IMG/VR virus record: IMGVR_UViG_3300021256_000003
Coordinates: 1 to 64,000 of that record
DNA length: 64,000 nt
DNA from: a virus
Lineage: Duplodnaviria; Heunggongvirae; Uroviricota; Caudoviricetes
Direction: 5' to 3' (one strand)
In this document: positions 1 through 64,000 of the stretch, one piece after another
How positions within the stretch are numbered: the first letter of the stretch is position 1
How the letters are laid out: each line of letters opens with the position of its first letter
The notes under the pieces: model-generated
What the model saw: the letters and a program-made list of their open reading frames with translations, nothing else
Database searches by the model: none
Told to the model about the DNA's origin: nothing
Made by a program: the position numbers and the translations under genes

Positions 1-1
1 G

Positions 2-220
2 GGGGGGCATAAGGAAGATTTTGCCTCTCGATTAAACAAAGTCAAATCTGTCTTTCTACAGGCGTTTAATGAAGCCCAACAGCTTTCATCAGAATTGAAA
101 GATAGTATATCTCAGAAAGAGAAAACTATCCAAGCAATTCAACTGGAGAAAGAATCTCTCAATAAAATGCTTGTCGATAATGACAGATTCATTTCAAATT
201 TAAAACAATTTGTTGAATGA
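2..220 (+). CDS. 3' fragment of a gene starting upstream of the window (coiled-coil-like, ...LEKESLNKMLVDNDRFISNLKQFVE*)
   Basis: Frame 2 is open from the window edge to TGA at 218-220. No Met, so it is absent from the ORF track. Its stop overlaps the next ATG (ATGA). Confidence 0.4.
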   Translation, partial: GGHKEDFASRLNKVKSVFLQAFNEAQQLSSELKDSISQKEKTIQAIQLEKESLNKMLVDNDRFISNLKQFVE

Positions 221-426
221 ACAGTAAAAAATTCTTATTGTTTGCTGTCTGGGTTGTTATAACGTTTTTAGTTTTAGCAGCTTGTAACAGCGGCTTAAAT
301 GCACCTAGTACAATTACAGCTATACTAGGATTCCTAGGTATAGCAGTATGGATTGTAATTTCTATCAAAACACAGTTCTTTACGAATTGGACAAATATTA
401 AAATATTTAAAAACAAGAAAAAATGA
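217..426 (+). CDS. small membrane protein (two predicted TM helices)
   Basis: 69 aa ORF with a hydrophobic core, overlapping its neighbours in operon style. Confidence 0.35.
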   Translation: MNSKKFLLFAVWVVITFLVLAACNSGLNAPSTITAILGFLGIAVWIVISIKTQFFTNWTNIKIFKNKKK

Positions 427-1208
427 AAAGATTCTTTAAATTGTTTAGCCTTGTGGCTATGATTGGTCTTCTGATGACCTCGTGTGTAACCAAAGTTGAC
501 CCTGCTGCCGAGGGTATTAAAGTTAAGCTTGTCGGAAGTGAGCGTGGTGTTGACGATGTCACTCTCGTTTCTGGATGGGTATGGTATAATCCATTTACAA
601 CTCAAATCTACGAGTATCCCAATTACGTACAGACAGTAGACTATGAGCCATTTGAACTAAACTCGAAGGATGGTTCTCGTTTTACCGTTGATCCTACTAT
701 CTTGATTCAATTGGATAAAGGTGAAGGTCCTATTGTATTTAAAAAGTATCGTAAGGAACTCGAAGACGTTCTTGCTAGTACAATATTTACTTATGTTAAG
801 GACGCATATCGAATTGAGCTTAATAAATATACAGCCGACGAGCTGATTAGTAATCGTAATCAATTTGAATCGGATGTGCAGGCTCATCTTGATACTATTC
901 TTGAACGTGAACATTTCCATTTAAGTCAAGTTACTTCAGGTCTTGCCTATCCCGAAAGTCTTGTTCAGTCAATTGATATGAAGAATAAGGTTGTTCAGGA
1001 TAAATTAAGAGCTGATAACGAAGTTGAACTTGCTAAAGCGGAAGCAGAGAAACTTATTGTAAAGGCTAAGGCAGAGGCTGAAGCTAATAGACTTCGTACT
1101 CAAGCATTGACACCTCAAGTCTTGGAGAAAGCTTGGATTGATAAGTGGGATGGTAAACTTCCTGTTTATGGAACTGTTCCCACAATGTTTAAAGACATTT
1201 CTAAATAA
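423..1208 (+). CDS. lipoprotein with SPFH/band-7 (prohibitin-like) domain
   Basis: Signal peptide plus lipobox (LLMTSC). The C-terminal EAEKLIVKAKAEAEANRLRTQA coiled coil and the region ahead of it resemble SPFH-domain proteins. Confidence 0.45.
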   Translation: MKRFFKLFSLVAMIGLLMTSCVTKVDPAAEGIKVKLVGSERGVDDVTLVSGWVWYNPFTTQIYEYPNYVQTVDYEPFELNSKDGSRFTVDPTILIQLDKGEGPIVFKKYRKELEDVLASTIFTYVKDAYRIELNKYTADELISNRNQFESDVQAHLDTILEREHFHLSQVTSGLAYPESLVQSIDMKNKVVQDKLRADNEVELAKAEAEKLIVKAKAEAEANRLRTQALTPQVLEKAWIDKWDGKLPVYGTVPTMFKDISK

Positions 1209-1217
1209 GACATAAAA

Positions 1218-1484
1218 ATGTTTTGGATCATCTGTATTATAATAGCAATCATATTTGTTGTTTCTACTGTTCGTAATATGTACGAAATTTCCTATAATGG
1301 AAATGAGGAAAAAATTACTCTATCAAGAGGAATGTGGTTGCTTATTATTATGGCTTGTTTCATTCCAATTATAAATTTAGCAGGTACCATTACATTTTGT
1401 ATACTTCTTATATGTTTAAGAGAAGATTATAAAGTTAAAGGCCCTATAGGTAAATTTATAAATTGGTTAACAACTAAAGTTTAA
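1218..1484 (+). CDS. small membrane protein, possible holin
   Basis: 88 aa with 2-3 TM segments, immediately upstream of a muramidase-type gene. Confidence 0.35.
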   Translation: MFWIICIIIAIIFVVSTVRNMYEISYNGNEEKITLSRGMWLLIIMACFIPIINLAGTITFCILLICLREDYKVKGPIGKFINWLTTKV

Positions 1485-1512
1485 TTAATTAAAATTCTTC
1501 CCTCCTCTCATT

Positions 1513-2034
1513 ATGATAAAAAATTCAGACGACAACTTTTTATTATTTCCTATTATTTTTGTAATAGGAAGTATATTTCTAGCTGTATCCATTTTAACAT
1601 TCATAGATCACAATGATCGTTTGGATGTTCTTGAACAAAGTAGAGAAACTAGTTCAATAGAAGTTCGTCTGGAGAATCCAGAATTTCTACTTTGTGGACC
1701 TAAGGATGGATTAATGGATGCTTTACTCTATTATAATATTCCTAATCCGGATATAGTATGGTGTCAGGCTTTTCTAGAAACAGGGAATTTCCTCTCTGAA
1801 AGATGTATAATTGACAATAATTTGTTTGGCCTCTATAATACTAAATTAAAACGATATATGCAATTTGACCATTGGTCAACTAGTATTAAAGCTTATAAAA
1901 CATTCTTTTCAGACAAATGGAACCCTGATGAAAACTACTATGAATATTTAGAACGAATAAAGTATGCTAAAAATGATCCTAATTATATCTCAAAGTTAAA
2001 AGAAATTCACAAACAGTTCTTTGAAATAAAATAA
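1513..2034 (+). CDS. endolysin, GH73 N-acetylglucosaminidase family, with N-terminal signal-anchor (SAR-like)
   Basis: WCQAFLETGNFLSERCIIDNNLFGL matches the GH73 Q-A-x-LE-T-G...NNLFGIK signature. An N-terminal TM helix precedes it. Confidence 0.65.
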   Translation: MIKNSDDNFLLFPIIFVIGSIFLAVSILTFIDHNDRLDVLEQSRETSSIEVRLENPEFLLCGPKDGLMDALLYYNIPNPDIVWCQAFLETGNFLSERCIIDNNLFGLYNTKLKRYMQFDHWSTSIKAYKTFFSDKWNPDENYYEYLERIKYAKNDPNYISKLKEIHKQFFEIK

Positions 2035-2068
2035 ATACATGTGGCAATCTTAATTGGTTGCCACTTAT

Positions 2069-2143
2069 GGGAACTTAGCTCAGCTGGTTCAGAGCATCTG
2101 ATTTACATTCAGAAGGTCATCCGTTCAAATCGGATAGTTCCCA
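2069..2143 (+). tRNA. tRNA-Val (anticodon TAC)
   Basis: Cloverleaf folded by hand: acceptor GGGAACT/AGTTCCC, D arm GCTC..GAGC, anticodon stem TCTGA/TCAGA with loop TTTACAT, T arm ATCCG-TTCAAAT-CGGAT. Confidence 0.8.
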
Positions 2144-2259
2144 CAAAATTTAAATAAATTAACATGGAAATACAATTTGATATTGAACCTACATGTTCTG
2201 CTGAATTAATGGATCAAATTTCATTTATTTCTGGAGAATAATAAAAAAATTAATTAGAT

Positions 2260-2505
2260 ATGAGAACACTTCCCAGCATTTTAAATATTAAAGGAAAAGA
2301 GTATATTTTGGAAGAATGCCATATTCCCGAATCAGACAAATTCATTCCTAATTGGTGGTCATTTTCTTATAGAAAACTAAATAGTGGTCTTCCTCCAAAA
2401 GTTTCTAATGGAAAATATTTCTATTTTCTATGCTCGTGTGAAGAAACAAAAGAAGCTGCTTATAATGACTTATTAGACCGTGTAAATTCAATGGTAAATG
2501 GTTGA
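2260..2505 (+). CDS. hypothetical protein
   Basis: 81 aa ORF overlapping the next ORF by 8 nt. Confidence 0.4.
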   Translation: MRTLPSILNIKGKEYILEECHIPESDKFIPNWWSFSYRKLNSGLPPKVSNGKYFYFLCSCEETKEAAYNDLLDRVNSMVNG

Positions 2506-3106
2506 TAATTTTATTCAAATTAATTCTTTAATTAACAACTCTTTTAGTAAAGTACCAGATAAATCTGATGCTTACTATCATTTACAAATTCTACAACGAA
2601 AGAAAGAAAATCCCAATTCAGGATCAAATTCTAAATTAATTAAAGCTTATTTGATTGATGAAAATCATTCAATAGACTATTATAAAGATCGTATTATAAG
2701 ATATTGTAATGAATTTAATGCAAGAGCTTATATTAACCCTTCTCCAAAGTCTAAGCGAGCAACTGCTATTCAAATGTTAAATGAAATAGCTGATTGTTTT
2801 CGAAAGAATGATTTTAATTATCTTCAGAGATTATGGGATTCATCTGCTGGAAAAGTAGGAGCTATCGATAAATATTGGGTAATTGATTGTGATTATTCCG
2901 ATACTTTTAATGATAGAACTATTAACGATGTTGTTAATTTTATAGATCGAGAATGTATGCCTGAAGGTAGTAAATTTGTTGCGTGTATTCCAACTAAAAA
3001 TGGAAAACATATTATAACAAAACCTTTTGATTTGCAACATTTTAAAACTGTGTATCCTGATATTGAAGTACATAAGAATAATCCTACTGTACTTTATATT
3101 CCTTAA
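2498..3106 (+). CDS. hypothetical protein
   Basis: 202 aa ORF with no recognised motif. Confidence 0.45.
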   Translation: MVDNFIQINSLINNSFSKVPDKSDAYYHLQILQRKKENPNSGSNSKLIKAYLIDENHSIDYYKDRIIRYCNEFNARAYINPSPKSKRATAIQMLNEIADCFRKNDFNYLQRLWDSSAGKVGAIDKYWVIDCDYSDTFNDRTINDVVNFIDRECMPEGSKFVACIPTKNGKHIITKPFDLQHFKTVYPDIEVHKNNPTVLYIP

Positions 3107-3370
3107 TAAACTAAATATGTCTGATACTCTTGTTATTAATTCTAAGGACCAACTGGAGAAATATTTAAAGAAATATAATTGTAAAACAGTTGATGAATTA
3201 GATGAACTTCTTTGGTATAACTATGGAGTTACTCTACAAGTTAATATTAAAAAATATAAATATGGGTCTTGAATAGAGACGGTTGTTCTTTGTTCATAGT
3301 TTTATAGTACTGGTTGTGTAGGACCTATAGTATTATAAAATCCCTAGTATAGCTACACCTATACTTTTAT

Positions 3371-3442
3371 GGCCTCATCGTCTAGTTGGTCAGGACGTAA
3401 GATTTTCATTCTTAAAACGGGAGATCGTGCCTCCCTGAGGCT
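3371..3442 (+). tRNA. tRNA-Glu (anticodon TTC), atypical T-loop
   Basis: Acceptor GGCCTCA/TGAGGCT (G1-T72 wobble), D arm GTCT..GGAC, anticodon stem TAAGA/TCTTA with loop TTTTCAT. The T-loop ATCGTGC is non-canonical. Confidence 0.65.
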
Positions 3443-3575
3443 ACTAAAATATAAACTAATATGCAGACAACTTATTATTTATTGCAATCTTTGTTTCTTT
3501 CTGATAAAGAATATAAAGAAATAAAGAAATTAATTGAACAAGCTAATAAACTTTCACAAGAAATAGATAAATTAT

Positions 3576-3989
3576 ATGAAGACGTACATCACACAACGGA
3601 AACCACAGTTTCGGAGTATTAGAAACTCTAATGGAACTACTACAATTGAATGTTTGATTGTAGCACAATTAAATGTAGCTAAACTACAAAAACATTTTCC
3701 TTATCTCAATATAAAGGCGTTATGTCATAGTGTAATGCCTCGTTATCATGTATTTTCTGTACATAGAGGTTATGCAACTTGTTCATTGAATGATAAGTTT
3801 GATGAATCAAAGGGAAAACATCTTGCTGAATCAAGAGCAAAAACAAAGATGTATTCTCACTATACAGAAATGTTTAAGCACATACAGACAAAATTAAAGA
3901 AAAACTGGCTTGGAATAACATCTATTAGAACCAAAATCTTATCTTGTTTTGCCCACGAAATAAATCATGTTTCTGAATTGGTAAAATAA
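3576..3989 (+). CDS. hypothetical protein
   Basis: 137 aa ORF. An alternative 56 aa ORF (3461-3631) overlaps its start in another frame. Confidence 0.4.
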   Translation: MKTYITQRKPQFRSIRNSNGTTTIECLIVAQLNVAKLQKHFPYLNIKALCHSVMPRYHVFSVHRGYATCSLNDKFDESKGKHLAESRAKTKMYSHYTEMFKHIQTKLKKNWLGITSIRTKILSCFAHEINHVSELVK

Positions 3990-3995
3990 CATTAA

Positions 3996-4026
3996 GGCGT
4001 TGCTTAATAAGTGACGCCTTTTATTA
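3996..4026 (+). terminator. rho-independent terminator hairpin
   Basis: AAGGCGT-loop-ACGCCTT followed by TTTTATT. Confidence 0.55.
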
Positions 4027-4031
4027 TATTT

Positions 4032-4430
4032 GGGGATGACGTGGTTTTGACAGTAATTACAGAAGTATATAAGCATGTAGACCTCAATACTAAGCAAGTC
4101 TTAAAACTACTGGTAAATAAATTTAATTGGCAATAGCCATCGTAACATCATCAGCCTCTATAACGAGAGAAAAGCTGCCTGACCTGAAGAACAGTAAGGA
4201 TCAAGGACCTAATTTTATTAAGAATAGTTATCGCTTAATATATTATTAGGTTTGATAAGGTTAAAGGATAATTTGCAATTGTAATCTATCCGAATTATAA
4301 TTAAAGATTAGGATGTAGTATAAATGAATTTTGTTAATTTGCTAGTTTATACGAAACACTAAAATTAACTAAACATGTAGAAAGTATATCATGAATTATT
4401 TGGACTCGGGTTCGACTCCCGACATCTCCA
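4032..4430 (+). ncRNA. ssrA: tmRNA (ssrA), phage-encoded
   Basis: 5' end GGGGATGACGTGGTTTTGACAG compared with E. coli GGGGCTGATTCTGGATTCGACGGG. 3' tRNA-like domain GGACTCGGGTTCGACTCCCGACATCTCCA compared with E. coli GGACGCGGGTTCAACTCCCGCCAGCTCCACCA. Acceptor GGGGATG/CATCTCC includes a G3:U70 wobble, which is the alanine identity element. An internal tag-like frame ...NIISLYNERKAA ends at TGA 4180-4182. Confidence 0.8.
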
Positions 4431-4451
4431 CTAATAAAAAAAATAAAAAAA

Positions 4452-4685
4452 ATGATCACAATCAGTAAAATTGGAAACAATCCTAAAGAAGTTGGTGTAT
4501 GCCACACTGTTGAGGAAGCTAATACTTTATTAGATTCTCAACCAGAAATAAAGAATTCATTATATCAGCGAATAATGGAAGCTGAAGATGGTCTTATGAT
4601 AGATTATGGTAGCCATAATACTTTCTTTTTAATAAAAGGAGTTAATTATAAAGAATTTATACAAAAATTTAAGGGTAATGGGTAA
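4452..4685 (+). CDS. hypothetical protein
   Basis: 77 aa ORF. Confidence 0.4.
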   Translation: MITISKIGNNPKEVGVCHTVEEANTLLDSQPEIKNSLYQRIMEAEDGLMIDYGSHNTFFLIKGVNYKEFIQKFKGNG

Positions 4686-5202
4686 TATATTCTTTACATC
4701 AGACCCACACTTTGGACATATTAATTTACAAAAGAGTCTTCGTGGATTTGAATCTGATGAACTAATTATAGAAAATTGGAATAAAGTAGTACGTAGTAAA
4801 AAGGATAGAGTTTATGTTCTTGGCGATTTTTGTATGCAAAAACCATCTGTTATTCGAGCAATTTTGCCAAAATTAAAAGGCGAAATTATTTTAATAGGCG
4901 GAAATCATGATAATTTACCTTGTAGTCGAGAATTTATGAGACAAGGTATTCCTATTATAGGATCACTAAATCTTCATGACCTTATATTTACGCATATTCC
5001 AATTCATCCTACTCAACTTGAATTTGGATTAAAAGGAAATGTTCATGGACATATTCACGTTGAAGGAAATATAGAAGGAAGAAAATATGCCCCACAAACT
5101 ATCACTGATCCTCGATATTTTAATGTAAATCTTGAATTTCATAACTATCAATTAGTTTCAATTGATACTATTGATAAATATTATCAACAATTAAATAAAT
5201 AA
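4678..5202 (+). CDS. calcineurin-like metallophosphoesterase
   Basis: Motifs SDPHFGH, VLGDFC and GGNHDN correspond to GDxHG / GDxxDRG / GNHE. Confidence 0.7.
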   Translation: MGNIFFTSDPHFGHINLQKSLRGFESDELIIENWNKVVRSKKDRVYVLGDFCMQKPSVIRAILPKLKGEIILIGGNHDNLPCSREFMRQGIPIIGSLNLHDLIFTHIPIHPTQLEFGLKGNVHGHIHVEGNIEGRKYAPQTITDPRYFNVNLEFHNYQLVSIDTIDKYYQQLNK

Positions 5203-5204
5203 CT

Positions 5205-5702
5205 ATGCTCGGTTTACTTTTTATCTTCATAGGAGTTACAATAACTAATGTAATCACCTATACGTTAAAATCTATTATTACTATTAAGGGTAATAAGTTA
5301 TCTGCTGCATTTATAAATGCAATTAACTCTGCAGTATATATGTTACTTATTATTTATACTGTAAGTGACTTACCTATGTGGATAAAAGTTGTAACAACTA
5401 TGATATGTAATTTTGTTGGAGTTTATATAATTAAGTTGTTAGAAGAAAAAACACAAAAAGATAAATTGTGGAAAGTAGAAGCAACAATTAAATTATATGA
5501 TAAAGATAAAATTATTAATTCTCTACGCGTACACAATCTTCCATGTAGTTATTTTCCTATTACCAACCCTAATGCAAAGATGGGAGACCGAATGGAAATA
5601 AACATATATTGTAGAACCCAACAAGAATCTAAACTAGCTAAAGAAGTTTTAGATGCTTATGATACTAACTATTTTGTAGCTGAAAGTAAAACGTTAATCT
5701 GA
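5205..5702 (+). CDS. membrane protein
   Basis: 165 aa with three N-terminal TM helices. Confidence 0.4.
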   Translation: MLGLLFIFIGVTITNVITYTLKSIITIKGNKLSAAFINAINSAVYMLLIIYTVSDLPMWIKVVTTMICNFVGVYIIKLLEEKTQKDKLWKVEATIKLYDKDKIINSLRVHNLPCSYFPITNPNAKMGDRMEINIYCRTQQESKLAKEVLDAYDTNYFVAESKTLI

Positions 5703-6139
5703 TGGATAATCTTGACTGGATTACTAGATTGAATGGGTTATGTAAATCTCTTGATCAGGTTTACCGAATTAACAGTGGTGGTTGTGCAAAAGTAGCTTAT
5801 TATATAGCAAAGGAATTACATAAGCAACATATACCCTATGCTATAAAGGTTTATTTTGGAAACGATTTAACAAAAAAAGATAAACGTAAATTATCTAAAA
5901 CAGGACCTTTTAATAGTACAATTGATAAATATTATTGGACACATTTAGCTATTGTAGTTCAAAATAAGACAATTAATAGCTATTTTAGTAATTCTTATGT
6001 TGTCATAAATACTCCACATGATCTTCGATGGTTAAAGGCTTTTATAGATAATCATGAGTTTAATCCAATTTATGGAACTTCTAATAATCATATTGTTAAA
6101 TCTTACATTAAAGAATTTTTTAAAAATAATATAATATGA
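5702..6139 (+). CDS. hypothetical protein
   Basis: 145 aa ORF. Confidence 0.4.
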   Translation: MDNLDWITRLNGLCKSLDQVYRINSGGCAKVAYYIAKELHKQHIPYAIKVYFGNDLTKKDKRKLSKTGPFNSTIDKYYWTHLAIVVQNKTINSYFSNSYVVINTPHDLRWLKAFIDNHEFNPIYGTSNNHIVKSYIKEFFKNNII

Positions 6140-6957
6140 GTAGCGGTAAAGTAAAAGGAGTACAATATTACTCCAAAATTAATACTTGCTTCAAACGCGA
6201 TATGGATCACTCATCTAAGTTTTATAATTGTATCCAGCCAAACGAAACTTTATCAACTCCAGAATTGGATTATTTTAGAAAGGTTGGATTAAAATTTGAA
6301 GCAACAGAAAAAATTGATGGTGAATGCACATCAATTCATCTGATTCCTCATGTAAACTGTCAAGGACAAACTTGGAAGGATATTGCAGGTAATGAACATT
6401 GGGTTATTGATCATTATACCGTAGAAGTTCATGGTAAGACTAGTGCTGCTTCTATGAGAACGGAAGAAGTAGAACTTCTCCAAAAGATAGGAGATCTTGG
6501 TACTCTTCTTAGTATTTTCTCACAAAAGAAAACAATAACTAACGGTGAACAAACTCAAGATGTGGTATTACCTCCGGAGTCTGAAATTATCATCTTCGGA
6601 GAAACTTATGGTAAGAGAATGCAGAAAGTTGGAAATCGATATGATTCTCAAAAATTAAATTTTATCTGTTTTGATATAAAAATAGGTAATATTTGGTTAA
6701 TGAGGGATTCAATTGAAGATATTTGTAATAAACTAAATATTCAAGCAGTTCCGTTTATAGGAATGTTTACTATTGATGAAGCTATTGAATATGTAAGAAA
6801 AGGTTTTAAATCTACAATTAGCGAAGATTCAACTCTTGAAGCTGAAGGTTTGGTGCTAAAAGCTCCACTTGGTATTCTTACTCGTCTTGGAGGACGTATT
6901 ATTACTAAGATAAAAACTAAAGATTTTCAGGATTTGGAACGTGCTACTAACAGTTAA
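6136..6957 (+). CDS. ATP-dependent RNA ligase (nucleotidyltransferase superfamily)
   Basis: Motif I KIDG (ATEKIDGECTSIH), motif IV EGLVLK and motif V ITKIKTK. Its 273 aa length and the presence of a separate DNA ligase favour an RNA ligase. Confidence 0.55.
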   Translation: MSSGKVKGVQYYSKINTCFKRDMDHSSKFYNCIQPNETLSTPELDYFRKVGLKFEATEKIDGECTSIHLIPHVNCQGQTWKDIAGNEHWVIDHYTVEVHGKTSAASMRTEEVELLQKIGDLGTLLSIFSQKKTITNGEQTQDVVLPPESEIIIFGETYGKRMQKVGNRYDSQKLNFICFDIKIGNIWLMRDSIEDICNKLNIQAVPFIGMFTIDEAIEYVRKGFKSTISEDSTLEAEGLVLKAPLGILTRLGGRIITKIKTKDFQDLERATNS

Positions 6958-6960
6958 TTT

Positions 6961-7656
6961 ATGGAAAAGAAAACTTCAATAACAGTTAGTGCGTTTTCTG
7001 ATTTGCATGGAAATCTCATTAACATCCCTGAATGCGATTTAGCTTTTATGTGTGGAGATTTCTCTCCAGTACAATATGATCGTAATTTAATAGCAGTCGC
7101 AATGTGGATACAGAATTTTATGATTCCTTGGCTTAAAGAGCAAAAGAAAAATTACGATAAATTTATCTTTATTGCAGGGAATCATGATTTCATTTGTGAA
7201 TCTGAAGAATGGAAAGACTGGTTTCAAAATCAGTTAAAAGAAAATGGTCTTGGAGACTCTGTAATTTATTTAGAGGATTCAACTTATAACTATAAAGGAA
7301 TTGACATTTATGGATGTCCTCATTCAGAGATATATGGTTGGGCTTTCTACAGTGGAGATTATAAGGATTACATTCCATCTCCCCAAGCTGACATTATGTT
7401 AGTTCATGCCGCACCAAATATTGGAGGATTAGGAGATACAATACTAGGAGGTTATCCTAGATCATTTGGATCTAATTGTCTTGTAAATGGAATCACTACT
7501 CCTTGTTTAAATCTTCAATATCTATTTTGTGGACACATTCATGGAGGAAGTCATAGACCTTACAAACATGAGAATATCACTATGTATAATGTTTCTATCC
7601 TTGATGAACAATATCAAGTACATTATGAACCTTTAACTACGTCATTATGCTTTTAG
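6961..7656 (+). CDS. calcineurin-like metallophosphoesterase
   Basis: Motifs SDLHGN, CGDFS, IAGNHDF and GHIHGG. Confidence 0.65.
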   Translation: MEKKTSITVSAFSDLHGNLINIPECDLAFMCGDFSPVQYDRNLIAVAMWIQNFMIPWLKEQKKNYDKFIFIAGNHDFICESEEWKDWFQNQLKENGLGDSVIYLEDSTYNYKGIDIYGCPHSEIYGWAFYSGDYKDYIPSPQADIMLVHAAPNIGGLGDTILGGYPRSFGSNCLVNGITTPCLNLQYLFCGHIHGGSHRPYKHENITMYNVSILDEQYQVHYEPLTTSLCF

Positions 7657-7762
7657 CTGGTATAATTATAGCAATATTTGTTGTTTCTTTGGCTTTGATA
7701 TTTAAATCTTGGTTCGAAGAAACTGAAGACGCAATTGAAGACCCAGATCATTTTATTTCGCC

Positions 7763-8140
7763 ATGAAGAAGATTTTATTATTGTTTGTTTTGTTTTTTAG
7801 TTTTGTAGCTAATGCTCAACTAATTAACCCAACTTACTATGTTGTTAATAACCTTGGATACGATACATGTACTGTAGTTTATAATATAGATAGTATTAAA
7901 GAGATTACAGTAAGTGTTAATAATCAATTATTTTTGAGTTCTGATAAATGTTCAACTTGCTTTTATGTGTGGAATAGTGGAAATGATTTTACAGGTATAA
8001 CTATGGGATATGGATTTTATCAATATCTCGTAACTTATAATAAACCTGGTAATTATATATTAGAACTTACAAAATATCCAAGTGTTTCTGAAATGAAAGT
8101 ATTACACGATAAGATAAATATTATTGTAACTTCTCCATAA
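7763..8140 (+). CDS. secreted protein with signal peptide
   Basis: MKKILLLFVLFFSFVANAQ is a type I signal peptide. Confidence 0.45.
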   Translation: MKKILLLFVLFFSFVANAQLINPTYYVVNNLGYDTCTVVYNIDSIKEITVSVNNQLFLSSDKCSTCFYVWNSGNDFTGITMGYGFYQYLVTYNKPGNYILELTKYPSVSEMKVLHDKINIIVTSP

Positions 8141-8146
8141 ATTTAT

Positions 8147-8506
8147 ATGGGATTAGACATTTACTTTGAAAAGCGTAAAATTGGAAGTAATGAAAAACCC
8201 GTCGAGGTTGCATATTTCCGAAAAGTCAATTTCTTAGTTAGATACTTTGACTATGAAGATAATTGTAGTTATAAAGTTATATCTAAATCAGAAATTGTCG
8301 AATTATTAGATCGTTGTAAAGAAGTTTTAGATAATCACGAGTTGGCACAAGAACTACTACCGGTACAAGAAGGATTTTTCTTTGGAAGTTATGACTATGA
8401 TGAATACTATTTTGACGATGTAAAAAAAGTACAAGAAACATTTACACAATTAGTTGAAGAAATAGATTTTAACAAAGAGGAACTTCTAATGTATTGTTGG
8501 TGGTAG
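8147..8506 (+). CDS. hypothetical protein
   Basis: 119 aa ORF. Confidence 0.4.
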   Translation: MGLDIYFEKRKIGSNEKPVEVAYFRKVNFLVRYFDYEDNCSYKVISKSEIVELLDRCKEVLDNHELAQELLPVQEGFFFGSYDYDEYYFDDVKKVQETFTQLVEEIDFNKEELLMYCWW

Positions 8507-8507
8507 A

Positions 8508-8756
8508 ATGGATCAAGAAGTAATACAACAACTAACATCCATTTATCGAATAAAGGTAAAGTGGTGGAATGATAATTCAAATTCATCAGTATATTTAGAA
8601 TTTTATGATGTACAGATTGAAAATGATAGAACAAAAGTTATTTTGTTAATTACCTTTCCTTACTTTTTATCTGATTTAATGGATGTTTGTGTATATTTTC
8701 ATACAGAAGCAGAAAATTGCATAATTGAAAAAGATAAAGTTACTCTTATTATATGA
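8508..8756 (+). CDS. hypothetical protein
   Basis: 82 aa ORF. Confidence 0.35.
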   Translation: MDQEVIQQLTSIYRIKVKWWNDNSNSSVYLEFYDVQIENDRTKVILLITFPYFLSDLMDVCVYFHTEAENCIIEKDKVTLII

Positions 8757-8968
8757 CTAGAGAACATTTTGTAACTGCATATCATTATGATATTATGGAT
8801 ATAAATTATCCATTAACCTGTCGTAATTGTGTACATTCGGATGGAAATTCATTATGCAAATTAATGATTAAATGGAATTGTCAAGATACATTGGTAGATC
8901 CACAAGGAAAATGTTTTAATCATGAGTTAAAACATAATAAGCCACATGAACAATTAACTTTATTTTAA
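8753..8968 (+). CDS. hypothetical Cys-rich protein
   Basis: 71 aa with CxxC-like pairs. Confidence 0.35.
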   Translation: MTREHFVTAYHYDIMDINYPLTCRNCVHSDGNSLCKLMIKWNCQDTLVDPQGKCFNHELKHNKPHEQLTLF

Positions 8969-8969
8969 T

Positions 8970-9638
8970 ATGAAACTTTTAATAGTTCCTGATGTTCACG
9001 GACGTGATTTCTGGATAAAACCTTGTAGAGACATTAAAAAGTATGATAAAATCATATTTCTTGGTGATTATCACGATCCGTATCCTTTTCAAGTAAGTGA
9101 ACATACATCTCGTCAACGTTTAAGAGAAGATTTAGTACCATTTGTTGAAGACAATAAGGACAAAATAATATGTTTAAAGGGTAATCACGATTGTTCTTAT
9201 ACGATAGGGATTATGGCAGATCGTCATGATCGTTATAATCATAATAAAATTAAGAACCTTCTTGAGAGAATGAATTTAAAACTATCTTACAAAATAGACA
9301 ATTTCTTATTTACTCATTCTGGTGTATTACCAGAGTGGTTAGAAAGGAATAATCTTACTTTAGAAGATGTTTTGAATGATAATATTTCTGAGCAAGCATT
9401 GTCTCAAGTATCTCCGAATCGAGGAGGATGGGATGATTGTGGAAGTTGTATTTGGGGAGATGTTAGAGAATATGCTCTTTCTCAAAAAATTTCAGGAATT
9501 TATCAAATTTTTGGACATACTATGTTATATCCAGATTTTAATCCCATTATAACAGAAGAATTTGCATGTCTTGACACAATGAATTGTTATTCGTTGGATA
9601 CTGAAATTGGATATACATCATTAACAAAAATCGATTAA
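8970..9638 (+). CDS. calcineurin-like metallophosphoesterase (Ser/Thr phosphatase-like)
   Basis: Motifs VPDVHGRD, LGDYHD and KGNHD. This is the third paralogous metallophosphoesterase in a 5 kb stretch. Confidence 0.7.
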   Translation: MKLLIVPDVHGRDFWIKPCRDIKKYDKIIFLGDYHDPYPFQVSEHTSRQRLREDLVPFVEDNKDKIICLKGNHDCSYTIGIMADRHDRYNHNKIKNLLERMNLKLSYKIDNFLFTHSGVLPEWLERNNLTLEDVLNDNISEQALSQVSPNRGGWDDCGSCIWGDVREYALSQKISGIYQIFGHTMLYPDFNPIITEEFACLDTMNCYSLDTEIGYTSLTKID

Positions 9639-9736
9639 AATTATTATAGGTTATAGATTAGTTTCTATTTCCTATACAATCCGTAAAAAGCGGTATAAAT
9701 TAATTAATTTATTAAACAACAAAAAATTTTATTAAA

Positions 9737-10480
9737 ATGGAAAAAACTAATGTTAAGAAGGGCATGGCTGCCCAGATGCTGGAAACTATGAAGAATAACT
9801 TTATGCCTAAGATCGATGACGTGGCTAAGCTTACTATCGATGGCACTGTTGTTGTACGTACCAACACTGCTAATGGCAAAGAGTACCTCGGTTTCAAGAA
9901 CGGTAACCTCATGCGCTATCCCGACGCTATGGTCCTCGAAGATGTCCCCGTCTTCACCGTGTGCAAGACCAAGGAGCAGCTCCGCAAGGGTGATATCCTG
10001 AAGGCCACTTCCTCTACCTACAGTATTGTAGACGAGATCCGCGCTGATGGTACCATCCGCAGCGTCTCCTTTGGAGGCAATGTTCGTAAGGTCATGCCTA
10101 TCGCTGACTTCTTCACTAAGCAGGCTACTGTCCGTGTGGTTGTGAACCCCTTCGCTATGGCCGGTGGTGCTATCGATGGCAACATCATGCCTATGCTGCT
10201 CCTGATGGGCAAAGATCAAGACGGTGAAGGTAACAAGCACAGCCTCGTCGAGATGATGATGGTCAGCTCTATGATCGGTGCCCAGGGCGGCAATCCCTTC
10301 AATGGCATCAATCCTATGATGCTTATGATGCTTAACCGCGACGGTAGTGATATGAGCGACATTCTTATGATGTCTATGCTCGGTCAGGGAAACATGAACT
10401 TCTTTGGAGGTTTTGGTGCTCCTGCTCCCGAGCCTGTTGACGTTCGTGAGGAAATGCACGCAGCTGGTAACGCTGAATAA
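9737..10480 (+). CDS. GC-rich, Met/Gly/Asn-rich hypothetical protein with host-like codon usage (likely very highly expressed)
   Basis: Coding GC is about 50% against roughly 30% background. The C-terminus is Met-rich and low-complexity. The antisense 251 aa ORF is an artefact of GC-richness. A strong terminator follows. Confidence 0.6.
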   Translation: MEKTNVKKGMAAQMLETMKNNFMPKIDDVAKLTIDGTVVVRTNTANGKEYLGFKNGNLMRYPDAMVLEDVPVFTVCKTKEQLRKGDILKATSSTYSIVDEIRADGTIRSVSFGGNVRKVMPIADFFTKQATVRVVVNPFAMAGGAIDGNIMPMLLLMGKDQDGEGNKHSLVEMMMVSSMIGAQGGNPFNGINPMMLMMLNRDGSDMSDILMMSMLGQGNMNFFGGFGAPAPEPVDVREEMHAAGNAE

Positions 10481-10500
10481 TTTTATTAACTAAAATGTGA

Positions 10501-10545
10501 AAAGCCCTTCTAAGTTATAATATTTAGAAGGGCTTTATTATTAGA
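10501..10545 (+). terminator. rho-independent terminator
   Basis: AAAGCCCTTCTAA-loop-TTAGAAGGGCTTT followed by ATTATT. Confidence 0.6.
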
Positions 10546-10547
10546 TT

Positions 10548-11294
10548 ATGGCTTGGTATACAGGTGCTAATAAGTGTATTTATTCTTGTTCAGGTGCAAT
10601 TGAACTCCCTTTGAAACAACGTGTATGTTTTGCAGACGCCTTTCGCTGCTTATATACTGATAGAAAAAGCACAGTTGATTATAAAATCTATATAGCTCAA
10701 TTTGATAAAGGTTCAGCTTCTAATTTTTGTACACCTGAAGAAATAAAATACACTTTAAATAAATTAAGAAGAATAGTTCCATTTTCTTTTAAACTTGACT
10801 TTGCTCCTCATACTTTTGATAGACAGCCTTACGGAGTTCTTAATCTTCACATTGAAGGAGATAAATTAACTCACAAAATGATCTTAACGTTTACTCGTTG
10901 TTTCTTTGAATATCCATCTAATGTAGCGGCTAGAGAAGCAATAGATGTATATCCGGAAATTATAAAAAGGTTAAGAGTAGGAAATTCTATTAGTTGGTTT
11001 AATGTTTTCATTACAATTGAATCGTGTTGTGTCGCAAGAGGCGGAGGACATACTTTTACGTGCTCTTATCAACCTGATTCTCCTCTGTTTACTACAGATG
11101 AAATGATTAATCGAATTCATGATAATCCAGGTATTAGTCTTAATAATTTCTTCGGATGTGGAAATGAGCGACTAAAACATGATGATTATGAATTTCCAAA
11201 TACTATGGAAAAACTTACTAACGGAAAACTAATTGAAAAACGAATTCAACATTATGTTGAATTATTAAAAACAAAATTACAATGGCTGAGATAA
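10548..11294 (+). CDS. hypothetical protein
   Basis: 248 aa ORF. Confidence 0.45.
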   Translation: MAWYTGANKCIYSCSGAIELPLKQRVCFADAFRCLYTDRKSTVDYKIYIAQFDKGSASNFCTPEEIKYTLNKLRRIVPFSFKLDFAPHTFDRQPYGVLNLHIEGDKLTHKMILTFTRCFFEYPSNVAAREAIDVYPEIIKRLRVGNSISWFNVFITIESCCVARGGGHTFTCSYQPDSPLFTTDEMINRIHDNPGISLNNFFGCGNERLKHDDYEFPNTMEKLTNGKLIEKRIQHYVELLKTKLQWLR

Positions 11295-11929
11295 AAGTTT
11301 ATGTAGTGGGTTATTCAACTAATTATGCAAATTGGATTAAAGACCACGTATTAGTTGATAAACTAGAAGATGCGAATATAGTTCTTTTTACCGGAGGCGA
11401 AGATGTAGATCCTTCTTTATATGGTCATGAAAATGTACGTTCTTATACAAATAAAGATCGTGATCTTAAAGAGAAAGCTATCTTTGAGCAAATGAGTCAG
11501 TCTCAACTTGCTTTAGGTATTTGTAGAGGATCTCAATTACTATGTTGCCTCAACGGTGGTAAACTATTCCAAGATGTGACCAATCATGCTATAGGTCGTA
11601 CTCATCAAATTACAGATGGTAGTCGTATACTAGAAATAACATCGACTCATCATCAAATGCAGTGTCCTTTTAATCTTCCTTCAAAGACATATCGCATATT
11701 ATGGACTACTCCTGAGCGTTTAAGTAGTCGTTATGCATGGGGAGGTACGGAAGATAGAATAATTCCTCCTTGTGAACCGGAGATTGTTGAGTATCATGTA
11801 AAAGACAAACCAATCAGTCTTGCTATTCAAGGGCATCCAGAGATGATGCGAATGACAAGTCCGACAATCAATGAATTAAATAAATTAGTTAGATCATGCT
11901 TAAAACACATAGAATCACAGAGTTTCTGA
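11282..11929 (+). CDS. class I glutamine amidotransferase-like / gamma-glutamyl hydrolase (peptidase C26) family
   Basis: Catalytic Cys motif LALGICRGSQLL and a C-terminal His-Glu motif IQGHPE. Confidence 0.65.
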   Translation: MAEIKVYVVGYSTNYANWIKDHVLVDKLEDANIVLFTGGEDVDPSLYGHENVRSYTNKDRDLKEKAIFEQMSQSQLALGICRGSQLLCCLNGGKLFQDVTNHAIGRTHQITDGSRILEITSTHHQMQCPFNLPSKTYRILWTTPERLSSRYAWGGTEDRIIPPCEPEIVEYHVKDKPISLAIQGHPEMMRMTSPTINELNKLVRSCLKHIESQSF

Positions 11930-12714
11930 TAGGAACTGATCCTGAATTGTTCCTTGTAAGTCAGAAAACAGGTAAAGTAAAATCAGCAGTACGAGTTATT
12001 CCTGGAACTAAAGAACATCCCCATAAGATTAAAGAATTTGGTGATGGATTTGCTGTACAGACTGATAATATTTTGGCAGAGTTTAATGTTCCGCCAGTTA
12101 ATTCCCAAGAAGCATTCGTTCATAATATTATGAGAATGCAACAACACATTAAAGAAATGGCACAAGCGAAGAATCCTGACTTAGATATTAAGTGTATGGC
12201 TAGTGCGCATGTACCGAAGAGCGAATTACGCAGCAAACAAGCAAAATTGTTTGGCTGTGATCCTGACTACAATATCTATACTGGTGAACAAAATGAAATA
12301 CAGCGTATTCCTGAGAGTGATTTACGTTCAGCTGGATTTCATTTGCATCTAGGATATAACAATAATAATATAGATAATTCAATGAATATATTGTTTTATC
12401 TTGACTTTTATTTAGGAGTTCCTAGTGTACTTATTGATCCCGATACTGAAAGAAGATCACTCTATGGTAAAGCTGGATGTTTCCGACTTACTTCTTATGG
12501 TCTTGAATATCGTAGTCTTTCATCATATATGATGAAAGATGAAAAACATTTAAGATGGATTTGGGATCAAACTATACAAGCAATACAGGCTTATAATCAT
12601 GGTGTAGCACTTCCTGAAGCTAGACATGTTGTTAATTGTATTAATAATAATGATCAAAAGTTAGCTCGAGATCTCTGCAAATATTATAAACTATGTGTGG
12701 ATTGTTTGGAATAG
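11896..12714 (+). CDS. carboxylate-amine ligase, GCS2 (YbdK-like) family
   Basis: N-terminal LIGTDPELFLV (GxExEFxLV-like) and AGFHLHLGY (GxHVHVG-like). Confidence 0.5.
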   Translation: MLKTHRITEFLIGTDPELFLVSQKTGKVKSAVRVIPGTKEHPHKIKEFGDGFAVQTDNILAEFNVPPVNSQEAFVHNIMRMQQHIKEMAQAKNPDLDIKCMASAHVPKSELRSKQAKLFGCDPDYNIYTGEQNEIQRIPESDLRSAGFHLHLGYNNNNIDNSMNILFYLDFYLGVPSVLIDPDTERRSLYGKAGCFRLTSYGLEYRSLSSYMMKDEKHLRWIWDQTIQAIQAYNHGVALPEARHVVNCINNNDQKLARDLCKYYKLCVDCLE

Positions 12715-13949
12715 TAAGTTCTTCTCCAAGAACTTTAGATTTAAGAGCGTTTTGTACGCTCGGTGTTATGAATGATTCTAGAGGAGGTGATTCTTGTGGT
12801 ATCTCTCTCGATGGTAATATTGAATATGGTTTTGGTAAAGAAAGTGCTCTTTTTATCGATTTTATGAGAGTTTCCAAAACATTATTTAAACGGAATCGAA
12901 TCAAAGTAGCATTAGGACATTGTCGTAAAGCTTCTGTCGGAGGAGTTACCCTAGAGAAAGCACAGCCAGTTAAAGTCTTTGATAAAGATGGAAATCTTAG
13001 TATGATCGTTATTCATAATGGAACTATTCATAATTATCAAGACTTAGCCGATAGGTATCTTCCTGGAGAAGATATTTCTGATTTATCTGATTCTCAAGTT
13101 ATGGCTCGGATTTTTCAGAAAGGTCATTATTCGGTGTTGAAAGAATATCGAGGTGGTGGAGCTTTTGTTATTCATGACTTAAAGAAAAATACTGTTTATC
13201 TGTTTAAAGGAGCATCTAAAGCTACTGAATATGCTAAAGAAATTACTGAAGAAAGACCTCTTTTCTGTTGCTATGATAAAGATGCTTTTATTTTTAGTTC
13301 TTTAGCGTATCCATTAGTTGGATTATATCCTAAGAACAAAATCTATCGTATTCCTTGTAATACTCTTTATAAAGTTCATAATGGTAGACTTGTTAAACTT
13401 GAGGTTTTAGATAGGTCTGAATGTTTGCAAAGTAAACCTACAGTTGTAACTGTTAATTCTTATTCTGGCTTCTATCAAGACAGATATATTGATTTTAATG
13501 TTAAAACTGGACGTTATAAGTTAGGAAAGAATTATCTTACCGGAGAACAATTCTTTTCTGACTATGGATATCATTATGATATAAAGAGTCAATGGGCTAA
13601 TTCTTATTGGTTCTGGGGAGGATATATGCTTCCTGGACAGAAATCTTATGAAGCTGTACTTAAATATAGTACAGAGTGCAAGGATCCTCAAAAGGCATTA
13701 CAACTTGCAAAAGCATTAACTTATCTTCCATTTGATGAAAAGGGGTGCTGGATGGAATCCTATGAAGATGGTTCTTTTCATGTTGTAAAAGACAATAAGG
13801 TATCATTTCCTTTGAGTAGGAACGAACTGCATATTAAGAATGGTAGAGCTGTTATGACTTCATATTTGAGTACAATGGATGCTACTGTTTTTAATGATTT
13901 ATCTGATGATATGATTCAAAAAATTGTAAACAATGTATGCCGTAAATGA
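12693..13949 (+). CDS. class II (Ntn) glutamine amidotransferase domain protein
   Basis: N-terminal MCGLFG nucleophile and NDSRGGDSCG, corresponding to HRGPDxxG. Confidence 0.65.
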   Translation: MCGLFGIVSSSPRTLDLRAFCTLGVMNDSRGGDSCGISLDGNIEYGFGKESALFIDFMRVSKTLFKRNRIKVALGHCRKASVGGVTLEKAQPVKVFDKDGNLSMIVIHNGTIHNYQDLADRYLPGEDISDLSDSQVMARIFQKGHYSVLKEYRGGGAFVIHDLKKNTVYLFKGASKATEYAKEITEERPLFCCYDKDAFIFSSLAYPLVGLYPKNKIYRIPCNTLYKVHNGRLVKLEVLDRSECLQSKPTVVTVNSYSGFYQDRYIDFNVKTGRYKLGKNYLTGEQFFSDYGYHYDIKSQWANSYWFWGGYMLPGQKSYEAVLKYSTECKDPQKALQLAKALTYLPFDEKGCWMESYEDGSFHVVKDNKVSFPLSRNELHIKNGRAVMTSYLSTMDATVFNDLSDDMIQKIVNNVCRK

Positions 13950-15141
13950 ACTTACAAGAAGATTTGAAGATTATTCAAGTTTAGTTAGATGTGCTGTGGC
14001 ATATGAGAATGGTATTATAGAATTTGGCTACGTTAATCCGAAAGAGAACTTATGTGTGTATTGCTATGATGATCATGGAAAGTTTTTAGCTAGATATAAT
14101 TCTTTAAAAGACTGTTTGAACTTTAATAGAGAATATGGTATATATACTTTTGATAAGGTTCCTAATGCAAACATTTATGCTGCTGGAAATTTTCCATATA
14201 CTTTTACTAAATACTATAATACTCGATTTTTGAGTGATACTTTTCAGAAATGGCAAGAAAATTACCATAGCATTCAGTTTAAATATGCTGACGAAATGCC
14301 TTATACTTTTGGGTTAGAATTTGAGACTAGTGGAGGATATATTCCAGAGCATGAACTATTTAATTTAGGATTAATTCCTTTAAGAGACGGTTCTATTAGA
14401 GGTCTTGAATATTCTACAATTGTATTAAAGGGGCAACAAGGATTAAACACTCTATACGAAATGACTAAATGTTTGCGTAAATATACAATCTTTGATAAAG
14501 AGTGTTCGTTACACATTCATTTAGGCAATTGGAAACTTGATGAATCTACTATTTTAAAGCTGAATAATTTATTTAGTTCAGCTTCTTTAGGACAATATCT
14601 CCCAAGAGATACTTATAATACTGAACGATATAAAGCAACTGGTAAGAGCTATTGTAAGAAGAATGCTAGCTACAGTACTTTTAATGATTTGTATCGTTCT
14701 TTAGTAGGTAGATCTTATTATGGAGATCTGTATCAACCTCATCCTGATGATACTAATGGAACTAGAAAATGGAATATTCATTCAAGATATAAGGCATTGA
14801 ATCTTATAAATGCTTTATGTTACAATTTTGGTAAAACTGCAGAATTTAGAATATTGAGGCCGACTTATAATTTTGATAAAATTATTTGTTGGTTATATGT
14901 TTTCGCTGCGTTTATCAAATATGCCGAAAATGGATATCGAGTGACTACTTCTGTTGATAAGATTCTTGAAAGAGTTTACTCTCCAGAACTTGCTACTATT
15001 CTTAAACAGTTCTTAAAATTAGAACAAGAGGTAGTAGATAAGCAAACAAATAACGGAGACTATATTGGTGCAGATATTTCATTAGAAGACTCAATTATCA
15101 CTAAAGAGAACTTATCTCCTGATAACAATTTCTTCTATTAA
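13933..15141 (+). CDS. hypothetical protein, co-operonic with the amidotransferase/ligase genes
   Basis: 402 aa ORF whose start overlaps the upstream gene. Confidence 0.5.
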   Translation: MYAVNELTRRFEDYSSLVRCAVAYENGIIEFGYVNPKENLCVYCYDDHGKFLARYNSLKDCLNFNREYGIYTFDKVPNANIYAAGNFPYTFTKYYNTRFLSDTFQKWQENYHSIQFKYADEMPYTFGLEFETSGGYIPEHELFNLGLIPLRDGSIRGLEYSTIVLKGQQGLNTLYEMTKCLRKYTIFDKECSLHIHLGNWKLDESTILKLNNLFSSASLGQYLPRDTYNTERYKATGKSYCKKNASYSTFNDLYRSLVGRSYYGDLYQPHPDDTNGTRKWNIHSRYKALNLINALCYNFGKTAEFRILRPTYNFDKIICWLYVFAAFIKYAENGYRVTTSVDKILERVYSPELATILKQFLKLEQEVVDKQTNNGDYIGADISLEDSIITKENLSPDNNFFY

Positions 15142-15260
15142 TAATATATAGTTAGAAAAAATGTTAAATTTATTTTGATATTTTTTATAAAATAACTATG
15201 TTATTATTAACAACTAAAACCGTTGAAATTGTCGCATGTTACTAGACGATTTAATTGTAA

Positions 15261-15306
15261 AGGAGAACTATAAGTGTATAATTACATAAAGTAGTTCTCC
15301 TTTATA
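15261..15306 (+). terminator. rho-independent terminator
   Basis: AGGAGAACTA-loop-TAGTTCTCCT followed by TTTAT. Confidence 0.5.
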
Positions 15307-15338
15307 TTATTATTTAACCTTCTAATATAAATTATAAT

Positions 15339-15683
15339 ATGAAATCATACATAATTTTCTTAGATGATATAAGAGATCCTGATTCTAATTATGGTATTTC
15401 AACGGTTACAAATAGAAATGAAATTATAGTTATTAGAAATTCTAATGAATTTGAAGCATTTCTTAAAAATGCAATTAATAACCATTTAAAAATAACTCAA
15501 GTTATGTTTGACCATGATTTAGGGTTAAATTCAAAAGATGGTTATGAATGCTTAAAATGGATGCTTAATTATATGAAGGATAATTCATATCCAATACCTT
15601 TAGTTACTTGTCATTCGAGTAATCCAGTAGGACGAGATAATATATTATCCTACTATAATAACTTTAAAAAATATAATACTTAA
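15339..15683 (+). CDS. hypothetical protein (weak receiver-domain-like pattern)
   Basis: 114 aa with an IIFLDD...D..G pattern; weak evidence. Confidence 0.35.
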   Translation: MKSYIIFLDDIRDPDSNYGISTVTNRNEIIVIRNSNEFEAFLKNAINNHLKITQVMFDHDLGLNSKDGYECLKWMLNYMKDNSYPIPLVTCHSSNPVGRDNILSYYNNFKKYNT

Positions 15684-15687
15684 TATT

Positions 15688-16155
15688 ATGCTTAAAGATA
15701 CAATTGATAATGATATACAATCTGCAATCAAATCTAATGCTGAAGAGTATAAAATTAATACTTTGCGTGCTATTAAGACCGAGCTTTTAAATACAGAGAA
15801 AGGTATTGGAGGCAAAAAGCCAACTACAATTACTGATGTTATTGAAGTTAGTGTCCTTAATAAAATGTGCAAGGAGCGTAAAGAAAGTGCTGACCAATAT
15901 CGAAAAGGTGGAAGAGAAGATCTAGCTATTAATGAAGAGAAAGAAATTTCTATTATTAAAACTTATCTTCCAGAAATGCCTTCTGATGTGGAAGTTATAA
16001 GTTATATATCATCGTGTATAGAAAATTTAGCAAAAGAGCATCAAATTTCTTCTCGCGATACTGGTACTATTTTGAAATCTGTTAAAGAAAAGTATCCATT
16101 TATTAATGGAAAATTAGTTTCAGATACTATTGCAGCTTACGTTAAATCTCACTAA
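15688..16155 (+). CDS. GatB/YqeY domain protein
   Basis: ESADQYRKGGREDLAINEEKEISIIKTYLPEMPS...GKLVSD closely matches the YqeY/GatB C-terminal domain consensus. Confidence 0.75.
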   Translation: MLKDTIDNDIQSAIKSNAEEYKINTLRAIKTELLNTEKGIGGKKPTTITDVIEVSVLNKMCKERKESADQYRKGGREDLAINEEKEISIIKTYLPEMPSDVEVISYISSCIENLAKEHQISSRDTGTILKSVKEKYPFINGKLVSDTIAAYVKSH

Positions 16156-16408
16156 TATGTTATATGTTTTATTATATGTAATAGGAGTAATAATTACTCT
16201 ATTCTTATTAAAGAAATATATGCCATATAAAGAAGGAGATTATGAAATTGATGACGTTACACACATTGCTTTTCCGATAGATAAAGAAATGCACAAAACT
16301 AATCAGATAGCTCAAGCATTATTTTGGCCATTTGTTTTAGGATTATTAATTACATTATATCCAATACATTTATTGGATCATTTTTATGATAAGATTCCTA
16401 ATAAATAG
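16130..16408 (+). CDS. small membrane protein
   Basis: 92 aa with two TM helices. Confidence 0.35.
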   Translation: MQLTLNLTNMLYVLLYVIGVIITLFLLKKYMPYKEGDYEIDDVTHIAFPIDKEMHKTNQIAQALFWPFVLGLLITLYPIHLLDHFYDKIPNK

Positions 16409-16439
16409 ATAAATTAAAAATAACTTAAATAAATAAAAT

Positions 16440-16955
16440 ATGTCTATCTTTCTTCTTGTACTTTCAGTTGTTTTATTCTTTTTCTTAGGAATAATCCTAA
16501 TCCGAAATAATTATGTCAATCAATTGCATAAAGATTCAATGAATATTGCATTTGATATTCTTGAAATGATTAGCAGGGATAATGTTGAATTATCTGATGA
16601 AATGCTTGAACTTCAAGCATCTAAACTTGCAGGAATGATTGAGGTTTGTTTACCAACACATCAATGGTTAGGTGAGAAAGAACCTCTTGCAATCTTTGTG
16701 TTAGGTTTTGACTTTGAGGTTGAGCAATTGATTAATGGAAATCCTCTTATTAGAGAACTAAAACATACTATTACTGAAATAGAAGATTCTATGAATTTTG
16801 CAGATGAATCTGATAATTTAGGTGGTATATATGTTTTGGAAATTTCAAGACAACAAGCTGGTTCTTTGTATGATATATTGAAAAAACTTCCTAATCCTTC
16901 AAAAAATATAAAGAAAATTCTTTCAAAACTTAAAACTATTATATATAACAAGTAA
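16440..16955 (+). CDS. membrane-anchored hypothetical protein
   Basis: 171 aa with an N-terminal TM helix. Confidence 0.4.
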   Translation: MSIFLLVLSVVLFFFLGIILIRNNYVNQLHKDSMNIAFDILEMISRDNVELSDEMLELQASKLAGMIEVCLPTHQWLGEKEPLAIFVLGFDFEVEQLINGNPLIRELKHTITEIEDSMNFADESDNLGGIYVLEISRQQAGSLYDILKKLPNPSKNIKKILSKLKTIIYNK

Positions 16956-16966
16956 TCTTGTTATTT

Positions 16967-17048
16967 GCAGGCATGGCGTAATTGGTAGCCGCGCAAGAAT
17001 TAGAATCTTGTTCTGAGAGGAGTGGGGGTTCGAGTCCCCCTGCCTGCA
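16967..17048 (+). tRNA. tRNA-Leu (anticodon TAG), class II
   Basis: Acceptor GCAGGCA/TGCCTGC, anticodon stem CAAGA/TCTTG with loop ATTAGAA, long variable arm, T arm GGGGG-TTCGAGT-CCCCC. Confidence 0.8.
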
Positions 17049-17146
17049 CATTACTATCATGAAGAATGGTTCGTCTGCACAAACAGGGGAGTAGTAAAAT
17101 TCTGCGGTAATGATATCCCTAATTTAACCCATTAGGGATTAATATG

Positions 17147-17229
17147 TCGAGTTGCTAGAGTGGTCGAATAGGGTAGTCTGCAAAACTATCGGTGAATAGC
17201 CCACATTGGTTCGAATCCAATACTCGACT
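17147..17229 (+). tRNA. class II (Ser-like) tRNA with anticodon GCA (Cys codons); isotype uncertain
   Basis: Acceptor GTCGAGT/ACTCGAC, 3-bp D stem with Ser-like D loop AGTGGTCGAA, anticodon stem GTAGT/ACTAT with loop CTGCAAA, 15-nt variable arm, T arm ATTGG-TTCGAAT-CCAAT. Confidence 0.6.
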
Positions 17230-17305
17230 CTCAGTAAGACTGTTGTAGATAATTAATTAGATTAGATTAAATTTAACTTTTAATTAATTAAAAAAAATAA
17301 ATCAA

Positions 17306-17995
17306 ATGAAGAAAATCACAAGTATTTTTATGGTACTGACTGTGGCTATGTGCATGATGTTTACTGCTTGTAATGGTTGTAGCCAGAAAAATGAACCTGT
17401 TAATGAGATTACTTATCCCGTGGCTGGTTTAAATGTGGAACGTGTTACCGCCACTGACTTTGAGTACATGACTGCCAACTATGGTAATGACTATCGTTGG
17501 TACGAATGCTGTATCGATGCTAAAGATTGGATTGATGAAAGCGATACATTCTATGTCAACGGTATTGCCAACGTATTCTATAAGGTGTATTTCAATGAGG
17601 ATAGTACGTCTGGTACTGCAAAGGTATATCTGCTTGCACACGTTGGTGATGTATTTACTATTGACTCGACAGAGGGTATTTGGGTTGGTGATGAGCCTAT
17701 GAACGAATTTAATCCTATGAAGATTAATTTTGCTCAAGCTTATGATGCGATGATGAGAACAAATTGTATTAAACCTCATAGTCGTCACTGTGTCCTTCGT
17801 AAGGAACTTGGCCCTCTAGACGCTGCTCCTCAATATATCTTTGGTAATCAAGAGATTCAAGTATATGTGGATGCCCAGAATGGCAGTGTAAATGTTGACA
17901 ACCCAGTGTTTCCTGTGGATGCTAATGACATTCCCGCTGATCGTTCTGAGAATGACAGCACTCTAAAGAAACTAGGCTACGCATTTAGTTGGTAA
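17306..17995 (+). CDS. lipoprotein (moderately GC-rich)
   Basis: Signal peptide plus lipobox MMFTAC. Elevated GC relative to neighbours. Confidence 0.55.
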   Translation: MKKITSIFMVLTVAMCMMFTACNGCSQKNEPVNEITYPVAGLNVERVTATDFEYMTANYGNDYRWYECCIDAKDWIDESDTFYVNGIANVFYKVYFNEDSTSGTAKVYLLAHVGDVFTIDSTEGIWVGDEPMNEFNPMKINFAQAYDAMMRTNCIKPHSRHCVLRKELGPLDAAPQYIFGNQEIQVYVDAQNGSVNVDNPVFPVDANDIPADRSENDSTLKKLGYAFSW

Positions 17996-18027
17996 TTCTA
18001 TAGCTCAGTTCAAATACTGAGCATCTT

Positions 18028-18104
18028 GTATCCGTAGCTCAGCTGGTATTTAGAGCACAGGATTTTTAATCCTGGAGTCGTGGGTTCGAACCCCACCGGA
18101 TACA
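18028..18104 (+). tRNA. tRNA-Lys (anticodon TTT)
   Basis: Acceptor GTATCCG/CGGATAC, anticodon stem CAGGA/TCCTG with loop TTTTTAA, T arm GTGGG-TTCGAAC-CCCAC. Confidence 0.85.
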
Positions 18105-18113
18105 CTAACTAAT

Positions 18114-18186
18114 ACTGATGTAGCTCAGTGGTTAGAGCAGATGCCTTATAAGCATCAGGTCGCTGGTTCAAGCCCAGCCATCAGTA
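18114..18186 (+). tRNA. tRNA-Ile (anticodon TAT, reads AUA)
   Basis: Acceptor ACTGATG/CATCAGT, anticodon stem GATGC/GCATC with loop CTTATAA, T arm GCTGG-TTCAAGC-CCAGC. Confidence 0.8.
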
Positions 18187-18204
18187 CATTAAAATTTTTA
18201 CACA

Positions 18205-18741
18205 ATGAAATTAAAATATAGAATACAACGAAGTATTGGAAATATCTATAAAAAGATATTTGGTTATAAATTTGTAAATTTTAGTTCATTAAAAGAATAT
18301 CATGATTGGTATAATTCTAAAAAGTTTGAATTCTATTGTAAGATAGGATTATTTAATGGACACTATGATAGTCCAATACAAACAAGTCTTAAATTAACAA
18401 GTCCTGATATGTTTGATTGGAATGAAATTAAACAAGAGCATGGTCCAAATTTAAAACTTATCTGTGAAGAATGTCAAGATAAGTTCGGTAAGCTTTGTGT
18501 TTTTAATTCTAGTTATACAAATAAATCTATAATACTTACAGCTGGTAAGTTTACTGGTATAGAGATAACACATGAAGATTATTACTATATAGTTGAATAT
18601 GGTGATGGTCATACTAGTTATAGCAGTTGTGCAGGAAGAATATTATTTATAGATGAAGATAAATCCACTAAAAAACAAATTGATACTGAATTAGGACCTT
18701 TAACAATATTTGAATATCAAGGAATAAATTATGTAAAATAA
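18205..18741 (+). CDS. hypothetical protein
   Basis: 178 aa ORF. Confidence 0.5.
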   Translation: MKLKYRIQRSIGNIYKKIFGYKFVNFSSLKEYHDWYNSKKFEFYCKIGLFNGHYDSPIQTSLKLTSPDMFDWNEIKQEHGPNLKLICEECQDKFGKLCVFNSSYTNKSIILTAGKFTGIEITHEDYYYIVEYGDGHTSYSSCAGRILFIDEDKSTKKQIDTELGPLTIFEYQGINYVK

Positions 18742-18769
18742 GTCCTTTTTCAATATATATTCTTCTTTT

Positions 18770-19020
18770 TTATTAAAAAATACTTGGAGGTAGGCTTGGA
18801 AGCAGCCATCCTTTAAAGAGTGACATTCAACAGTACCACCCTTTATACAAAAGGGGTATAAAGTGTGTTGGTACACAATGTTGAGTAAACGTAAAACGTG
18901 ACACTAACATATTGTTGAGTAATCCTGTGAGAGTCGACGAGAGCAGGTCAACGCAATATGTAACTTTAAGTTTGCAATGAAAGTGGTCTTTGGTGTAATA
19001 ACACACAAGTATTTTTTTTT
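18770..19020 (+). ncRNA. candidate structured non-coding RNA in the tRNA cluster (unknown family)
   Basis: 250 nt with no ORF and locally elevated GC. Several stems, for example CTTTATA-loop-TATAAAG and GTACCAC...GTGTTGGTAC. Ends in a T9 run just before a tRNA. Confidence 0.3.
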
Positions 19021-19024
19021 CAAT

Positions 19025-19096
19025 GCTTCTGGAGTCTAGTTGGTAAAATGCGGGATTTGTACTCCTGAGTCCACAGTTCGAATCTGTGCAGAAGCT
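19025..19096 (+). tRNA. tRNA-Thr (anticodon TGT), imperfect D stem
   Basis: Acceptor GCTTCTG/CAGAAGC, anticodon stem CGGGA/TCCTG with loop TTTGTAC, T arm CACAG-TTCGAAT-CTGTG. The D stem has 3 of 4 pairs and G at position 8. Confidence 0.5.
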
Positions 19097-19124
19097 CTAT
19101 ATAATATATAAAATATAATTAAAT

Positions 19125-19724
19125 ATGAAAGTTGATTGGAATAATGAAAAGGAAAATTTAGCTCGTATGATTTAGAATAAAGAATCATATGAATCTATAG
19201 GAAGATATTATAGTGTTTCTGGAACAACTATTAAGAAAACTGCTATCAAGCTTGGAATCGAACTAGAACCAAGAAGAACAATAAATAAGGTTGAAACATT
19301 CTAGAAAGGAATAATAAAGACACATCGTTATTGTTTAAATTGTGGTAAAGAATTAGAAGGACAAAAAAAGTCTAAAAATATTTTTTGTGATTGTACATGC
19401 CAACATGAGTATGAATATAAAGAATATATTCGTCGTTGGAAAAATGGTGAAGAAAATGGTTTGAATGGTGAATATGGTATATCAAATCACATTAAACATT
19501 ACCTTTTCGAAAAACATAATTGTAAATGTGAAAAATGTGGTTGGGGTAAAACAAATGAATTCACTGGTACAATACCATTGGAAATACATCATATAGATGG
19601 CAATTATAAAAATAATAAAGAGGAAAATCTTCAATTACTTTGTCCAAATTGTCACTCATTGACAGAAACATATAAATCACATAATAAAAAAGGTAGACAA
19701 GGAAGAAAAAAATATTATAAATAG
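19125..19724 (+). CDS. HNH homing endonuclease (N-terminal HTH + Zn finger + HNH) containing two in-frame TAG codons
   Basis: A single frame runs from ATG 19125 to TAA 19722-19724, interrupted only by TAG at 19173-19175 and 19302-19304. It contains IGRYYSVSGTTIKKTAIKLGI (HTH), CLNCG...CDCTC (Zn finger) and HHIDGNYKNNKEENLQLLCPNCH (HNH). The ORF track shows only the last 87 aa. Confidence 0.6.
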
Positions 19725-19795
19725 CCGTTACCCTAATTGGTTAAGAGATTAATTTAATCAGCCTGTCGTGGGTTCAAGTCCCTCCGGCGGCTCAA
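19723..19795 (+). pseudogene. tRNA-like remnant (good T arm/acceptor, no foldable anticodon arm)
   Basis: GTGGG-TTCAAGT-CCCTC T arm and partial acceptor pairing GCCGTTA/..CGGCGGC. The central region folds only as GATTA-ATT-TAATC. It directly abuts the HNH gene stop. Confidence 0.3.
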
Positions 19796-19800
19796 CTTAT

Positions 19801-19874
19801 AGTTCCGTAGTTCAGTTTGGTTAGAATACATGCCTGTCACGCATGGGGTCGCGGGTTCGAGTCCCGTCGGAACT
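19801..19874 (+). tRNA. tRNA-Asp (anticodon GTC)
   Basis: Acceptor AGTTCCG/CGGAACT, anticodon stem CATGC/GCATG with loop CTGTCAC, T arm GCGGG-TTCGAGT-CCCGT. Confidence 0.85.
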
Positions 19875-19883
19875 GCTTATTTT

Positions 19884-19956
19884 GGACAGATAGCTCAGCT
19901 GGTAGAGCGCGGGCCTGAAGAGCCCGGCGTCGTTGGTTCAAATCCAACTCTGTCCA
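19884..19956 (+). tRNA. tRNA-Phe (anticodon GAA)
   Basis: Acceptor GGACAGA/TCTGTCC, D arm GCTC..GAGC, anticodon stem CGGGC/GCCCG with loop CTGAAGA, T arm GTTGG-TTCAAAT-CCAAC. Confidence 0.85.
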
Positions 19957-20070
19957 CAAGTAATATTTAACGAAAAATAAGTCTAGAAAATAGTAGTTCA
20001 CGCCTACACCACTGGCACCAGTTACCCTGACCAGGATAGACTAAGAGTGTAAGTCGTCTAGACTTTATAC

Positions 20071-20141
20071 TGGAGTGTAGTTTAGAGGTAAAATGTCGCT
20101 CTCCAAAAGCGAAGTCGGGGGTTCGATTCCCTCCACTCCTG
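20071..20141 (+). tRNA. tRNA-Trp (anticodon CCA)
   Basis: Acceptor (T)GGAGTG/CACTCCT, anticodon stem TCGCT/AGCGA with loop CTCCAAA, T arm GGGGG-TTCGATT-CCCTC. Confidence 0.7.
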
Positions 20142-20155
20142 CTAAATTTTAGGAA

Positions 20156-20446
20156 ATGGAAACAGAATATCGTATAAAAACTAAATTCAAACCAGGAGAT
20201 ACTGTGTTTGCACTTAATAAGTATCCTGCTGGAGGTCGTATATTTAATACAATAATACACGATATTTGTATATGTATAGATAAAGCTGGAATACACATTA
20301 AGTATCAAATTCCTGAACGTTTAAAAATGCCTATGCCAGAATCTTCTTTATTTGAAACTATGGAAGAAGCTGAACAAGCTAAACAAGAATGGTTAAATAA
20401 ACCAGAGGTAAAAGAGCGTTCAGATAGATTAAAAAACTTAAAGTAA
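20156..20446 (+). CDS. hypothetical protein
   Basis: 96 aa ORF. Confidence 0.45.
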   Translation: METEYRIKTKFKPGDTVFALNKYPAGGRIFNTIIHDICICIDKAGIHIKYQIPERLKMPMPESSLFETMEEAEQAKQEWLNKPEVKERSDRLKNLK

Positions 20447-20826
20447 TGGAAAAGAATGTTACTGAATTAAAATTCAATATAGGTGATATTATTGAATATA
20501 TTGGTCCTAGAAAAGAGTTAGTTTCTGAACGATATGTAATTAGGAATATTAACAATGATTGCTATATTACAAACAAAAATAATATTCCGATCAAATTCCA
20601 AGAGCATTATAGGCTAGTGTCTGAAAATAATGAAGTTGATATAACTAAATTAAACGCTTTAGCTTATCTTGAACAGCTTGGATATGTTTGTTTACCTCCA
20701 GATTATAAAACTTATATAGCAACATGTATTGGACCTGGAGAAAATACGGCTTTATATACTTTTAAAACTACAGATATTCCAAGTCCTTTCGGTAAGAAAC
20801 TTGATATTATAATTGTTAAAAAATGA
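20446..20826 (+). CDS. hypothetical protein
   Basis: 126 aa ORF. Confidence 0.45.
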   Translation: MEKNVTELKFNIGDIIEYIGPRKELVSERYVIRNINNDCYITNKNNIPIKFQEHYRLVSENNEVDITKLNALAYLEQLGYVCLPPDYKTYIATCIGPGENTALYTFKTTDIPSPFGKKLDIIIVKK

Positions 20827-21190
20827 GTTATATAATATGAAGAATTATGTAAGTTTTGAAACATCAAAACTTTTAAAAGAGAAAGGATTTGATGAGCCTA
20901 CTAATTGTTTTTATTTTATAAATGGAACATTTAGTAATAATAATTTTTATACAAAGAATTCATATACAAGACATTATGCAGCTCCTACCCTCCAAATAAC
21001 AATGGAGTGGTTAAGAAAAACACATTTTCTTTTTATAGATATTAACCCATTAACAGGTTATAAATGGTCATGGTCAATTTGGCTTATGAATGATCCAAAT
21101 CAAAAAGTGGGCGAATCGGTAGAAGTTTTTTCTACCGATAAAGAAGCGATAGAAGCAGCAATTAAATATGGTCTTGAAAATTTAATTTAA
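20813..21190 (+). CDS. hypothetical protein
   Basis: 125 aa ORF. Confidence 0.45.
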   Translation: MLKNELYNMKNYVSFETSKLLKEKGFDEPTNCFYFINGTFSNNNFYTKNSYTRHYAAPTLQITMEWLRKTHFLFIDINPLTGYKWSWSIWLMNDPNQKVGESVEVFSTDKEAIEAAIKYGLENLI

Positions 21191-21192
21191 CT

Positions 21193-22800
21193 ATGGAAAA
21201 CTATAAAAAGAAATACGAAGATTCTCTTGAAAGATGCAAGAAAGAGTTTAATTTTGATAATCTTGCATATTCTCACGAGGAGATAAAACAAAGACTTGAA
21301 CGTGTCTTCCCCGAACTTAAAGAGAGTGAGGATGAGAGGATAAGGAGAGGTTTAATAGCAAAATTATCTCAAGATAAAGAGTTGCACCACAAAGAAATTG
21401 CTTGGCTTGAAAAACAAAGTAAACAAGAACAATTATATATTCGCTTTGGTGAAATTCCAGCTGATGAAAAATCTAAGATTTACCAAGGAGAAATAGAAGT
21501 TGGTACTGAAAATGGAGTATCTGTTTATCCTGCCTTTAAAACAGATGAAGGAAATATTGTTTTAGGGTTAAATTTACCTATAACAAAGACTACTTTATAT
21601 ACTCAACAACATTTGCTTGAATATGACAACAGACCATGTTATCTTGTAAAAGGTAATTATGTCGGTAAGGATTTTGACGGACAGCCTTTGATTAACAATA
21701 TTAGTATTATTGAAAAGATTGATGGCTATAGAATCAAAGAAAAAAATCAAGGCAATCAAGCAAATCCATACAGCGGAATATCATTTGAATACAATGGCCA
21801 CACTTGGGGAATGTGTGCAAGAGATAATGGAGTAGAAATTTTAATAGATAGTAATCTTAAAGCTTTTATTTCATTAGAAAAATCTTTTATCTATCCTGTT
21901 TATCCTCAGCCAGTTCTTGCACCAAAATCAGCACTTGAAGCAAGTAAAGAAGAAAAGATTAATAATCAGAATTGTGTTAAACCTGCTGATAAGATCGAGC
22001 CAAAGTTTAAGGTTGGTGATTGGATTACTGATGGTACAAGTACGTTTCAGATTGTAAAAATAGAAGATGAATGGTACATTGCAGATGATGGAGACAAAGT
22101 CTGTTTCTATGTAGTTCATCAATATTATCACCTTTGGACAATTCAAGATGCAGAAGATGGCGATGTACTTGCAAGTGATAATGGATGTCCTTTTATTTAT
22201 AAAGAATCTAATGATACAAAGGCACAATTTTACTGTTGTGTAGGCATTACTAATAGGTTCTGCATTGGCGATGATACAATTTATTGTGGATATAAAGAAT
22301 CATCTAAACCAGCTACAAATAAACAGTATGATCTCTTATTTCAAAAGATGAAAGAGGCAGGTTATGAATGGGATGCTGAGAAAAAAGAGTTAAAGAAAAT
22401 TGAATCGAAATCTGCTAAGTGTATTCAATGGACAGGCAAGAATCTAAAAGAGGTTATAGACTTTACAGGTAAAAGTGCAAGATTTGACGAATGGTTCAAG
22501 TCTTGGGATGAATATGAAGCTTATGTTCATTCTCACGGAGATATTTTTAAACTGTTCTGTGTAGACGGAAGTCACTATGAAGTTCCAGTAGGTGCATGGA
22601 TAGTTAAGACTCCGGATGGTTATAACATTCCTTCTAGTTTTAGATTCGTTCCGAAACTTGCCGAATGGAATGAAGAAGATGAAGACATGTTCAATAATGT
22701 TATCATGTGTTTAGACGGTAATTTTAAGTCTGATAAAAGTATGATAAATTGGATTAAATCTATCAAAAATAGATACACTCGAAAGTCTGACAAGGAGTAA
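21193..22800 (+). CDS. hypothetical protein (535 aa)
   Basis: Long ORF with no recognised motif. Confidence 0.5.
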   Translation: MENYKKKYEDSLERCKKEFNFDNLAYSHEEIKQRLERVFPELKESEDERIRRGLIAKLSQDKELHHKEIAWLEKQSKQEQLYIRFGEIPADEKSKIYQGEIEVGTENGVSVYPAFKTDEGNIVLGLNLPITKTTLYTQQHLLEYDNRPCYLVKGNYVGKDFDGQPLINNISIIEKIDGYRIKEKNQGNQANPYSGISFEYNGHTWGMCARDNGVEILIDSNLKAFISLEKSFIYPVYPQPVLAPKSALEASKEEKINNQNCVKPADKIEPKFKVGDWITDGTSTFQIVKIEDEWYIADDGDKVCFYVVHQYYHLWTIQDAEDGDVLASDNGCPFIYKESNDTKAQFYCCVGITNRFCIGDDTIYCGYKESSKPATNKQYDLLFQKMKEAGYEWDAEKKELKKIESKSAKCIQWTGKNLKEVIDFTGKSARFDEWFKSWDEYEAYVHSHGDIFKLFCVDGSHYEVPVGAWIVKTPDGYNIPSSFRFVPKLAEWNEEDEDMFNNVIMCLDGNFKSDKSMINWIKSIKNRYTRKSDKE

Positions 22801-22899
22801 CTATTATAGTTAAGATGTGCTATAAGCGGATGTTTCTATAATATAGAACCATTTGTATTATTAGAAGACAACTTAAATAACCCTAAATGGAGGTAGACT

Positions 22900-23073
22900 A
22901 TGAGTAGAGCAAAGGCGAAACTAGCAATAGTCCATGATTTACAAAGTAAGCAATCTGATATAATCTTAACAAAGAAAGATTGTGATATGATTGCAGCTGC
23001 GTTATTGGAAAAGTATGAATATTCAGAAGTTAAGGAAATGTATTTATTTTTTAAAAGATTAGGATACATATGA
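22900..23073 (+). CDS. small hypothetical protein (57 aa), below the ORF-track cut-off
   Basis: ATG preceded by AAATGGAGGTAGACT. Its stop overlaps the next ATG (ATGA). The listed minus ORF 22836-23069 is likely spurious. Confidence 0.35.
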   Translation: MSRAKAKLAIVHDLQSKQSDIILTKKDCDMIAAALLEKYEYSEVKEMYLFFKRLGYI

Positions 23074-23375
23074 AATTAGTAGACAAAGACACTATAGTTG
23101 CTGAAATAGAAAAAAGATTAAATGCTAATGGATCGTTTGACGAATTTGGTGACGAAACGTGGTTTGAAGAAAATTGTTGGCTTGCAGCTTATAAGTCTAT
23201 TCTCTCATTCATAAATACCCTTGAAACGAAAGAAGTGGATTTGGACAGAGAAATCAGACGTTATAGAATGAGGAATCCCATTATACAACATAGAGAAGAA
23301 TCACTATATGACTACATGGCAAATGTTGCTAAACACTTCTTTAAACTAGGTCTTAATGCAAAAAAGAAGGAATAG
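23070..23375 (+). CDS. hypothetical protein, paralog of 24211-24534
   Basis: Shared N-terminal pattern VAEIEKR...NGSF..W.DEN....L..I.SFI.TLE. Confidence 0.45.
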   Translation: MKLVDKDTIVAEIEKRLNANGSFDEFGDETWFEENCWLAAYKSILSFINTLETKEVDLDREIRRYRMRNPIIQHREESLYDYMANVAKHFFKLGLNAKKKE

Positions 23376-23377
23376 AT

Positions 23378-23626
23378 ATGCTGACAGTAATAGTGTTCAC
23401 AATTCTAATCTTCTTGCTAATATATGACGATTACCTTTATAAAAGAGGAAGATATAAGTACCGCGTTATTGTGGGTATTAAAGGTGAGAGTATTGACTCA
23501 TGGGAAGAGTATAATGTATATGCTAACCTATATCATATAGCAGAAGGTAAGGCAAAATATCTGTATGTAAAGGATAATATAGTGCCTTATGAAGAGTTAG
23601 AATGTATAACAGAAAAGATAGATTGA
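23378..23626 (+). CDS. small membrane-anchored protein
   Basis: 82 aa with an N-terminal TM helix. Confidence 0.35.
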   Translation: MLTVIVFTILIFLLIYDDYLYKRGRYKYRVIVGIKGESIDSWEEYNVYANLYHIAEGKAKYLYVKDNIVPYEELECITEKID

Positions 23627-23821
23627 ATCACATAGAAAGAAGAGTAATATGACACAAGAAGAATTAATTGAATTTCTTTCAAAAAATTTGACTATTGAAG
23701 TATCACATCCGGAACACGATGTCGGATATTATAGTACTTATATGGAACCAGACGAACATAATATTACAGTTGCAGTCAAATTATGTGGAAAACTAATCTG
23801 TAAAGGTACTTCTTATTAATT

Positions 23822-24205
23822 ATGACACAAGAAGAAAAAGAACTATTGATGAAGGATATTTCTGCAAGGTTGCAGTATAAAGTTCATTGCCGTGTCTTTA
23901 AATTAAATGAAGATATAAAAGAAAACGATGATATTTTATACGGTGTTATTGGTGATAATATTATAACATTAAAATCTAATGAAGATGAATGTTTAATGTA
24001 TTACCAAATAAAGCCCTATCTCCGTCCAATGTCTAGTATGACTAAGGAGGAAAAGGTTGAGTATGATTCTTTTAATGCTCCAACTGCTCACAGAAAAGTG
24101 TGGATTAATAAAATCGATTGGCTATTATCTAAACATTTTGACCTACGTGGTCTTATTCCGATGGGACTTGCATTGGAGATGCCTGAAGGAATGTATAATA
24201 ATTAA
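23822..24205 (+). CDS. hypothetical protein, paralog of 25246-25596
   Basis: Shared PFLRPMSSMT..EE..YESF and DYRGLIPM.LALE.P.EMY. A further truncated copy of the N-terminus lies at 23649-23822 (MTQEE...). Confidence 0.45.
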   Translation: MTQEEKELLMKDISARLQYKVHCRVFKLNEDIKENDDILYGVIGDNIITLKSNEDECLMYYQIKPYLRPMSSMTKEEKVEYDSFNAPTAHRKVWINKIDWLLSKHFDLRGLIPMGLALEMPEGMYNN

Positions 24206-24210
24206 AGATT

Positions 24211-24534
24211 ATGACACAATATATTGACAAAAACGCTGTTGTAGCGGAGATAGAGAGAAGACAAAAAGAAGAAGTGTCTTATTGTGAAAACGGCTCATTT
24301 GCCTCATGGGCTGACGAAAATCATTATTTTACTTTAGAGACTATTAAAAGTTTTATTGATACCCTTGAAGTGGAAGAGATGGACGAAAAATCTACCAAAC
24401 ATTTTCCTCACTGGAAGCCTACGAAAGAACAAATGTCTGATTTGTATCATGCCGCAACTATGAACTCTATATCTTGCCCTTCACTTAAATTACTGTACAA
24501 CGACCTAAAAGTAATAGCACAGAAAGGAGAATAA
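24211..24534 (+). CDS. hypothetical protein, paralog of 23070-23375
   Basis: See the paralog entry at 23070-23375. Confidence 0.45.
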   Translation: MTQYIDKNAVVAEIERRQKEEVSYCENGSFASWADENHYFTLETIKSFIDTLEVEEMDEKSTKHFPHWKPTKEQMSDLYHAATMNSISCPSLKLLYNDLKVIAQKGE

Positions 24535-24537
24535 TGA

Positions 24538-24834
24538 ATGATATTCTATCATGGTACATCAGAAGAAAATTGGGAAACTATTCAGAAAGAAGGTATTCTC
24601 TATGGTAGAAGATTTGTAACTGATAATGATGGTAATATTGTTAAAGAAGTAGATAGATGTACTTATCTTGCTACTGACATTGAAGAGGCTAAATATTATG
24701 GTAATGTTGTTTTACAAGTAGAATATAACCCATTCTTATCAAGACATAATAACTATAAAGAAAACTGTTGGCAAGTAAGAGTATATGAACCTATTCCTAT
24801 TTCTAAGATTAAAGTAGTAAAGAAAGGAGAATAA
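24538..24834 (+). CDS. hypothetical protein
   Basis: 98 aa ORF. Confidence 0.4.
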   Translation: MIFYHGTSEENWETIQKEGILYGRRFVTDNDGNIVKEVDRCTYLATDIEEAKYYGNVVLQVEYNPFLSRHNNYKENCWQVRVYEPIPISKIKVVKKGE

Positions 24835-24835
24835 A

Positions 24836-25249
24836 ATGCAACATTACACAACAATAGAACAAAGTAAGAAATTAGTAGAATTAGGATTGAATCCTGATAC
24901 TGCCGACATGAGTTATTCCTATGATTTTGATGATTCAAGATATATAATAACAATGACTCCAGCTAAAAGTTGGATAGTTCCCAAATATGCAGAATGTATA
25001 GAAAATCCACAAGTACTGCCTTGTTGGTCTCTTGGTGCATTGTTGAAATTATTAAGAGAGTATAATGACTGCAATAAACTTGATATCTTTTCAAATAGAA
25101 GCCAAAAGTGGCAGATTACAATATCCTACTATGATGTTGTATGGAAAGAGCATGAAGAAGTAAGTATAAACTTGCTTGAAGCATCCTACTCCATGATAGT
25201 ATGGCTGCTAGAAAATGAATATATCAAAACTGAAAAGGAAATATCATGA
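24836..25249 (+). CDS. hypothetical protein
   Basis: 137 aa ORF. Confidence 0.4.
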   Translation: MQHYTTIEQSKKLVELGLNPDTADMSYSYDFDDSRYIITMTPAKSWIVPKYAECIENPQVLPCWSLGALLKLLREYNDCNKLDIFSNRSQKWQITISYYDVVWKEHEEVSINLLEASYSMIVWLLENEYIKTEKEIS

Positions 25250-25596
25250 ATGTAAATGACTATTCTGTTCTAATAAAAGAGTTTAGCGAAAGACTTCCGC
25301 ACGATTTGTATTTTTCCCATTGCGGTAAAGTACATAAATTGAAATCAGTTGAACTTGACAGTAAAAATGTCCTCAACAACAAATATCCTATTGAAATATG
25401 TTATCCATTTCTTCGCCCGATGTCAAGTATGACAAATGATGAAGAAGAAACTTATGAATCATTTATTATTGGTATTGCAACGGATGAAGTTGGTGCTTGG
25501 GAATTAACTGATTGGCTCAACAAAAATAAATTTGACTATCGTGGTCTAATTCCTATGAGTCTTGCACTTGAAGCACCCAAAGAAATGTATGCCTAA
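25246..25596 (+). CDS. hypothetical protein, paralog of 23822-24205
   Basis: See the paralog entry at 23822-24205. Confidence 0.45.
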   Translation: MNVNDYSVLIKEFSERLPHDLYFSHCGKVHKLKSVELDSKNVLNNKYPIEICYPFLRPMSSMTNDEEETYESFIIGIATDEVGAWELTDWLNKNKFDYRGLIPMSLALEAPKEMYA

Positions 25597-25752
25597 AAGT
25601 TTAATAATAAGTATTATTAGTTTTATTATTTATTTTCTATCGATTAAATTTGAAAATAAATATCATTGTGATTGGTTTAATTGGACTGTTCAATACGTTG
25701 TGTTAATTATTGGGACAATTAATTTAATAATATATTTTGATATTTATATCTT

Positions 25753-26163
25753 ATGAATAATAAATTAACAATCGTTCATCATAAAAATAAATGGGATTGG
25801 GGTGAAAGTATTATATGTATTACGAATGATGGATATGGAAGTGCAACATTAAGTTTTACTGCTGAACCTATTTATGATGGAGAATCCGATAAAGTACAAT
25901 ACATAAAACAAGCAACTATCTCCGGTGTGTCAGTATATACTACTGAGAGACAGAAAGGTTATGGTAATCTTCTTTTAGAAGATTGTGAGAATTTAGCTAA
26001 AGAAGCTGGATATAAAGAAGTCTACTTATGGTCAGAATTAAATTCTGAGCCGTATAAATGGTATAAGCGTCATGGTTATATAGATACTAATGAATTAAGT
26101 TATATTCCATCAGAAGATAATACCTCTAATCCTGTTGTTAAACTAATGAAAATGTTAACATGA
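25753..26163 (+). CDS. GNAT-family N-acetyltransferase
   Basis: Motif A-like RQKGYGNLLL and overall GNAT fold pattern. Confidence 0.55.
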   Translation: MNNKLTIVHHKNKWDWGESIICITNDGYGSATLSFTAEPIYDGESDKVQYIKQATISGVSVYTTERQKGYGNLLLEDCENLAKEAGYKEVYLWSELNSEPYKWYKRHGYIDTNELSYIPSEDNTSNPVVKLMKMLT

Positions 26164-26432
26164 GAAATAATAAGTATATAACTGATTTTTATGTTGGTAT
26201 GAAGATTAAAATTGCTTTACCAACTTCTTGGTGTCAAGTAAAATCTAACTCACCTATACAATGGCTTAAAGGTAAAATTACATCAATACCAATTGATAAA
26301 CGAACTGGAGAACCAAGTAAAGATGCTATTATCGTTTCAGTTTGGTCTAAAAAGGTAGGAAGAATTGATAATATGCTGTGTTTTAGAGATAAAGAAACTG
26401 GTACATTTGACCATATAATTCAACAAAAATAA
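26160..26432 (+). CDS. hypothetical protein
   Basis: 90 aa ORF. Confidence 0.4.
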   Translation: MRNNKYITDFYVGMKIKIALPTSWCQVKSNSPIQWLKGKITSIPIDKRTGEPSKDAIIVSVWSKKVGRIDNMLCFRDKETGTFDHIIQQK

Positions 26433-26593
26433 TGGATCAAAATCTTAGAGAATATATAATTAGAGAACTAAAATATACTTCTCACCCAAAGTACTATAAA
26501 TATATTGAAGAATATGTTGATAATCTAGATGATTATCATCTAATGTATTGGAAAGCTTGGAGTGAGGGAAAAATGAGTATATATTCGTAAATT

Positions 26594-26884
26594 ATGAGAA
26601 ACGATAGAATTATTAACATTGATTTTCAAGGTTGGCCAGTATATGCTTTAACTTTAAGAGAAATATTATGTCATCTTGGAGCAGTTGAAAAAGATGGGGT
26701 TTTAGGATTTAACATTGATGATAAAAAATTAGATATTGTTCCTAATGTTTATGATGATGATGGAATGGCTTATGGAGTAAATAAACGCTATATATCAGAA
26801 GCTGGTTCTTATAGTGATGATGGTGATTATATAAATATCTTTACTGATATTGAAGATAATAGAATTAATGAAAAATTATCTTAA
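26594..26884 (+). CDS. hypothetical protein
   Basis: 96 aa ORF. Confidence 0.4.
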   Translation: MRNDRIINIDFQGWPVYALTLREILCHLGAVEKDGVLGFNIDDKKLDIVPNVYDDDGMAYGVNKRYISEAGSYSDDGDYINIFTDIEDNRINEKLS

Positions 26885-27068
26885 TCATGTGTTTATTTAA
26901 AAAGAATTCAAAACATAAATGTGAACATAAATATAAAACTATAAAAGTATATGAATGTAAACACACAAGTATGCTTTGTAATGAATATATAACAATACAT
27001 TATATTCAAGAATGTGAGTTATGTCATGATATGAGACATTATAGTTTTGATATTGATTAACTTTCTAA

Positions 27069-27141
27069 GCCCTCTTAGTTCAACGGATTAGAACGTAGGT
27101 CTACGGAACCTAAAATAAAGGTTCGAATCCTTTAGAGGGTA
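27069..27141 (+). tRNA. tRNA-Arg (anticodon ACG)
   Basis: Acceptor GCCCTCT/AGAGGGT, D arm GTTC..GAAC, anticodon stem TAGGT/ACCTA with loop CTACGGA, T arm AAAGG-TTCGAAT-CCTTT. Confidence 0.85.
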
Positions 27142-27145
27142 CTAT

Positions 27146-27176
27146 AAGGAGACTGGATAACCTAGTCTCCTTTTTT
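27146..27176 (+). terminator. rho-independent terminator
   Basis: AGGAGACT-loop-AGTCTCCT followed by TTTTTTATT. Confidence 0.6.
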
Positions 27177-27196
27177 ATTAATTAAAAATTTAAATT

Positions 27197-27625
27197 ATGA
27201 GTCAGTATTTAAGTTTTTACTTGAAAAGACGAGATACTTCGGGTATTAGAATCGAATTAGGATATTGGTGTACTACTCCTGCCAGAACATTAAGTGGAGA
27301 AGGTATTTTTAGATATACTAATGAAGAAACTAAAGTAACCCCAGAATTATATGAATATAATATGCATGAATTTAATGCCTATATTAAATCTATGCAAGAT
27401 TATATTCAAGATGAAAAAGATAAAAATTATAAGGAGCTTTTTCAGGGATGTAAATCTGAAGAATCTGCCAGAATTGCATATGAACACATGCAAGATTCTG
27501 AAGCTTGTATTAAAGAATGGACAGAAGAATTAGAAATATATACTGATATAAGAGATACAATTAAAACTTATTGGAATATTGCTCAAGAAAATGATCAATA
27601 TGACCTATACTATACAAACTGGTAA
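27197..27625 (+). CDS. hypothetical protein
   Basis: 142 aa ORF. Confidence 0.45.
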   Translation: MSQYLSFYLKRRDTSGIRIELGYWCTTPARTLSGEGIFRYTNEETKVTPELYEYNMHEFNAYIKSMQDYIQDEKDKNYKELFQGCKSEESARIAYEHMQDSEACIKEWTEELEIYTDIRDTIKTYWNIAQENDQYDLYYTNW

Positions 27626-27954
27626 TGTATATAGATACTGATAAAGGGCTAGTATATGCTCGTGGATGTGTATATAAAAGATTTTTGATTGATGGTGATG
27701 AGGATCCATGTAGTAAATGTGAACTAGATTGTAAAGTATGCCCAGAATATTTTTTTTCAGATTCTAGTGACGGATATTATAAACTTACTGAAGAATTTCC
27801 TGAAGGGTTTAAAGCTAAAGCAGAAGAAGAAATAAATTCAGTAAAAGATTTAAATCAATCTCGAACTATTAGTTTACAGGAAGCATTGTCGTCAGCTGCT
27901 ATTAAACCTTTTGTTAAATCAAATAATTTTCAAAAAAATATTGAATTATTATGA
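27625..27954 (+). CDS. hypothetical Cys-rich protein
   Basis: 109 aa with a CxxC...CxxC pattern. Confidence 0.4.
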   Translation: MYIDTDKGLVYARGCVYKRFLIDGDEDPCSKCELDCKVCPEYFFSDSSDGYYKLTEEFPEGFKAKAEEEINSVKDLNQSRTISLQEALSSAAIKPFVKSNNFQKNIELL

Positions 27955-28211
27955 AAGTTACAGTTGACATTGATTCAAAAATTATCAAAATAGATAATGA
28001 TATTTATTTTGGACAAACTCAAGAATCTCATATAGATGATGATGATTGTCAGATATGTGCATTAAACAATTACTGTGAGCATTTAGATAGTTCACCTCTT
28101 TGTGAACCATTCAACGTTTGTTTCTTTAGTAATGGCCCGATAGTGGTAATAGATGCAGAAAGTGTTTCTAATATCACTAAAATTCCTCAAGAAAATATTG
28201 TATTTTGTTAA
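27951..28211 (+). CDS. hypothetical Cys-rich protein
   Basis: 86 aa ORF. Confidence 0.35.
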   Translation: MKVTVDIDSKIIKIDNDIYFGQTQESHIDDDDCQICALNNYCEHLDSSPLCEPFNVCFFSNGPIVVIDAESVSNITKIPQENIVFC

Positions 28212-28258
28212 ATCTTTTAGATTAACTATTTTTAATAAAAAATTAAATTTTTTAAATT

Positions 28259-28639
28259 ATGTTTACAAAAGAATTTGTTTCTAAACAATTTTGTGAAGGT
28301 GGCATTGATGCTATCATGAGTTTAATTCATGCTTTAGAGGTAAAGCCGATGATTGATGATGTCATTCGTCAGTTTGACTTTGAGAAGGTTGCTACCATTA
28401 TTTGTAACACGACAGATAATAAGATTTGCCCTGCTGAACTTAAAGCCGTGGCCACTAAGATGTTGGTTAAAGCTGTTGAAGGATATGAATCTGGCGAGTC
28501 AAATACTGTTGAGCAAAATGGTTTAATTGCGGAATATTTAGCTCCTGGTGACGGTATTGAAAGTGAGAACGGTGAACTTCATCTGAGATATGTTGCTGAA
28601 GCTACTAGTGTAGAGCAGACTGACTTAAATCAACTCTAA
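28259..28639 (+). CDS. hypothetical acidic protein (moderately GC-rich)
   Basis: 126 aa ORF. Confidence 0.45.
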   Translation: MFTKEFVSKQFCEGGIDAIMSLIHALEVKPMIDDVIRQFDFEKVATIICNTTDNKICPAELKAVATKMLVKAVEGYESGESNTVEQNGLIAEYLAPGDGIESENGELHLRYVAEATSVEQTDLNQL

Positions 28640-29037
28640 TGAAACTTCATGTAATAAATAAATATTTTGCAACTATAAATCAAGATACAGAAGTTATCTT
28701 AGTTTGCAAAATAATCTTTAAAAACTTTACTCTTTCTGGGCCAGAAATAGATAGACTTTTAAAGAAGTATGATATAGATCCACTTTCTTTAACATTTAAA
28801 GTAAAAGCTACTGCTCATTTAAAACCTGAAGATACTTTTGACGCAGAGATCGGCAGGAGAGTTGCTGAATCGAAAGCGATGCGTAAAGTATTTCATAAGC
28901 TCAGTGCTTTAAATCTTGATTTTCAAATCGTTGTAGCAAATGAAATTATTGAAGATACCGATAAGTATATGTGGGCTTTAGCTAATGAAAATCTTCATTT
29001 TAATAACCTAAGTAATGGACAGACAACAAATTCTTGA
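28639..29037 (+). CDS. hypothetical protein
   Basis: 132 aa ORF. Confidence 0.4.
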   Translation: MKLHVINKYFATINQDTEVILVCKIIFKNFTLSGPEIDRLLKKYDIDPLSLTFKVKATAHLKPEDTFDAEIGRRVAESKAMRKVFHKLSALNLDFQIVVANEIIEDTDKYMWALANENLHFNNLSNGQTTNS

Positions 29038-29239
29038 TTGTCTTAATTCTGGAAATATAAGTCCTGAATTTATAGCAGATTGGGTATCTGATAAAGTTCC
29101 TTCCGATAAAGTAGGACAAGTTGTTAGTGCAATTATCCAATATGGGATGACTCCGCCTAATATGATACCTGAAATGCTTGTTAAGTATAAAATAAATCAA
29201 GTGTTGTCTCGAACAGGTGAACATATTATGTGGTATTGA
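29015..29239 (+). CDS. hypothetical protein
   Basis: 74 aa ORF. Confidence 0.35.
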   Translation: MDRQQILDCLNSGNISPEFIADWVSDKVPSDKVGQVVSAIIQYGMTPPNMIPEMLVKYKINQVLSRTGEHIMWY

Positions 29240-29456
29240 TATGAATGCTACAATTGATGATATAAGACAAGAAATTTGGTTAAGGATGAGAAATTCTGGG
29301 GATTTAGTTTGGAAAAGTAAAGACCGAGAAATTCCTATTAAAGACATGGAATTATCTCATCTTCTTAATACATATCAATTATTATTAAGAAAAACTAAAT
29401 CAGACTCAACTGATATAGATTCAAGTATATTACAACTTAATGTTAATAAATGTTAA
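29217..29456 (+). CDS. hypothetical protein
   Basis: 79 aa ORF. Confidence 0.35.
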   Translation: MNILCGIDMNATIDDIRQEIWLRMRNSGDLVWKSKDREIPIKDMELSHLLNTYQLLLRKTKSDSTDIDSSILQLNVNKC

Positions 29457-29499
29457 AGTACTTGGATTTTTTAGTAATAATGTGTATTATAAATTAAAT

Positions 29500-29640
29500 G
29501 TGCTTCCGGTTTCTAACTTACCGATAAAGTTAGTGACTATTGCTGGCCTTCTCAACAAGATGAAGGCGGAGTTGGTATAACTATAAAATACGCTAACCTA
29601 GCCTTAGTAAGACCGAAGCACCTTACAACAAGGCTAGGTT
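29500..29640 (+). ncRNA. candidate structured RNA / complex terminator
   Basis: Long-range pairing GTGCTTCCGGT...ACCGAAGCAC encloses stems GCCTTC-loop-GAAGGC and CCTAGCCTT-loop-AAGGCTAGG, followed by TTTTATTATTT. No ORF. Confidence 0.35.
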
Positions 29641-29669
29641 TTATTATTTAATTACTAATAATTTAAACA

Positions 29670-30089
29670 TTGGGAGATTTAATTGTTTATACAGACGGAG
29701 CTTATTCACCTTTGAGAGATCAAGGAGGGATAGGAATAGTATTTGTAAAAGACGGCAAAAAAATTGCCCAATATTCTAATATGTATCCTCATACTAGTAA
29801 TAATCAAATGGAAATTGGCGCAGTAATTGTTGCATTAAAGTCAATTAAACCTCAACAATTTTCTCGGATTATTATTAGAACAGACAGTCAATATGTAATT
29901 GGCTGTGCATCTTTAAATTGGAAAAGAAAAAGAAATCCAAAGTTATGGGAACAGTTTGATTTAATCTTTGGTCAAATTAAAAATTCTGGAGTAGAAGTTT
30001 TATTTGAATGGGTAAAAGGTCATGATGGGGATATGTATAATGAATTAGCAGATGATTTAGCTAGAGATGCTAGTCAAATTATGGTATGA
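29670..30089 (+). CDS. rnhA: ribonuclease HI
   Basis: YTDGAYS, NNQMEIGAVIVAL, TDSQYV and W..VKGHDG..YNELADDLARDA together form the full RNase H signature. The start is apparently TTG. Confidence 0.85.
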   Translation: MGDLIVYTDGAYSPLRDQGGIGIVFVKDGKKIAQYSNMYPHTSNNQMEIGAVIVALKSIKPQQFSRIIIRTDSQYVIGCASLNWKRKRNPKLWEQFDLIFGQIKNSGVEVLFEWVKGHDGDMYNELADDLARDASQIMV

Positions 30090-30379
30090 GAATTGAAGAA
30101 GCTGATTTTATTTTAGAACCTTCTTTGACAGATTATGATGGAATATTTGATTTATATCTTCCTCAACAAGTAAATAGTAAAACTAATCCTAGAATTGAAT
30201 TTAGATCTGCAGGATATGGAATGTCTTTAGCAAGTTGTGTTAAACGGATATGTAGATATCGTGCTATATCTAAACTAAATAAGGAGACTATTACACTTAT
30301 GGAATATATGAAAGCTCTATTAGAATCTGAAGAGGAATTAAAACAGATGTTCAATGAACTTAATATACGTAAAAGATAA
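30086..30379 (+). CDS. hypothetical protein
   Basis: 97 aa ORF. Confidence 0.4.
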   Translation: MRIEEADFILEPSLTDYDGIFDLYLPQQVNSKTNPRIEFRSAGYGMSLASCVKRICRYRAISKLNKETITLMEYMKALLESEEELKQMFNELNIRKR

Positions 30380-30659
30380 TAATGTTGTAGGAGTAAGTAA
30401 GAGGTATGTTTATTTAGAGGAAATCTTTGAATATACACCTAATTCCTGTCGTTTAGCAGATTCTAGATATATCTCGTGTGCTAAGCCTTTAAATCTTAAT
30501 AAATCTCAGTCTTATAAGAGATTTCCCAAAGAAAAACGTTCTTTAAGACGTACTTTAACCTTATTATATGCTCCAGAGCATTATCTTATAGAACAAGAAT
30601 ATATACAAGTAAAAGGTTCCGAACTATTAAAATATGCTAAACAAGTGGGAAAAGGTTAA
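30354..30659 (+). CDS. hypothetical protein
   Basis: 101 aa ORF. Confidence 0.35.
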   Translation: MNLIYVKDNNVVGVSKRYVYLEEIFEYTPNSCRLADSRYISCAKPLNLNKSQSYKRFPKEKRSLRRTLTLLYAPEHYLIEQEYIQVKGSELLKYAKQVGKG

Positions 30660-30984
30660 AATTATAGGAATCATACTACTTATTTTGATTATTTTAGTAT
30701 TTTCATGTATATGGATATACAATAGAACTGTTAAATCTTTGCCTGATACTGAACGAATTATAGATTCTTTATCTAATAAGATTGATAGTATTAAAGTTGA
30801 AAATATTACTTTAATTCAAAAGAATGATAGTATTCAAATTAAAATTGTAGAAGTAGAAAGAAATCATGAAGAGAATACTAACACTATTCTTACTAATAAC
30901 GTGTCTGACGACTACCTCTTTTTCACAGACTACATTGCTAGATACAATGATAGCAATTACGCCAGGACAGTTAAAGACAGCTAA
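30634..30984 (+). CDS. membrane-anchored protein
   Basis: N-terminal TM helix. Confidence 0.4.
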   Translation: MLNKWEKVKIIGIILLILIILVFSCIWIYNRTVKSLPDTERIIDSLSNKIDSIKVENITLIQKNDSIQIKIVEVERNHEENTNTILTNNVSDDYLFFTDYIARYNDSNYARTVKDS

Positions 30985-31249
30985 TTTAATATTTGTGGAC
31001 CATTCTTATCTACAAGAAAAAGTCAATTTATTACAACAGCAGATATCTAATGATAGTATTATTCTTAATAATACATACACAATAGATTCTCTTAGAAATG
31101 AACAACTTTCTCAGTATAAAGTTCAAATAAATGCATTGAATGAGCAAAAAGATTTTTTAAAGAAATCATTAACTTGTTCTAATTTTGTTGCTGGAGGAAG
31201 TGTTATAACTACAGTTATTCTAGCTGTTGTATTATGGGCAACTCGATAA
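30866..31249 (+). CDS. secreted/membrane protein with signal peptide and C-terminal TM
   Basis: MKRILTLFLLITCLTTTSFSQ signal peptide. Overlaps the previous ORF in another frame, so one of the two may be spurious. Confidence 0.35.
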   Translation: MKRILTLFLLITCLTTTSFSQTTLLDTMIAITPGQLKTANLIFVDHSYLQEKVNLLQQQISNDSIILNNTYTIDSLRNEQLSQYKVQINALNEQKDFLKKSLTCSNFVAGGSVITTVILAVVLWATR

Positions 31250-31449
31250 ATATATTTAAAGATGAGGATGGATTTACTTATAGATATCCTGAACGTAGCT
31301 GTAAGAGCTGTTTAAAATATCCGTGTATCCCTGATATGAATACACTATTAAGTGATTTTGCTAAATATGGTTGTTTTGACTATTATGATTTTAATATGCA
31401 CATTGCAGATTTAGAAAAAAAGAAACATAAAAATCATAATGGAAATTAA
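31234..31449 (+). CDS. hypothetical Cys-containing protein
   Basis: 71 aa ORF. Confidence 0.35.
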   Translation: MGNSINIFKDEDGFTYRYPERSCKSCLKYPCIPDMNTLLSDFAKYGCFDYYDFNMHIADLEKKKHKNHNGN

Positions 31450-31759
31450 CGAAATAACTATACACGCTAAACTTCTAGCTTCTGTACAAGAAGGTATGGG
31501 TTATATTACTTATGTATTTGAAAATTTAGAGTTTACTGACGATGATTTTCAATATATAATGTGTGTCCGTTTTCCAAATTGGGAAGGAGTTCTACCTAAA
31601 AATGGGGATGAAGGATATGTATCTTTAAGATATATCCAAGCGGGAGTTGATAAATGGTTTGATGGGAAAGAATTTGTTCCTTATAACTATACTAATGTGC
31701 AGTTTTTAAAATTTGTCCCTATACAAACTAAACAGACAACTACATTGATATTAGATTAA
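31439..31759 (+). CDS. hypothetical protein
   Basis: 106 aa ORF. Confidence 0.4.
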   Translation: MEINEITIHAKLLASVQEGMGYITYVFENLEFTDDDFQYIMCVRFPNWEGVLPKNGDEGYVSLRYIQAGVDKWFDGKEFVPYNYTNVQFLKFVPIQTKQTTTLILD

Positions 31760-31812
31760 ATATTTTTTAATAGATAAATTATGACTACAAGTTAAAAGTA
31801 AATTTTAATAAT

Positions 31813-32691
31813 ATGGCAACAGAATTTGGAGATGCACTCCAGACAGCATTAAGCAAAGCTGACAATACTAGTAATTACATTTGGAAAGGCCCAAAAATTA
31901 ATGGAACTCAAAAAGAAGTAAAATTAATTGATTGTAGTGAAGAAGAGTTGAAACATTTTCTTGATCATTGTAATCAAATGCTTTATAATAAGAATGATAA
32001 GAATCCAGGACGTCTTGTGCTTCTTGATATTGTCAATGAGCAAATTATGAGATGTCGTGCTGAATTGTTAATTCGTTGGCTTCGTTCCGAAAAGAATTTT
32101 ACATATACTCAATGTTTTGAAGCTGTTCGTGCTATTATAAGTAAGAATAAAGCAGAAATTCCTAATATTGAACAATATGCTATAGGACAGGTTATGGATG
32201 GTATTCCTACTGAATATACTCGTATTCCAATAACTCTTGTTCAAAGCGCTTGTCTTGACGGCCTCGGACTATTTAATAATAGTCATCTTACTTTGAATTT
32301 TATTCTTCGCTTAGGAATTTGGTTGACTCAAAAGGAAATGCAAACACCTTACCCCGAGGGTCTATATATTAAAGATCCTGTAACAGGTAAGGCTCAAAAT
32401 AGACTTGAACTTATTAAGAAAGAGCTTCATTTGAATCCTAATATCAATCTTAAAATTATTGATACAGGATTGTCTTATGCTGAATTTAGATCTATGTGCA
32501 GACTCCGTAGAGATAAATATGCAAACTTAACTTCGGATCAACTGAAACTTTTAAGTAATAAGGTATTATATCGTTTCCAAGAACAATGTGAAGCTCAGGC
32601 TAAACAGTGGCTGGATAAGAAAGCTGAAATACTCGAAGTAGCTAAAGTAAAGAATTATAATATTGTTGATCCAGAAGAAAAAGTTAAGTAG
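31813..32691 (+). CDS. hypothetical protein
   Basis: 292 aa ORF upstream of the helicase. Confidence 0.5.
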   Translation: MATEFGDALQTALSKADNTSNYIWKGPKINGTQKEVKLIDCSEEELKHFLDHCNQMLYNKNDKNPGRLVLLDIVNEQIMRCRAELLIRWLRSEKNFTYTQCFEAVRAIISKNKAEIPNIEQYAIGQVMDGIPTEYTRIPITLVQSACLDGLGLFNNSHLTLNFILRLGIWLTQKEMQTPYPEGLYIKDPVTGKAQNRLELIKKELHLNPNINLKIIDTGLSYAEFRSMCRLRRDKYANLTSDQLKLLSNKVLYRFQEQCEAQAKQWLDKKAEILEVAKVKNYNIVDPEEKVK

Positions 32692-32710
32692 ACTTTAACT
32701 TATTCTAAAC

Positions 32711-33979
32711 ATGGATCTATTTACTCCCGTTTCACGTGATGTTAGACAAAATGAAGCAGTAAATAAATGGATAAAAGCTAAAGGTAAAGGTACTATAGTA
32801 GCCTGTACAAGTTTTGGTAAAACCTTTTTAGCGATGAAATCCATTAAACTACTAAGAACTAAATACCCAGACTTATCTGTATTGATTTTAGTTCCTACTA
32901 CTGCATTAAAACAACAATGGATAAATGTTTTAACAGATAATGATCTCATTTTTAATATTGATGTTCAAGTGATGATGGGAGCAAGTCAAAGAGAAACTTC
33001 TTGTGATTTACTAATTTTAGATGAAGTACATCGATGTGCTGCTACAAAACTTTTGAATGTTTTCAAAGTAGTTAAATACAAGTTAATTCTTGGATTAACC
33101 GCAACATTTGAAAGATTAGATGGAAGAGATGTACTTCTAGCTGAACATGCTCCTGTGGTAGATACAATAACTTTACAAGAAGCAGCTCTTAATGGATGGA
33201 TTGCTAAATATACTGATTATGTTGTAATTGTCGAACCAGATGATTTAAGTATCTATAAAGAATATAATAAGGAATTTATACAACATTTTGAGTATTTTGG
33301 ATTTGATTTTAACTTAGCAATGAAAATGACTGGACCTAAAGGATTTGAAAATCGTAAGGAATATACTAGTGCGATTTGTAAAAATCCTGATGAGTGGAGT
33401 AATATCCTTAAAGAAGTCACTTATCATGCAATGGGTTTAAATCGAACTTTAGCTAAACGAAAAGCTTATATAGCAAACCACCCAGCAAAATTACGTGTAG
33501 CACAAGCTATCATTAACGCAAGACCTGATAGTAAAATTATTACGTTTTCTTCTAATGTAAAAACTGCTGAATCCTTTAAAAATGGATATGTGTTTACAGG
33601 AAAACAAGGAAAACAAAAGAATCGCATGACTTTAGAAGAATTTGCAGCAAAACCTACCGGAATATTACACACAGTAAAGCTTGCAGAAGAGGGAATCTCA
33701 ATACCCTCAGTAGATGTAGGTATTATGTTAGGTGTGAATTCAAGTAAAACTAAAGCTGTTCAAACTCTTGGAAGATGTCTTCGACTTAACGGAGAAAATA
33801 AACATGCAGAATTCTTTACAATAATTCTCGCAGGAACTGTTGAAACTGAATGGATGCAAAAATCAAGAAGTAATGATAACTTTATTACATTAGATGAAGA
33901 AAATTTAATGTTAATGCTACAAGGTAAACCATACGAAACATATAAAAGAAAATTACAACAACTCAATTTTCGATTTTAA
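32711..33979 (+). CDS. superfamily II DNA/RNA helicase (DEVH box)
   Basis: Walker A ACTSFGKTF, motif II LILDEVHR and motif III GLTATF, plus a C-terminal helicase domain. Confidence 0.75.
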   Translation: MDLFTPVSRDVRQNEAVNKWIKAKGKGTIVACTSFGKTFLAMKSIKLLRTKYPDLSVLILVPTTALKQQWINVLTDNDLIFNIDVQVMMGASQRETSCDLLILDEVHRCAATKLLNVFKVVKYKLILGLTATFERLDGRDVLLAEHAPVVDTITLQEAALNGWIAKYTDYVVIVEPDDLSIYKEYNKEFIQHFEYFGFDFNLAMKMTGPKGFENRKEYTSAICKNPDEWSNILKEVTYHAMGLNRTLAKRKAYIANHPAKLRVAQAIINARPDSKIITFSSNVKTAESFKNGYVFTGKQGKQKNRMTLEEFAAKPTGILHTVKLAEEGISIPSVDVGIMLGVNSSKTKAVQTLGRCLRLNGENKHAEFFTIILAGTVETEWMQKSRSNDNFITLDEENLMLMLQGKPYETYKRKLQQLNFRF

Positions 33980-34229
33980 AAATGACTGAATTTTATACCA
34001 GAGCTGAATATAATAAGCTCGCTATGAAGTTAAAGAGTCGAGAACTCACGATTGAACGTCTTAAAAAGGAAATTGAAAGTCTTAAGGCTAAACTTAAGAA
34101 AGAAGTTCAACTTCCTGAAGGCACTTAAATCGAAACTCCTGCAGGCTCTATTAACCTATTTCATAATAATTTAGTGATATGTAACTAAATTACCAACAGA
34201 TTAAGTATATGATTACTTAATTTGTATAA

Positions 34230-34841
34230 ATGAAACATGTTAATTTGATGCTTGATGAAGAGTTCGTTATTTTTGAGAAATATAAAATTTCTCCGAATGA
34301 ACTATTCTTTTTACAGATTCTTCTTTTAAGCAAAGAAGAAGATGAACAAGAAACTATACATCGCTATTTTAACTTGCCTGAAGAAGCAAGAGGTTCTATT
34401 ATAGATTTATTAAAAAGTTTAAAGGAAAAAGGAATTATCCTTTCATCATATACTATTCCTAAAAAAGGAAAAACATTTAATCCACTTGACGTACCATTAA
34501 ATCAAAATTTCCAGAAAGCTTATTTTAAAGCTTCGTTTGACATGTTCCAAGAGTTGTATGAACACTATCCTGTTAGTACAATTGTAAATGGAATTGAATA
34601 CAAGTTAAAACGTATTTCAAAAAAATTTGATTCTTTAGAGGACGCTGGTAGATTTTATGGCAAAGCAATTAGGTTTAATCCAGAAAGACACCGACGTATT
34701 ATAGAATTAGTAGATCTTGGTAAAGAAAATAACTATCAATTTACTACATTAGATTCATTTCTAGTAGATAATGATTGGTTAAATTTGGAAGAAATGCAAG
34801 ATCAAGGTTTACTTAACCATTCTATGATGCGACAAATATGA
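34230..34841 (+). CDS. hypothetical protein (possible replication initiator/helicase loader by position)
   Basis: 203 aa ORF directly upstream of and overlapping the DnaB-like gene. Confidence 0.4.
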   Translation: MKHVNLMLDEEFVIFEKYKISPNELFFLQILLLSKEEDEQETIHRYFNLPEEARGSIIDLLKSLKEKGIILSSYTIPKKGKTFNPLDVPLNQNFQKAYFKASFDMFQELYEHYPVSTIVNGIEYKLKRISKKFDSLEDAGRFYGKAIRFNPERHRRIIELVDLGKENNYQFTTLDSFLVDNDWLNLEEMQDQGLLNHSMMRQI

Positions 34842-35932
34842 TTCACGAATCTCTACTAAGACAAATTGATCGAGGACGAGAGAAAAAGAATCAAGGTATT
34901 TCTACTGGATTACCAAAAGTCGATTCAATCACTGATGGAGTAATGCAAGGCACTAATACATTAGTGTTTTCTAATTCTGGAAGTGGTAAAACTTCATATG
35001 CTATCTTTTCTTATATTTACATGCCATTAGTTAAACATCTTGATGATGATAAGTTTAAAGTGATTTACTTTTCACTTGAAATGACCGCAGAAATGTTAAT
35101 GGCGAAACTTTTAGCTATACATCTGTATTATGAATATAATATAGAAGTGTCAGTTAAAGAACTATTATCTCGAAAGAAAGGTTATATATTATCTGATGAT
35201 ATATATGACTTAGTAAAACAGAGTGAAGAATGGATGAAAAAAGTGGAAAAACATTTATTCATCTATGATAAAAATGTAAATGCCGATACGATTTATGCAA
35301 TTACTATGCAGCAGTTAGAGAAATATGGAAAATTCTCTGAAACTGAAAATAAACATGTCTATACTCCATATGATCCTGATAGAATAGTTTTAGGTGTAGT
35401 AGATCATGTTAGTCTTGAAACTCCAGCTAAGGGACGTACATTAAAAGAAGAAATTGATTTAACTTCTAAGTATGGTGTTAGCTTGAGAAATAGAACTAAT
35501 ATGAGTTGGCTCTATATTCAACAAACTAATAGGGACCAAGGTAATATAGAACGTTTTAAAGCTAATAAATCAGCATTTACATTGAATGATACTAAGGATA
35601 GTGGGAATATCGTGCAAGATTGTGAAGTTGTAATAGCAATTTACAATCCTTTTAGGGATGGTCTTAAACGATATAATAAATATGATGTTGAACAACTTAA
35701 TAATTGTTTTAGAAGTTTACTAATCTTAAAGAATAGATATGGTGAATCTGAAGTAGAAATTCCTGTAGTATTTTTTGGAAAGAATAATATTTGGTATGAA
35801 TTACCTCGAAGCGAAGAAATCTATGATTATGGATATTATTCAAGTTCCTTAAATTTATTACAATCTGAAGAAATTAGATCTGAAGAGAAATCTAAGATGA
35901 ATAATACTTCTAACTTAAACTTTACTATATAA
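34838..35932 (+). CDS. DnaB-like replicative helicase (RecA-fold C-terminal domain)
   Basis: GLPKVDSITDGVMQGTNTLVFSNSGSGKTSYAIFS resembles the DnaB G..LD....G....DL.I.A.RP.MGKT pattern. Confidence 0.6.
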   Translation: MIHESLLRQIDRGREKKNQGISTGLPKVDSITDGVMQGTNTLVFSNSGSGKTSYAIFSYIYMPLVKHLDDDKFKVIYFSLEMTAEMLMAKLLAIHLYYEYNIEVSVKELLSRKKGYILSDDIYDLVKQSEEWMKKVEKHLFIYDKNVNADTIYAITMQQLEKYGKFSETENKHVYTPYDPDRIVLGVVDHVSLETPAKGRTLKEEIDLTSKYGVSLRNRTNMSWLYIQQTNRDQGNIERFKANKSAFTLNDTKDSGNIVQDCEVVIAIYNPFRDGLKRYNKYDVEQLNNCFRSLLILKNRYGESEVEIPVVFFGKNNIWYELPRSEEIYDYGYYSSSLNLLQSEEIRSEEKSKMNNTSNLNFTI

Positions 35933-35933
35933 T

Positions 35934-36410
35934 ATGGCTGAAATGCTTGCTATAGTTGGCGAGAGTGGATCCGGTAAGTCAACTAGTATTCGTAATTTGG
36001 ATCCTCAATCTACTTTCATCATCTCCACTACTGGTAAACGTCCTGGTATTAAAGGAGCAGTGAAGAAATATCCTGCTTTCGTTAAAACTAAGGATGGATA
36101 TACTGGTAACTTCTATACTACAGCTAATGTAGATAATATAGAAACTGTCTTAAAATATATCAATTCAAAGCGACCTGATATTAAAGTTGTAATTATTGAT
36201 GATTATCAATATGTAATGGCTTTTGAGGCGATGGACAAAGCCGATCAGAAAGGGTATGATAAATTTACACTTATGGCTCAACACGCTTATCAAGTATTAA
36301 AGAGTGCTATGAGTATGAGAGACGATTTATACGTTGTTATTATGACTCATAGTGAGAATACTGGTGATAGAATCAATCCTTACTACAAAATTAAAACTCT
36401 TGGTAAATAA
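35934..36410 (+). CDS. P-loop ATPase (AAA_24/Sak4-like size), probable exon 1 of an intron-split gene
   Basis: Walker A GESGSGKST and Walker B VVIIDDY. Ends immediately before a structured GC-rich region and the GIY-YIG ORF. Confidence 0.55.
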   Translation: MAEMLAIVGESGSGKSTSIRNLDPQSTFIISTTGKRPGIKGAVKKYPAFVKTKDGYTGNFYTTANVDNIETVLKYINSKRPDIKVVIIDDYQYVMAFEAMDKADQKGYDKFTLMAQHAYQVLKSAMSMRDDLYVVIMTHSENTGDRINPYYKIKTLGK

Positions 36411-37550
36411 TATTTGCCTGTATAACCCCTAATTCGGCGAAACCTAAAACAGTTATGTCATGGCAATGCCGAGCCAAGCAGTTATTAAGTTTAATATTTA
36501 ATAACGGGCGCGTGTAACGACTAGTTCCGGATCGGGAACGTAGGAATTAAATTTATTATTTAATTTCGAAATGGGGATGTAAATTCTTTATAAAATATTT
36601 TGGATGTAAATTTTATATACATATAATTAGATGTCTTAAAAATTTAATTATATGAAAATTATTATTTACTCATTAAGTTCTACTAGAAATCCTAATAATA
36701 TTAGGTATGTAGGAAAATCTAAACAACAATTAAACAGAAGATTAAATCAACACTTAAGTGCGGCTAGAAGAGCTAAAAAGTCTAATTATAAGTATAACTA
36801 TAATTATAATTGGATTAATAAAGAGCTCGATGAAGGATATGAAATTCTGATTGAAGAACTCGATTCTCTTGAATTTGGTGAATACGATGACTGGAAATGG
36901 TTTGAACAGTTTTGGATTTGCCAAATGAAAGTATGGGGATTTCGATTAACTAATCTTACTGATGGTGGAGATGGTAATCAGAATCAACATTTTTCCAAAG
37001 AATCCTTAGAAAGGAAAGCAGCAAAATTAAGAGGACGACCTAGAGATGAAATTACTAAACAAAAAATTTCAGAAAGTCATAAAGGAAAAGTTTTATCTGA
37101 TGATACTAAGCAAAAAGTTTCAGAGGCTATTAAACTTATTCAAGGAAGAAAAATAAAACAATTTGACTTAGAAGGTAATTTCATTCGTGAATGGGACTCA
37201 ATTGTTGATGCAGCACAAGCTTTAAATATTGACAAAGCAAATATAGGGCACTGCTGTAGACATACTATAAATCATAACAGTGCAGGAGGTTATATTTGGA
37301 GATATAAAGACGATATTACTCCAATTATAAAATTTACTTCTAATAGTATTTGTGTTTTAAACTTAAATAAGGAGTTAGTTAAAATATTTAAAACTGCTAA
37401 AGAAGCTTCTGTAGAGTTAAATGTTAGTACTACAAGTATATCTAATTGTTGTAACCACAAAATAGAAAATGTAAAAGGATACATTTTCATTAAATATAAA
37501 GAATTTATGAATACATAGTCTACACCTATATGAAAATATAGGATTATGTG
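36402..37550 (+). mobile_element. probable group I intron carrying a GIY-YIG homing endonuclease ORF
   Basis: R-like element GTAACGACTAG (36513-36523) is complementary to S-like CATAGTC (37514-37520), which forms P7. A GC-rich hairpin GTTCCGGATCGGGAAC follows R. A P9-like CCTATAT-GAAA-ATATAGG GNRA hairpin (37525-37542) precedes G 37541 or G 37550 as candidate omega-G. The 5' exon can end after T 36401 or T 36404. Confidence 0.5.
36652..37518 (+). CDS. GIY-YIG homing endonuclease with NUMOD/IENR-type DNA-binding repeats
   Basis: IIYSL...IRYVGKS...RRLNQH is the GIY-YIG motif. Two C-terminal repeats of the ...A..L.......I..CC.H...GYI..YK type are present. Confidence 0.8.
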   Translation: MKIIIYSLSSTRNPNNIRYVGKSKQQLNRRLNQHLSAARRAKKSNYKYNYNYNWINKELDEGYEILIEELDSLEFGEYDDWKWFEQFWICQMKVWGFRLTNLTDGGDGNQNQHFSKESLERKAAKLRGRPRDEITKQKISESHKGKVLSDDTKQKVSEAIKLIQGRKIKQFDLEGNFIREWDSIVDAAQALNIDKANIGHCCRHTINHNSAGGYIWRYKDDITPIIKFTSNSICVLNLNKELVKIFKTAKEASVELNVSTTSISNCCNHKIENVKGYIFIKYKEFMNT

Positions 37551-37772
37551 AAAATGATTGATTCAACAATCACGTTGGAAGGCTTATTTACTTATGTATT
37601 GTTCACGGCTATACTCCGTGACGATGATGGTAATCCATCCTATAAGTTTATGACCAACAGTGATGGCACAAATACCGGTAAGAGTCCTATGGGACTTTTT
37701 AACGAGCTTTATATTGATAATGATTTGAAGATGGTAATAGATAGAATAAATGAATATAATAGCGAAGACTAA
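37548..37772 (+). CDS. probable exon 2 (C-terminal 74 aa) of the split P-loop ATPase
   Basis: The ORF track starts it at GTG and there is no independent ATG or Shine-Dalgarno context. It is in frame with exon 1 when the intron is removed. Confidence 0.45.
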   Translation: MKMIDSTITLEGLFTYVLFTAILRDDDGNPSYKFMTNSDGTNTGKSPMGLFNELYIDNDLKMVIDRINEYNSED

Positions 37773-38347
37773 TGAAACTTGACATCTTGTTCCATTATGA
37801 TGTAAATCCCACAACTGGTGAAATTACATTCATAGGTAAAGAAGAGATTACTGTAGATACTAGTAAGAAGACTAGTACAACTAAAGCATCGACTAGTACT
37901 GCAAAAGAAGTTTTGGGAGGAGATACTCCCAAACTAGTTCTTGAAGATAGTAAGTATCTGATTAATCCTGCTGCTGCATCTGCATTAGGTGTTGAAGCAG
38001 GTGATACTATTCATATTCATTACCGCAAACACGGTGATACTATGGTACCTTCAATTGGTAAATCTGAGCGACTTGGAGTTAAAAGTGGTAATAAACTTAC
38101 TAAAACTTTGACTGTCTCTTATAGAGGTGCAGCTAATACTAAGTTATCTGAATATGGCACAGAATTTACCTTTGAACCTACAGATAAAGATGGAATTTTC
38201 TATCTTGTAGGAGATCGTTCTATAATACCTAGTGTAGAAGATCTGGATGCTGTAGAAATTAACGATGATATTGAATTAGATTCCTTAGAAGATTTAGATC
38301 TTGATAATAGTTCCACCGATATTAACGGTTTGGACTTAACATTCTAA
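37772..38347 (+). CDS. hypothetical protein with acidic C-terminal tail
   Basis: Ends ...LEDLDLDNSSTDINGLDLTF. Possible ssDNA-binding or recombination mediator, but weak. Confidence 0.4.
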   Translation: MKLDILFHYDVNPTTGEITFIGKEEITVDTSKKTSTTKASTSTAKEVLGGDTPKLVLEDSKYLINPAAASALGVEAGDTIHIHYRKHGDTMVPSIGKSERLGVKSGNKLTKTLTVSYRGAANTKLSEYGTEFTFEPTDKDGIFYLVGDRSIIPSVEDLDAVEINDDIELDSLEDLDLDNSSTDINGLDLTF

Positions 38348-38358
38348 TTTAAATTAAT

Positions 38359-39027
38359 ATGGAATTAAGTTTTTCTTTATCTGATCAATCTGCTGTAAGA
38401 ACCACACGTCAATTTACTCCTTTTGAAATTCACACTGTAAAGTTTGCAGGAGCTGAAATTAAAGAGGTTGGTAAAGAAACTAAATATAAAATTCTTTCTA
38501 TAAACTTTGAGAATGAGACTGGTATCGCTAACATGTCTATTTTCTGGCCAACTGAAGCCGATACTGTTCGTCCTGTAGCTACTGCAAAGGATGGCCATGA
38601 GTATGAACGTGCTTCTAGATGGGAAAATACTAAGGCTGTTATTGCTCAGACTCTTCAAGTTTTAAATCCTGAAGGTTATCTAAAATTCCAAGCCGTAAGT
38701 AGCAAATTTAAGAATTTTGACGATATGGCTAACGCCTTTGTTAAAGTTGTTAATGTTGCAAAAGGTAAGGAAACTAACGTTAAGTTTACTGGATATGTAA
38801 ACAAACAAGGTTATACTCAGTTATCTTTTCCAACAATCGTAGGTATTAATAGACAAGGCGAAAGTTTCATTTCCGATAACTATATTGGAGATGTAGTCCT
38901 TTCTACCTATGAAATGCAGAAAGCTAAAGAATTTGGCGCTCCTAAGCCAACTCCTATGGAAGGTGATGAGAAACAAGATACTCCTCAAGATGAGAGTTCA
39001 TTCGATTTGGAAGATCTTGGACTTTAA
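38359..39027 (+). CDS. hypothetical protein with acidic C-terminal tail (possible SSB-like)
   Basis: Ends ...DTPQDESSFDLEDLGL, resembling SSB acidic tails. Lies in the replication module. Confidence 0.4.
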   Translation: MELSFSLSDQSAVRTTRQFTPFEIHTVKFAGAEIKEVGKETKYKILSINFENETGIANMSIFWPTEADTVRPVATAKDGHEYERASRWENTKAVIAQTLQVLNPEGYLKFQAVSSKFKNFDDMANAFVKVVNVAKGKETNVKFTGYVNKQGYTQLSFPTIVGINRQGESFISDNYIGDVVLSTYEMQKAKEFGAPKPTPMEGDEKQDTPQDESSFDLEDLGL

Positions 39028-39089
39028 TGAATAAATAGACTCGGCTAAAAATTATCTGAAACAAGAGGTTTTTAGCTATATAAAGAGAC

Positions 39090-40088
39090 ATGGATTTTAC
39101 TATAACTCAAGATATAACTAAAGAACTCTTGTTTCAGTCTCTTACAGAAGAACAAATTTTTTGTAATTATCTTCACTTAAGTCAAATACCAAGGAAATTA
39201 ATTCTTTCTCCAATAAGAGAAGATAGAAGTCCAACTTGTGGGTTTTATCGTAATTCAAATGGCGTTTTAATTTTACATGATTTTGCAACTGGCGAATATA
39301 TGAATTGCTTTAATTTAGTTATGAAAATGTATAACTGTAGTTATCATCAAGCACTTAAAATTATAGCAAATGATTTTCATATTCAAGCGTCTGCAAAATC
39401 TGCAATTGCTCCAAAAAGACAGACTCCTGTCTTTATACAGCAAGAAAAAAATACTCAAATACAAGTTGAATTGGATAATTTTTCTGATAAAGAATTGGAT
39501 TGGTGGAAGCAGTTTGGAGTAAGTCAATCTACTTTACAAAAATATAAGGTTTTTTCGGTAAAAACTGTCTTTTTAAATGGAAATATCTTTTGTAGAAAAG
39601 CACAGCATAATCCGATTTATGGTTATTATTTTGGAAAAAAGGGAGGCTTAGAGCAATGGAAGATCTATATGCCACAATCTAAATTGCGATTTATTGGTAA
39701 TATTAGTCAAAAAACCATTCAAGGTTATAAACAATTACCTAAGAGTGGAAAGTTATTAATTATTAATAAATCTATGAAAGATGTGTGTGCTTTAGCGGAA
39801 TATAATATTCCTGCTATTGCACCACAATCTGAAACCACATTTATTCAACCACATATTTTGGATGATTTACGAGAAAGATTTAAACATATAGTTGTTTGGT
39901 TTGATACTGATATACCAGGTATTAATGCAATGAGAAAATTAAAAAAATTATATCCCGATTTGCATTATTTCTTTATTCCTAGAAGATATAATGCTAAAGA
40001 TTTTTCTGATTTTATTAAACTACATGGTAGAGCTGAAGGTAAACAACTTTTGTGGAGTATAATAGACCGTGTTAAAGAAACTATCTAA
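39090..40088 (+). CDS. DnaG-like DNA primase (degenerate zinc-binding domain + TOPRIM)
   Basis: REDRSPTCGFY...LHDFATGEYMNCFNLVMK resembles the DnaG CPFH.E.TPSF...YHCFGCG zinc-binding domain. The TOPRIM motif is VVWFDTDIPG. Confidence 0.6.
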   Translation: MDFTITQDITKELLFQSLTEEQIFCNYLHLSQIPRKLILSPIREDRSPTCGFYRNSNGVLILHDFATGEYMNCFNLVMKMYNCSYHQALKIIANDFHIQASAKSAIAPKRQTPVFIQQEKNTQIQVELDNFSDKELDWWKQFGVSQSTLQKYKVFSVKTVFLNGNIFCRKAQHNPIYGYYFGKKGGLEQWKIYMPQSKLRFIGNISQKTIQGYKQLPKSGKLLIINKSMKDVCALAEYNIPAIAPQSETTFIQPHILDDLRERFKHIVVWFDTDIPGINAMRKLKKLYPDLHYFFIPRRYNAKDFSDFIKLHGRAEGKQLLWSIIDRVKETI

Positions 40089-40090
40089 TT

Positions 40091-40630
40091 GTGAAATAGA
40101 AAATTTATAACACAGCCTGTATTTGTACTGATAAAAACGGTACTGAAACAGAGTATCATTCACTGGAAGAAGCTTCTGAAGCTACTGGACTATCAGTGAG
40201 AACAATTAAAGGAAGATGTGTAAACTATGGAAAAACTGGACGCGATGGTAACATTTTTCGATGGGTTGATGAAACTACTAAAAAAGCTTTTAAAGCAAAA
40301 CAATCTAGAACAAAAGGAAACGCTTTTGAATTAAAGATTGTAAATGATTTAAAAGACATTGGTTACGATGTATGTAGTTCTAGATCTGAATCTAAGAATT
40401 TAGATGATAAGAAAATAGATATTTTTGATAGAAGAGGTGATTTACCTGTATATATTCAATCAAAACATACAGCTTCTCAACCTAATTATTATAAAATTGA
40501 AGAAGAATGCCCGTTAAAAGATAAACCGTTTATTATTTGCTGGAAAAAATCATTTAACGATGGGACTCCTAGTCCAGAACCAGTAGTAATACTTCCTTAT
40601 ACGTATTTTCTAAATTTAATTAAGAAGTGA
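40091..40630 (+). CDS. NUMOD/IENR-motif DNA-binding protein (homing-endonuclease-like), possibly with an in-frame TAG at 40097-40099
   Basis: The ORF track begins at GTG 40196, but the same frame upstream encodes KIYNTACICTDKNGTETEYHSLEEASEATGLSVRTIKGRCVNYGKTGRDGNIFRW. This is the same repeat seen in the GIY-YIG protein. It is preceded by GTG AAA TAG. Confidence 0.4.
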
Positions 40631-40842
40631 ATATTTATTTAATTCCTATATGTGATCAGTCAGATAACTACATCGAAAAAGTTATCGCTAATAGCTTAGA
40701 ACAAGCAAAAGAACGTTTATATAATGAGCTTTTCGATCGATTTGATTGGACTGAGTCCGACAATTTTGATGATCTTTGCACTGAGCTTGCTGAAGATGGA
40801 ATTTTCGTAGGAGACTTCTATGATATTGAAGATTTTCAATAA
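40627..40842 (+). CDS. hypothetical acidic protein
   Basis: 71 aa ORF. Confidence 0.35.
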   Translation: MNIYLIPICDQSDNYIEKVIANSLEQAKERLYNELFDRFDWTESDNFDDLCTELAEDGIFVGDFYDIEDFQ

Positions 40843-41347
40843 TAAAGCCCTTAGAATTGCATTAGACATTGATGATACAATAGTATCATTTAGTGAACAA
40901 TTTTTTAATCAATTCCCATTTGTAAATCCAAATGATAGTTTTGCTATTACTAGACAAGTATGGGCATTACGTCATTCAGGAAATTTTTGGGAAAATTTAA
41001 ATTTGTTAGAACGTCCTGTTGGTTTTGAACCAACAATTTATGCTACCAAAAGAGTTAATAGTAAACAATTTACTAGAATTAATTTAGCAAAATTAGGGCT
41101 TCCAATTAAACCTATTTATCAGACTTATACTCAATCTGGGAATAAAGCTGATAAAATAAAGGGACACTGTGACTTACTTATAGATGATTCTGTATATAAT
41201 GTGAGGCAAGCATTGACAGTAGGATTTCCTGCTATTTGCATTAGTCGTCCTCACAATTTACATGATACAAGTGTGCCTAGAATAGATAGATTACACATTG
41301 ATGATATTATTGACGTTTATAATAAAATTATTATAAGTTTATTGTGA
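40820..41347 (+). CDS. HAD-superfamily phosphatase (5'(3')-deoxyribonucleotidase-like)
   Basis: N-terminal motif I ALDIDDTIVS (DxDxT). Confidence 0.5.
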   Translation: MILKIFNNKALRIALDIDDTIVSFSEQFFNQFPFVNPNDSFAITRQVWALRHSGNFWENLNLLERPVGFEPTIYATKRVNSKQFTRINLAKLGLPIKPIYQTYTQSGNKADKIKGHCDLLIDDSVYNVRQALTVGFPAICISRPHNLHDTSVPRIDRLHIDDIIDVYNKIIISLL

Positions 41348-42369
41348 TTAACGATATCAAATTCAAGGCACTTACAGAAACATTAAAAGTAGGTAAGGTT
41401 GACGATGCGACTTATTTCTCAAAAGAGTATTCGCATTATGTCAGCAATTCTAGATTAGGTAATATAAATCCTGACCAAGGAGGAACTCCTGATAAGTTCT
41501 TCGGTAAAATGCCTCCTATATACTCTGATAGTATATTACTTGGCAGTGCAGTTCATAGTATCTATTTACAACCTGACTATTTTGAATTAGTTAATTGTAG
41601 TAGACCAACTGCAAAGTTAGGATTTGTATGTGACTACATATATGATCATGCACCGAATCACGAAATTAAGAATCGTGATATTATTCTTGAAGCTTCAGAT
41701 AAAATTGAATACTTTAAAGGTAAAATGACTGATGCTAAGATAGCAGCGGTTAGAGAAGCGTATGAGCCCTATAAAGCAGAAAGAATGGCTTTTGTTGGTA
41801 CTGAAGGTAAGGAACCTATGTTTTTATCCGCTAGTATTTACGATAAAGCCATGAAATGTATTGAAGCTTGTAATAAGAATGAAGCATTCTCAAAAATTCT
41901 ACATCCGAATGCTATTACTGACCCAGTAACAGAAAATGAGTTGTGTTTTACAATGGATATAGAATGTGATTTTCCAGATAGATTACCAATAATATTACAT
42001 TTTAAAGCTAAGCTTGATAACTTCACTATAGACTTTGATAATAATACTATTGTTGTTAATGATCTTAAAACTATAGGATCTATTCTTAGTAATTTCGACT
42101 GGAAGAATAATGGTAATATGCGTCGATTCCATTATAATAGAGAACTGGCAATTTATCTTTATTTGCTTAAGCTATATGTAGAACAAAAGTATAATATGGT
42201 TAATCCAACTATGCAGGTTAATTGTTTAGTAGTAAGTACAATTCCTGAATATTATACTAAAGTATATAAAGTAACAAATGCTGAGGTGCAAGCTGGTTTT
42301 AAAGAATTTAAAAACTTACTACATCTAGTAGCATACTATAAAGGCTATCAAGGATATGACTTTGGCTGA
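41344..42369 (+). CDS. hypothetical protein (possible nuclease)
   Basis: 341 aa ORF with weak D..E.K patterns only. Confidence 0.45.
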   Translation: MINDIKFKALTETLKVGKVDDATYFSKEYSHYVSNSRLGNINPDQGGTPDKFFGKMPPIYSDSILLGSAVHSIYLQPDYFELVNCSRPTAKLGFVCDYIYDHAPNHEIKNRDIILEASDKIEYFKGKMTDAKIAAVREAYEPYKAERMAFVGTEGKEPMFLSASIYDKAMKCIEACNKNEAFSKILHPNAITDPVTENELCFTMDIECDFPDRLPIILHFKAKLDNFTIDFDNNTIVVNDLKTIGSILSNFDWKNNGNMRRFHYNRELAIYLYLLKLYVEQKYNMVNPTMQVNCLVVSTIPEYYTKVYKVTNAEVQAGFKEFKNLLHLVAYYKGYQGYDFG

Positions 42370-42712
42370 TAAATCTTTTTCTGAAGTTTGTAAACTTCAA
42401 AGTGAAGTTTTTTCAATGGAATTTTTAACTTGTGATTTCAAGGAAAAAATTGCGTTAGTGTCTATGGTTTGTTATTTAACTAATGAACTTAATAAAAAAC
42501 GAGATAAAGAACATAAAATTACTTGTTATGATGTTCTTTTAAAGATAGATACTTCAGCTAGTCAAAATTATCGTGAGGATTTTCTAAAAGGTCTTGCGGC
42601 ATTATGTCAAGATTTTATGAAAGGATGCACGAACTTCGAGACATTTGGAATTTCACCAAAAGAAATGCCCAATATGATAAGAAAGATTTTAGATTCATTT
42701 TTACCATTTTAA
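42356..42712 (+). CDS. hypothetical protein
   Basis: 118 aa ORF. Confidence 0.4.
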   Translation: MTLADKSFSEVCKLQSEVFSMEFLTCDFKEKIALVSMVCYLTNELNKKRDKEHKITCYDVLLKIDTSASQNYREDFLKGLAALCQDFMKGCTNFETFGISPKEMPNMIRKILDSFLPF

Positions 42713-42858
42713 CACTTTTTAACAAATTTTTACTTGGAAAAAAGTTATAAATGTGTATTATTGAAATACATCAGTAATGATGATAATCATTAGATTCTTT
42801 ATTGATTAGATAATATGCTAAATGAAAAATGTTAAATTTAAAAAAATTTGTTATTATG

Positions 42859-43413
42859 AGTACACAATTTGTTAATTTCCAGAAACTTGAAGTTGTTGCT
42901 GACACTCGCAACGAAGCTATTGAACAAATCGAAGCCGATCATTTTGGTATCCTTGGTGATGCTACCCAGGCTTATAAGAATGCCCGTAAAGCCTGCACCA
43001 CAGGTTGGACTGAGAAAGAGGAAAAGCAGTTCTGCTATGATTATCTGCAGAAGAAAACCAAGCTAAAGGCTGGTGTTGGTTTCACTGTGACCATTGAGCC
43101 CGCTGTTGCTGATACTCGTGAGCGTCCTTATAAGTTTGAGAATGTGAAGAATAACGGCAAGCGTGATTGGGAACGTGTATTTGTTGCTTATCCCGAGAAT
43201 GGTGAGCCTTTCGTTCTTGAAGGTGCTAATACCAAGAGTGAAGCTCAGAATATTCTGAAAGACCTTTATAAGTCTGGTGAACTTCGTGAGAACGTTGATG
43301 TCGCTGTAGAGAAGAAAGCTAAAGACAACAAGAGCGTTGTATTTAAGTCCTTCTATACTCCTTCAAAGAATACTCGTAAGGGTGTTTATATGGCTTTCGG
43401 TATTAAGGCTTGA
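42859..43413 (+). CDS. GC-rich, Lys-rich hypothetical protein with host-like codon usage (likely very highly expressed)
   Basis: Likely starts at MSTQFVNF. Coding GC is far above background. A strong terminator follows. Confidence 0.55.
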   Translation, partial: STQFVNFQKLEVVADTRNEAIEQIEADHFGILGDATQAYKNARKACTTGWTEKEEKQFCYDYLQKKTKLKAGVGFTVTIEPAVADTRERPYKFENVKNNGKRDWERVFVAYPENGEPFVLEGANTKSEAQNILKDLYKSGELRENVDVAVEKKAKDNKSVVFKSFYTPSKNTRKGVYMAFGIKA

Positions 43414-43440
43414 GCTTTATATAATTGACAATTAATAATG

Positions 43441-43478
43441 AGCAGGGTTATTCGAGAGAGTAATCCTGCTTATTTTTT
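43441..43478 (+). terminator. rho-independent terminator
   Basis: AGCAGGGTTA-loop-TAATCCTGCT followed by TATTTTTT. Confidence 0.6.
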
Positions 43479-43523
43479 GCCATCTCGTAATATACATAGT
43501 GACGAAAGTCTTTAACTATCTAT

Positions 43524-44135
43524 ATGTCTTTTAAACTCAAATCCTGTAAACTTCGACGTGAACAGTTTTACGATTATTCGGGAACTCTTCATTTAGAAGA
43601 AGTGATTGAAGATATTATTAAAGTGTCTTATACTCTTGTAAATAGACATATTATTGCTCTTAAAGAAATACATTCTGATGGAATTATTAGATTTTATGAG
43701 AACGGAGGAGTAAAATTAATAGGTATTCAAGAGATTAAACGTAATATCACAGGAGATAATGCTTTACTTAGACAGCTTATACAATGTTTAGCATATTATG
43801 TTGAATGGACAACACAATATCCTAAATTAACTGATAAGACGAAATTTTTAATTTTACCAACAGATACTAGAGTTTCTGTATTTTTAATTCCTGATAATTT
43901 TAGAGAAACACATTTCTTTAAAATGTTTGAACATTTATATTATTCATATAAGGGAACTATAATTAAAGGTGTAAAAATTTCTCCATGTAATTTGTATCGA
44001 GCTCCATTAATTGATGACTTAGTATTAGATTATAAAGCAAATCTTCTAAAAGATATTGAGACCTTTAATATTGATGAGAAAAATGGATTAGATTTTAAAT
44101 TAGTTGTAAAATATATTTTAGACAACTGTCTTTAG
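43524..44135 (+). CDS. hypothetical protein
   Basis: 203 aa ORF. Confidence 0.45.
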   Translation: MSFKLKSCKLRREQFYDYSGTLHLEEVIEDIIKVSYTLVNRHIIALKEIHSDGIIRFYENGGVKLIGIQEIKRNITGDNALLRQLIQCLAYYVEWTTQYPKLTDKTKFLILPTDTRVSVFLIPDNFRETHFFKMFEHLYYSYKGTIIKGVKISPCNLYRAPLIDDLVLDYKANLLKDIETFNIDEKNGLDFKLVVKYILDNCL

Positions 44136-44163
44136 ATAATGTTAATACTTACAATTACTTTGT

Positions 44164-44949
44164 ATGAATTTAATTGACTTAAATCTAGAGGACATTTATA
44201 AAGGTAAAGCAACCTTAATAAAGGATAATAAATACTTTTCTACACAGCAATATATTGAACCATTTGTTGATAGAACAGATAAACTTTGTCAAGGTAATTA
44301 TCTTATAAAAGCTGTCCCAGCTAATCAAATTTCAATTACTCCAGATGGAGAATTGGATACTGAAGATTTAGTATTTAATCGTATTAATATTGAGGCTGTG
44401 ATTCCTGGAGAATATGAATTTGAAGGGTATCAAAAAGCTATCGGTATGATTTATGGTTTAGATACTAGAAAACCTGTTGTAAAATTTTATACTGGAGCTT
44501 TACGCTCTGCTTGTACAAACTTATGTGTATTTTCTCCAAACGCATTAAATGTACAAGAACTTCAACCTGAAACTGCTATTAACTATAAATTTGTAGAAGA
44601 AGCAGTGAATATGAAACTTGTTATTGGTGAAATTCTAAAACAAATTTCTCATCAACGTTATACTAAAGAACAGTGTTATAATCACTTAGGTGAGTGGATT
44701 GATAATTGTATAAACTTTAAATTTCACACGGAATTTGGAGCAATTAAGCTTTCTGAAACAACTCCCATTACTGCTTATAAAAATCTTTTTTACAACGAAA
44801 AATCTGATTACTTTGCACAAGACGGAGAAATTACCGGATTTGATCTTTACAACTCATTAACTGACACTATTTGTAATGGACGCTCTAATGATATTTGTAA
44901 TCGATTTGAAAAAGTATTTCTTGCTGGTCGTATAATGAATCTCTGTTAA
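44164..44949 (+). CDS. hypothetical protein
   Basis: 261 aa ORF. Confidence 0.45.
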   Translation: MNLIDLNLEDIYKGKATLIKDNKYFSTQQYIEPFVDRTDKLCQGNYLIKAVPANQISITPDGELDTEDLVFNRINIEAVIPGEYEFEGYQKAIGMIYGLDTRKPVVKFYTGALRSACTNLCVFSPNALNVQELQPETAINYKFVEEAVNMKLVIGEILKQISHQRYTKEQCYNHLGEWIDNCINFKFHTEFGAIKLSETTPITAYKNLFYNEKSDYFAQDGEITGFDLYNSLTDTICNGRSNDICNRFEKVFLAGRIMNLC

Positions 44950-45141
44950 TATGAAGTATATTATTAGATTTATATCATCTGAGAACAGTATCCTGTCAGA
45001 ATGGGTTGATGCTAATTCGGAAACAGAAGCAATAGATATTATACGTGCAGAAAATACAGATGTTAAACAAGTCTTATCAATAATAGAAGTATAACTATTA
45101 TGATTAAATAGATTTAGTATTTTGACAGTAATAAACATCGA

Positions 45142-47340
45142 ATGACTAATTACATTAAAGTACGAAAACGTAATGGGATTTTAGAACCTTTTAATGGTTC
45201 TAAAATTACAAAGGCTATAACAGCTGCGTTCAAAACAACGAAAGAGCCTTATGATGAGGAAAAGTTAGCAATGTTCGTAGACTCTACGATAGCAACAATT
45301 CAGTCCTCCGAAAACAGTGAAATTGATATAGAAGTTATTCAGAACATGGTAGAAAATTGGCTAATGCAAAATAAGTATTATAAAACTGCTAAAGCCTATA
45401 TTTTATACCGCGCCGATCATAAAAGACTTAGAGATTTCGCTCAAAAGAAGATTGATTTTATAACAAATTACATTCAATCAGATAATACAGCAAACGCTAC
45501 AATCGATGATAATTCTAATGTCAGTAATCATAATATTGCGGTGTTAAATTCAGAAATTCATAAATCTGAGAATCAGAGTATAAATTTTCGTATTTTGGAG
45601 AATCAACTTAGAAAATTATATCCTGATTTTAACTACAAGCAGTTACTGATAGATTTAAATACTATAGGCTATTTGCACGATTCTTCTAGTCAAATAGGTA
45701 TGCCCTATTGTGTAGCTATTAGTATGTATCCGTTCTTAACTCGCGGTTTAAAAGATTTAGGAGGACTAAGTGCTAAACCTGAAAGTATTGACAGTTTCTG
45801 TGGAATATTTTGTAACTTAATATTTCTTATTTCTAGTCAATATAAAGGAGCAATAGCCGTTCCTGGCCTACTTTTGTGCATGGATTATTTCTTAAGAAAA
45901 GCTTGGGGTGACGACTATTATCTAAAACTTCAAGAAAATATTAATTCTAGTATATGCACAAAACCTAATACTGTAGAACACCAAATTCATCAGTATTTTC
46001 AGCAAATTTGTTATACACTGATGCAACCTAGCGGCGGAAGAGGAAATCAATCCGTATTTTGGAATATATCAATCTTTGATAAGCCTTTCTATGATACAAT
46101 GTACGGAGACTTTTTATTTCCAGATATGACTAAGCCACAATGGGAATCTTTCAACTGGTTGCAAAAAGACTTTTTACATTGGCTAAATCAGGAAAGGTTG
46201 AAAACCATACTCACCTTTCCAGTCGTATCTTTATGTCTCATCTACCAAGATGGAAAGTTTTTGGATGAAGAATTGTATGAATTTGCTTGCCAAGAATATG
46301 CCGAGGGTAATAGTTTCTTTACTTATATAAGTGACAGTGCTGATAGTCTAAGTAGTTGTTGTAGACTTTCTTCTAAAATAGAAAAGCCCCAGTTTAATTT
46401 CACAAATGGTCAATTAAGCGAAATGACTGGTTCTAAAAATGTTATAACACTTGATTTTAACAGAATTGTCCAAGATTGGTTTAAAACCATTCCTGATTAT
46501 CACGACCATTTAAATACTGAAGGAAGATGTCAAGCTCCTAAAGAATATGTGATAGACTGGTTAAAAACTAGTTTTAAACCTTACTTAATTAGCATTTTAG
46601 ATAGAATATATAAATACCAAACTGCGTATAATAGCTGTTTAGAAGAACTTCAAAAATCTGGAATGCTACCTACTTATGACGCCGGATTCATTAATATGAA
46701 GAAGCAATATCTTACAATAGGTATAAATGGTTTAAATCAAATGGCAGAATTTCTAGGATTTGAATGTAATAAAAACCCTTATTACGAGCAACTTTGTAAT
46801 CTGGTCTTTACTACTATTAAAGAACAGAACCAATTACATAAAACTAAGGATCTTATGTTCAACACAGAATTCACACCATGCGAGTCAGCAGCAATTAAAC
46901 TCTATAATCGGGATAAACAAGATGGTTATTGGGTCCCTACTGATACAAATCTTTATGCTAGTTATATTTATAAACCTAACGATCCAAATATAAGCATTTT
47001 TGATAAAATTTATCTACACGGAAGAAATTTCTGTGGTGATAATCTCGACGGTGGAAGTTCAGCGCATTTAAATTTAGCTGAGCATCTTTCTAAAGAACAG
47101 TATAGGAAAATTCTTACTTATGCTGCAGAGGTCGGATGTAAGTATTTCACTTTCAATGTACCTAATAGTGAGTGTGATAACTGTGGATTTATTACTAAAG
47201 TGCCGATAACTAAATGCCCTAAGTGTGGTAGTTTTGAAATTAGTTATTATGATCGCGTAATAGGATATTTAACACGAATAAAAAATTGGTCAGCAGGTAG
47301 ACGTATTGAACAAAAAACTAGAATTTATGGAACTGTATGA
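45142..47340 (+). CDS. nrdD: anaerobic ribonucleoside-triphosphate reductase (class III)
   Basis: C-terminal glycyl-radical motif RVIGYLTRIKNWSAGRRIEQKTR and Zn ribbon CDNCG...CPKCG. 732 aa, with an ATP-cone-like N-terminus. Confidence 0.85.
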   Translation: MTNYIKVRKRNGILEPFNGSKITKAITAAFKTTKEPYDEEKLAMFVDSTIATIQSSENSEIDIEVIQNMVENWLMQNKYYKTAKAYILYRADHKRLRDFAQKKIDFITNYIQSDNTANATIDDNSNVSNHNIAVLNSEIHKSENQSINFRILENQLRKLYPDFNYKQLLIDLNTIGYLHDSSSQIGMPYCVAISMYPFLTRGLKDLGGLSAKPESIDSFCGIFCNLIFLISSQYKGAIAVPGLLLCMDYFLRKAWGDDYYLKLQENINSSICTKPNTVEHQIHQYFQQICYTLMQPSGGRGNQSVFWNISIFDKPFYDTMYGDFLFPDMTKPQWESFNWLQKDFLHWLNQERLKTILTFPVVSLCLIYQDGKFLDEELYEFACQEYAEGNSFFTYISDSADSLSSCCRLSSKIEKPQFNFTNGQLSEMTGSKNVITLDFNRIVQDWFKTIPDYHDHLNTEGRCQAPKEYVIDWLKTSFKPYLISILDRIYKYQTAYNSCLEELQKSGMLPTYDAGFINMKKQYLTIGINGLNQMAEFLGFECNKNPYYEQLCNLVFTTIKEQNQLHKTKDLMFNTEFTPCESAAIKLYNRDKQDGYWVPTDTNLYASYIYKPNDPNISIFDKIYLHGRNFCGDNLDGGSSAHLNLAEHLSKEQYRKILTYAAEVGCKYFTFNVPNSECDNCGFITKVPITKCPKCGSFEISYYDRVIGYLTRIKNWSAGRRIEQKTRIYGTV

Positions 47341-47593
47341 TTTTTATGCAGATTGGTGTGGAATGTGCCGTACTATGATGCCAATAGTAGATGATTTCCA
47401 AAAACAGCATCCTGAAGTAAATCTTATTAAAATTAATGTTGACGATGAGCCTGAATTAGCTGAGAAATATAATGTAAGCCATCTTCCAACATTTGTATTC
47501 AGCGATGGAACAAAAGTACTGTATAAGTGTAATAGAATGCTTAGTTCTGAGGATTTGGAGGAAATTTATCAAAAATCTTTAAAGAAGTGCTAA
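47306..47593 (+). CDS. thioredoxin/glutaredoxin-like redox protein
   Basis: WCGMC active site within an approximately 95 aa thioredoxin fold. Confidence 0.65.
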   Translation: MNKKLEFMELYDFYADWCGMCRTMMPIVDDFQKQHPEVNLIKINVDDEPELAEKYNVSHLPTFVFSDGTKVLYKCNRMLSSEDLEEIYQKSLKKC

Positions 47594-48054
47594 AGTTTCT
47601 TAATACAGAAATTGTTTTTAGAGAGATCCCTGATGAGATTTCTTTAGCAATTAATCTGACAAACTGTCCTCTCCGTTGCCAAGGCTGTCATTCTCCATGG
47701 CTTAGAGAAGACATAGGAAAAGAATTGACTGATGAAATATTATTAGAGTTAATTAAACAGTCGTCAGGAATTACTTGTGTTCTTTTTTTAGGAGGAGATA
47801 GTTCCTATGAAGATATTAGAAGATTTGCTAAAATAATAAAAAATACAGGGCTTAAAGTAGCTTGGTATTCGGGACAAACTATAATTCATACTTCTGATTT
47901 AGAATTTTTTGACTATATAAAGATTGGTCCTTATGAAAAAAAACTTGGAGGCTTGGATAAAATTACTACTAATCAACGGTTGTTTAAAGTAATTAACTCT
48001 AAGTACGATTTACAAGATATTACATTTAAATTCCAACAACACTTATATCAGTGA
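47587..48054 (+). CDS. nrdG: anaerobic RNR activating protein (radical SAM)
   Basis: CPLRCQGCHSPW is a CxxxCxxC radical SAM motif. Immediately follows the nrdD candidate. Confidence 0.8.
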   Translation: MLKFLNTEIVFREIPDEISLAINLTNCPLRCQGCHSPWLREDIGKELTDEILLELIKQSSGITCVLFLGGDSSYEDIRRFAKIIKNTGLKVAWYSGQTIIHTSDLEFFDYIKIGPYEKKLGGLDKITTNQRLFKVINSKYDLQDITFKFQQHLYQ

Positions 48055-48131
48055 TAAATTTATAATAATCATGATAGTAGTGATAATAGTTGATGAATGA
48101 TATTTGTAATATTTATTAATATATTATACTT

Positions 48132-48353
48132 ATGAAACAATATTGTCATATATTGAGAAAAGATATTGAAGCTATACTTGCTGAACAATCTAATTGTTTA
48201 GTTATTTTTACAAAATCTGGTCATAAGATTGTAATTAATGACAGTAATGTTAATGCTACCTTAAGGATCAGAGGAATAAAGAATATTCCTAATTTAATTC
48301 AACAAATAATGTCTTCGAGTAACGAAGAGGAAATTATTTTTAGTTCATTTTAA
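48132..48353 (+). CDS. hypothetical protein
   Basis: 73 aa ORF. Confidence 0.35.
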   Translation: MKQYCHILRKDIEAILAEQSNCLVIFTKSGHKIVINDSNVNATLRIRGIKNIPNLIQQIMSSSNEEEIIFSSF

Positions 48354-48667
48354 TGAAATTATATTTAGCACACAATGATGTAGCTTTTGAAAACGAATTA
48401 AGACGTTTTATCGAAGCAGAAATGGAAGATGTAAAATTCTACGCCTACGATGAAAGCTATACAGATGATAGACAACGTGCTAATCGGCTTAAAGGGGGAT
48501 TTTCAGCACGAAAGTCCCCTTTTGCTGTTTTAAAAACGAATGAGGATAAATTTCTTAAGGCGTTTTATAGTGAAGTAGATGAATGTACTGTAAAAAATAT
48601 TATTCATAATTTACTCTATTACAATGGATATAAAAGTAGTAAACAAATCAAGCAATCCGCTTCCTGA
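48353..48667 (+). CDS. hypothetical protein
   Basis: 104 aa ORF. Confidence 0.4.
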   Translation: MKLYLAHNDVAFENELRRFIEAEMEDVKFYAYDESYTDDRQRANRLKGGFSARKSPFAVLKTNEDKFLKAFYSEVDECTVKNIIHNLLYYNGYKSSKQIKQSAS

Positions 48668-49103
48668 ATATGCTCATCCTACTGATGCTGGCTTAGATTT
48701 ACGCGCAGATTTAACTGCTGTAAATACAGAGTTTCTATTTAATACAACCATATCTCCAGATGGCTCATTAGCTATTTATCCAGGTGGTCGTGCACTTATT
48801 CCAACTAATTTATTTACTGCTATTCCTGAAGGTTACGAGGCGCAAATTAGACCACGTAGTGGATTAGCTCTAAAACAAGGTTTAACCGTACTTAATTCTC
48901 CAGGAACTATTGATGCTAATTACCGTAACGGTTGGGGCGTCATTTTAATCAATCTTGGAGATAATACTGCTATAATTAAACAAGGAGATAGAATAGCTCA
49001 AGCAGTATTAAATAAAGTAGAACATATCAATTGGATTGAAGTTGATACTTTAGATGAAACTGATCGTAATTTAGGAGGATTTGGTTCCAGTGGAAAATCT
49101 TAA
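48624..49103 (+). CDS. dut: dUTP diphosphatase
   Basis: AGLDLRA, RSGLALK and PGTIDANYRNGWGVILINLG are dUTPase motifs. Confidence 0.85.
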   Translation: MDIKVVNKSSNPLPEYAHPTDAGLDLRADLTAVNTEFLFNTTISPDGSLAIYPGGRALIPTNLFTAIPEGYEAQIRPRSGLALKQGLTVLNSPGTIDANYRNGWGVILINLGDNTAIIKQGDRIAQAVLNKVEHINWIEVDTLDETDRNLGGFGSSGKS

Positions 49104-49440
49104 AAAAGTTTTTACTGAATATATTCAACATAGAATAAAAGGTAGAGATGCGCTTGATGAAGCATGTGAAATAAAAATTATCGATATAGATTTTATTTTT
49201 GGTTTATCACAACATCAAGAGCAATCAGCAGATCTTTTATTTGAATATATATTTGGTACTGATGCTTTAGATTGGGTTAATTGGTGGTTGTATGAAAAGA
49301 ATGGGCCAATATCTCATTCTCCTTTAGAAGCCTATGATAAAGATGGAAATATTATTCCTACAGATACAATTGATGATTTATGGAATTTAATAGAAGAATG
49401 TTATGTGGATAAGCAGAAAAAATTGGGAAACACTGAATAA
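49081..49440 (+). CDS. hypothetical protein
   Basis: 119 aa ORF. Confidence 0.4.
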   Translation: MVPVENLKKVFTEYIQHRIKGRDALDEACEIKIIDIDFIFGLSQHQEQSADLLFEYIFGTDALDWVNWWLYEKNGPISHSPLEAYDKDGNIIPTDTIDDLWNLIEECYVDKQKKLGNTE

Positions 49441-49609
49441 TCACATTCTTGATCTATCTTTAAGAATTGATGAATTAAAACGAATAATTACTCCTTATAA
49501 AGGAATTTCTGGGCAAATTGAAAATCTTAAGAAATATATACTTCAGATGGAATCTAAATGTAAAGATAAACCATGTCCTGAATGTCCAGAAAAACCAGAT
49601 AATAAATGA
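49403..49609 (+). CDS. hypothetical protein
   Basis: 68 aa with a coiled-coil segment and a CPECP motif. Confidence 0.35.
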   Translation: MWISRKNWETLNNHILDLSLRIDELKRIITPYKGISGQIENLKKYILQMESKCKDKPCPECPEKPDNK

Positions 49610-50820
49610 TTGACTATTTAATCAGTAAAGACTCCCGAAATAAAATCAGAGTAGTATATTTATATTGTTCTGAAAATTGGGATGATGAATTAGAAGGATA
49701 TGTAATTACTAGAACTACAGGTATGTTAGGTGGTAAATTAACCAATCAACCTAATATAGTTATTTCTCACGGAAAAGCTAAACGTACTTGTAAAGAACAG
49801 TTAGAACTTCAATATAATTCTGAAAAGAAGAAATATCTCGATAAAGGATATAAAGAATGTCCAGTTGATCCAACTACTGTAACAACAGAGGTTTTAGATA
49901 AAATTCTTGGAGAAGTTAAGACTGGCTCTAACGGTGAAATTAAGCCAATGTTAGCAAAGTCTTATAAAGATATTAAAACAAAAAATATTTTTGATAAAAC
50001 TTATTATGAAAGTACTAAAATCAACGGTGTACGTTGTTTAATGTACTGGAATAAAGGTGAAATACATACTGCATCAAGAGGCTCTGTTAATTATGATTTG
50101 GCAACATTTCATATTATTAACCATCCTAAACTAATAGCTTTCTTTAAAGAAAATCCTAATATTATTTTAGACGGAGAATTATATACCGCTGGAGAAACAC
50201 TTAATCGAATATCAGGAGTTTGTAGGGCTCAAAAAACAGTAGCTGAGTCTGAATTTATCAACTATTATATTTATGATATTGTTGATACACAAAAATCTTT
50301 TAAAGAGCGTCTTGAAATTTTAAAGTCAATTCAACAATCTTTGAACATTCCAATAAGCGATTGGCAAAATCCTTATATTAATTGGAAAGAAGATGACTTA
50401 AAATGTATTATGGTTCCTCATCATAAAATTACTGGTTGGGAAGCTATTAAAAAATGTCATGATGAATATGTAAGTAAAGGTTGGGAAGGCTTAGTATTAA
50501 GAGAAGAAAACTCTCCATATCAACCAGGTATGCGAAATAATAACTGGATTAAGGTTAAAGAATATATTGATGCGGAATATCCAATAGTTGGCATAGAAGA
50601 AGGTCTTCGTGATGAAGATATGTGTTTTATTTGTAAAACACCTAATGGATATACATTTAAAGTAAAACCAATGGGTCCAAGAGAATTAAAATATGAATAT
50701 CTTCAAAATCAAGATAAATTAATCGGTAAAATGCTAACTATTAAATATTTTGAAATGTCTGGCTCTGGTACAGATGTTCCACAACAGCCTATTGGAATAG
50801 CAATTCGCGACTATGAATGA
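49606..50820 (+). CDS. ATP-dependent DNA ligase
   Basis: Motif I KINGVR, motif IV WEGLVLR and motif V WIKVK. Confidence 0.7.
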   Translation: MIDYLISKDSRNKIRVVYLYCSENWDDELEGYVITRTTGMLGGKLTNQPNIVISHGKAKRTCKEQLELQYNSEKKKYLDKGYKECPVDPTTVTTEVLDKILGEVKTGSNGEIKPMLAKSYKDIKTKNIFDKTYYESTKINGVRCLMYWNKGEIHTASRGSVNYDLATFHIINHPKLIAFFKENPNIILDGELYTAGETLNRISGVCRAQKTVAESEFINYYIYDIVDTQKSFKERLEILKSIQQSLNIPISDWQNPYINWKEDDLKCIMVPHHKITGWEAIKKCHDEYVSKGWEGLVLREENSPYQPGMRNNNWIKVKEYIDAEYPIVGIEEGLRDEDMCFICKTPNGYTFKVKPMGPRELKYEYLQNQDKLIGKMLTIKYFEMSGSGTDVPQQPIGIAIRDYE

Positions 50821-51917
50821 TAAATAATAATCTATTTAGCATCAAAGTACATTTAGTAAAAAAAATAATACTTATGACAAGTTTTGATATACAACAAAAA
50901 TTTATAAAAATCATTCAGAAATTTAACGCGGATGAAACTAATCTTTCTGCAGATATGCAGAATCTTAGAGAAACCTATGTAGAATTATTTGGTCGTTGGC
51001 CTCTACATTATTATATTTCTGATGACATTAATGTTGATAAAACTACTGAAAACTTTAAAGAAAAGTTTGATGTGTTTATCATGGATCATACTACTAACTA
51101 TGATATAAAGTCTAATAAAATTGAAACTATATATGGTAGTTATATTATTTTTGACGGAACAATAGTATTACTCACTACAAACATTTCTGAAATCTTTACT
51201 GACCTGCCTATAGAACAATTAATTCCTCTTTATGAACAAAATAAAGAAGAATCGCCCAGTTCTGTTTATTGGGTAACTAGAGGCCAATTAGGATTTAATT
51301 CAACAAAATTATCTCTTAAACCCGCAAAATTTAATATTAAAACTCATTATAATGATGATTTTGATTACAATAAAGTAAATAATTTCATTAATGGTGAGAG
51401 TTCTGGATTAGTTATTCTACATGGAACTTATGGTACTGCTAAATCTTATCTATTAAGACACTTAGCTCAAGAAAATCCTGATAAAGAATTTTATTTCTTT
51501 GACCGTTCTACTTTTGAATATATAGGAGATTCTGATTTTGTAGATTTTCTACAAGATATAGAAAATTCTGTTATTATCTTAGAAGATTGCGAATCTTTGC
51601 TACAAGATAGAAATCAAGGAAATGCTTTCTTAAGTACTATTCTTAATTTAGCTGACGGCTTACTAGGAGACGGATTAAAACTAAAATTTCTTTGTACTTT
51701 TAATGCTAATATTAATTCAATTGATAAAGCAGTTTTACGCAAAGGAAGACTAAAATATCAGTATGAATTTAAAGCATTAACTCCAGAGAAAACTCAAGAA
51801 CTTGCAAAAGAACTTGATAAAAATATTCCTATAGGAAAATCTTTAACAGTTGGTGAGATCTACAATTATAATGAAGAAAATAACGCACCTGTTCAAGGTA
51901 AACGAATAGGTTTCTAA
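50817..51917 (+). CDS. P-loop ATPase (AAA-like)
   Basis: Walker A GTYGTAKS and Walker B-like VIILEDCE. Confidence 0.5.
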   Translation: MINNNLFSIKVHLVKKIILMTSFDIQQKFIKIIQKFNADETNLSADMQNLRETYVELFGRWPLHYYISDDINVDKTTENFKEKFDVFIMDHTTNYDIKSNKIETIYGSYIIFDGTIVLLTTNISEIFTDLPIEQLIPLYEQNKEESPSSVYWVTRGQLGFNSTKLSLKPAKFNIKTHYNDDFDYNKVNNFINGESSGLVILHGTYGTAKSYLLRHLAQENPDKEFYFFDRSTFEYIGDSDFVDFLQDIENSVIILEDCESLLQDRNQGNAFLSTILNLADGLLGDGLKLKFLCTFNANINSIDKAVLRKGRLKYQYEFKALTPEKTQELAKELDKNIPIGKSLTVGEIYNYNEENNAPVQGKRIGF

Positions 51918-51928
51918 TTTTATAAAAT

Positions 51929-52180
51929 ATGGGTACTGATACATTTCAACGCATGATTGATGAGCTTAAAGCTCTTCACGAGAAATTAGAGAAACTTCGT
52001 TCATTCATTGACGATAAAGAAAAGTTTGAGAAACTTGATTTTCTCAATAGAGATCTTTTAATTACTCAGTTTAAGGCTATGGAGACTTATTTAAGTGTTC
52101 TATCGATTAGAATCGGATTAAATGCTCCTAAACAAGATAAGCCCGTTGAAGAGTCAGCTGAAAATACTTCTAACGATTGA
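51929..52180 (+). CDS. hypothetical coiled-coil protein
   Basis: 83 aa ORF. Confidence 0.4.
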   Translation: MGTDTFQRMIDELKALHEKLEKLRSFIDDKEKFEKLDFLNRDLLITQFKAMETYLSVLSIRIGLNAPKQDKPVEESAENTSND

Positions 52181-53022
52181 AAAAATCTGAAGAATCCGAA
52201 CAAGACAATTCAGTATTTTCGTTATATATAAAGGATATTAAAAAATATCCTATATTATCAGCGGATGAAATATCTAAATTGATTGTCAAAGCGCAAGCTG
52301 GAGATTTACAAGCTAGAAACAGAGTAATTGAATCTAACTTGCGCTTTGTTATTTCTATTGCTAAAAAGTTTCAGGGAAGAGGACTTCCTCTTATGGACTT
52401 AATTAGTGAAGGTAATTTAGGTGTAGCTTATGCAATAAATAAGTATAAACCTGAGTTAGGTATTCCATTTATTGCCTATGCTTCGTGGTGGATTAGACAA
52501 TATATTAATCAAGCGATATATTGGACAGGACGTGAAATTCGATTGCCTGTATCTCAACATTTAAAAATTATTACTATTCTTAAATGTCGTAAAACTTATC
52601 TACAACAGAATGGACAATGGCCTACTACTACTGAAGTGTCTATGCTAACAGATATACCAGAAGATCAGATTGATTTTTTAATGATGCATCTTTCTAAATC
52701 AATTTCTGTCGACTCTTATGTTGGAGATGATGAAGAAAATAGTCAAGTATGTGATATTATCCCTGATGAAAATGCACGTCCTTTGGAAGAATTAGTAGAC
52801 GACACTATTAAACGTAAAGAAATTCTTGAATCTTTTGATTTATTACCAATAAGAGAACGAGATGTTTTATCTATGCTATATGGTATAGGTAGAACTCAAA
52901 TTGATAATAAACAAATTGCAAGGATGTATGGAGTTGGTATAGAAAGAGTTAGACAAATTAAAGAAGCAGCTATTGAAAAGTTAAAGATTATTGCATCTAA
53001 TAAATTATCTAAATTATTATGA
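52177..53022 (+). CDS. RNA polymerase sigma-70 family factor (regions 2-4)
   Basis: NLRFVISIAKKF...DLISEGNLGV...YASWWIRQYINQAI (region 2), IRLPVSQH (region 3) and IARMYGVGIERVRQIKEAAIEKLK (region 4). Confidence 0.85.
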   Translation: MKKSEESEQDNSVFSLYIKDIKKYPILSADEISKLIVKAQAGDLQARNRVIESNLRFVISIAKKFQGRGLPLMDLISEGNLGVAYAINKYKPELGIPFIAYASWWIRQYINQAIYWTGREIRLPVSQHLKIITILKCRKTYLQQNGQWPTTTEVSMLTDIPEDQIDFLMMHLSKSISVDSYVGDDEENSQVCDIIPDENARPLEELVDDTIKRKEILESFDLLPIRERDVLSMLYGIGRTQIDNKQIARMYGVGIERVRQIKEAAIEKLKIIASNKLSKLL

Positions 53023-54953
53023 AAAATATTGATGTATATGATTTAGAGTCTTTAGCTAATCTTTTCACTTATACTGGTTATGATTATAAAAATGATAAGT
53101 GGTATCAGTTTGTAATCGCACCTTGGAAAAATCAAACTGCTGAATTAGTTGAACATGTTAAGAATTTAAATTTGATGATTGGTTTTAATAATGAAGCATA
53201 TGACTATCCATTATTGCATCATATTCTAAATCATCAAAAAGAATATATAAATAATCCTAACGCCGGAGAACTTATTTATCAGAAGTCTCAACAACTAATT
53301 GATATGGAATTTTCTGCTATAGCAGATAGAAATAAATTAATTCCTCAGTTAGATTTGTATTTAATATGGCATTATAATAACAAAACTAGACATCAAAATT
53401 TGAAGGGACTAGAAATTCAAATGAAAATGGAAAATATTGAAGAAATGCCCCTTCATCATACGCATATTTGTACTCCAGAAGATGAGAAATTAATTCTAGA
53501 TTATAATAAAAATGATGTTTTAGCAACATTTCTATTCTTTAAAGTTACTTTAGGAAAGACTGATTATCCTTTATATAAAGGTAAAAATAAGATAGAATTA
53601 CGTCTTAATTTAAATAAACAATTTGGAGTAAACGTCTTAAACAAAGGAGACGTTCCGATGGGTGAAGAGTTAATTCTTAATCTTTATGCAAGAGCTGCTG
53701 GAATTAGTCCTTATCAATTAAAGAAGCAAGGAGGAACTCCACGACCTAATGGAATTAACTTAAAAGATTGTATCCCATATTGGTGTAAACTAGAATCGCC
53801 TGAATTTCTTACTTTATTACATCAAATAGAAAATACTACAATTAAAGGAGAAAAAGGAGAATTCTCATTTTCTGTTATATTTCACAATTATCAGTTTGAT
53901 TTTGGACAAGGTGGAGCTCACGGCTCCGCAAATCCAAAAGTATGGAATTCTAATGAAGATTGGGTAATTGCAGACTATGATGTCGGATCGCTATATCCAA
54001 GTTTAGCTAAATCTTTAGGTCTTTATCCAGAGCATTTAGGTAAATTGTTTTTGAATCAGTATGTTGGATTTATTGACGATCGATTAATTGAAAAACATAA
54101 ACCTAAAGACATAAGAAATAATACTTTAATTGAAGGATATAAACTTATTCTTAATGGTGCGTATGGAAAAAGTAAAGAAGAGAAGTCTTTCCTATATGAT
54201 CCATTATATACTTTTAAAACAACTATAGCTGGTCAGTTATTTATATGTATGTGGGCTGAAAGATGGGTAAAAGCTGTTCCAGAACTTAAATTCATTCAAA
54301 CGAACACTGACGGACAGACCATATACGTTCCTCGTAATAAAATTCATCTAATTCGTGAGGTTAATGAACAACTAACTAAGGAAACTGGCTTAACTATTGA
54401 AGAAGTTTTCTATAGTAAAATGTTCGTAAGAGATGTTAATAACTACGGCGGAGTATATGAAGACTCTACGATGGAACAAGAACACATTAAATTAAAAGGA
54501 GACTACGAAATTGATAAAGAATTTCATAAAGACCCTTCTATGCGTATCGTTCCATATGCTGTAAAACAATATTTCGTTTATGGTATTCCTGTTGAAGAAA
54601 CAATAAGAAACCATACTGATATATTCGATTTTTGTTTACAATTAAGATGTAACTCTAACTCTGTCGGAGAACATTTAGCTATTGATCGAAATGGAAAAAC
54701 TGTATTAACTCGATTAAATAGAATGACACGATACTATATAAGTAATGGAATTGGTTCTGGAATACTTCAAAAACATTTTAATGACGGACGTATTGTTGGA
54801 GTTAATACAGGTTATTCAGCTATAATATTTAATAAGTATATTAAAAAACCAATTAAAGATTATGATATAAACTATCAATTTTATATTTCTGAAGCATATA
54901 AACTAATTCATGCAATTGATAATAAACAATTGAGTTTATTTGATGATTTCTAA
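53019..54953 (+). CDS. family B DNA polymerase (phi29-like size)
   Basis: Exo I YDLES, motif A DYDVGSLYPS, motif B KLILNGAYGKS and motif C TNTDGQ. Confidence 0.85.
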   Translation: MKNIDVYDLESLANLFTYTGYDYKNDKWYQFVIAPWKNQTAELVEHVKNLNLMIGFNNEAYDYPLLHHILNHQKEYINNPNAGELIYQKSQQLIDMEFSAIADRNKLIPQLDLYLIWHYNNKTRHQNLKGLEIQMKMENIEEMPLHHTHICTPEDEKLILDYNKNDVLATFLFFKVTLGKTDYPLYKGKNKIELRLNLNKQFGVNVLNKGDVPMGEELILNLYARAAGISPYQLKKQGGTPRPNGINLKDCIPYWCKLESPEFLTLLHQIENTTIKGEKGEFSFSVIFHNYQFDFGQGGAHGSANPKVWNSNEDWVIADYDVGSLYPSLAKSLGLYPEHLGKLFLNQYVGFIDDRLIEKHKPKDIRNNTLIEGYKLILNGAYGKSKEEKSFLYDPLYTFKTTIAGQLFICMWAERWVKAVPELKFIQTNTDGQTIYVPRNKIHLIREVNEQLTKETGLTIEEVFYSKMFVRDVNNYGGVYEDSTMEQEHIKLKGDYEIDKEFHKDPSMRIVPYAVKQYFVYGIPVEETIRNHTDIFDFCLQLRCNSNSVGEHLAIDRNGKTVLTRLNRMTRYYISNGIGSGILQKHFNDGRIVGVNTGYSAIIFNKYIKKPIKDYDINYQFYISEAYKLIHAIDNKQLSLFDDF

Positions 54954-54986
54954 GATAATTTACAAATATTTTTTAATGATTATTAT

Positions 54987-55328
54987 ATGAATAGTAGACA
55001 AAAACGTAAATTGCGCTGGGATAAAACTCATGAAGCACCTATTAAATCTTATTGGACAAAAACTTCTGAATTTGGAACAATCCCACATTATAAAGATGGA
55101 AATATCAAAGGACTCTTATCTGAACTCAGAACTTACGGATTGATTAGTAAGCATTCAGGAAGTCAAAAGACATCTAAAATTAAAGCTGCCTTAAATCGAT
55201 ACAGACCTATTTGGTCAGAATATAAACGCACAATGGAAGCTTTAAATGCTTCTAGAAAAGAATCTGAGAAAATAGAAGATGCTGAGATTATTTCTGAACC
55301 TATAAATATTGAAAATGCAACTAATTAA
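54987..55328 (+). CDS. hypothetical basic protein
   Basis: 113 aa ORF. Confidence 0.4.
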   Translation: MNSRQKRKLRWDKTHEAPIKSYWTKTSEFGTIPHYKDGNIKGLLSELRTYGLISKHSGSQKTSKIKAALNRYRPIWSEYKRTMEALNASRKESEKIEDAEIISEPINIENATN

Positions 55329-56112
55329 ACAATCTGCAATATTACTCCCTCAAGACTCAAATCTAGAGGGAGTTTTTAAACAGATTGAATTAGCTGCAAG
55401 AACATGCTATAAATCCGAAGATAAAATTACTATTGATTCAGCTAAACGAATGGTTGATACTTTGATTAAAAGCAATCATACTGCAATGCTAGAACACGGT
55501 ACAATTTATCTTAAGATGCCAAATGGAGTATCAGGTATAAGGTATTCTAGAAATCCATATTCTGTATATTATAATGATGGTATTAATGAATATATTACTA
55601 CTAATTACAGAGTAATAGTAGAAAATAATTGGTATGATGATTTAAAGTATATTGTTTCCGAACTTGAAGAAAATCATGAAAAACGTTATACTATTAGGGT
55701 TATTACTAATATGCAGGTAAGTCATGAACTAGTTAGACATCGTCAATTTAGCTATGCTATGGAATCTTCTCGATACTGTAACTATGGTAAGGATAAATTT
55801 AATAATGAACTTACATTTATTTATCCTAATTGGTTGAAGAATAGTAATTTTCAAACTCAAATGATTTGGCTAAGACAAATGGAAAGGGTAGAGTATGATT
55901 ACTTAGCATTACTAAAAGAAGGATGGAAACCAGAACAAGCTGCACAAGTACTTCCAAAAGCTACAAAAACAGAACTTGTCATTACAGGTACAGAAACTCA
56001 ATGGAAACATTGGCTTAATCTTCGTTTTTATGAAAAAACTGGAAAAGTTCATCCTCAAATGAAGGAACTTGCTACTTTAGTAGCGGACATTTTACCAATT
56101 CAAATTGCCTAA
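55309..56112 (+). CDS. thyX: FAD-dependent thymidylate synthase
   Basis: RHRQFSYAMESSRY is the ThyX RHR..S....S.RY signature. Confidence 0.9.
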   Translation: MKMQLIKQSAILLPQDSNLEGVFKQIELAARTCYKSEDKITIDSAKRMVDTLIKSNHTAMLEHGTIYLKMPNGVSGIRYSRNPYSVYYNDGINEYITTNYRVIVENNWYDDLKYIVSELEENHEKRYTIRVITNMQVSHELVRHRQFSYAMESSRYCNYGKDKFNNELTFIYPNWLKNSNFQTQMIWLRQMERVEYDYLALLKEGWKPEQAAQVLPKATKTELVITGTETQWKHWLNLRFYEKTGKVHPQMKELATLVADILPIQIA

Positions 56113-56219
56113 ATTTATAGGATTTTAGCCCTTCTGAGAGCTTTAAAAATCCTGTATGATGATTTATACTACTATCAAATTTTAAGCTCTTAAAAAGGAT
56201 ATTTCTAAAAAATAATTCT

Positions 56220-56441
56220 ATGATTACTATTGAAGAGTCTGTTTTAAGAAATCTTTTATTGAAAGAAAAAGAACTTGACTGGGTAAAAGAATATGCTATT
56301 TATAATGGTAATATTTGGAATCTAGACAAGAAGGTATCAGATTATATTCTTAAGCAATCTAAGAAATTTCCGAGTAAAATTACTCCTGAAGATTATGCTG
56401 AACAAGAACTTAAAAAGTTTATGGATGGAACTCAAGAATAA
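56220..56441 (+). CDS. hypothetical protein
   Basis: 73 aa ORF. Confidence 0.35.
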   Translation: MITIEESVLRNLLLKEKELDWVKEYAIYNGNIWNLDKKVSDYILKQSKKFPSKITPEDYAEQELKKFMDGTQE

Positions 56442-56745
56442 TCATCTTGATATTACAGACTCTGAAGTTATGTATCTAAAATATTTAGGAATTATTCATG
56501 ATGATACTGATGTTAGAGAACATAATGTTGGAGAAAGTAATTATTCTAAAAATGTTATACAACCTTGGAGTATATGGTTAGATTATCCTGAATTAACTCC
56601 TTTTGATTGTGATATTATAAAACGAGTATTACGCACTAAAGAAATTCCAGGAAAATCTAAAATAGAAAGTCGAAAAGAAGACTATGAAAAAGTAATCCAT
56701 ATCTGCCAAGAACGTTTAAGACAATTAAACTATACTAAAGAATAA
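56395..56745 (+). CDS. hypothetical protein
   Basis: 116 aa, the last gene of the plus-strand block. Confidence 0.4.
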   Translation: MLNKNLKSLWMELKNNHLDITDSEVMYLKYLGIIHDDTDVREHNVGESNYSKNVIQPWSIWLDYPELTPFDCDIIKRVLRTKEIPGKSKIESRKEDYEKVIHICQERLRQLNYTKE

Positions 56746-56752
56746 AATACAA

Positions 56753-56810
56753 TAAGCCCCTTGTAAGAAGCCTTAATGGTTTCCTGCAAGGGGCTTATTT
56801 TTTTATTTAT
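56753..56810. terminator. bidirectional terminator at the convergence of the plus and minus transcription blocks
   Basis: AAGCCCCTT...AAGGGGCTT 9-bp stem flanked by A/T runs on both sides, between the TAA of 56395-56745 (+) and the TAA at 56816 (-). Confidence 0.6.
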
Positions 56811-56815
56811 TATCG

Positions 56816-59800
56816 TTAATTTTCTCTCATTGATTGTAAGATGGGTTTAACTGTTCTGACCGCAGCCATATTTTCAGAAGTTGCATTTAATAATGTTTTC
56901 TCTCCTGTAAATACATCAAATCCATCTTCAATAACATTTCTAAGAGCACCAAAAGAATATGGTCTCCATTCAATTAATGGCTCACCAATAGAATTTATAA
57001 AATTAAAGTCTTGGAATGAACGTGTAATAGTTTGATTAATAAAATGAGAAGATACATAACTAATTGCATTACCCATATCTCCTTTATCTTTATTAAATTC
57101 CTTCTTTTCATCATCATCCCATTTTCCTAATAACAATGCTACTAAATGTCCAACAACTAACCACATAAACATATCTATTGCTAAATGCTTTAAGTTAGAA
57201 CGATAACAGGTTCGTAGATTATCGTTAGGATTATTCCATAATTCTTGCCAAGCTTCTTGATATCCATTTTCTTTAACAGAATCATAGAAGTGAGCTAGAG
57301 TTAATAAAATACCTTCTTGATGCTGTCCTTCCCAACGCCGTACTTTAACGCCACTACAATTAGGGTCATCAATAGTTACAAATCCTTTACTTAAATCAAT
57401 TTCTCCATTTTCATCTTTGGTATAATATAACTACTAACCATTCTCCTAATAATCCACAAATCTTCCTAATAATTTAGAACCACCAGGAGCAAGATATTGA
57501 TTCTTTTTAGCTGACCAATATGTTTTCATCTACATGTATAATCCGCCTAAAAACATATAATGTACAAGTGATTTATCTTCTTTATTATAATAACCATATA
57601 CATTATCGGCAATAGACTTCATACTTTGAGATTCTCTATTAGAATATGCTCTAGGTAAATCATCTCCAAGTTTAAATAAACTACCATCAGGATTTACTAC
57701 ACCTTCGTTAATAAACTCTTTTGCAGCAGCAAAATAACGAGCATAAGATTCACGTTCCTGCTCATTAAATTGACTTAAAGATTTGCCTTGCTTTTTGGCT
57801 TGGACATAATCTTTATAACGAGCATCTTTAGAGAAATCGTATATTAACTCACCATTATCATTTAAAGTATGAGCTTCAAAGGAACCATCACGTCTCATCT
57901 ATGCTTCAAAGATAGTCATTCGATTATAGTAATCAGGACGGGATGTAAAACGAAATGCTAAGTCATATACATGAGTAAACCATCCTTTGTCTGACGATAG
58001 TCTGTTTGCATACTAATCGGCGTCCATATCATTAATACCATATAACTCATTAATTCTTGACAATACAGTAGGAGTTAAATGACTGTGGAAAAGTTCAGTT
58101 TCAACATGTTTAGCAGAATCCCACATATGTTTAGATGTAAATGCATCAGTTCCATCTGGTTTCTTAATAATAAGACCTAAATTTTTCCAAATACCATCAA
58201 CTCTCTAATATGTCCATTGAACAGGGCTAAATCCTAATGCCAGCAAAGAGGCTACTGATCTGGCTCTACCAGTCAATCGCATTAATTTAGATATTTTATC
58301 ATCAGATAAGTTTTGATTGTGTACTTGTACTTTAACAATATTATCAAGATAATCAAGAGTATCTTTAAAGTTCTCTTTATCAGTAGGATTTATAAAGTTA
58401 CCTTGGTGAGCAATTGCAATTGCACACGCTTTCATTTTAATCAATTCAGAATCAAAAGCATTCTTTCTAGCATACTAATAAGAATGATTTAAGAGTAATG
58501 TTTCAAGATTATGCTCATAAGCATTAGCTCCATATTTACGAAGCATTCTCATTCGAGTAGTTTCATCGTTTCCAGCATCAAATACTACAGATGCTTTATA
58601 AATATCATTATTAGTTTGTTGTGTTTCTGCATCTGTAGATGCTATAAAATCCATAGTATTAGATAGGGCATTTTTAGGAGCTAAATTCTAAACTAATGTT
58701 TTTAATGAACCTAAAAGATTGTCAGTCTTTAATTTAGAACCAGTCGATGCAGCTAGTAAAGGAACTCGATAATATCTTCTATCACCAGAATTTTTCCACA
58801 TTTCTAAGTTAGCAGCATCCTTTGGCCATCTATCTCTGTTTATAGTATCAAGAACATACTCTAAGAACTTCTTTTTAACTCCTGTTAAAGTATTAGGATT
58901 AACAAAAACAAAATCTCCATCAGGAGTTACTTCTGTCATATCCATATATAAACTAGTTTGATTACTTAAGTACTCCTATACAGTATTAAACCCAACAGAT
59001 TCTTTTAATTCTTTTACATATTTATTTACTGTATAACTTTGTTTTAGAATAATATCTCTTACTTTCTAGTTTACATTTTTAACACTCACAGATACAGTAT
59101 TAAGCAGCTATGAACTAAAGTTACCAGGATTTTCAAGATTTAAACCTTCAGCACCTTCACGAAGAATTCTTCTAAACGTCTATAACCATTTGTCAGAATC
59201 TTTAGTTTGTTGTCTCATAATAACTCCATTAATGTCATTATAGGCAACAGCTGCTTGATTATATAATTGGATAATAGGATCAGCTAAAGAATTACTATCA
59301 CGAGCTACATTAATAGTTCTATTTGGGTAGAGTCTATTAATTGTCTACATTATATCCTCTAACTCACTTTTTATTTTTAAAGGATTTGTTTCTCCAGCCC
59401 AATCAAATCCTGCGCTTGTTAATTCTTTTTTAATTAAATTATATTCAGGAGCACCACTATTCATAATTTCATTTATTTTTAAACGAAAATAATCAAGTTG
59501 ACTTAATAACTTAATTTTACCAGAATTAAATTTATCTTCTTCAAGAAGACTATGTTTAATTAGAGCATTCCAGTTATATAAATATTCTGAATTATAAATA
59601 GGCATTAGTCTTTGAGTAGAAGGATTTAAAACATTAATACTTTCAAATTGAGGTGTTCCTGCCCAATCTAAATTATTAAGAACAAGCATAGCCTCCATTC
59701 CTTCAATATTGCCTCTATTGGCTTTTAAGATTAAAGAGTTAGCATTAGAAGACTCCTCAATATCTTTAGCAAATGATCCATTTATATTAGTTCTACCTTC

Positions 59801-61618
59801 AGAAAATTTATAATTGTAATGTAAATCTCCGTTTACAATTTTAAATGCGACACAAGCTTTAGTTTGAATATTTTGTAAAACAACTATTCCGAAGTTTTTT
59901 GCAGTAGGCAGATCAATCACTTCGTAATTACCTTTACAATAAGGCTTCATTAGGTTTTCTAGATTTGCTTTATCAAATCCAGAATCTTTAAATGAAGCAT
60001 ATCGATATTCAAATGGTTGCCCTGACTTTACTGCTTCGTTAAAACTATCAATAAACGCATCAACTCTTTGGACATTTCTATCATTTATAGAACGTAACTA
60101 TTCCTAGACCTTTTGTACTAACTAAACTTTAGCAAAGTCTAAATTATTATTTATCGGAATAACAATTGGATCGTCGCTATAAGGTGTTTTATATTCTAAA
60201 GTTCCTAAAGCAGTGGGCTCAAAAGCTTTTTCTTCTTTTAATTTTTCACTAACCTACTCTTCTGACATATTTCTATCAGTTAAATGGTTAGGAAACCAAA
60301 TAGCCATTTGTTTAGTGACTTTTTCAATTAAATTAGAAGAAGTAGCAGAAACTTTATTTTCTGCGGGTATAAATTTATCAAGAGTATCATTAATATTTTC
60401 AGAATTAACTTCTGTTAATACCTATTGGATAACAGGGCTATCTTCAGATAAATCATTCTGTTTATAAGATAGACCGTCATAAGTATAACTTAATTTTTCT
60501 GGATCAGTTTCACCAGTATCGTTTAAATGAAATCCCTTTAATGTAATAGGCACAATAATACATTGTCCACCTTGAGTATTAACTCCAAATTTTCTTAGAA
60601 TACGTTGATAAGTACCAAGCTATAAAGTAAATGCACGTTTCTTTGCAGAGTTATATTGGTCGTAGCTTTTTGGTGAAGTTTTATAGTCGACAATGTGTAC
60701 ATATCCATTTTCATCAACAACTAATAAGTCAATTACACCGTGTAAAGTATGACATCCTTTATACTCATTAATATCGCCAGCAATATCTAGTTCAGGAAAG
60801 AATCTAGCTTTCGCTCCGAATTTCTGCTGTAGATTTACACGAAAATCCTACAACATTTTAACCATTTCTAAAAACTAGGATTCACTAATAAGATCCCCTT
60901 TCTTTATAGAATGGTCATAAATACTTAAAGGATCAGATTTCCAACGTTCATATTGAAGTCTAGCATAATCTGGATTAGCAGATTCCTCTTCAAAAACATA
61001 TTTATCTCCATTTTTAGAAAATAACCATTCAGATACAGAGTGTAAGGCTGTACCTATCTAACCTTGTTGTTTCCATTTTCTTTCAATTACATCTTTCCAT
61101 TTATTGTATGTCTCATCAGAATATGTTTGTTCTGGATTTAGAGTAGTTCCAGGATCGCTTATAGCTAGATATTCATTAATAATTTGAATTTCGTCTTCAG
61201 TAAATGTTCCGGGATTAATTGTACCAGAGACTGTACGAGGTTTCCAAGCATCAAGTCTTCTATTCCAATATTCTTCACCTCTAAATTCAGGAGTAATTAC
61301 ACTACCATCTTCAGTACGGAATGCAGCGATAAATGCATTAACACCCATCACAGGAGGTTTCTCTTCAATATTCATAGTACCGTCATCAGCATATTCGACA
61401 GTGCGATTTTCATAATATTGTCTACTTTCTTCTTTAGCTCTTTTACCAGCTTCAGTAACAGCGCCTTGAATTAAAGATACATTAGTTGCTCCTGTAGCAT
61501 TCATTTCAAAAACTACATCGCCTATCTATTCCATTAAAGGAAGCTTTTCACAGATAAAATCTGCTAATTGAACTTCGTTTCCTATTAAATTTCCTTTATA
61601 AGTATATGTACATTTCAT
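56816..61618 (-). CDS. very large late (virion/structural?) protein, about 1600 codons, translated with TAG as a sense codon
   Basis: Six track fragments (56816-57172, 57530-57898, 58205-58444, 58688-58945, 59345-59950, 61058-61504) all share one frame. Each checked break is TAG: 57530, 57899, 58013, 58205, 58688, 59345, 61058 and 61526. It terminates with TAA at 56816-56818. The upstream limit is TGA at 61646-61648, giving a candidate start at ATG 61618 or 61534. Confidence 0.55.
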
Positions 61619-62673
61619 ATGCAATCTTCTCTTAATTCTCCGCGTTCAATTAATCTTTCTTTAGCATTTGCAATAATTCTATGTAATGCGGCATCGTCTA
61701 CATAAGATTGAAACTTATTTTGCATAGTTGAAGAATTAACCATTTGTCCTAAATTATATAAAGACTATTCACTCCAGATTTCTTTAGGCATGGCTCTTAC
61801 ACTATTATCACCCATTAGGATAGTATCTAAAGTTCTAGATACTTCATAATTTAGTTGATAAAGTGTTTCCTAGTCTAGATTATTTAAATAGCTTGGTAAT
61901 CCACTTAGATATTTAGAATATTCTTCTACGAATAATTCTTCAAGAACATCCATCTAGGATCTATTTGGATATAATTTAGCTCTTTCAGTTAACTGCTCGT
62001 TATTTTGGAGGGTCTACACTAAATTATAATAAGTATTTGGCTATTGAAATTTTATAGATCCAAGGAAAATATGTAAAAGCTCGTGAGTCGGAGAATGTAT
62101 ATCAGCTATATCAGTATTTACATAAATTTGTCCATTATATATAAAAGCACTAGCCCAATTAACTTGAGGGATATTGCCTAGAATTTCCTTTGCTTCATTA
62201 GTAGTAATTGAAGTAGTTTGAATGCCATAACATTTAGCTAACTTCTATAACTATTGTTCTATAAAAATTCTAGAATCCTCTGTAATAGTTTTAAGGTCAG
62301 TTTGCTTAAAATCCAGTGGATTAGGTCTATTATTTATAGATAACACCACCTAGTCATCTACAATAGAGTAATCTATTAATAAGTCTCGATATATATTATT
62401 TAATTGTTGTATAGCCTCTGCAACAGTTGAAGTATTAGTTAATTCAAGTAAGTTAGAAGCAGGTATAGAATCTAATTTAGAGAGGTGTAAGTTCTATCTT
62501 AATCCTTCTGATGAATCTATACCTCCCATCTCATCTAATTGAGGCCAACGTCCGTTATGCTCTTTTAGATATTGTATAACTTTATAACGTAAATTGGACT
62601 AGGAAAGTCCAGGGACCTTGTTTTGAAGATCCCTGAACTTATCTAATCCGGGTAATTCACAATATGTATTCAT
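61585..62673 (-). CDS. late protein (about 362 codons) with about 11 in-frame TAG codons
   Basis: ATG at 62671-62673 in the minus frame runs to TAA at 61585-61587. In-frame TAGs lie at 62602, 62494, 62350, 62245, 62251, 62041, 62014, 61954, 61870, 61765, 61582 and 61564. The translation is protein-like (for example NGRWPQLDEMGG). Confidence 0.5.
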
Positions 62674-62676
62674 TTA

Positions 62677-64000
62677 TTAACAGCCTTTACTTTCATTTTC
62701 AACTGTAGAGCGAACCACATCTCTTAACACTCTAACATCTAAAACTAACGATGCTCGTTTAGTAGGATTGCTATAATCAAATGCAGGACGAAGATATGAT
62801 GGAGAATCATTAATAAGTTTATTAATAACTTTTTGTCGAATTTCCTCTGTTGCTCCTAAAGATTCACCATTAATCGATGTAATCTTACCTGTACTTAAAT
62901 CAACAGTGGCAATCCATCTTTCATCGCCTTCTCCTGTAACTTGAGTAGTAACGTTTTCTCCTCTATAACCAGGATATATTAAATACTGATAATTCCAAGT
63001 CTGATGTTCTCTGTCTAATGACATTGTAACTGGAGAAAATTCTCTCCAATATTCATCATACGGTGTTATTGTTTCATCCTCTTCACCAATAATATCAGCA
63101 ATATCTTCATAGGATTCTTCTCCTATATCCATATCAGATGAAGCTTGTTTTCTTCTAGCCTCTTGTTCTTTAGCAATACTTTCTTCAGAGCGTTTTAATG
63201 TTGGACCTAGTCTATTTCTATCCTAAATCCATGCATATTCGCCTAATGTAGAATAACGACTGCGCTTCATAGCACACCAAGAAATAATTTCTGAATCAGA
63301 AAGATATACATCTCCAGTAGCATCCTTTTGTGCAATAAACGTATTATATTTATTCTGAAGATTACTATCAACGTAATCAAACATTGCCATTAAAGATTGA
63401 TGTCCTTTTGCTCCACCATAAACATACATTGAATATAAATAGAAGGCATCAGCAAAATTAGCTAAAGAATTACTAGTATTTGGAAGTTTAATTCCTCTTA
63501 ATAAATTAAACGCAGCAGCAATTTCTAATAGTCTAGATTCCTCTAAAGAGCCGTGTTTAGGCATTAAATCTACATCTAAACTAAATACTGAAGAAGCAGC
63601 TTTAGAAGGTAAGTTATTCATATCAACCATTCTTAAGTGCTTTACAAATTCATTGTCTGAATAGAATTTCTTTAAGAATGGAATTGCTACTACTTCCATA
63701 TAACGTTTAAATGAAGCTAACCCAGCTTCAGTTCCTAATGGTAAAACCATATTTTCATTAGAAGAAACTACTTTGATGTTCTATCTAAAACCAGGAGTTC
63801 CATTATATGTAAAATATTCAAATTGAGCAGGAATACCAAAAGTAATATTATCAGTAGATAACCACTCTAGTAAATATTTCATATTAATAGCTCTATTAAG
63901 ATTTCTGATGTAATTTTCTCTATCAGTATTATTTTGTAGTCCTAGTTTTCTGGACCACTCTTGAGTATTATAACGTTCAATGGCTCTAGCTCTAGAAGAG
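62677..64000 (-). CDS. late protein, 5' part beyond the window, TAG-containing
   Basis: Fragments 62677-63132 and 63223-63750 share a frame and are joined by TAG at 63223-63225. A further in-frame TAG lies at 63781-63783. Ends with TAA at 62677-62679. Confidence 0.5.

Follow-up and report, generated by a model that had tools for sequence, protein, structure and literature searches.

The td intron of bacteriophage T4 is a phage group I intron of the IA2 type that carries the gene for the GIY-YIG endonuclease I-TevI in a peripheral loop, possesses a stop codon shortly after the 5′ splice site and homes into intron-less alleles. IA2 introns in the DNA polymerase genes of the T7-like phages PhiI and W31 and of the cyanophage Pf-WMP3 consist of P1 and P3–P10, with no P2 (PMC3428280). 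Two extra hairpins in domain 7, P7.1 and P7.2, are a trait of the IA2 introns (PMC3428280; PMC4227781), their linkage by G-U-A being the signature of the group (PMC3428280), and IA2 introns have also been described with an extended P9 domain that includes P9.0, P9.1 and P9.2 (PMC4227781). Amongst gut phages, the crAss-like phages have group I introns, among them introns within ‘ATP_43b’, an AAA ATPase gene of the Delta group (Yutin et al. 2021, PMC7886860), and the Zeta group is intron-rich and stop-codon-recoded, with genomes of 145–192 kb; these introns were found through their endonuclease domains, and ribozyme structures and splice sites were not given (PMC7886860). In the ‘Jug’ jumbo gut phages, numerous group I introns interrupt essential genes, a GIY-YIG endonuclease being encoded in some, and as metatranscriptomes confirm splicing for 37 of the 76 predicted introns, predictions of this kind are usually functional (PMC12880540).

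The window analyzed here is a 64,000-nucleotide stretch of a tailed phage genome (IMGVR_UViG_3300021256_000003), in which an ATPase gene, part of a large gut phage's replication module, is very probably interrupted by a mobile group I intron of the IA2 type (Table 1). Like the T4 td intron, it pairs an IA2-type ribozyme with a GIY-YIG endonuclease in a peripheral loop; the position of the ORF (P8 in the window) and the host gene differ, as does the DNA-binding part of the endonuclease, composed of NUMOD1 and an I-HmuI-like NUMOD, unlike that of I-TevI. With the introns of PhiI, W31 and Pf-WMP3 it shares the lack of P2, the P7.1–P7.2 pair joined by G-U-A, an endonuclease ORF that overlaps core elements and a host gene of phage replication, but those introns interrupt a DNA polymerase rather than a Sak4-like ATPase, encode an HNH rather than a GIY-YIG/NUMOD endonuclease, have an ORF that starts in P6a rather than lying in the P8 loop, and possess the P9.1 and P9.2 that are missing from the window copy (PMC3428280). 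The crAss-like phages (PMC7886860) and the window are alike in their gut metagenomic origin (contigs related to the window are 165–220 kb), replication block, genes for Thy1, dUTPase and ribonucleotide reductase outside that block, TAG recoding and introns in core replication genes, a likeness that is not a placement in the Crassvirales. The ‘Jug’ phages are, like the window, of a gut Bacteroidota type, but have genomes of 360–402 kb and introns mostly of ~206 nt without ORFs (PMC12880540).

The ATPase gene is distributed over two ORFs of identical frame, one of 158 aa (35934–36410) with a Walker A (GESGSGKS) and a Walker B (VVIIDD) motif, and one of 74 aa (37548–37772) with a GTG start. Exon 1 alone matched Pfam AAA_24 (4.5e-7, 30.3 bits; cut-off, 27), while the fused 230-aa product matched the Sak4-like phrog_2872 over profile positions 1–212 of 219 (1.3e-60). 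Both exons were covered in one piece by 172 phage records and by metagenomic proteins numbering in the thousands; among these uninterrupted homologues are many with a length of exactly 230 aa, which match the fusion over its full extent (100%) with identities reaching 95%, and GESGSGKS and VIIDD are conserved in their alignment. The preliminary description of this DNA had named homologues ending at about 158 aa as the result that would speak against an intron, and no such homologues were seen; its product of about 232 aa is corrected to 230 aa by the homologue alignment and by an intron-less allele. The protein is ~30% identical to a ‘Sak4-like’ protein of crAss001, and the most fitting name for the host gene is Sak4-like ssDNA-annealing ATPase (phrog_2872), with annealing a predicted function. 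The gene is conserved within the replication block, which in the window holds an SNF2-like helicase, DnaB, the AAA ATPase and a primase.

The splice junction (GGU|AAA...GUG|AAAAUG) was set using the uninterrupted 230-aa homologues and the intron-less DNA allele, with the 5′ splice site directly after U36404. The alignment to uninterrupted homologues is gapless across KTLG|KMIDS, and the gene is broken within K-T-x-G-K, a motif that does not vary among the ATPase homologues. The intron-less allele (L074; DNA ~90% identical) lines up with the two joined exons, their junction being exactly at GGT|AAR, the spliced or intron-less site being ...AAAACTYTNGGT|AARATGATTGAT..., and ligated exons would read ...CUUGGU|AAAAUGAUU... 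(36404 joined to 37551). Two further syntenic loci without the intron (L001 and L003) have the same neighbors, a DnaB-like helicase upstream and the same next gene downstream. Of the splice sites originally offered, T36404 and G37550 held, whereas T36401 and G37541 do not fit the homologues or L074 and would place an extra ‘DYV’ at a point at which every homologue has KTxGK[ML].

Table 1. Features of the interrupted ATPase locus. Coordinates are positions in the window.
Feature	Position	Strand	Sequence or pairing	Basis
Exon 1, Sak4-like ATPase	35934–36404	+	Codons 1–157, ending ...K-T-L-G	ORF list; Pfam AAA_24/AAA_22; alignment ending at GGT
Group I intron, IA2-like, 1,146 nt, without P2	36405–37550	+		RF00028 matches; ORF-less homologue above gathering; boundaries from L074, conserved in 20+ loci
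P1	36402–36418	+	GGUAAA 36402–36407 : UUUGCC 36413–36418	Sequence, homologues, unconstrained fold
P3, 5′ strand	36426–36429	+	CCCC, pairs 36573–36576	
P4 and P5	36433–36473	+	P4 36433–36439 : 36467–36473; P5 36442–36444 : 36462–36464; J4/5 and J5/4 A-rich	
P6 hairpin	36481–36505	+	GUUAUUAA : UUAAUAAC	
P7, 5′ strand	36519–36523	+	GACUA, pairs UAGUC 37516–37520	
P7.1, linker, P7.2	36524–36567	+	P7.1 36524–36528 : 36535–36539; GUA 36540–36542; P7.2 36543–36552 : 36558–36567	
P3, 3′ strand	36573–36576	+	GGGG, pairs 36426–36429	
P8, 5′ strand	36579–36592	+	GUAAAUUCUUUAUA, pairs 37495–37508 across a 902-nt loop with the endonuclease ORF	
GIY-YIG/NUMOD homing endonuclease gene (predicted), 288 aa	36652–37518	+	In P8 loop	Pfam domains; PHROG homing endonuclease; conserved residues
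P8 3′ strand, J8/7, P7 3′ strand	37495–37520	+	37495–37508; GAAUACA 37509–37515; UAGUC 37516–37520	Second RF00028 match
P9 hairpin, GNRA loop	37525–37542	+	CCUAUAU-GAAA-AUAUAGG	Sequence, fold, homologues
Terminal intron guanosine (omega G), 3′ splice site	37550	+	G before exon 2 in every homologous intron	Junction by L074
Exon 2, Sak4-like ATPase	37551–37772	+	Codons 158–230, KMIDSTITLEGLF...SED and stop	

The proposal of a group I intron splitting the ATPase gene is supported by the Rfam model RF00028, which matched on both sides of the ORF, over the 5′ half (36364–36589; 39 bits, E = 4e-8; below the gathering score of 50) and over J8/7–P7′–P9 (37508–37540; 14 bits, model positions 219–251), in addition to the uninterrupted homologues. 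In the window copy both the ORF and the P7.1/P7.2 insert interrupt the model; of the ORF-less homologues from the same site, one (L018) scored 59.3 bits over the full model and another (L016) 46.5 bits. When Rfam was run on the whole window (gathering and E ≤ 0.01) the intron was not listed, as the speed filters drop it unless a short stretch is given, and a scan of five loci missed their introns in the same manner. The features of the preliminary description were found in place (the 158-aa, 288-aa and 74-aa ORFs, GTAACGACTAG at 36514–36524, CATAGTC and the hairpin at 37525–37542), and its pairing of R- and S-like elements and its GNRA hairpin correspond to P7, the 5′ strand of which lies within the R-like element, and P9. 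The ‘GC-rich’ segment it described is so only against the stretch just downstream (16–19% GC); the ribozyme core (33–38%) resembles the exons (33–41%).

The helices P1, P3–P9 and P10 are present and P2 is absent. P1 contains a wobble pair where the 5′ splice site lies (U36404–G36416), its loop (UAAUA) contains the TAA (36408–36410) that ends the exon-1 ORF, and UUU 36413–36415 also pairs with the exon-2 AAA (37551–37553) as P10; together with the terminal G, these are group I hallmarks, and every homologous intron retains the U-G pair and terminal G. P1 was 100% paired in 14 homologues, with replacements of the G-U kind only; the P1 and P2 drawn by Rfam lie inside exon 1 and were rejected based on the junction. 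P3 is invariant save for one C-G to U-A compensation (L038) and occurs in both the Rfam alignment of L018 and the fold, and an alternative P3 (CCUA 36428–36431 : UAGG 36541–36544) was discarded, as the position of UAGG is not conserved and in homologues belongs to the linker and P7.2. The P4/P5 region agrees with the Rfam consensus (GCGGgAAAcC...AAuCCGCAGCCAAG), with a C-G to U-A compensation in P4 in 5 of 14 sequences and three pair types in P5. The closing pair of P6 varies between G-C, A-U, U-A and G-U, with a hairpin of differing sequence in 13 of 14, while P7 is invariant in all homologues and agrees with the consensus AGACUA/UAGUC. Compensatory changes affect four of the five P7.1 pairs, P7.2 is formed in all 14 homologues from different sequences, and the GUA linker is nearly invariant. 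The long-range P8 duplex (14 bp, −12.2 kcal/mol) has a 13-bp complement that was reached in only 7 of 2,000 shuffles, and in homologues that lack the ORF this position is taken by a short P8 hairpin. A GNRA-capped hairpin of differing sequence occurs at the P9 site in every homologue, in most cases followed by one further, P9.1-like hairpin, while the 3′ domain of the window intron is P9 alone, then 8 nt to the terminal G, both P9.1 and P9.2 being absent.

Across 14 distinct sequences, 97.2% of cells were paired (31–48% with the partners slid), and the observed score was reached by 0 of 500 shuffles, although P3 and P7 are almost invariant and contribute little covariation, P7 also having been fixed by the search pattern used for the homologues. 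Nine pairs in P3, P4, P5, P6 and P7.1 have two-sided (compensatory) changes, and P6, P7.1, P7.2, P8 and P9 are kept with different sequences in the homologues, with the P6 of L016 as the sole exception. This covariation supports the core helices P3–P8 with the P3/P7 pseudoknot. An unconstrained fold of the ORF-excised intron (−70.6 kcal/mol, z = −4.6) recovered P1, P3, P6, P7.1, P7.2, P8 and P9, with P4 in the centroid. The window intron thus has the P7.1–GUA–P7.2 trait of the IA2 introns and lacks their extended P9 domain, for which reason it is labeled IA2-like and not canonical IA2.

The endonuclease ORF, previously termed free-standing, has the GIY-YIG and NUMOD domains and the stop overlap claimed for it, but is located within the P8 loop. 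The P8 3′ strand, J8/7 and P7 3′ strand share sequence with the last eight codons and stop of the ORF, with the TAG (37516–37518) inside UAGUC and within CATAGTC (37514–37520). Pfam assigned GIY-YIG, NUMOD3, two NUMOD1 and an I-HmuI_NUMOD-like domain, of which the GIY-YIG match (PF01541) is marginal (22.8 bits; cut-off, 22.6) and covers half of the domain (residues 4–46). In an alignment of 12 homologues, down to 28% identity, Y6, Y19, G21, R30, E85 and N101 show no variation and H34 almost none, a set (Tyr, Tyr, Arg, His, Glu, Asn) that we take to map onto the catalytic residues of I-TevI. By its catalytic-domain residues, DNA-binding modules, intron location and presence/absence polymorphism, the product is a putative GIY-YIG homing endonuclease. 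It had no match in the PDB by phmmer, and thus no detectable sequence relation to the solved GIY-YIG enzymes, no record in an exact-sequence look-up and one distant match in a search of viral contigs. None of 20 additional ORFs in the window contained an endonuclease domain.

More than 20 metagenomic phage loci carry this intron at an identical codon boundary, each with GGU as the end of the 5′ exon and G as the last intron base. Lengths at this site range from 260 to 1,214 nt, including mini-introns without an endonuclease (260–390 nt) and endonuclease remnants (L060 and L014), alongside the three intron-less alleles (L074, L003 and L001). A metagenome search using GGCGCGTGTAWCGACTA returned 53 matches, about two thirds of them chance matches in GC-rich DNA. 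Megablast of 35000–39000 against a phage collection gave no match, nor did Rfam on positions 1–2760 of L006, where two further introns are suspected.

Based on these sequences, transcription would pass through the intron and the RNA would fold into the P3–P9 core, in which an external guanosine bound in P7 would attack after U36404 at the U-G wobble of P1. The 3′ exon AAA would then displace the intron AAA on the guide UUU, forming P10, and the freed end of exon 1 would attack after G37550 to give ...GGU|AAA AUG... and an mRNA for the 230-aa protein; in unspliced RNA, translation would stop at the TAA in the P1 loop. The endonuclease most likely cuts intron-less alleles during co-infection, with repair copying the intron in. 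Enzymes of the GIY-YIG kind typically cleave about 20–25 nt away from where their intron inserts.

The minimal 3′ domain may weaken splicing of the window copy. A stronger form of this idea, in which an intron without P2, P9.1 and P9.2 is decaying and splices so inefficiently that the ATPase gene amounts to a pseudogene or has low expression, could draw on the reduction to P9 where most homologues have an additional P9.1-like hairpin, and on the Rfam score under gathering. It is nonetheless improbable, as the core helices, J8/7, U-G pair, terminal G and P10 are all intact, both exons are free of frameshifts and stops and 95% identical to intact homologues, and the ATPase gene is conserved in the replication block. 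Further, the same minimal 3′ end occurs in L020, and L005 combines the 3′ end of the window with an only slightly different endonuclease ORF, indicating that the form persists in a population.

That a free-standing GIY-YIG gene was inserted between the ATPase halves with no functional intron, and that the halves are translated separately with the second initiated at GTG, is scarcely credible. In the second piece an ATG does come after an in-frame GTG (37548), and in related contigs gene callers give two separate ORFs (~157 aa and 72–75 aa), but a ribosome-binding context for the 74-aa piece is not recognizable and the break lies within the invariant ATPase motif. Moreover, the flanks of the endonuclease ORF are a conserved, covarying group I core, and ORF-less elements of 260–318 nt at the same site would make no sense as endonuclease insertions.

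The intron is well supported, but as a mobile element it is of an ordinary kind for such phages, recoded gut phages with many introns having already been described, and conceptually it adds nothing to the knowledge of phage group I introns. Its value lies in annotation, where three apparently unrelated ORFs from gene callers (~158, 288 and 74 aa) become one 230-aa Sak4-like recombination ATPase and a mobile intron with defined splice sites. The site also offers a natural series of the homing cycle in uncultured gut phages, from full endonuclease to remnant to a 260-nt mini-intron, and the compact P2-less IA2-like ribozymes are candidates for ribozyme work.

Elsewhere in the window are genes for Thy1, dUTPase and ribonucleotide reductase, as well as TAG-recoded genes, with minus-strand genes reading TAG as sense. 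One TAG-recoded product of 1,600 aa had weak PHROG matches, exonuclease-like only. Elsewhere in the window GATGTAAATTTT shows no enrichment and so is not a general promoter motif. It is conceivable, if unlikely, that the RNA, by changing its P8 pairing, alternates between a fold able to splice and one permitting endonuclease translation, and that TAG suppression late in infection carries ribosomes through P7 and lengthens the endonuclease; if true, splicing and homing would be coupled to the genetic-code switch of the phage. The 5′ strand of P8 is duplicated, with GAUGUAAAUU at 36576 and again at 36603 (36603–36612), an arrangement that is conserved and also present in L006 and L007.

The intervening sequence that splits the P-loop ATPase gene of the window (36405–37550) is a group I ribozyme. 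In the 5' piece of the gene (35934–36410; 158 aa, ending at TAA), Walker A (GESGSGKS) and Walker B (VVIIDD) are both intact and Pfam assigns AAA_24 and AAA_22, and a GTG-start ORF of 74 aa (37548–37772) lies in the same frame, both as in the preliminary description. The two pieces, joined between KTLG and KMIDS, were used as the query for homologue searches. At least 80% of this fusion was covered in one piece by 172 phage records, and most of the best 120 matches in a collection of 5.8 billion proteins were 230 aa long (range, 219–244) and covered at least 95% of it, with up to 95% identity; the homologues do not end naturally at ~158 aa. The fusion gave a full-length match to PHROG 2872 (‘Sak4-like ssDNA annealing protein’; 1.3e-60) and was ~30% identical to a protein annotated as Sak4-like in crAss001 and relatives. 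The alignment to homologues is gap-free at the junction, with K154, T155 and G157 invariant and K158 nearly invariant, which places the intron inside the most conserved motif of the region.

The ATPase gene is uninterrupted in two syntenic loci, L001 (MT836666) and L003, where, as in the window, the gene of a DnaB-like helicase lies upstream of it and that of a 191-aa protein downstream. An intron-less allele with ~90% identical DNA, L074, follows exon 1 collinearly as far as GGT and exon 2 from AAR ATG onwards. With AAA after each junction, the same mRNA would result from four cut positions; only one of these has a U preceding the 5' splice site and a G ending the intron, and the intron is thus assigned to 36405–37550 (1,146 nt) with a product of 230 aa. 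From the splice sites proposed earlier, the pair T36404/G37550 was retained, and the predicted product of ~232 aa was corrected to 230 aa; splicing from T36401 to G37541 was rejected, as it would add residues absent from every homologue. Three of the differences between the window and L074 fall close together, no more than 10 nt from the insertion site (window 36397–36404 and 37551–37556), which reads CTCTTGGT followed by AAAATG in the window and CTTTAGGT followed by AAGATG in L074 (GGA followed by CGC in L003). Co-conversion, or a target site that resists cleavage, could account for this clustering.

The Rfam group I intron model (RF00028), run on 36300–37700, matched 36364–36589 with 39 bits (E = 4e-8) and 37508–37540 with 14 bits (model positions 219–251; J8/7, P7 3' strand and P9), the alignment being broken in two by the endonuclease ORF. 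The window itself falls short of the gathering score (50), and the intron is unlisted in large Rfam searches, where the match was lost to filters. The ORF-less intron of L018 scored 59.3 bits across the whole model, above gathering, and that of L016 scored 46.5 bits. The R-like element GTAACGACTAG (36514–36524), the S-like element CATAGTC (37514–37520) and the hairpin CCTATAT-GAAA-ATATAGG (37525–37542) named in the preliminary description are all present, and the endonuclease stop (TAG, 37516–37518) does overlap the S-like element within the P7 3' strand. The segment had also been called GC-rich, which is true only relative to the following stretch of 16–19% GC, as the core has 33–38% GC, like the exons.

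Coordinates of the predicted ribozyme elements and of other features in the window
Feature	Position	Strand	Remark
P1	36402–36407 with 36413–36418	+	U36404-G36416 wobble; TAA stop in loop
P2			none in the window's intron
P3	36426–36429 with 36573–36576	+	
P4	36433–36439 with 36467–36473	+	
P5	36442–36444 with 36462–36464	+	
P6	36481–36488 with 36498–36505	+	
P7	36519–36523 with 37516–37520	+	
P7.1	36524–36528 with 36535–36539	+	
Linker GUA	36540–36542	+	
P7.2	36543–36552 with 36558–36567	+	
P8	36579–36592 with 37495–37508	+	endonuclease ORF in loop
J8/7	37509–37515	+	
P9	37525–37531 with 37536–37542	+	GAAA loop
Terminal G	37550	+	
P10	37551–37553 with 36413–36415	+	
Sigma-70-like factor, NrdD, radical-SAM activase, ThyX, dUTPase, DNA and RNA ligases, glutamine amidotransferase/amidoligase pair	52177–53022; 45142–48054; 12693–15141	+	positions given for the set jointly
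tmRNA; 11 tRNA genes	4032–4433; 2069–27142	+	tmRNA 96.5 bits, tag GNSHRNIISLYNERKAA

Fourteen distinct ORF-excised introns were aligned and pairs were counted in P1, P3, P4, P5, the base of P6, P7 and P7.1. Standard pairs occupied 97.2% of cells, compared to 31–48% with partners slid by 1–3 columns, nine pairs changed on both sides, and the covariation score was reached by none of 500 shuffles. P7 is invariant in the 14 sequences and was also fixed by one search pattern, making it uninformative either way; P1 varies only from A-U to G-U, and P3 shows a single compensatory change. When each inter-anchor segment was folded separately for the variable-length hairpins, P6, P7.1, P7.2, P8 and a GNRA-capped P9 formed with differing sequences in all 14 (except P6 of L016). 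The long-range P8 of the window, a 13-bp perfect complement over ~900 nt that was matched in 7 of 2000 shuffles, takes the exact place of the short P8 hairpin in ORF-less copies. With the ORF excised, the intron has a folding energy of −70.6 kcal/mol (z = −4.6); P1, P3, P6, P7.1, P7.2, P8 and P9 appear in the unconstrained fold, and the centroid also contains P4. Published phage introns with P7.1/P7.2 joined by G-U-A and no P2 were assigned to subgroup IA2 (PMC3428280), which is also listed with an extended P9 domain (PMC4227781); this domain is absent from the window's intron, which is therefore named IA2-like.

A direct repeat, GATGTAAATT(C/T)T, occurs at 36576–36587 and 36603–36614 (copies 27 nt apart). 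The first copy constitutes J3/8 and the P8 5' strand; the second, kept in L006 and L007, is pairable at 12 of 13 positions with the same P8 3' strand and could pair with it. The rest of the window shows no enrichment of the repeat, which is therefore no general promoter motif. Most homologues (L006, L014, L015, L016, L018, L036 and L063) have in common the P7.2 loop motif AGUAAUUAAUC, which may be a tertiary contact; the window has UUAUU (36553–36557) in its place.

The predicted endonuclease (36652–37518, 288 aa) has the expected Pfam GIY-YIG and NUMOD assignments (NUMOD3, NUMOD1 and I-HmuI-NUMOD-like domains), the GIY-YIG match being barely above cut-off, and numerous homologues (56–99% identity) on contigs up to 220 kb. 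In 12 homologues with identities as low as 28%, the residues Y6, Y19, G21, R30, E85 and N101 never vary and H34 is almost invariant, as expected of a GIY-YIG active site; we take these residues to correspond to residues of I-TevI. No related solved structure was detectable by sequence. The ORF starts 59 nt past the P8 5' strand, and its last eight codons and TAG stop supply the P8 3' strand and J8/7 as well as three bases at the start of the P7 3' strand. According to a review (PMC3984707), it is usual for ORFs in peripheral loops to reach into core sequence and for phage group I introns to encode GIY-YIG enzymes. On the 177.6-kb contig L006 the endonuclease was called through the TAG (3001–3897; 298 aa, ...KEFMNTQSDPAEMQLA), indicating that the gene caller applied an alternative code there; the same read-through in the window would append QSTPI, then TGA.

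Pattern searches recovered the same intron element in 8 viral and ~15 metagenomic loci, and look-ups of endonuclease homologues in further contigs of 18–178 kb; every locus with both ends located has a 5' exon ending in GGT, an intron ending in G and an exon 2 starting with AAA. Some copies lack the ORF (L038/L061, 260 nt; L018, 278 nt; L016/L017/L059, 292 nt), and others have shortened P8 loops (L060, 318 nt; L014/L029, 387 nt; L036, 542 nt). The last endonuclease codons (...AAATATAAAGAATTTAT; cf. window 37480–37508) are retained in L060 and L014/L029 since the P8 3' strand consists of them, direct evidence that the ORF was lost while the ribozyme was retained. There is little support for a simple insertion of an endonuclease gene between two separately translated ATPase halves, since ORF-less introns occupy the same site and the core covaries. 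The favoured explanation is a functional, mobile group I intron, which would splice by the standard two-step guanosine-initiated pathway and spread by endonuclease-mediated homing. The sequences demonstrate the split gene and its junction, a conserved covarying fold, intact motifs and polymorphism in both presence and ORF loss; catalysis and homing we infer. The minimal 3' domain would favour a splicing-impaired, decaying copy in the window, a reading that also has little support.

The window spans a phage replication and nucleotide-metabolism region encoding a DEAD/SNF2-type helicase, a DnaB-like helicase, the Sak4-like ATPase and a primase, together with NrdD, a radical-SAM activase, dUTPase and ThyX, DNA and RNA ligases and a glutamine amidotransferase/amidoligase pair; related contigs are 165–220 kb. 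The 11 tRNAs (Val, Glu, Leu, Cys, Lys, Ile, Thr, Asp, Phe, Trp and Arg) are all on the plus strand. Also encoded is a sigma-70-like factor that starts at TTG and contains regions 2, 3 and 4. Plus-strand replication genes need no recoding, and the minus-strand genes at 56.8–64 kb (56816–63999) are readable only with TAG as sense, which merges short ORFs (122–201 aa) into a frame of 1,609 codons (56816–61645, 24 in-frame TAG) and opens further minus-strand frames at 61615–62673 (10 TAG) and 62677–63999 (2 TAG). The phage apparently has TAG-recoded late genes, with TAG probably read as Gln; no suppressor tRNA was found in the window, and a PHROG search of the 1,609-codon product returned only a weak exonuclease-like match.

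The AAA ATPase gene ‘ATP_43b’ of crAss-like phages has been named among core genes with group I introns (PMC7886860), and in other gut jumbo phages the splicing of many predicted introns was confirmed by metatranscriptomes (PMC12880540). Sak4 was not found linked with an intron in this sense in the literature searched. The window matches published accounts of large gut phages with recoded stops and dense group I introns in core genes, making the finding a further, well-documented case of a known kind that would not surprise a specialist; its use lies in annotation and in the natural series of intron decay that it provides. On L006, two further R...S pairs (AACGACTAG ... GATATAGTCT at ~300–560 and AACGACTAG ... 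GAGATAGTCT at ~2040–2290) occur downstream of a LAGLIDADG ORF and a 343-aa GIY-YIG ORF, just upstream of the Sak4 intron; Rfam returned no match in this region, and the pairs are probably two more group I introns in the neighbouring gene or genes.

What the first reader, a model, noticed from the sequence alone, without database searches (positions are those of the whole stretch)
56816..64000. Late-gene block is readable only if TAG is a sense codon (stop-codon reassignment, probably TAG to Gln)
Across 7 kb on the minus strand there is no conventional ORF longer than about 200 codons. The fragments fall into just three reading frames. Every internal break checked by eye is TAG (reverse complement CTA): 57530, 57899, 58013, 58205, 58688, 59345, 61058, 61526, 62602, 62494, 63223, 63781 and others. 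Positions that look like true gene ends are TAA (56816, 61585, 62677), and one TGA (61646) bounds a gene start. One frame carrying six consecutive fragments would be very unlikely by chance (about 0.4%). In the smaller gene TAG occurs in roughly 3% of codons, a Gln-like frequency. The plus-strand early genes use TAG as a normal stop (for example 7654-7656). This matches the known pattern in some crAss-like and other gut phages, where late genes are recoded and early genes are not, which may gate late-gene translation. The sequence itself does not reveal which amino acid is inserted.
Basis: partly seen in the sequence, partly recalled or inferred. Interest (0 to 1): 0.9.

Follow-up and report, generated by a model that had tools for sequence, protein, structure and literature searches.

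The report
Phage late genes read TAG as glutamine
This stretch belongs to a large (about 175 kb) crAss-like gut phage whose virion-polymerase gene block uses the stop codon TAG as a glutamine codon; the recoding is real, but it is already well documented for this kind of phage.

Summary
On the minus strand of 56816-64000, three back-to-back genes are open only if TAG is a sense codon:
- A 1600-codon gene (56816-61618) with 24 TAG.
- A 352-codon gene (61615-62673) with 10 TAG.
- The last 440 codons of a 3432-codon gene (62677-63999) with 2 TAG.
None has an in-frame TAA or TGA before its terminal stop.

The read-through 1600-aa protein has 57 full-length homologs. Against a 90%-identical relative, 36 of 41 TAG-versus-sense differences involve CAA or CAG. 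In two homologs verified to use the standard code, TAG columns hold Gln five to six times more often than background, including invariant Gln columns. TAG therefore means Gln.

The early genes on the plus strand are intact under the standard code, and 8 of them end in TAG. One HNH endonuclease on that strand probably carries in-frame TAGs.

The phage is crAss-like, judged by its primase, a crAss001_48-family protein and a giant DxDxD polymerase-like protein. Its size and tRNA block fit the large-genome "Zeta" group. Late-gene TAG-to-Gln recoding in this group was published in 2021 and confirmed by proteomics in 2022. Public gene calls already translate this genome's TAG as Q.

One item stays open: no tRNA with a CUA anticodon was found in 95 kb (54%) of the genome.

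The parts
62677..63999 (-). C-terminal 440 codons of a 3432-codon gene for a giant protein with a conserved DxDxD motif (GSDLDID), which is crAss-type virion RNA-polymerase-like. There are 2 in-frame TAG in the window (63781-63783, 63223-63225). The gene ends in TAA TAA.
   Evidence: The rest of the gene was read in the identical public contig L013: 49 TAG, no TGA, and a single terminal TAA in 3332 codons, with the DxDxD motif present. The same motif is found in relatives L001, L002 and L004. Polymerase identity rests on the motif and on Yutin 2021 (PMC7886860); no PDB sequence match was found.
61615..62673 (-). Gene B, 352 codons, with 10 in-frame TAG (62599, 62494, 62350, 62251, 62245, 62041, 62014, 61954, 61870, 61765). 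It carries a conserved HExxH (HELLH) motif. It ends at TGA 61615-61617, which overlaps the ATG of gene A (ATGA).
   Evidence: Searches give the frame, TAG positions and junction. The exact TAG=Q translation is already in public protein collections. Orthologues of the same length sit in the same position in L001-L003, and HExxH is conserved. No Pfam or PHROG hit was found.
56816..61618 (-). Gene A, 1600 codons, with 24 in-frame TAG. It has an N-terminal PD-(D/E)xK nuclease domain (about residues 171-383) and a large uncharacterised C-terminal part. It ends at TAA 56816-56818.
   Evidence: Searches give the frame. There are 57 full-length homologs carrying PF12705, and a PHROG exonuclease hit. 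TAG columns align with Gln.
56754..56773 (-). Terminator-like hairpin followed by a T-run, downstream of gene A. It sits at the convergent junction with the plus-strand early genes, and GC skew changes sign here.
   Evidence: This is a consensus match only.
19125..19736 (+). Probable recoded gene on the early/tRNA strand: an HNH endonuclease with in-frame TAG at 19173-19175 and 19302-19304. A third TAG at 19722-19724 is followed by TAA at 19734-19736.
   Evidence: The frame is open for 205 codons if TAG is sense. PF01844 HNH scores 26.9 bits. After the last internal TAG there is no ATG, only a TTG start that would give an 87-aa product. A paralogue at L008:6989-7501 has TAG inside the HNH motif itself.
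2069..27142 (+). The part of the phage tRNA block that lies in the window: 11 tRNA genes (Val-UAC, Glu-UUC, Leu-UAG, Cys-GCA, Lys-UUU, Ile-UAU, Thr-UGU, Asp-GUC, Phe-GAA, Trp-CCA, Arg-ACG) plus a tmRNA gene at 4032-4433. None has a CUA anticodon.
   Evidence: ARAGORN, Rfam at gathering and E-value thresholds, ARAGORN with introns allowed and lowered thresholds, and a custom anticodon-arm scan that recovered the control tRNA-Gln.
7654..7656 (+). Example of TAG ending an early gene (6961-7656, a Metallophos phosphoesterase). The next in-frame TAA lies 2 codons further on. It is one of 8 such early ORFs.

Best explanation
The window comes from a roughly 175-kb crAss-like (Crassvirales, probably Zeta-group) gut phage. 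In its minus-strand block, and in the rest of the giant gene just outside the window, TAG is a glutamine codon (genetic code 15). TAA and TGA remain stops. The block holds the giant DxDxD polymerase-like protein, an HExxH protein and a 1600-aa PD-(D/E)xK protein.

Shown here: TAG is an in-frame sense codon, and it stands for Gln.

Inferred from published work on these phages, not tested here:
- Early in infection the host's release factor 1 terminates at TAG, so these proteins cannot be completed.
- Once a TAG-decoding tRNA charged with Gln (normally a phage CUA suppressor charged by host GlnRS) accumulates, the late proteins are made.
- Recoding therefore acts as a translational timer for late genes.
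- Early replication genes avoid internal TAG and work under either code.
For: Sense codon:
- The block holds 36 in-frame TAG and no internal TAA or TGA in 2395 codons.
- The full giant gene in the identical contig has 49 TAG.
- Shuffles never exceed 221 open codons, against 1609 observed.
- There are 57 full-length homologs of the read-through protein.

Glutamine:
- Against the 90%-identical relative L001, window TAG pairs with TAG 16, CAA 15, CAG 4 and AAA 1. In the reverse direction the counts are TAG 16, CAA 15, CAG 2 and other 4.
- TAG falls in columns where Gln is invariant in 56 of 56 homologs (protein positions 333 and 1363).
- In the two homologs shown to translate under the standard code, Gln occupies 6 of 22 and 5 of 20 TAG columns, against a 4% background. 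Gln is also the best BLOSUM62 candidate.
- Gln content rises from 3.3% to 4.8% when TAG is counted, matching the homologs' 4.6%.
- CAG is depleted in the late genes (9 CAG, 36 TAG, 70 CAA) compared with the early genes (123 CAG, 416 CAA).

Early/late split: the plus-strand replication and nucleotide-metabolism genes are intact under the standard code, and 8 of them end in TAG.

Lineage:
- The primase hits are almost all crAss-like phages.
- A crAss001_48-family protein is present.
- A relative carries a crAss_MUZ protein.
- The genome is 174,954 bp, seen in two circularly permuted assemblies.
- It has 25 tRNAs.

Literature:
- Yutin 2021 (PMC7886860).
- Borges preprint (10.1101/2021.08.26.457843).
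- Peters 2022 proteomics (PMC9523058).
- Zeta-group survey (PMC12386605).
Against: - No tRNA with a CUA anticodon was found in 94,929 contiguous bases (54% of the genome). This stretch appears to include the whole tRNA block, and the search went down to ARAGORN's 80% threshold.
- No release-factor or aminoacyl-tRNA-synthetase gene was found in the window.
- The timing and gating role is not testable from sequence.
- At least one gene on the 'early' strand (the HNH endonuclease) seems to need TAG read-through, so the split is not purely by strand.
- Polymerase identity of the giant protein rests on a motif and on synteny only.
Confidence: 0.9

Rival explanations
1. TAG is read as Gln, but without a canonical phage CUA suppressor tRNA. 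The decoder could be a highly divergent or intron-containing tRNA, the phage tRNA-Gln(UUG) acting near-cognately with release factor 1 disabled, or a host-supplied suppressor.
For: - No CUA tRNA was found in 95 kb, including the tRNA block.
- None was found in the tRNA-block loci of relatives L010, L011, L012 and L018.
- None was found in the 121.6-kb TAG-recoded relative MT835492.1.
- A tRNA-like gene with an insertion of about 100 nt in its anticodon loop sits directly after tRNA-Gln(UUG).
- The literature reports suppressors detected in only about 40% of TAG-recoded phages.
Against: - 80 kb (46%) of this genome could not be read, so the suppressor may simply lie there.
- Most amber-recoding Zeta phages in the published table do carry a CUA tRNA.
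- 83 TAG in three essential genes call for efficient decoding, which near-cognate reading does not give.
- The insertion-bearing tRNA-like element is absent at the same site in the equally recoded relative L010.
Confidence: 0.12
2. TAG encodes an amino acid other than glutamine, for example Glu, Lys, Tyr, Leu, Ser, Trp or pyrrolysine.
For: Some TAG columns are variable and hold K, E or D in homologs. Glu is the second-best BLOSUM candidate.
Against: - 36 of 41 TAG-versus-sense differences from a 90%-identical relative are with CAA or CAG, which is the same rate as the overall residue identity.
- TAG sits in invariant-Gln columns.
- Gln scores 60 against 46 (standard-code homologs) and 1996 against 1314 (all homologs) over Glu.
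- Proteomics on other crAss-like phages found Gln (PMC9523058).
Confidence: 0.02
3. The TAGs are genuine stops: the genes are decayed pseudogenes or independent small ORFs, or the TAGs are sequencing or assembly errors.
For: None beyond the appearance of the block under the standard code.
Against: - Only TAG interrupts the frames: there are no TAA or TGA and no frameshifts in 2395 codons.
- Full-length homologs exist.
- The sequence is identical in independent assemblies.
- Relatives have TAG at other positions in the same intact frames.
- TAG occupies catalytically conserved columns.
Confidence: 0.01

Closest known systems
Zeta-group crAss-like phages with amber (TAG to Gln) reassignment (Yutin et al. 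2021, PMC7886860; Zeta survey 2025, PMC12386605)
   Same: - Genome of 145-192 kb (here 174,954 bp) with low GC (31%).
- A block of 20-30 tRNA genes.
- polA, a DnaG-type primase, DnaB and SF2 helicases, an AAA+ ATPase, and Thy1, dUTPase and ribonucleotide reductase.
- A transcription block with a giant DxDxD protein.
- Homing endonucleases.
- TAG to Gln mainly in late genes.
- Early genes whose TAG stops are soon followed by another stop.
- A suppressor tRNA that is sometimes undetectable.
   Different: Membership by TerL, MCP or portal phylogeny could not be tested, because those genes lie outside the window. The genome length matches none of the 43 genomes tabulated in 2025. The published amber-recoding members all list a CUA tRNA, and none has been found here so far. 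The tmRNA gene is not mentioned in those papers.
Code-15 crAss-like phages validated by metaproteomics (Peters et al. [quoted passage not shown] (10.1101/2021.08.26.457843)
   Same: TAG is read as Gln in structural and late genes, while replication genes use the standard code. The proposed role is timing of late and lysis gene expression.
   Different: Those phages are about 100 kb and belong to other crAss families. The block examined here is the polymerase/transcription module, not the lysis or tail genes stressed by Borges. There is no protein-level evidence for this genome.
Other recoded gut phages (Lak, Agate, Jade and others; phAss-1, PMC10607447)
   Same: Stop-codon reassignment is concentrated in late genes. 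Suppressor tRNAs are often but not always detected. A homing endonuclease sitting in the early region is recoded, as in Agate phages.
   Different: These are unrelated lineages. Some encode release factors or tRNA synthetases as a 'code-change module', and none of these is seen in the window.

Membership tests
Genetic code 15 recoding in phages (TAG to Gln) | In-frame TAG codons inside conserved protein-coding genes, with TAA and TGA kept as stops | tested here: met
   The three genes hold 36 TAG and no internal TAA or TGA in 2395 codons. They end in TAA, TGA and TAA.
Genetic code 15 recoding in phages (TAG to Gln) | TAG positions align with glutamine in homologs | tested here: met
   This includes two homologs whose genes translate under the standard code.
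Genetic code 15 recoding in phages (TAG to Gln) | Phage-encoded suppressor tRNA with a CUA anticodon | tested here: inconclusive
   None was found in 94,929 bp (54% of the genome), including the tRNA block. 80 kb could not be read. The literature finds one in only about 40% of TAG-recoded genomes.
Genetic code 15 recoding in phages (TAG to Gln) | Recoding concentrated in late genes, with early and replication genes compatible with the standard code | tested here: met
   All long plus-strand ORFs are intact under the standard code. The probable exception is the HNH endonuclease at 19125-19736.
Genetic code 15 recoding in phages (TAG to Gln) | Gln actually inserted at TAG (protein-level evidence) | not testable with these tools
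   This needs proteomics of a sample that holds this phage.
Crassvirales (crAss-like phages) | Bacteroidetes-derived DnaG-family primase and the conserved replication set (DnaB, SF2/SNF2 helicase, AAA+ ATPase) | tested here: met
   tblastn hits of the primase (39090-40088) are almost all crAss-like phages. Pfam finds DnaB_C, ResIII/Helicase_C and AAA domains.
Crassvirales (crAss-like phages) | Transcription block with a giant protein carrying the DxDxD motif | tested here: met
   The GSDLDID motif is present in this genome (L013) and conserved in L001, L002 and L004. This is motif-level evidence only; no PDB sequence match was found.
Crassvirales (crAss-like phages) | crAss-specific protein families | tested here: met
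   PF21825 (crAss001_48) matches 51929-52180 with E = 1.4e-16. PF25731 (crAss_MUZ) lies next to the homologous block in relative L004.
Crassvirales (crAss-like phages) | TerL, MCP and portal genes grouping within the order; IHF and signature structural genes | not testable with these tools
   These genes lie outside the window and outside the loci that could be fetched.
Zeta group of crAss-like phages | Genome of 145-192 kb with a large tRNA block | tested here: met
   Two public contigs of 174,954 bp are identical to the window where they overlap it, and their start points differ, which indicates a circular genome. The genome has 25 tRNAs plus a tmRNA.
Zeta group of crAss-like phages | Placement in the Zeta clade of the TerL tree | not tested
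   No Zeta reference sequences were available in the searchable collections. The closest GenBank relatives are unannotated 'Bacteriophage sp.' records.

The most novel reading that the evidence does not exclude
This phage lineage reads 83 or more TAG codons in essential genes as glutamine without any canonical CUA suppressor tRNA. The decoder would be something not yet described. Candidates are the insertion-bearing tRNA-like gene next to tRNA-Gln(UUG), a modified phage tRNA-Gln, or a mechanism linked to the phage's own tmRNA.
Probability: 0.1. Interest if true: 0.65.

Novelty: already known. Interest (0 to 1): 0.2.

Why it matters
For annotation: under the standard code the block shatters into fragments and half of its coding sequence is lost, so this contig must be translated with code 15.

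For biology: it is one more instance of a documented strategy. Late-gene TAG-to-Gln recoding in crAss-like phages was described in 2021, backed by proteomics in 2022, and is handled by current phage gene callers. The exact TAG=Q protein from this genome already sits in public collections.

The only part with research value is the unresolved decoder. The whole visible tRNA block lacks a CUA tRNA, which adds a well-characterised case to the known puzzle that many recoded phages show no detectable suppressor.

Tried and rejected
- blastn (distant mode) of the block against GenBank phages found no match.
- A back-translated search of IMG/VR with gene B found no relative.
- PHROGs, Pfam and PDB sequence searches gave no function for gene B, the giant protein or the C-terminal 1200 aa of gene A.
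- The third homolog search, using the 440-aa C-terminal fragment of the giant protein, returned nothing. That ended genome walking past the giant gene.
- Exact-pattern scans found nothing in IMG/VR, in the GTDB genomes or in the first JGI scan. The second JGI scan added only 3.1 kb, with no tRNA.
- Suppressor hunt: all negative for a CUA anticodon.
  - ARAGORN at default settings, with introns allowed, and at 95/85/80% thresholds.
  - Rfam at gathering and E-value thresholds.
  - A custom anticodon-arm, T-arm and acceptor scan.
  - The tRNA-block loci of four relatives.
  - The 121.6-kb relative MT835492.1.
  - The one low-threshold 'tRNA-Pyl(cta)' call in MT835492.1 lies inside a coding frame and was dismissed.
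- 'Backup stop' test: TAG-terminated early genes are not significantly closer to the next TAA or TGA than other genes (p = 0.15).
- polA is not a lineage marker here. Its best hits are unrelated Proteus and Salmonella phages, consistent with the known swapping of polymerases among phages.
- Release factors and a GlnRS as a 'code-change module': none in the window.
- YqeY (a GatB-like domain) was considered as a Gln-tRNA link. It was set aside because standard-code relatives also have it.

Full report
**Observation**

I re-derived open frames on both strands under four stop-codon sets. Under the standard code, the minus strand of 56816-64000 has only six frames of 100 codons or more (122-250 codons). 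With TAG as sense it resolves into three frames:
- 56816-61645: 1609 codons, 24 TAG, ending in TAA.
- 61615-62673: 352 codons, 10 TAG, ending in TGA.
- 62677-63999: 440 codons, 2 TAG, ending in TAA TAA and running off the window.

Making TGA sense gives no comparable gain on this strand. The three genes abut. The giant gene's TAA TAA is followed directly by the ATG of gene B, and B's TGA overlaps the ATG of gene A as ATGA. In 2000 shuffles of the block the longest TAA/TGA-free run was 221 codons, against 1609 observed.

**Are the read-through proteins real?**

Protein A (1600 aa, TAG written as Q) found 57 homologs of 1450-1720 aa. Most cover 100% of the query, and nearly all carry a PD-(D/E)xK domain (PF12705).

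I fetched the DNA for four of them:
- The closest (90% identity, L001, NCBI GCA_963649875.1) and a 38%-identical one (L002) do not translate under the standard code. They carry 25 and 19 TAG in this gene.
- Two others (P0024 in L003 and P0049 in L004) translate under the standard code. They give evidence that does not depend on any gene caller's choice of code table.

All four loci show the same order, giant gene, then a gene of about 350 aa, then gene A. The giant proteins of L001, L002 and L004 share a GSD(L/F)DID motif.

**Which amino acid?**

Three lines of evidence agree on glutamine.
1. *Codon-level comparison with L001.* The window's 36 TAG face TAG 16 times, CAA 15, CAG 4 and AAA once. 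L001's TAGs face TAG 16, CAA 15, CAG 2 and other codons 4 times. So 36 of 41 TAG-versus-sense differences are with Gln codons. That is the same rate as the overall residue identity of 87%.
2. *The 57-sequence alignment.* TAG falls in columns where Gln is invariant (positions 333 and 1363, 56 of 56) or nearly so (851, 1138, 1240). In the two standard-code homologs, Gln fills 6 of 22 and 5 of 20 TAG columns against a 4% background. This is at least as often as at the query's own CAA/CAG positions. Gln is also the top BLOSUM62 candidate.
3. *Composition.* Gln content is 3.3% without TAG and 4.8% with it, against 4.6% in the homologs. CAG is depleted in these genes (9 CAG, 36 TAG, 70 CAA) relative to the early genes (123 CAG, 416 CAA). 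This is what replacement of CAG by TAG would produce.

Pseudogenes and assembly error are excluded. Only TAG interrupts the frames, and relatives have TAG elsewhere in the same frames. The window is base-for-base identical to two independently assembled public contigs over every stretch compared.

**Surroundings**

The plus strand from 1 to 56745 is an early/replication region. It holds the following:
- 11 tRNA genes and a full-length tmRNA.
- RNA ligase, phosphoesterases and an amidoligase/GATase cluster.
- YqeY.
- SF2 and DnaB helicases, a GIY-YIG endonuclease and a DnaG-type primase.
- NrdD, thioredoxin, dUTPase and DNA ligase.
- An AAA ATPase, a crAss001_48-family protein and a sigma-70-like factor.
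- A family-A DNA polymerase; its homolog in L001 carries the precomputed Pfam DNA_pol_A annotation, while my own Pfam scan of the window protein found nothing.
- ThyX.

These ORFs are intact under the standard code. Eight of them end in TAG, each followed by TAA or TGA within 0-21 codons. That spacing is not significantly tighter than for other genes. GC skew flips sign at the strand switch, and a terminator-like hairpin follows gene A.

There is one probable exception to 'early means standard code'. An HNH endonuclease frame at 19125-19736 has two internal TAGs and no ATG after them. A paralogue upstream of the window has TAG inside the HNH motif itself. This echoes the recoded homing endonuclease reported by Borges et al..

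**Whose genome is it?**

Exact look-ups found two contigs of 174,954 bp (ENA ERZ12302812 NODE_95 and ERZ28612970 scaffold_112). Both are identical to the window where they overlap it, and they start at different points, which implies a circular genome of that size.
- The primase's database hits are almost entirely crAss-like phages.
- There is a crAss001_48-family protein.
- A distant relative has a crAss muzzle-family protein next to the same block.

Genome size, low GC, a 25-tRNA block, polA, homing endonucleases and the giant DxDxD 'transcription block' match the Zeta group described by Yutin et al. 2021 and surveyed in 2025. Clade membership by TerL, MCP or portal could not be tested.

**Comparison with what is known**

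- Borges et al. propose that this gates late and lysis gene translation, and found suppressor tRNAs in only 40% of TAG-recoded genomes.
- Peters et al. confirmed Gln at TAG by metaproteomics in crAss-like phages.
- The public protein collection already holds gene B of this genome translated with TAG=Q.

The finding is therefore correct and already known.

**The open item**

I looked hard for the suppressor. I assembled 94,929 contiguous bases from a JGI contig, NODE_95, the window and scaffold_112. This is 54% of the genome and spans what looks like the whole tRNA block (25 tRNAs from Gly-UCC to Arg-ACG, including Gln-UUG).
- No CUA anticodon was found by ARAGORN (down to its 80% threshold, with or without introns), by Rfam, or by a custom scan that did recover the control tRNA-Gln.
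- Relatives' tRNA-block loci have none.
- MT835492.1 is an unannotated 121.6-kb GenBank relative. Its entire minus-strand block from 63.7 to 119.7 kb is TAG-recoded, and it also has none.

Because 80 kb of this genome could not be reached, this is 'not found', not 'absent'. It also matches what the literature already notes.

**Mechanism and confidence**

- Shown: TAG is a sense codon for Gln in these genes.
- Inferred from the literature: decoding by a Gln-charged suppressor that competes with release factor 1, and a timing role for late genes.

I put 0.9 on the recoding explanation. I put about 0.1 on a non-canonical decoder and a few percent in total on another amino acid or an artefact.

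Noticed in passing
window 4032-4433 (+): A full-length tmRNA gene (Rfam RF00023, 96.5 bits; tag peptide GNSHRNIISLYNERKAA, tag ORF ending in TGA) lies inside the phage tRNA block. It is conserved in relatives L010 and IMG/VR L012. tmRNA is not mentioned in the Yutin 2021, Zeta 2025 or Borges papers. It could deal with ribosomes that run off mRNA ends once TAG stops are suppressed; this is speculation.
   Followed up: partly
window 19125-19736 (+); also L008:6989-7501: HNH endonuclease genes in the early/tRNA region carry in-frame TAG codons. In the upstream paralogue the TAG lies inside the HNH motif. Recoding is therefore not confined to the minus-strand late block.
   Followed up: partly
L005:267-440 (about 9.2 kb upstream of the window start): A tRNA-like gene sits directly after tRNA-Gln(UUG). 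It has a perfect acceptor stem, D arm and T arm, but an insertion of about 100 nt in the anticodon loop, so its anticodon is ambiguous. It is absent at the same site in the recoded relative L010.
   Followed up: partly
L008:8457-8527 (outside the window): A weak HDV-like ribozyme match (23.9 bits; gathering score 44) lies immediately 3' of a tRNA-Met. This is the placement described for theta ribozymes in recoded gut phages (PMC10879173). No such match was found in the window's own tRNA cluster.
   Followed up: partly
L008:7751-7828 (outside the window): An atypical 'tRNA-Phe(GAA)' called by ARAGORN has G instead of U at position 33 and a divergent T loop. Rfam's tRNA model missed it. A similar call appears in IMG/VR relative L012.
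   Followed up: no
window 11896-16155 (+): A cluster of a phiEco32-like COOH-NH2 ligase, a class-II glutamine amidotransferase, Amidoligase_2, a cyclic-phosphate-processing receiver domain and a YqeY (GatB-like) protein. YqeY also occurs in standard-code relatives, so it is not specific to recoding.
   Followed up: partly
window 52393-53022 (+) and 51929-52180 (+): A sigma-70-like factor (regions 2-4) lies next to a crAss001_48-family protein, just upstream of the DNA polymerase gene.
   Followed up: no
window 40076-40630 (+): An open frame of 177 codons (counted from the in-frame TAG at 40097) with no ATG and a weak NUMOD1 match lies directly after the primase gene. It may be another homing-endonuclease-like gene with a non-ATG start or a read-through start.
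   Followed up: no
GenBank MT835492.1 (L015-L017): This unannotated 121.6-kb 'Bacteriophage sp.' record is a more distant relative. It has no standard-code frame of 300 codons or more on the minus strand, against 16 frames (16,862 codons, hundreds of TAG) when TAG is sense. It needs code-15 annotation.
   Followed up: partly
window 22800-31770 (+): A 9-kb stretch holds only short ORFs (under 150 codons) with no family matches apart from a weak GNAT acetyltransferase hit at 25753-26163. This is typical of early accessory genes.
   Followed up: no
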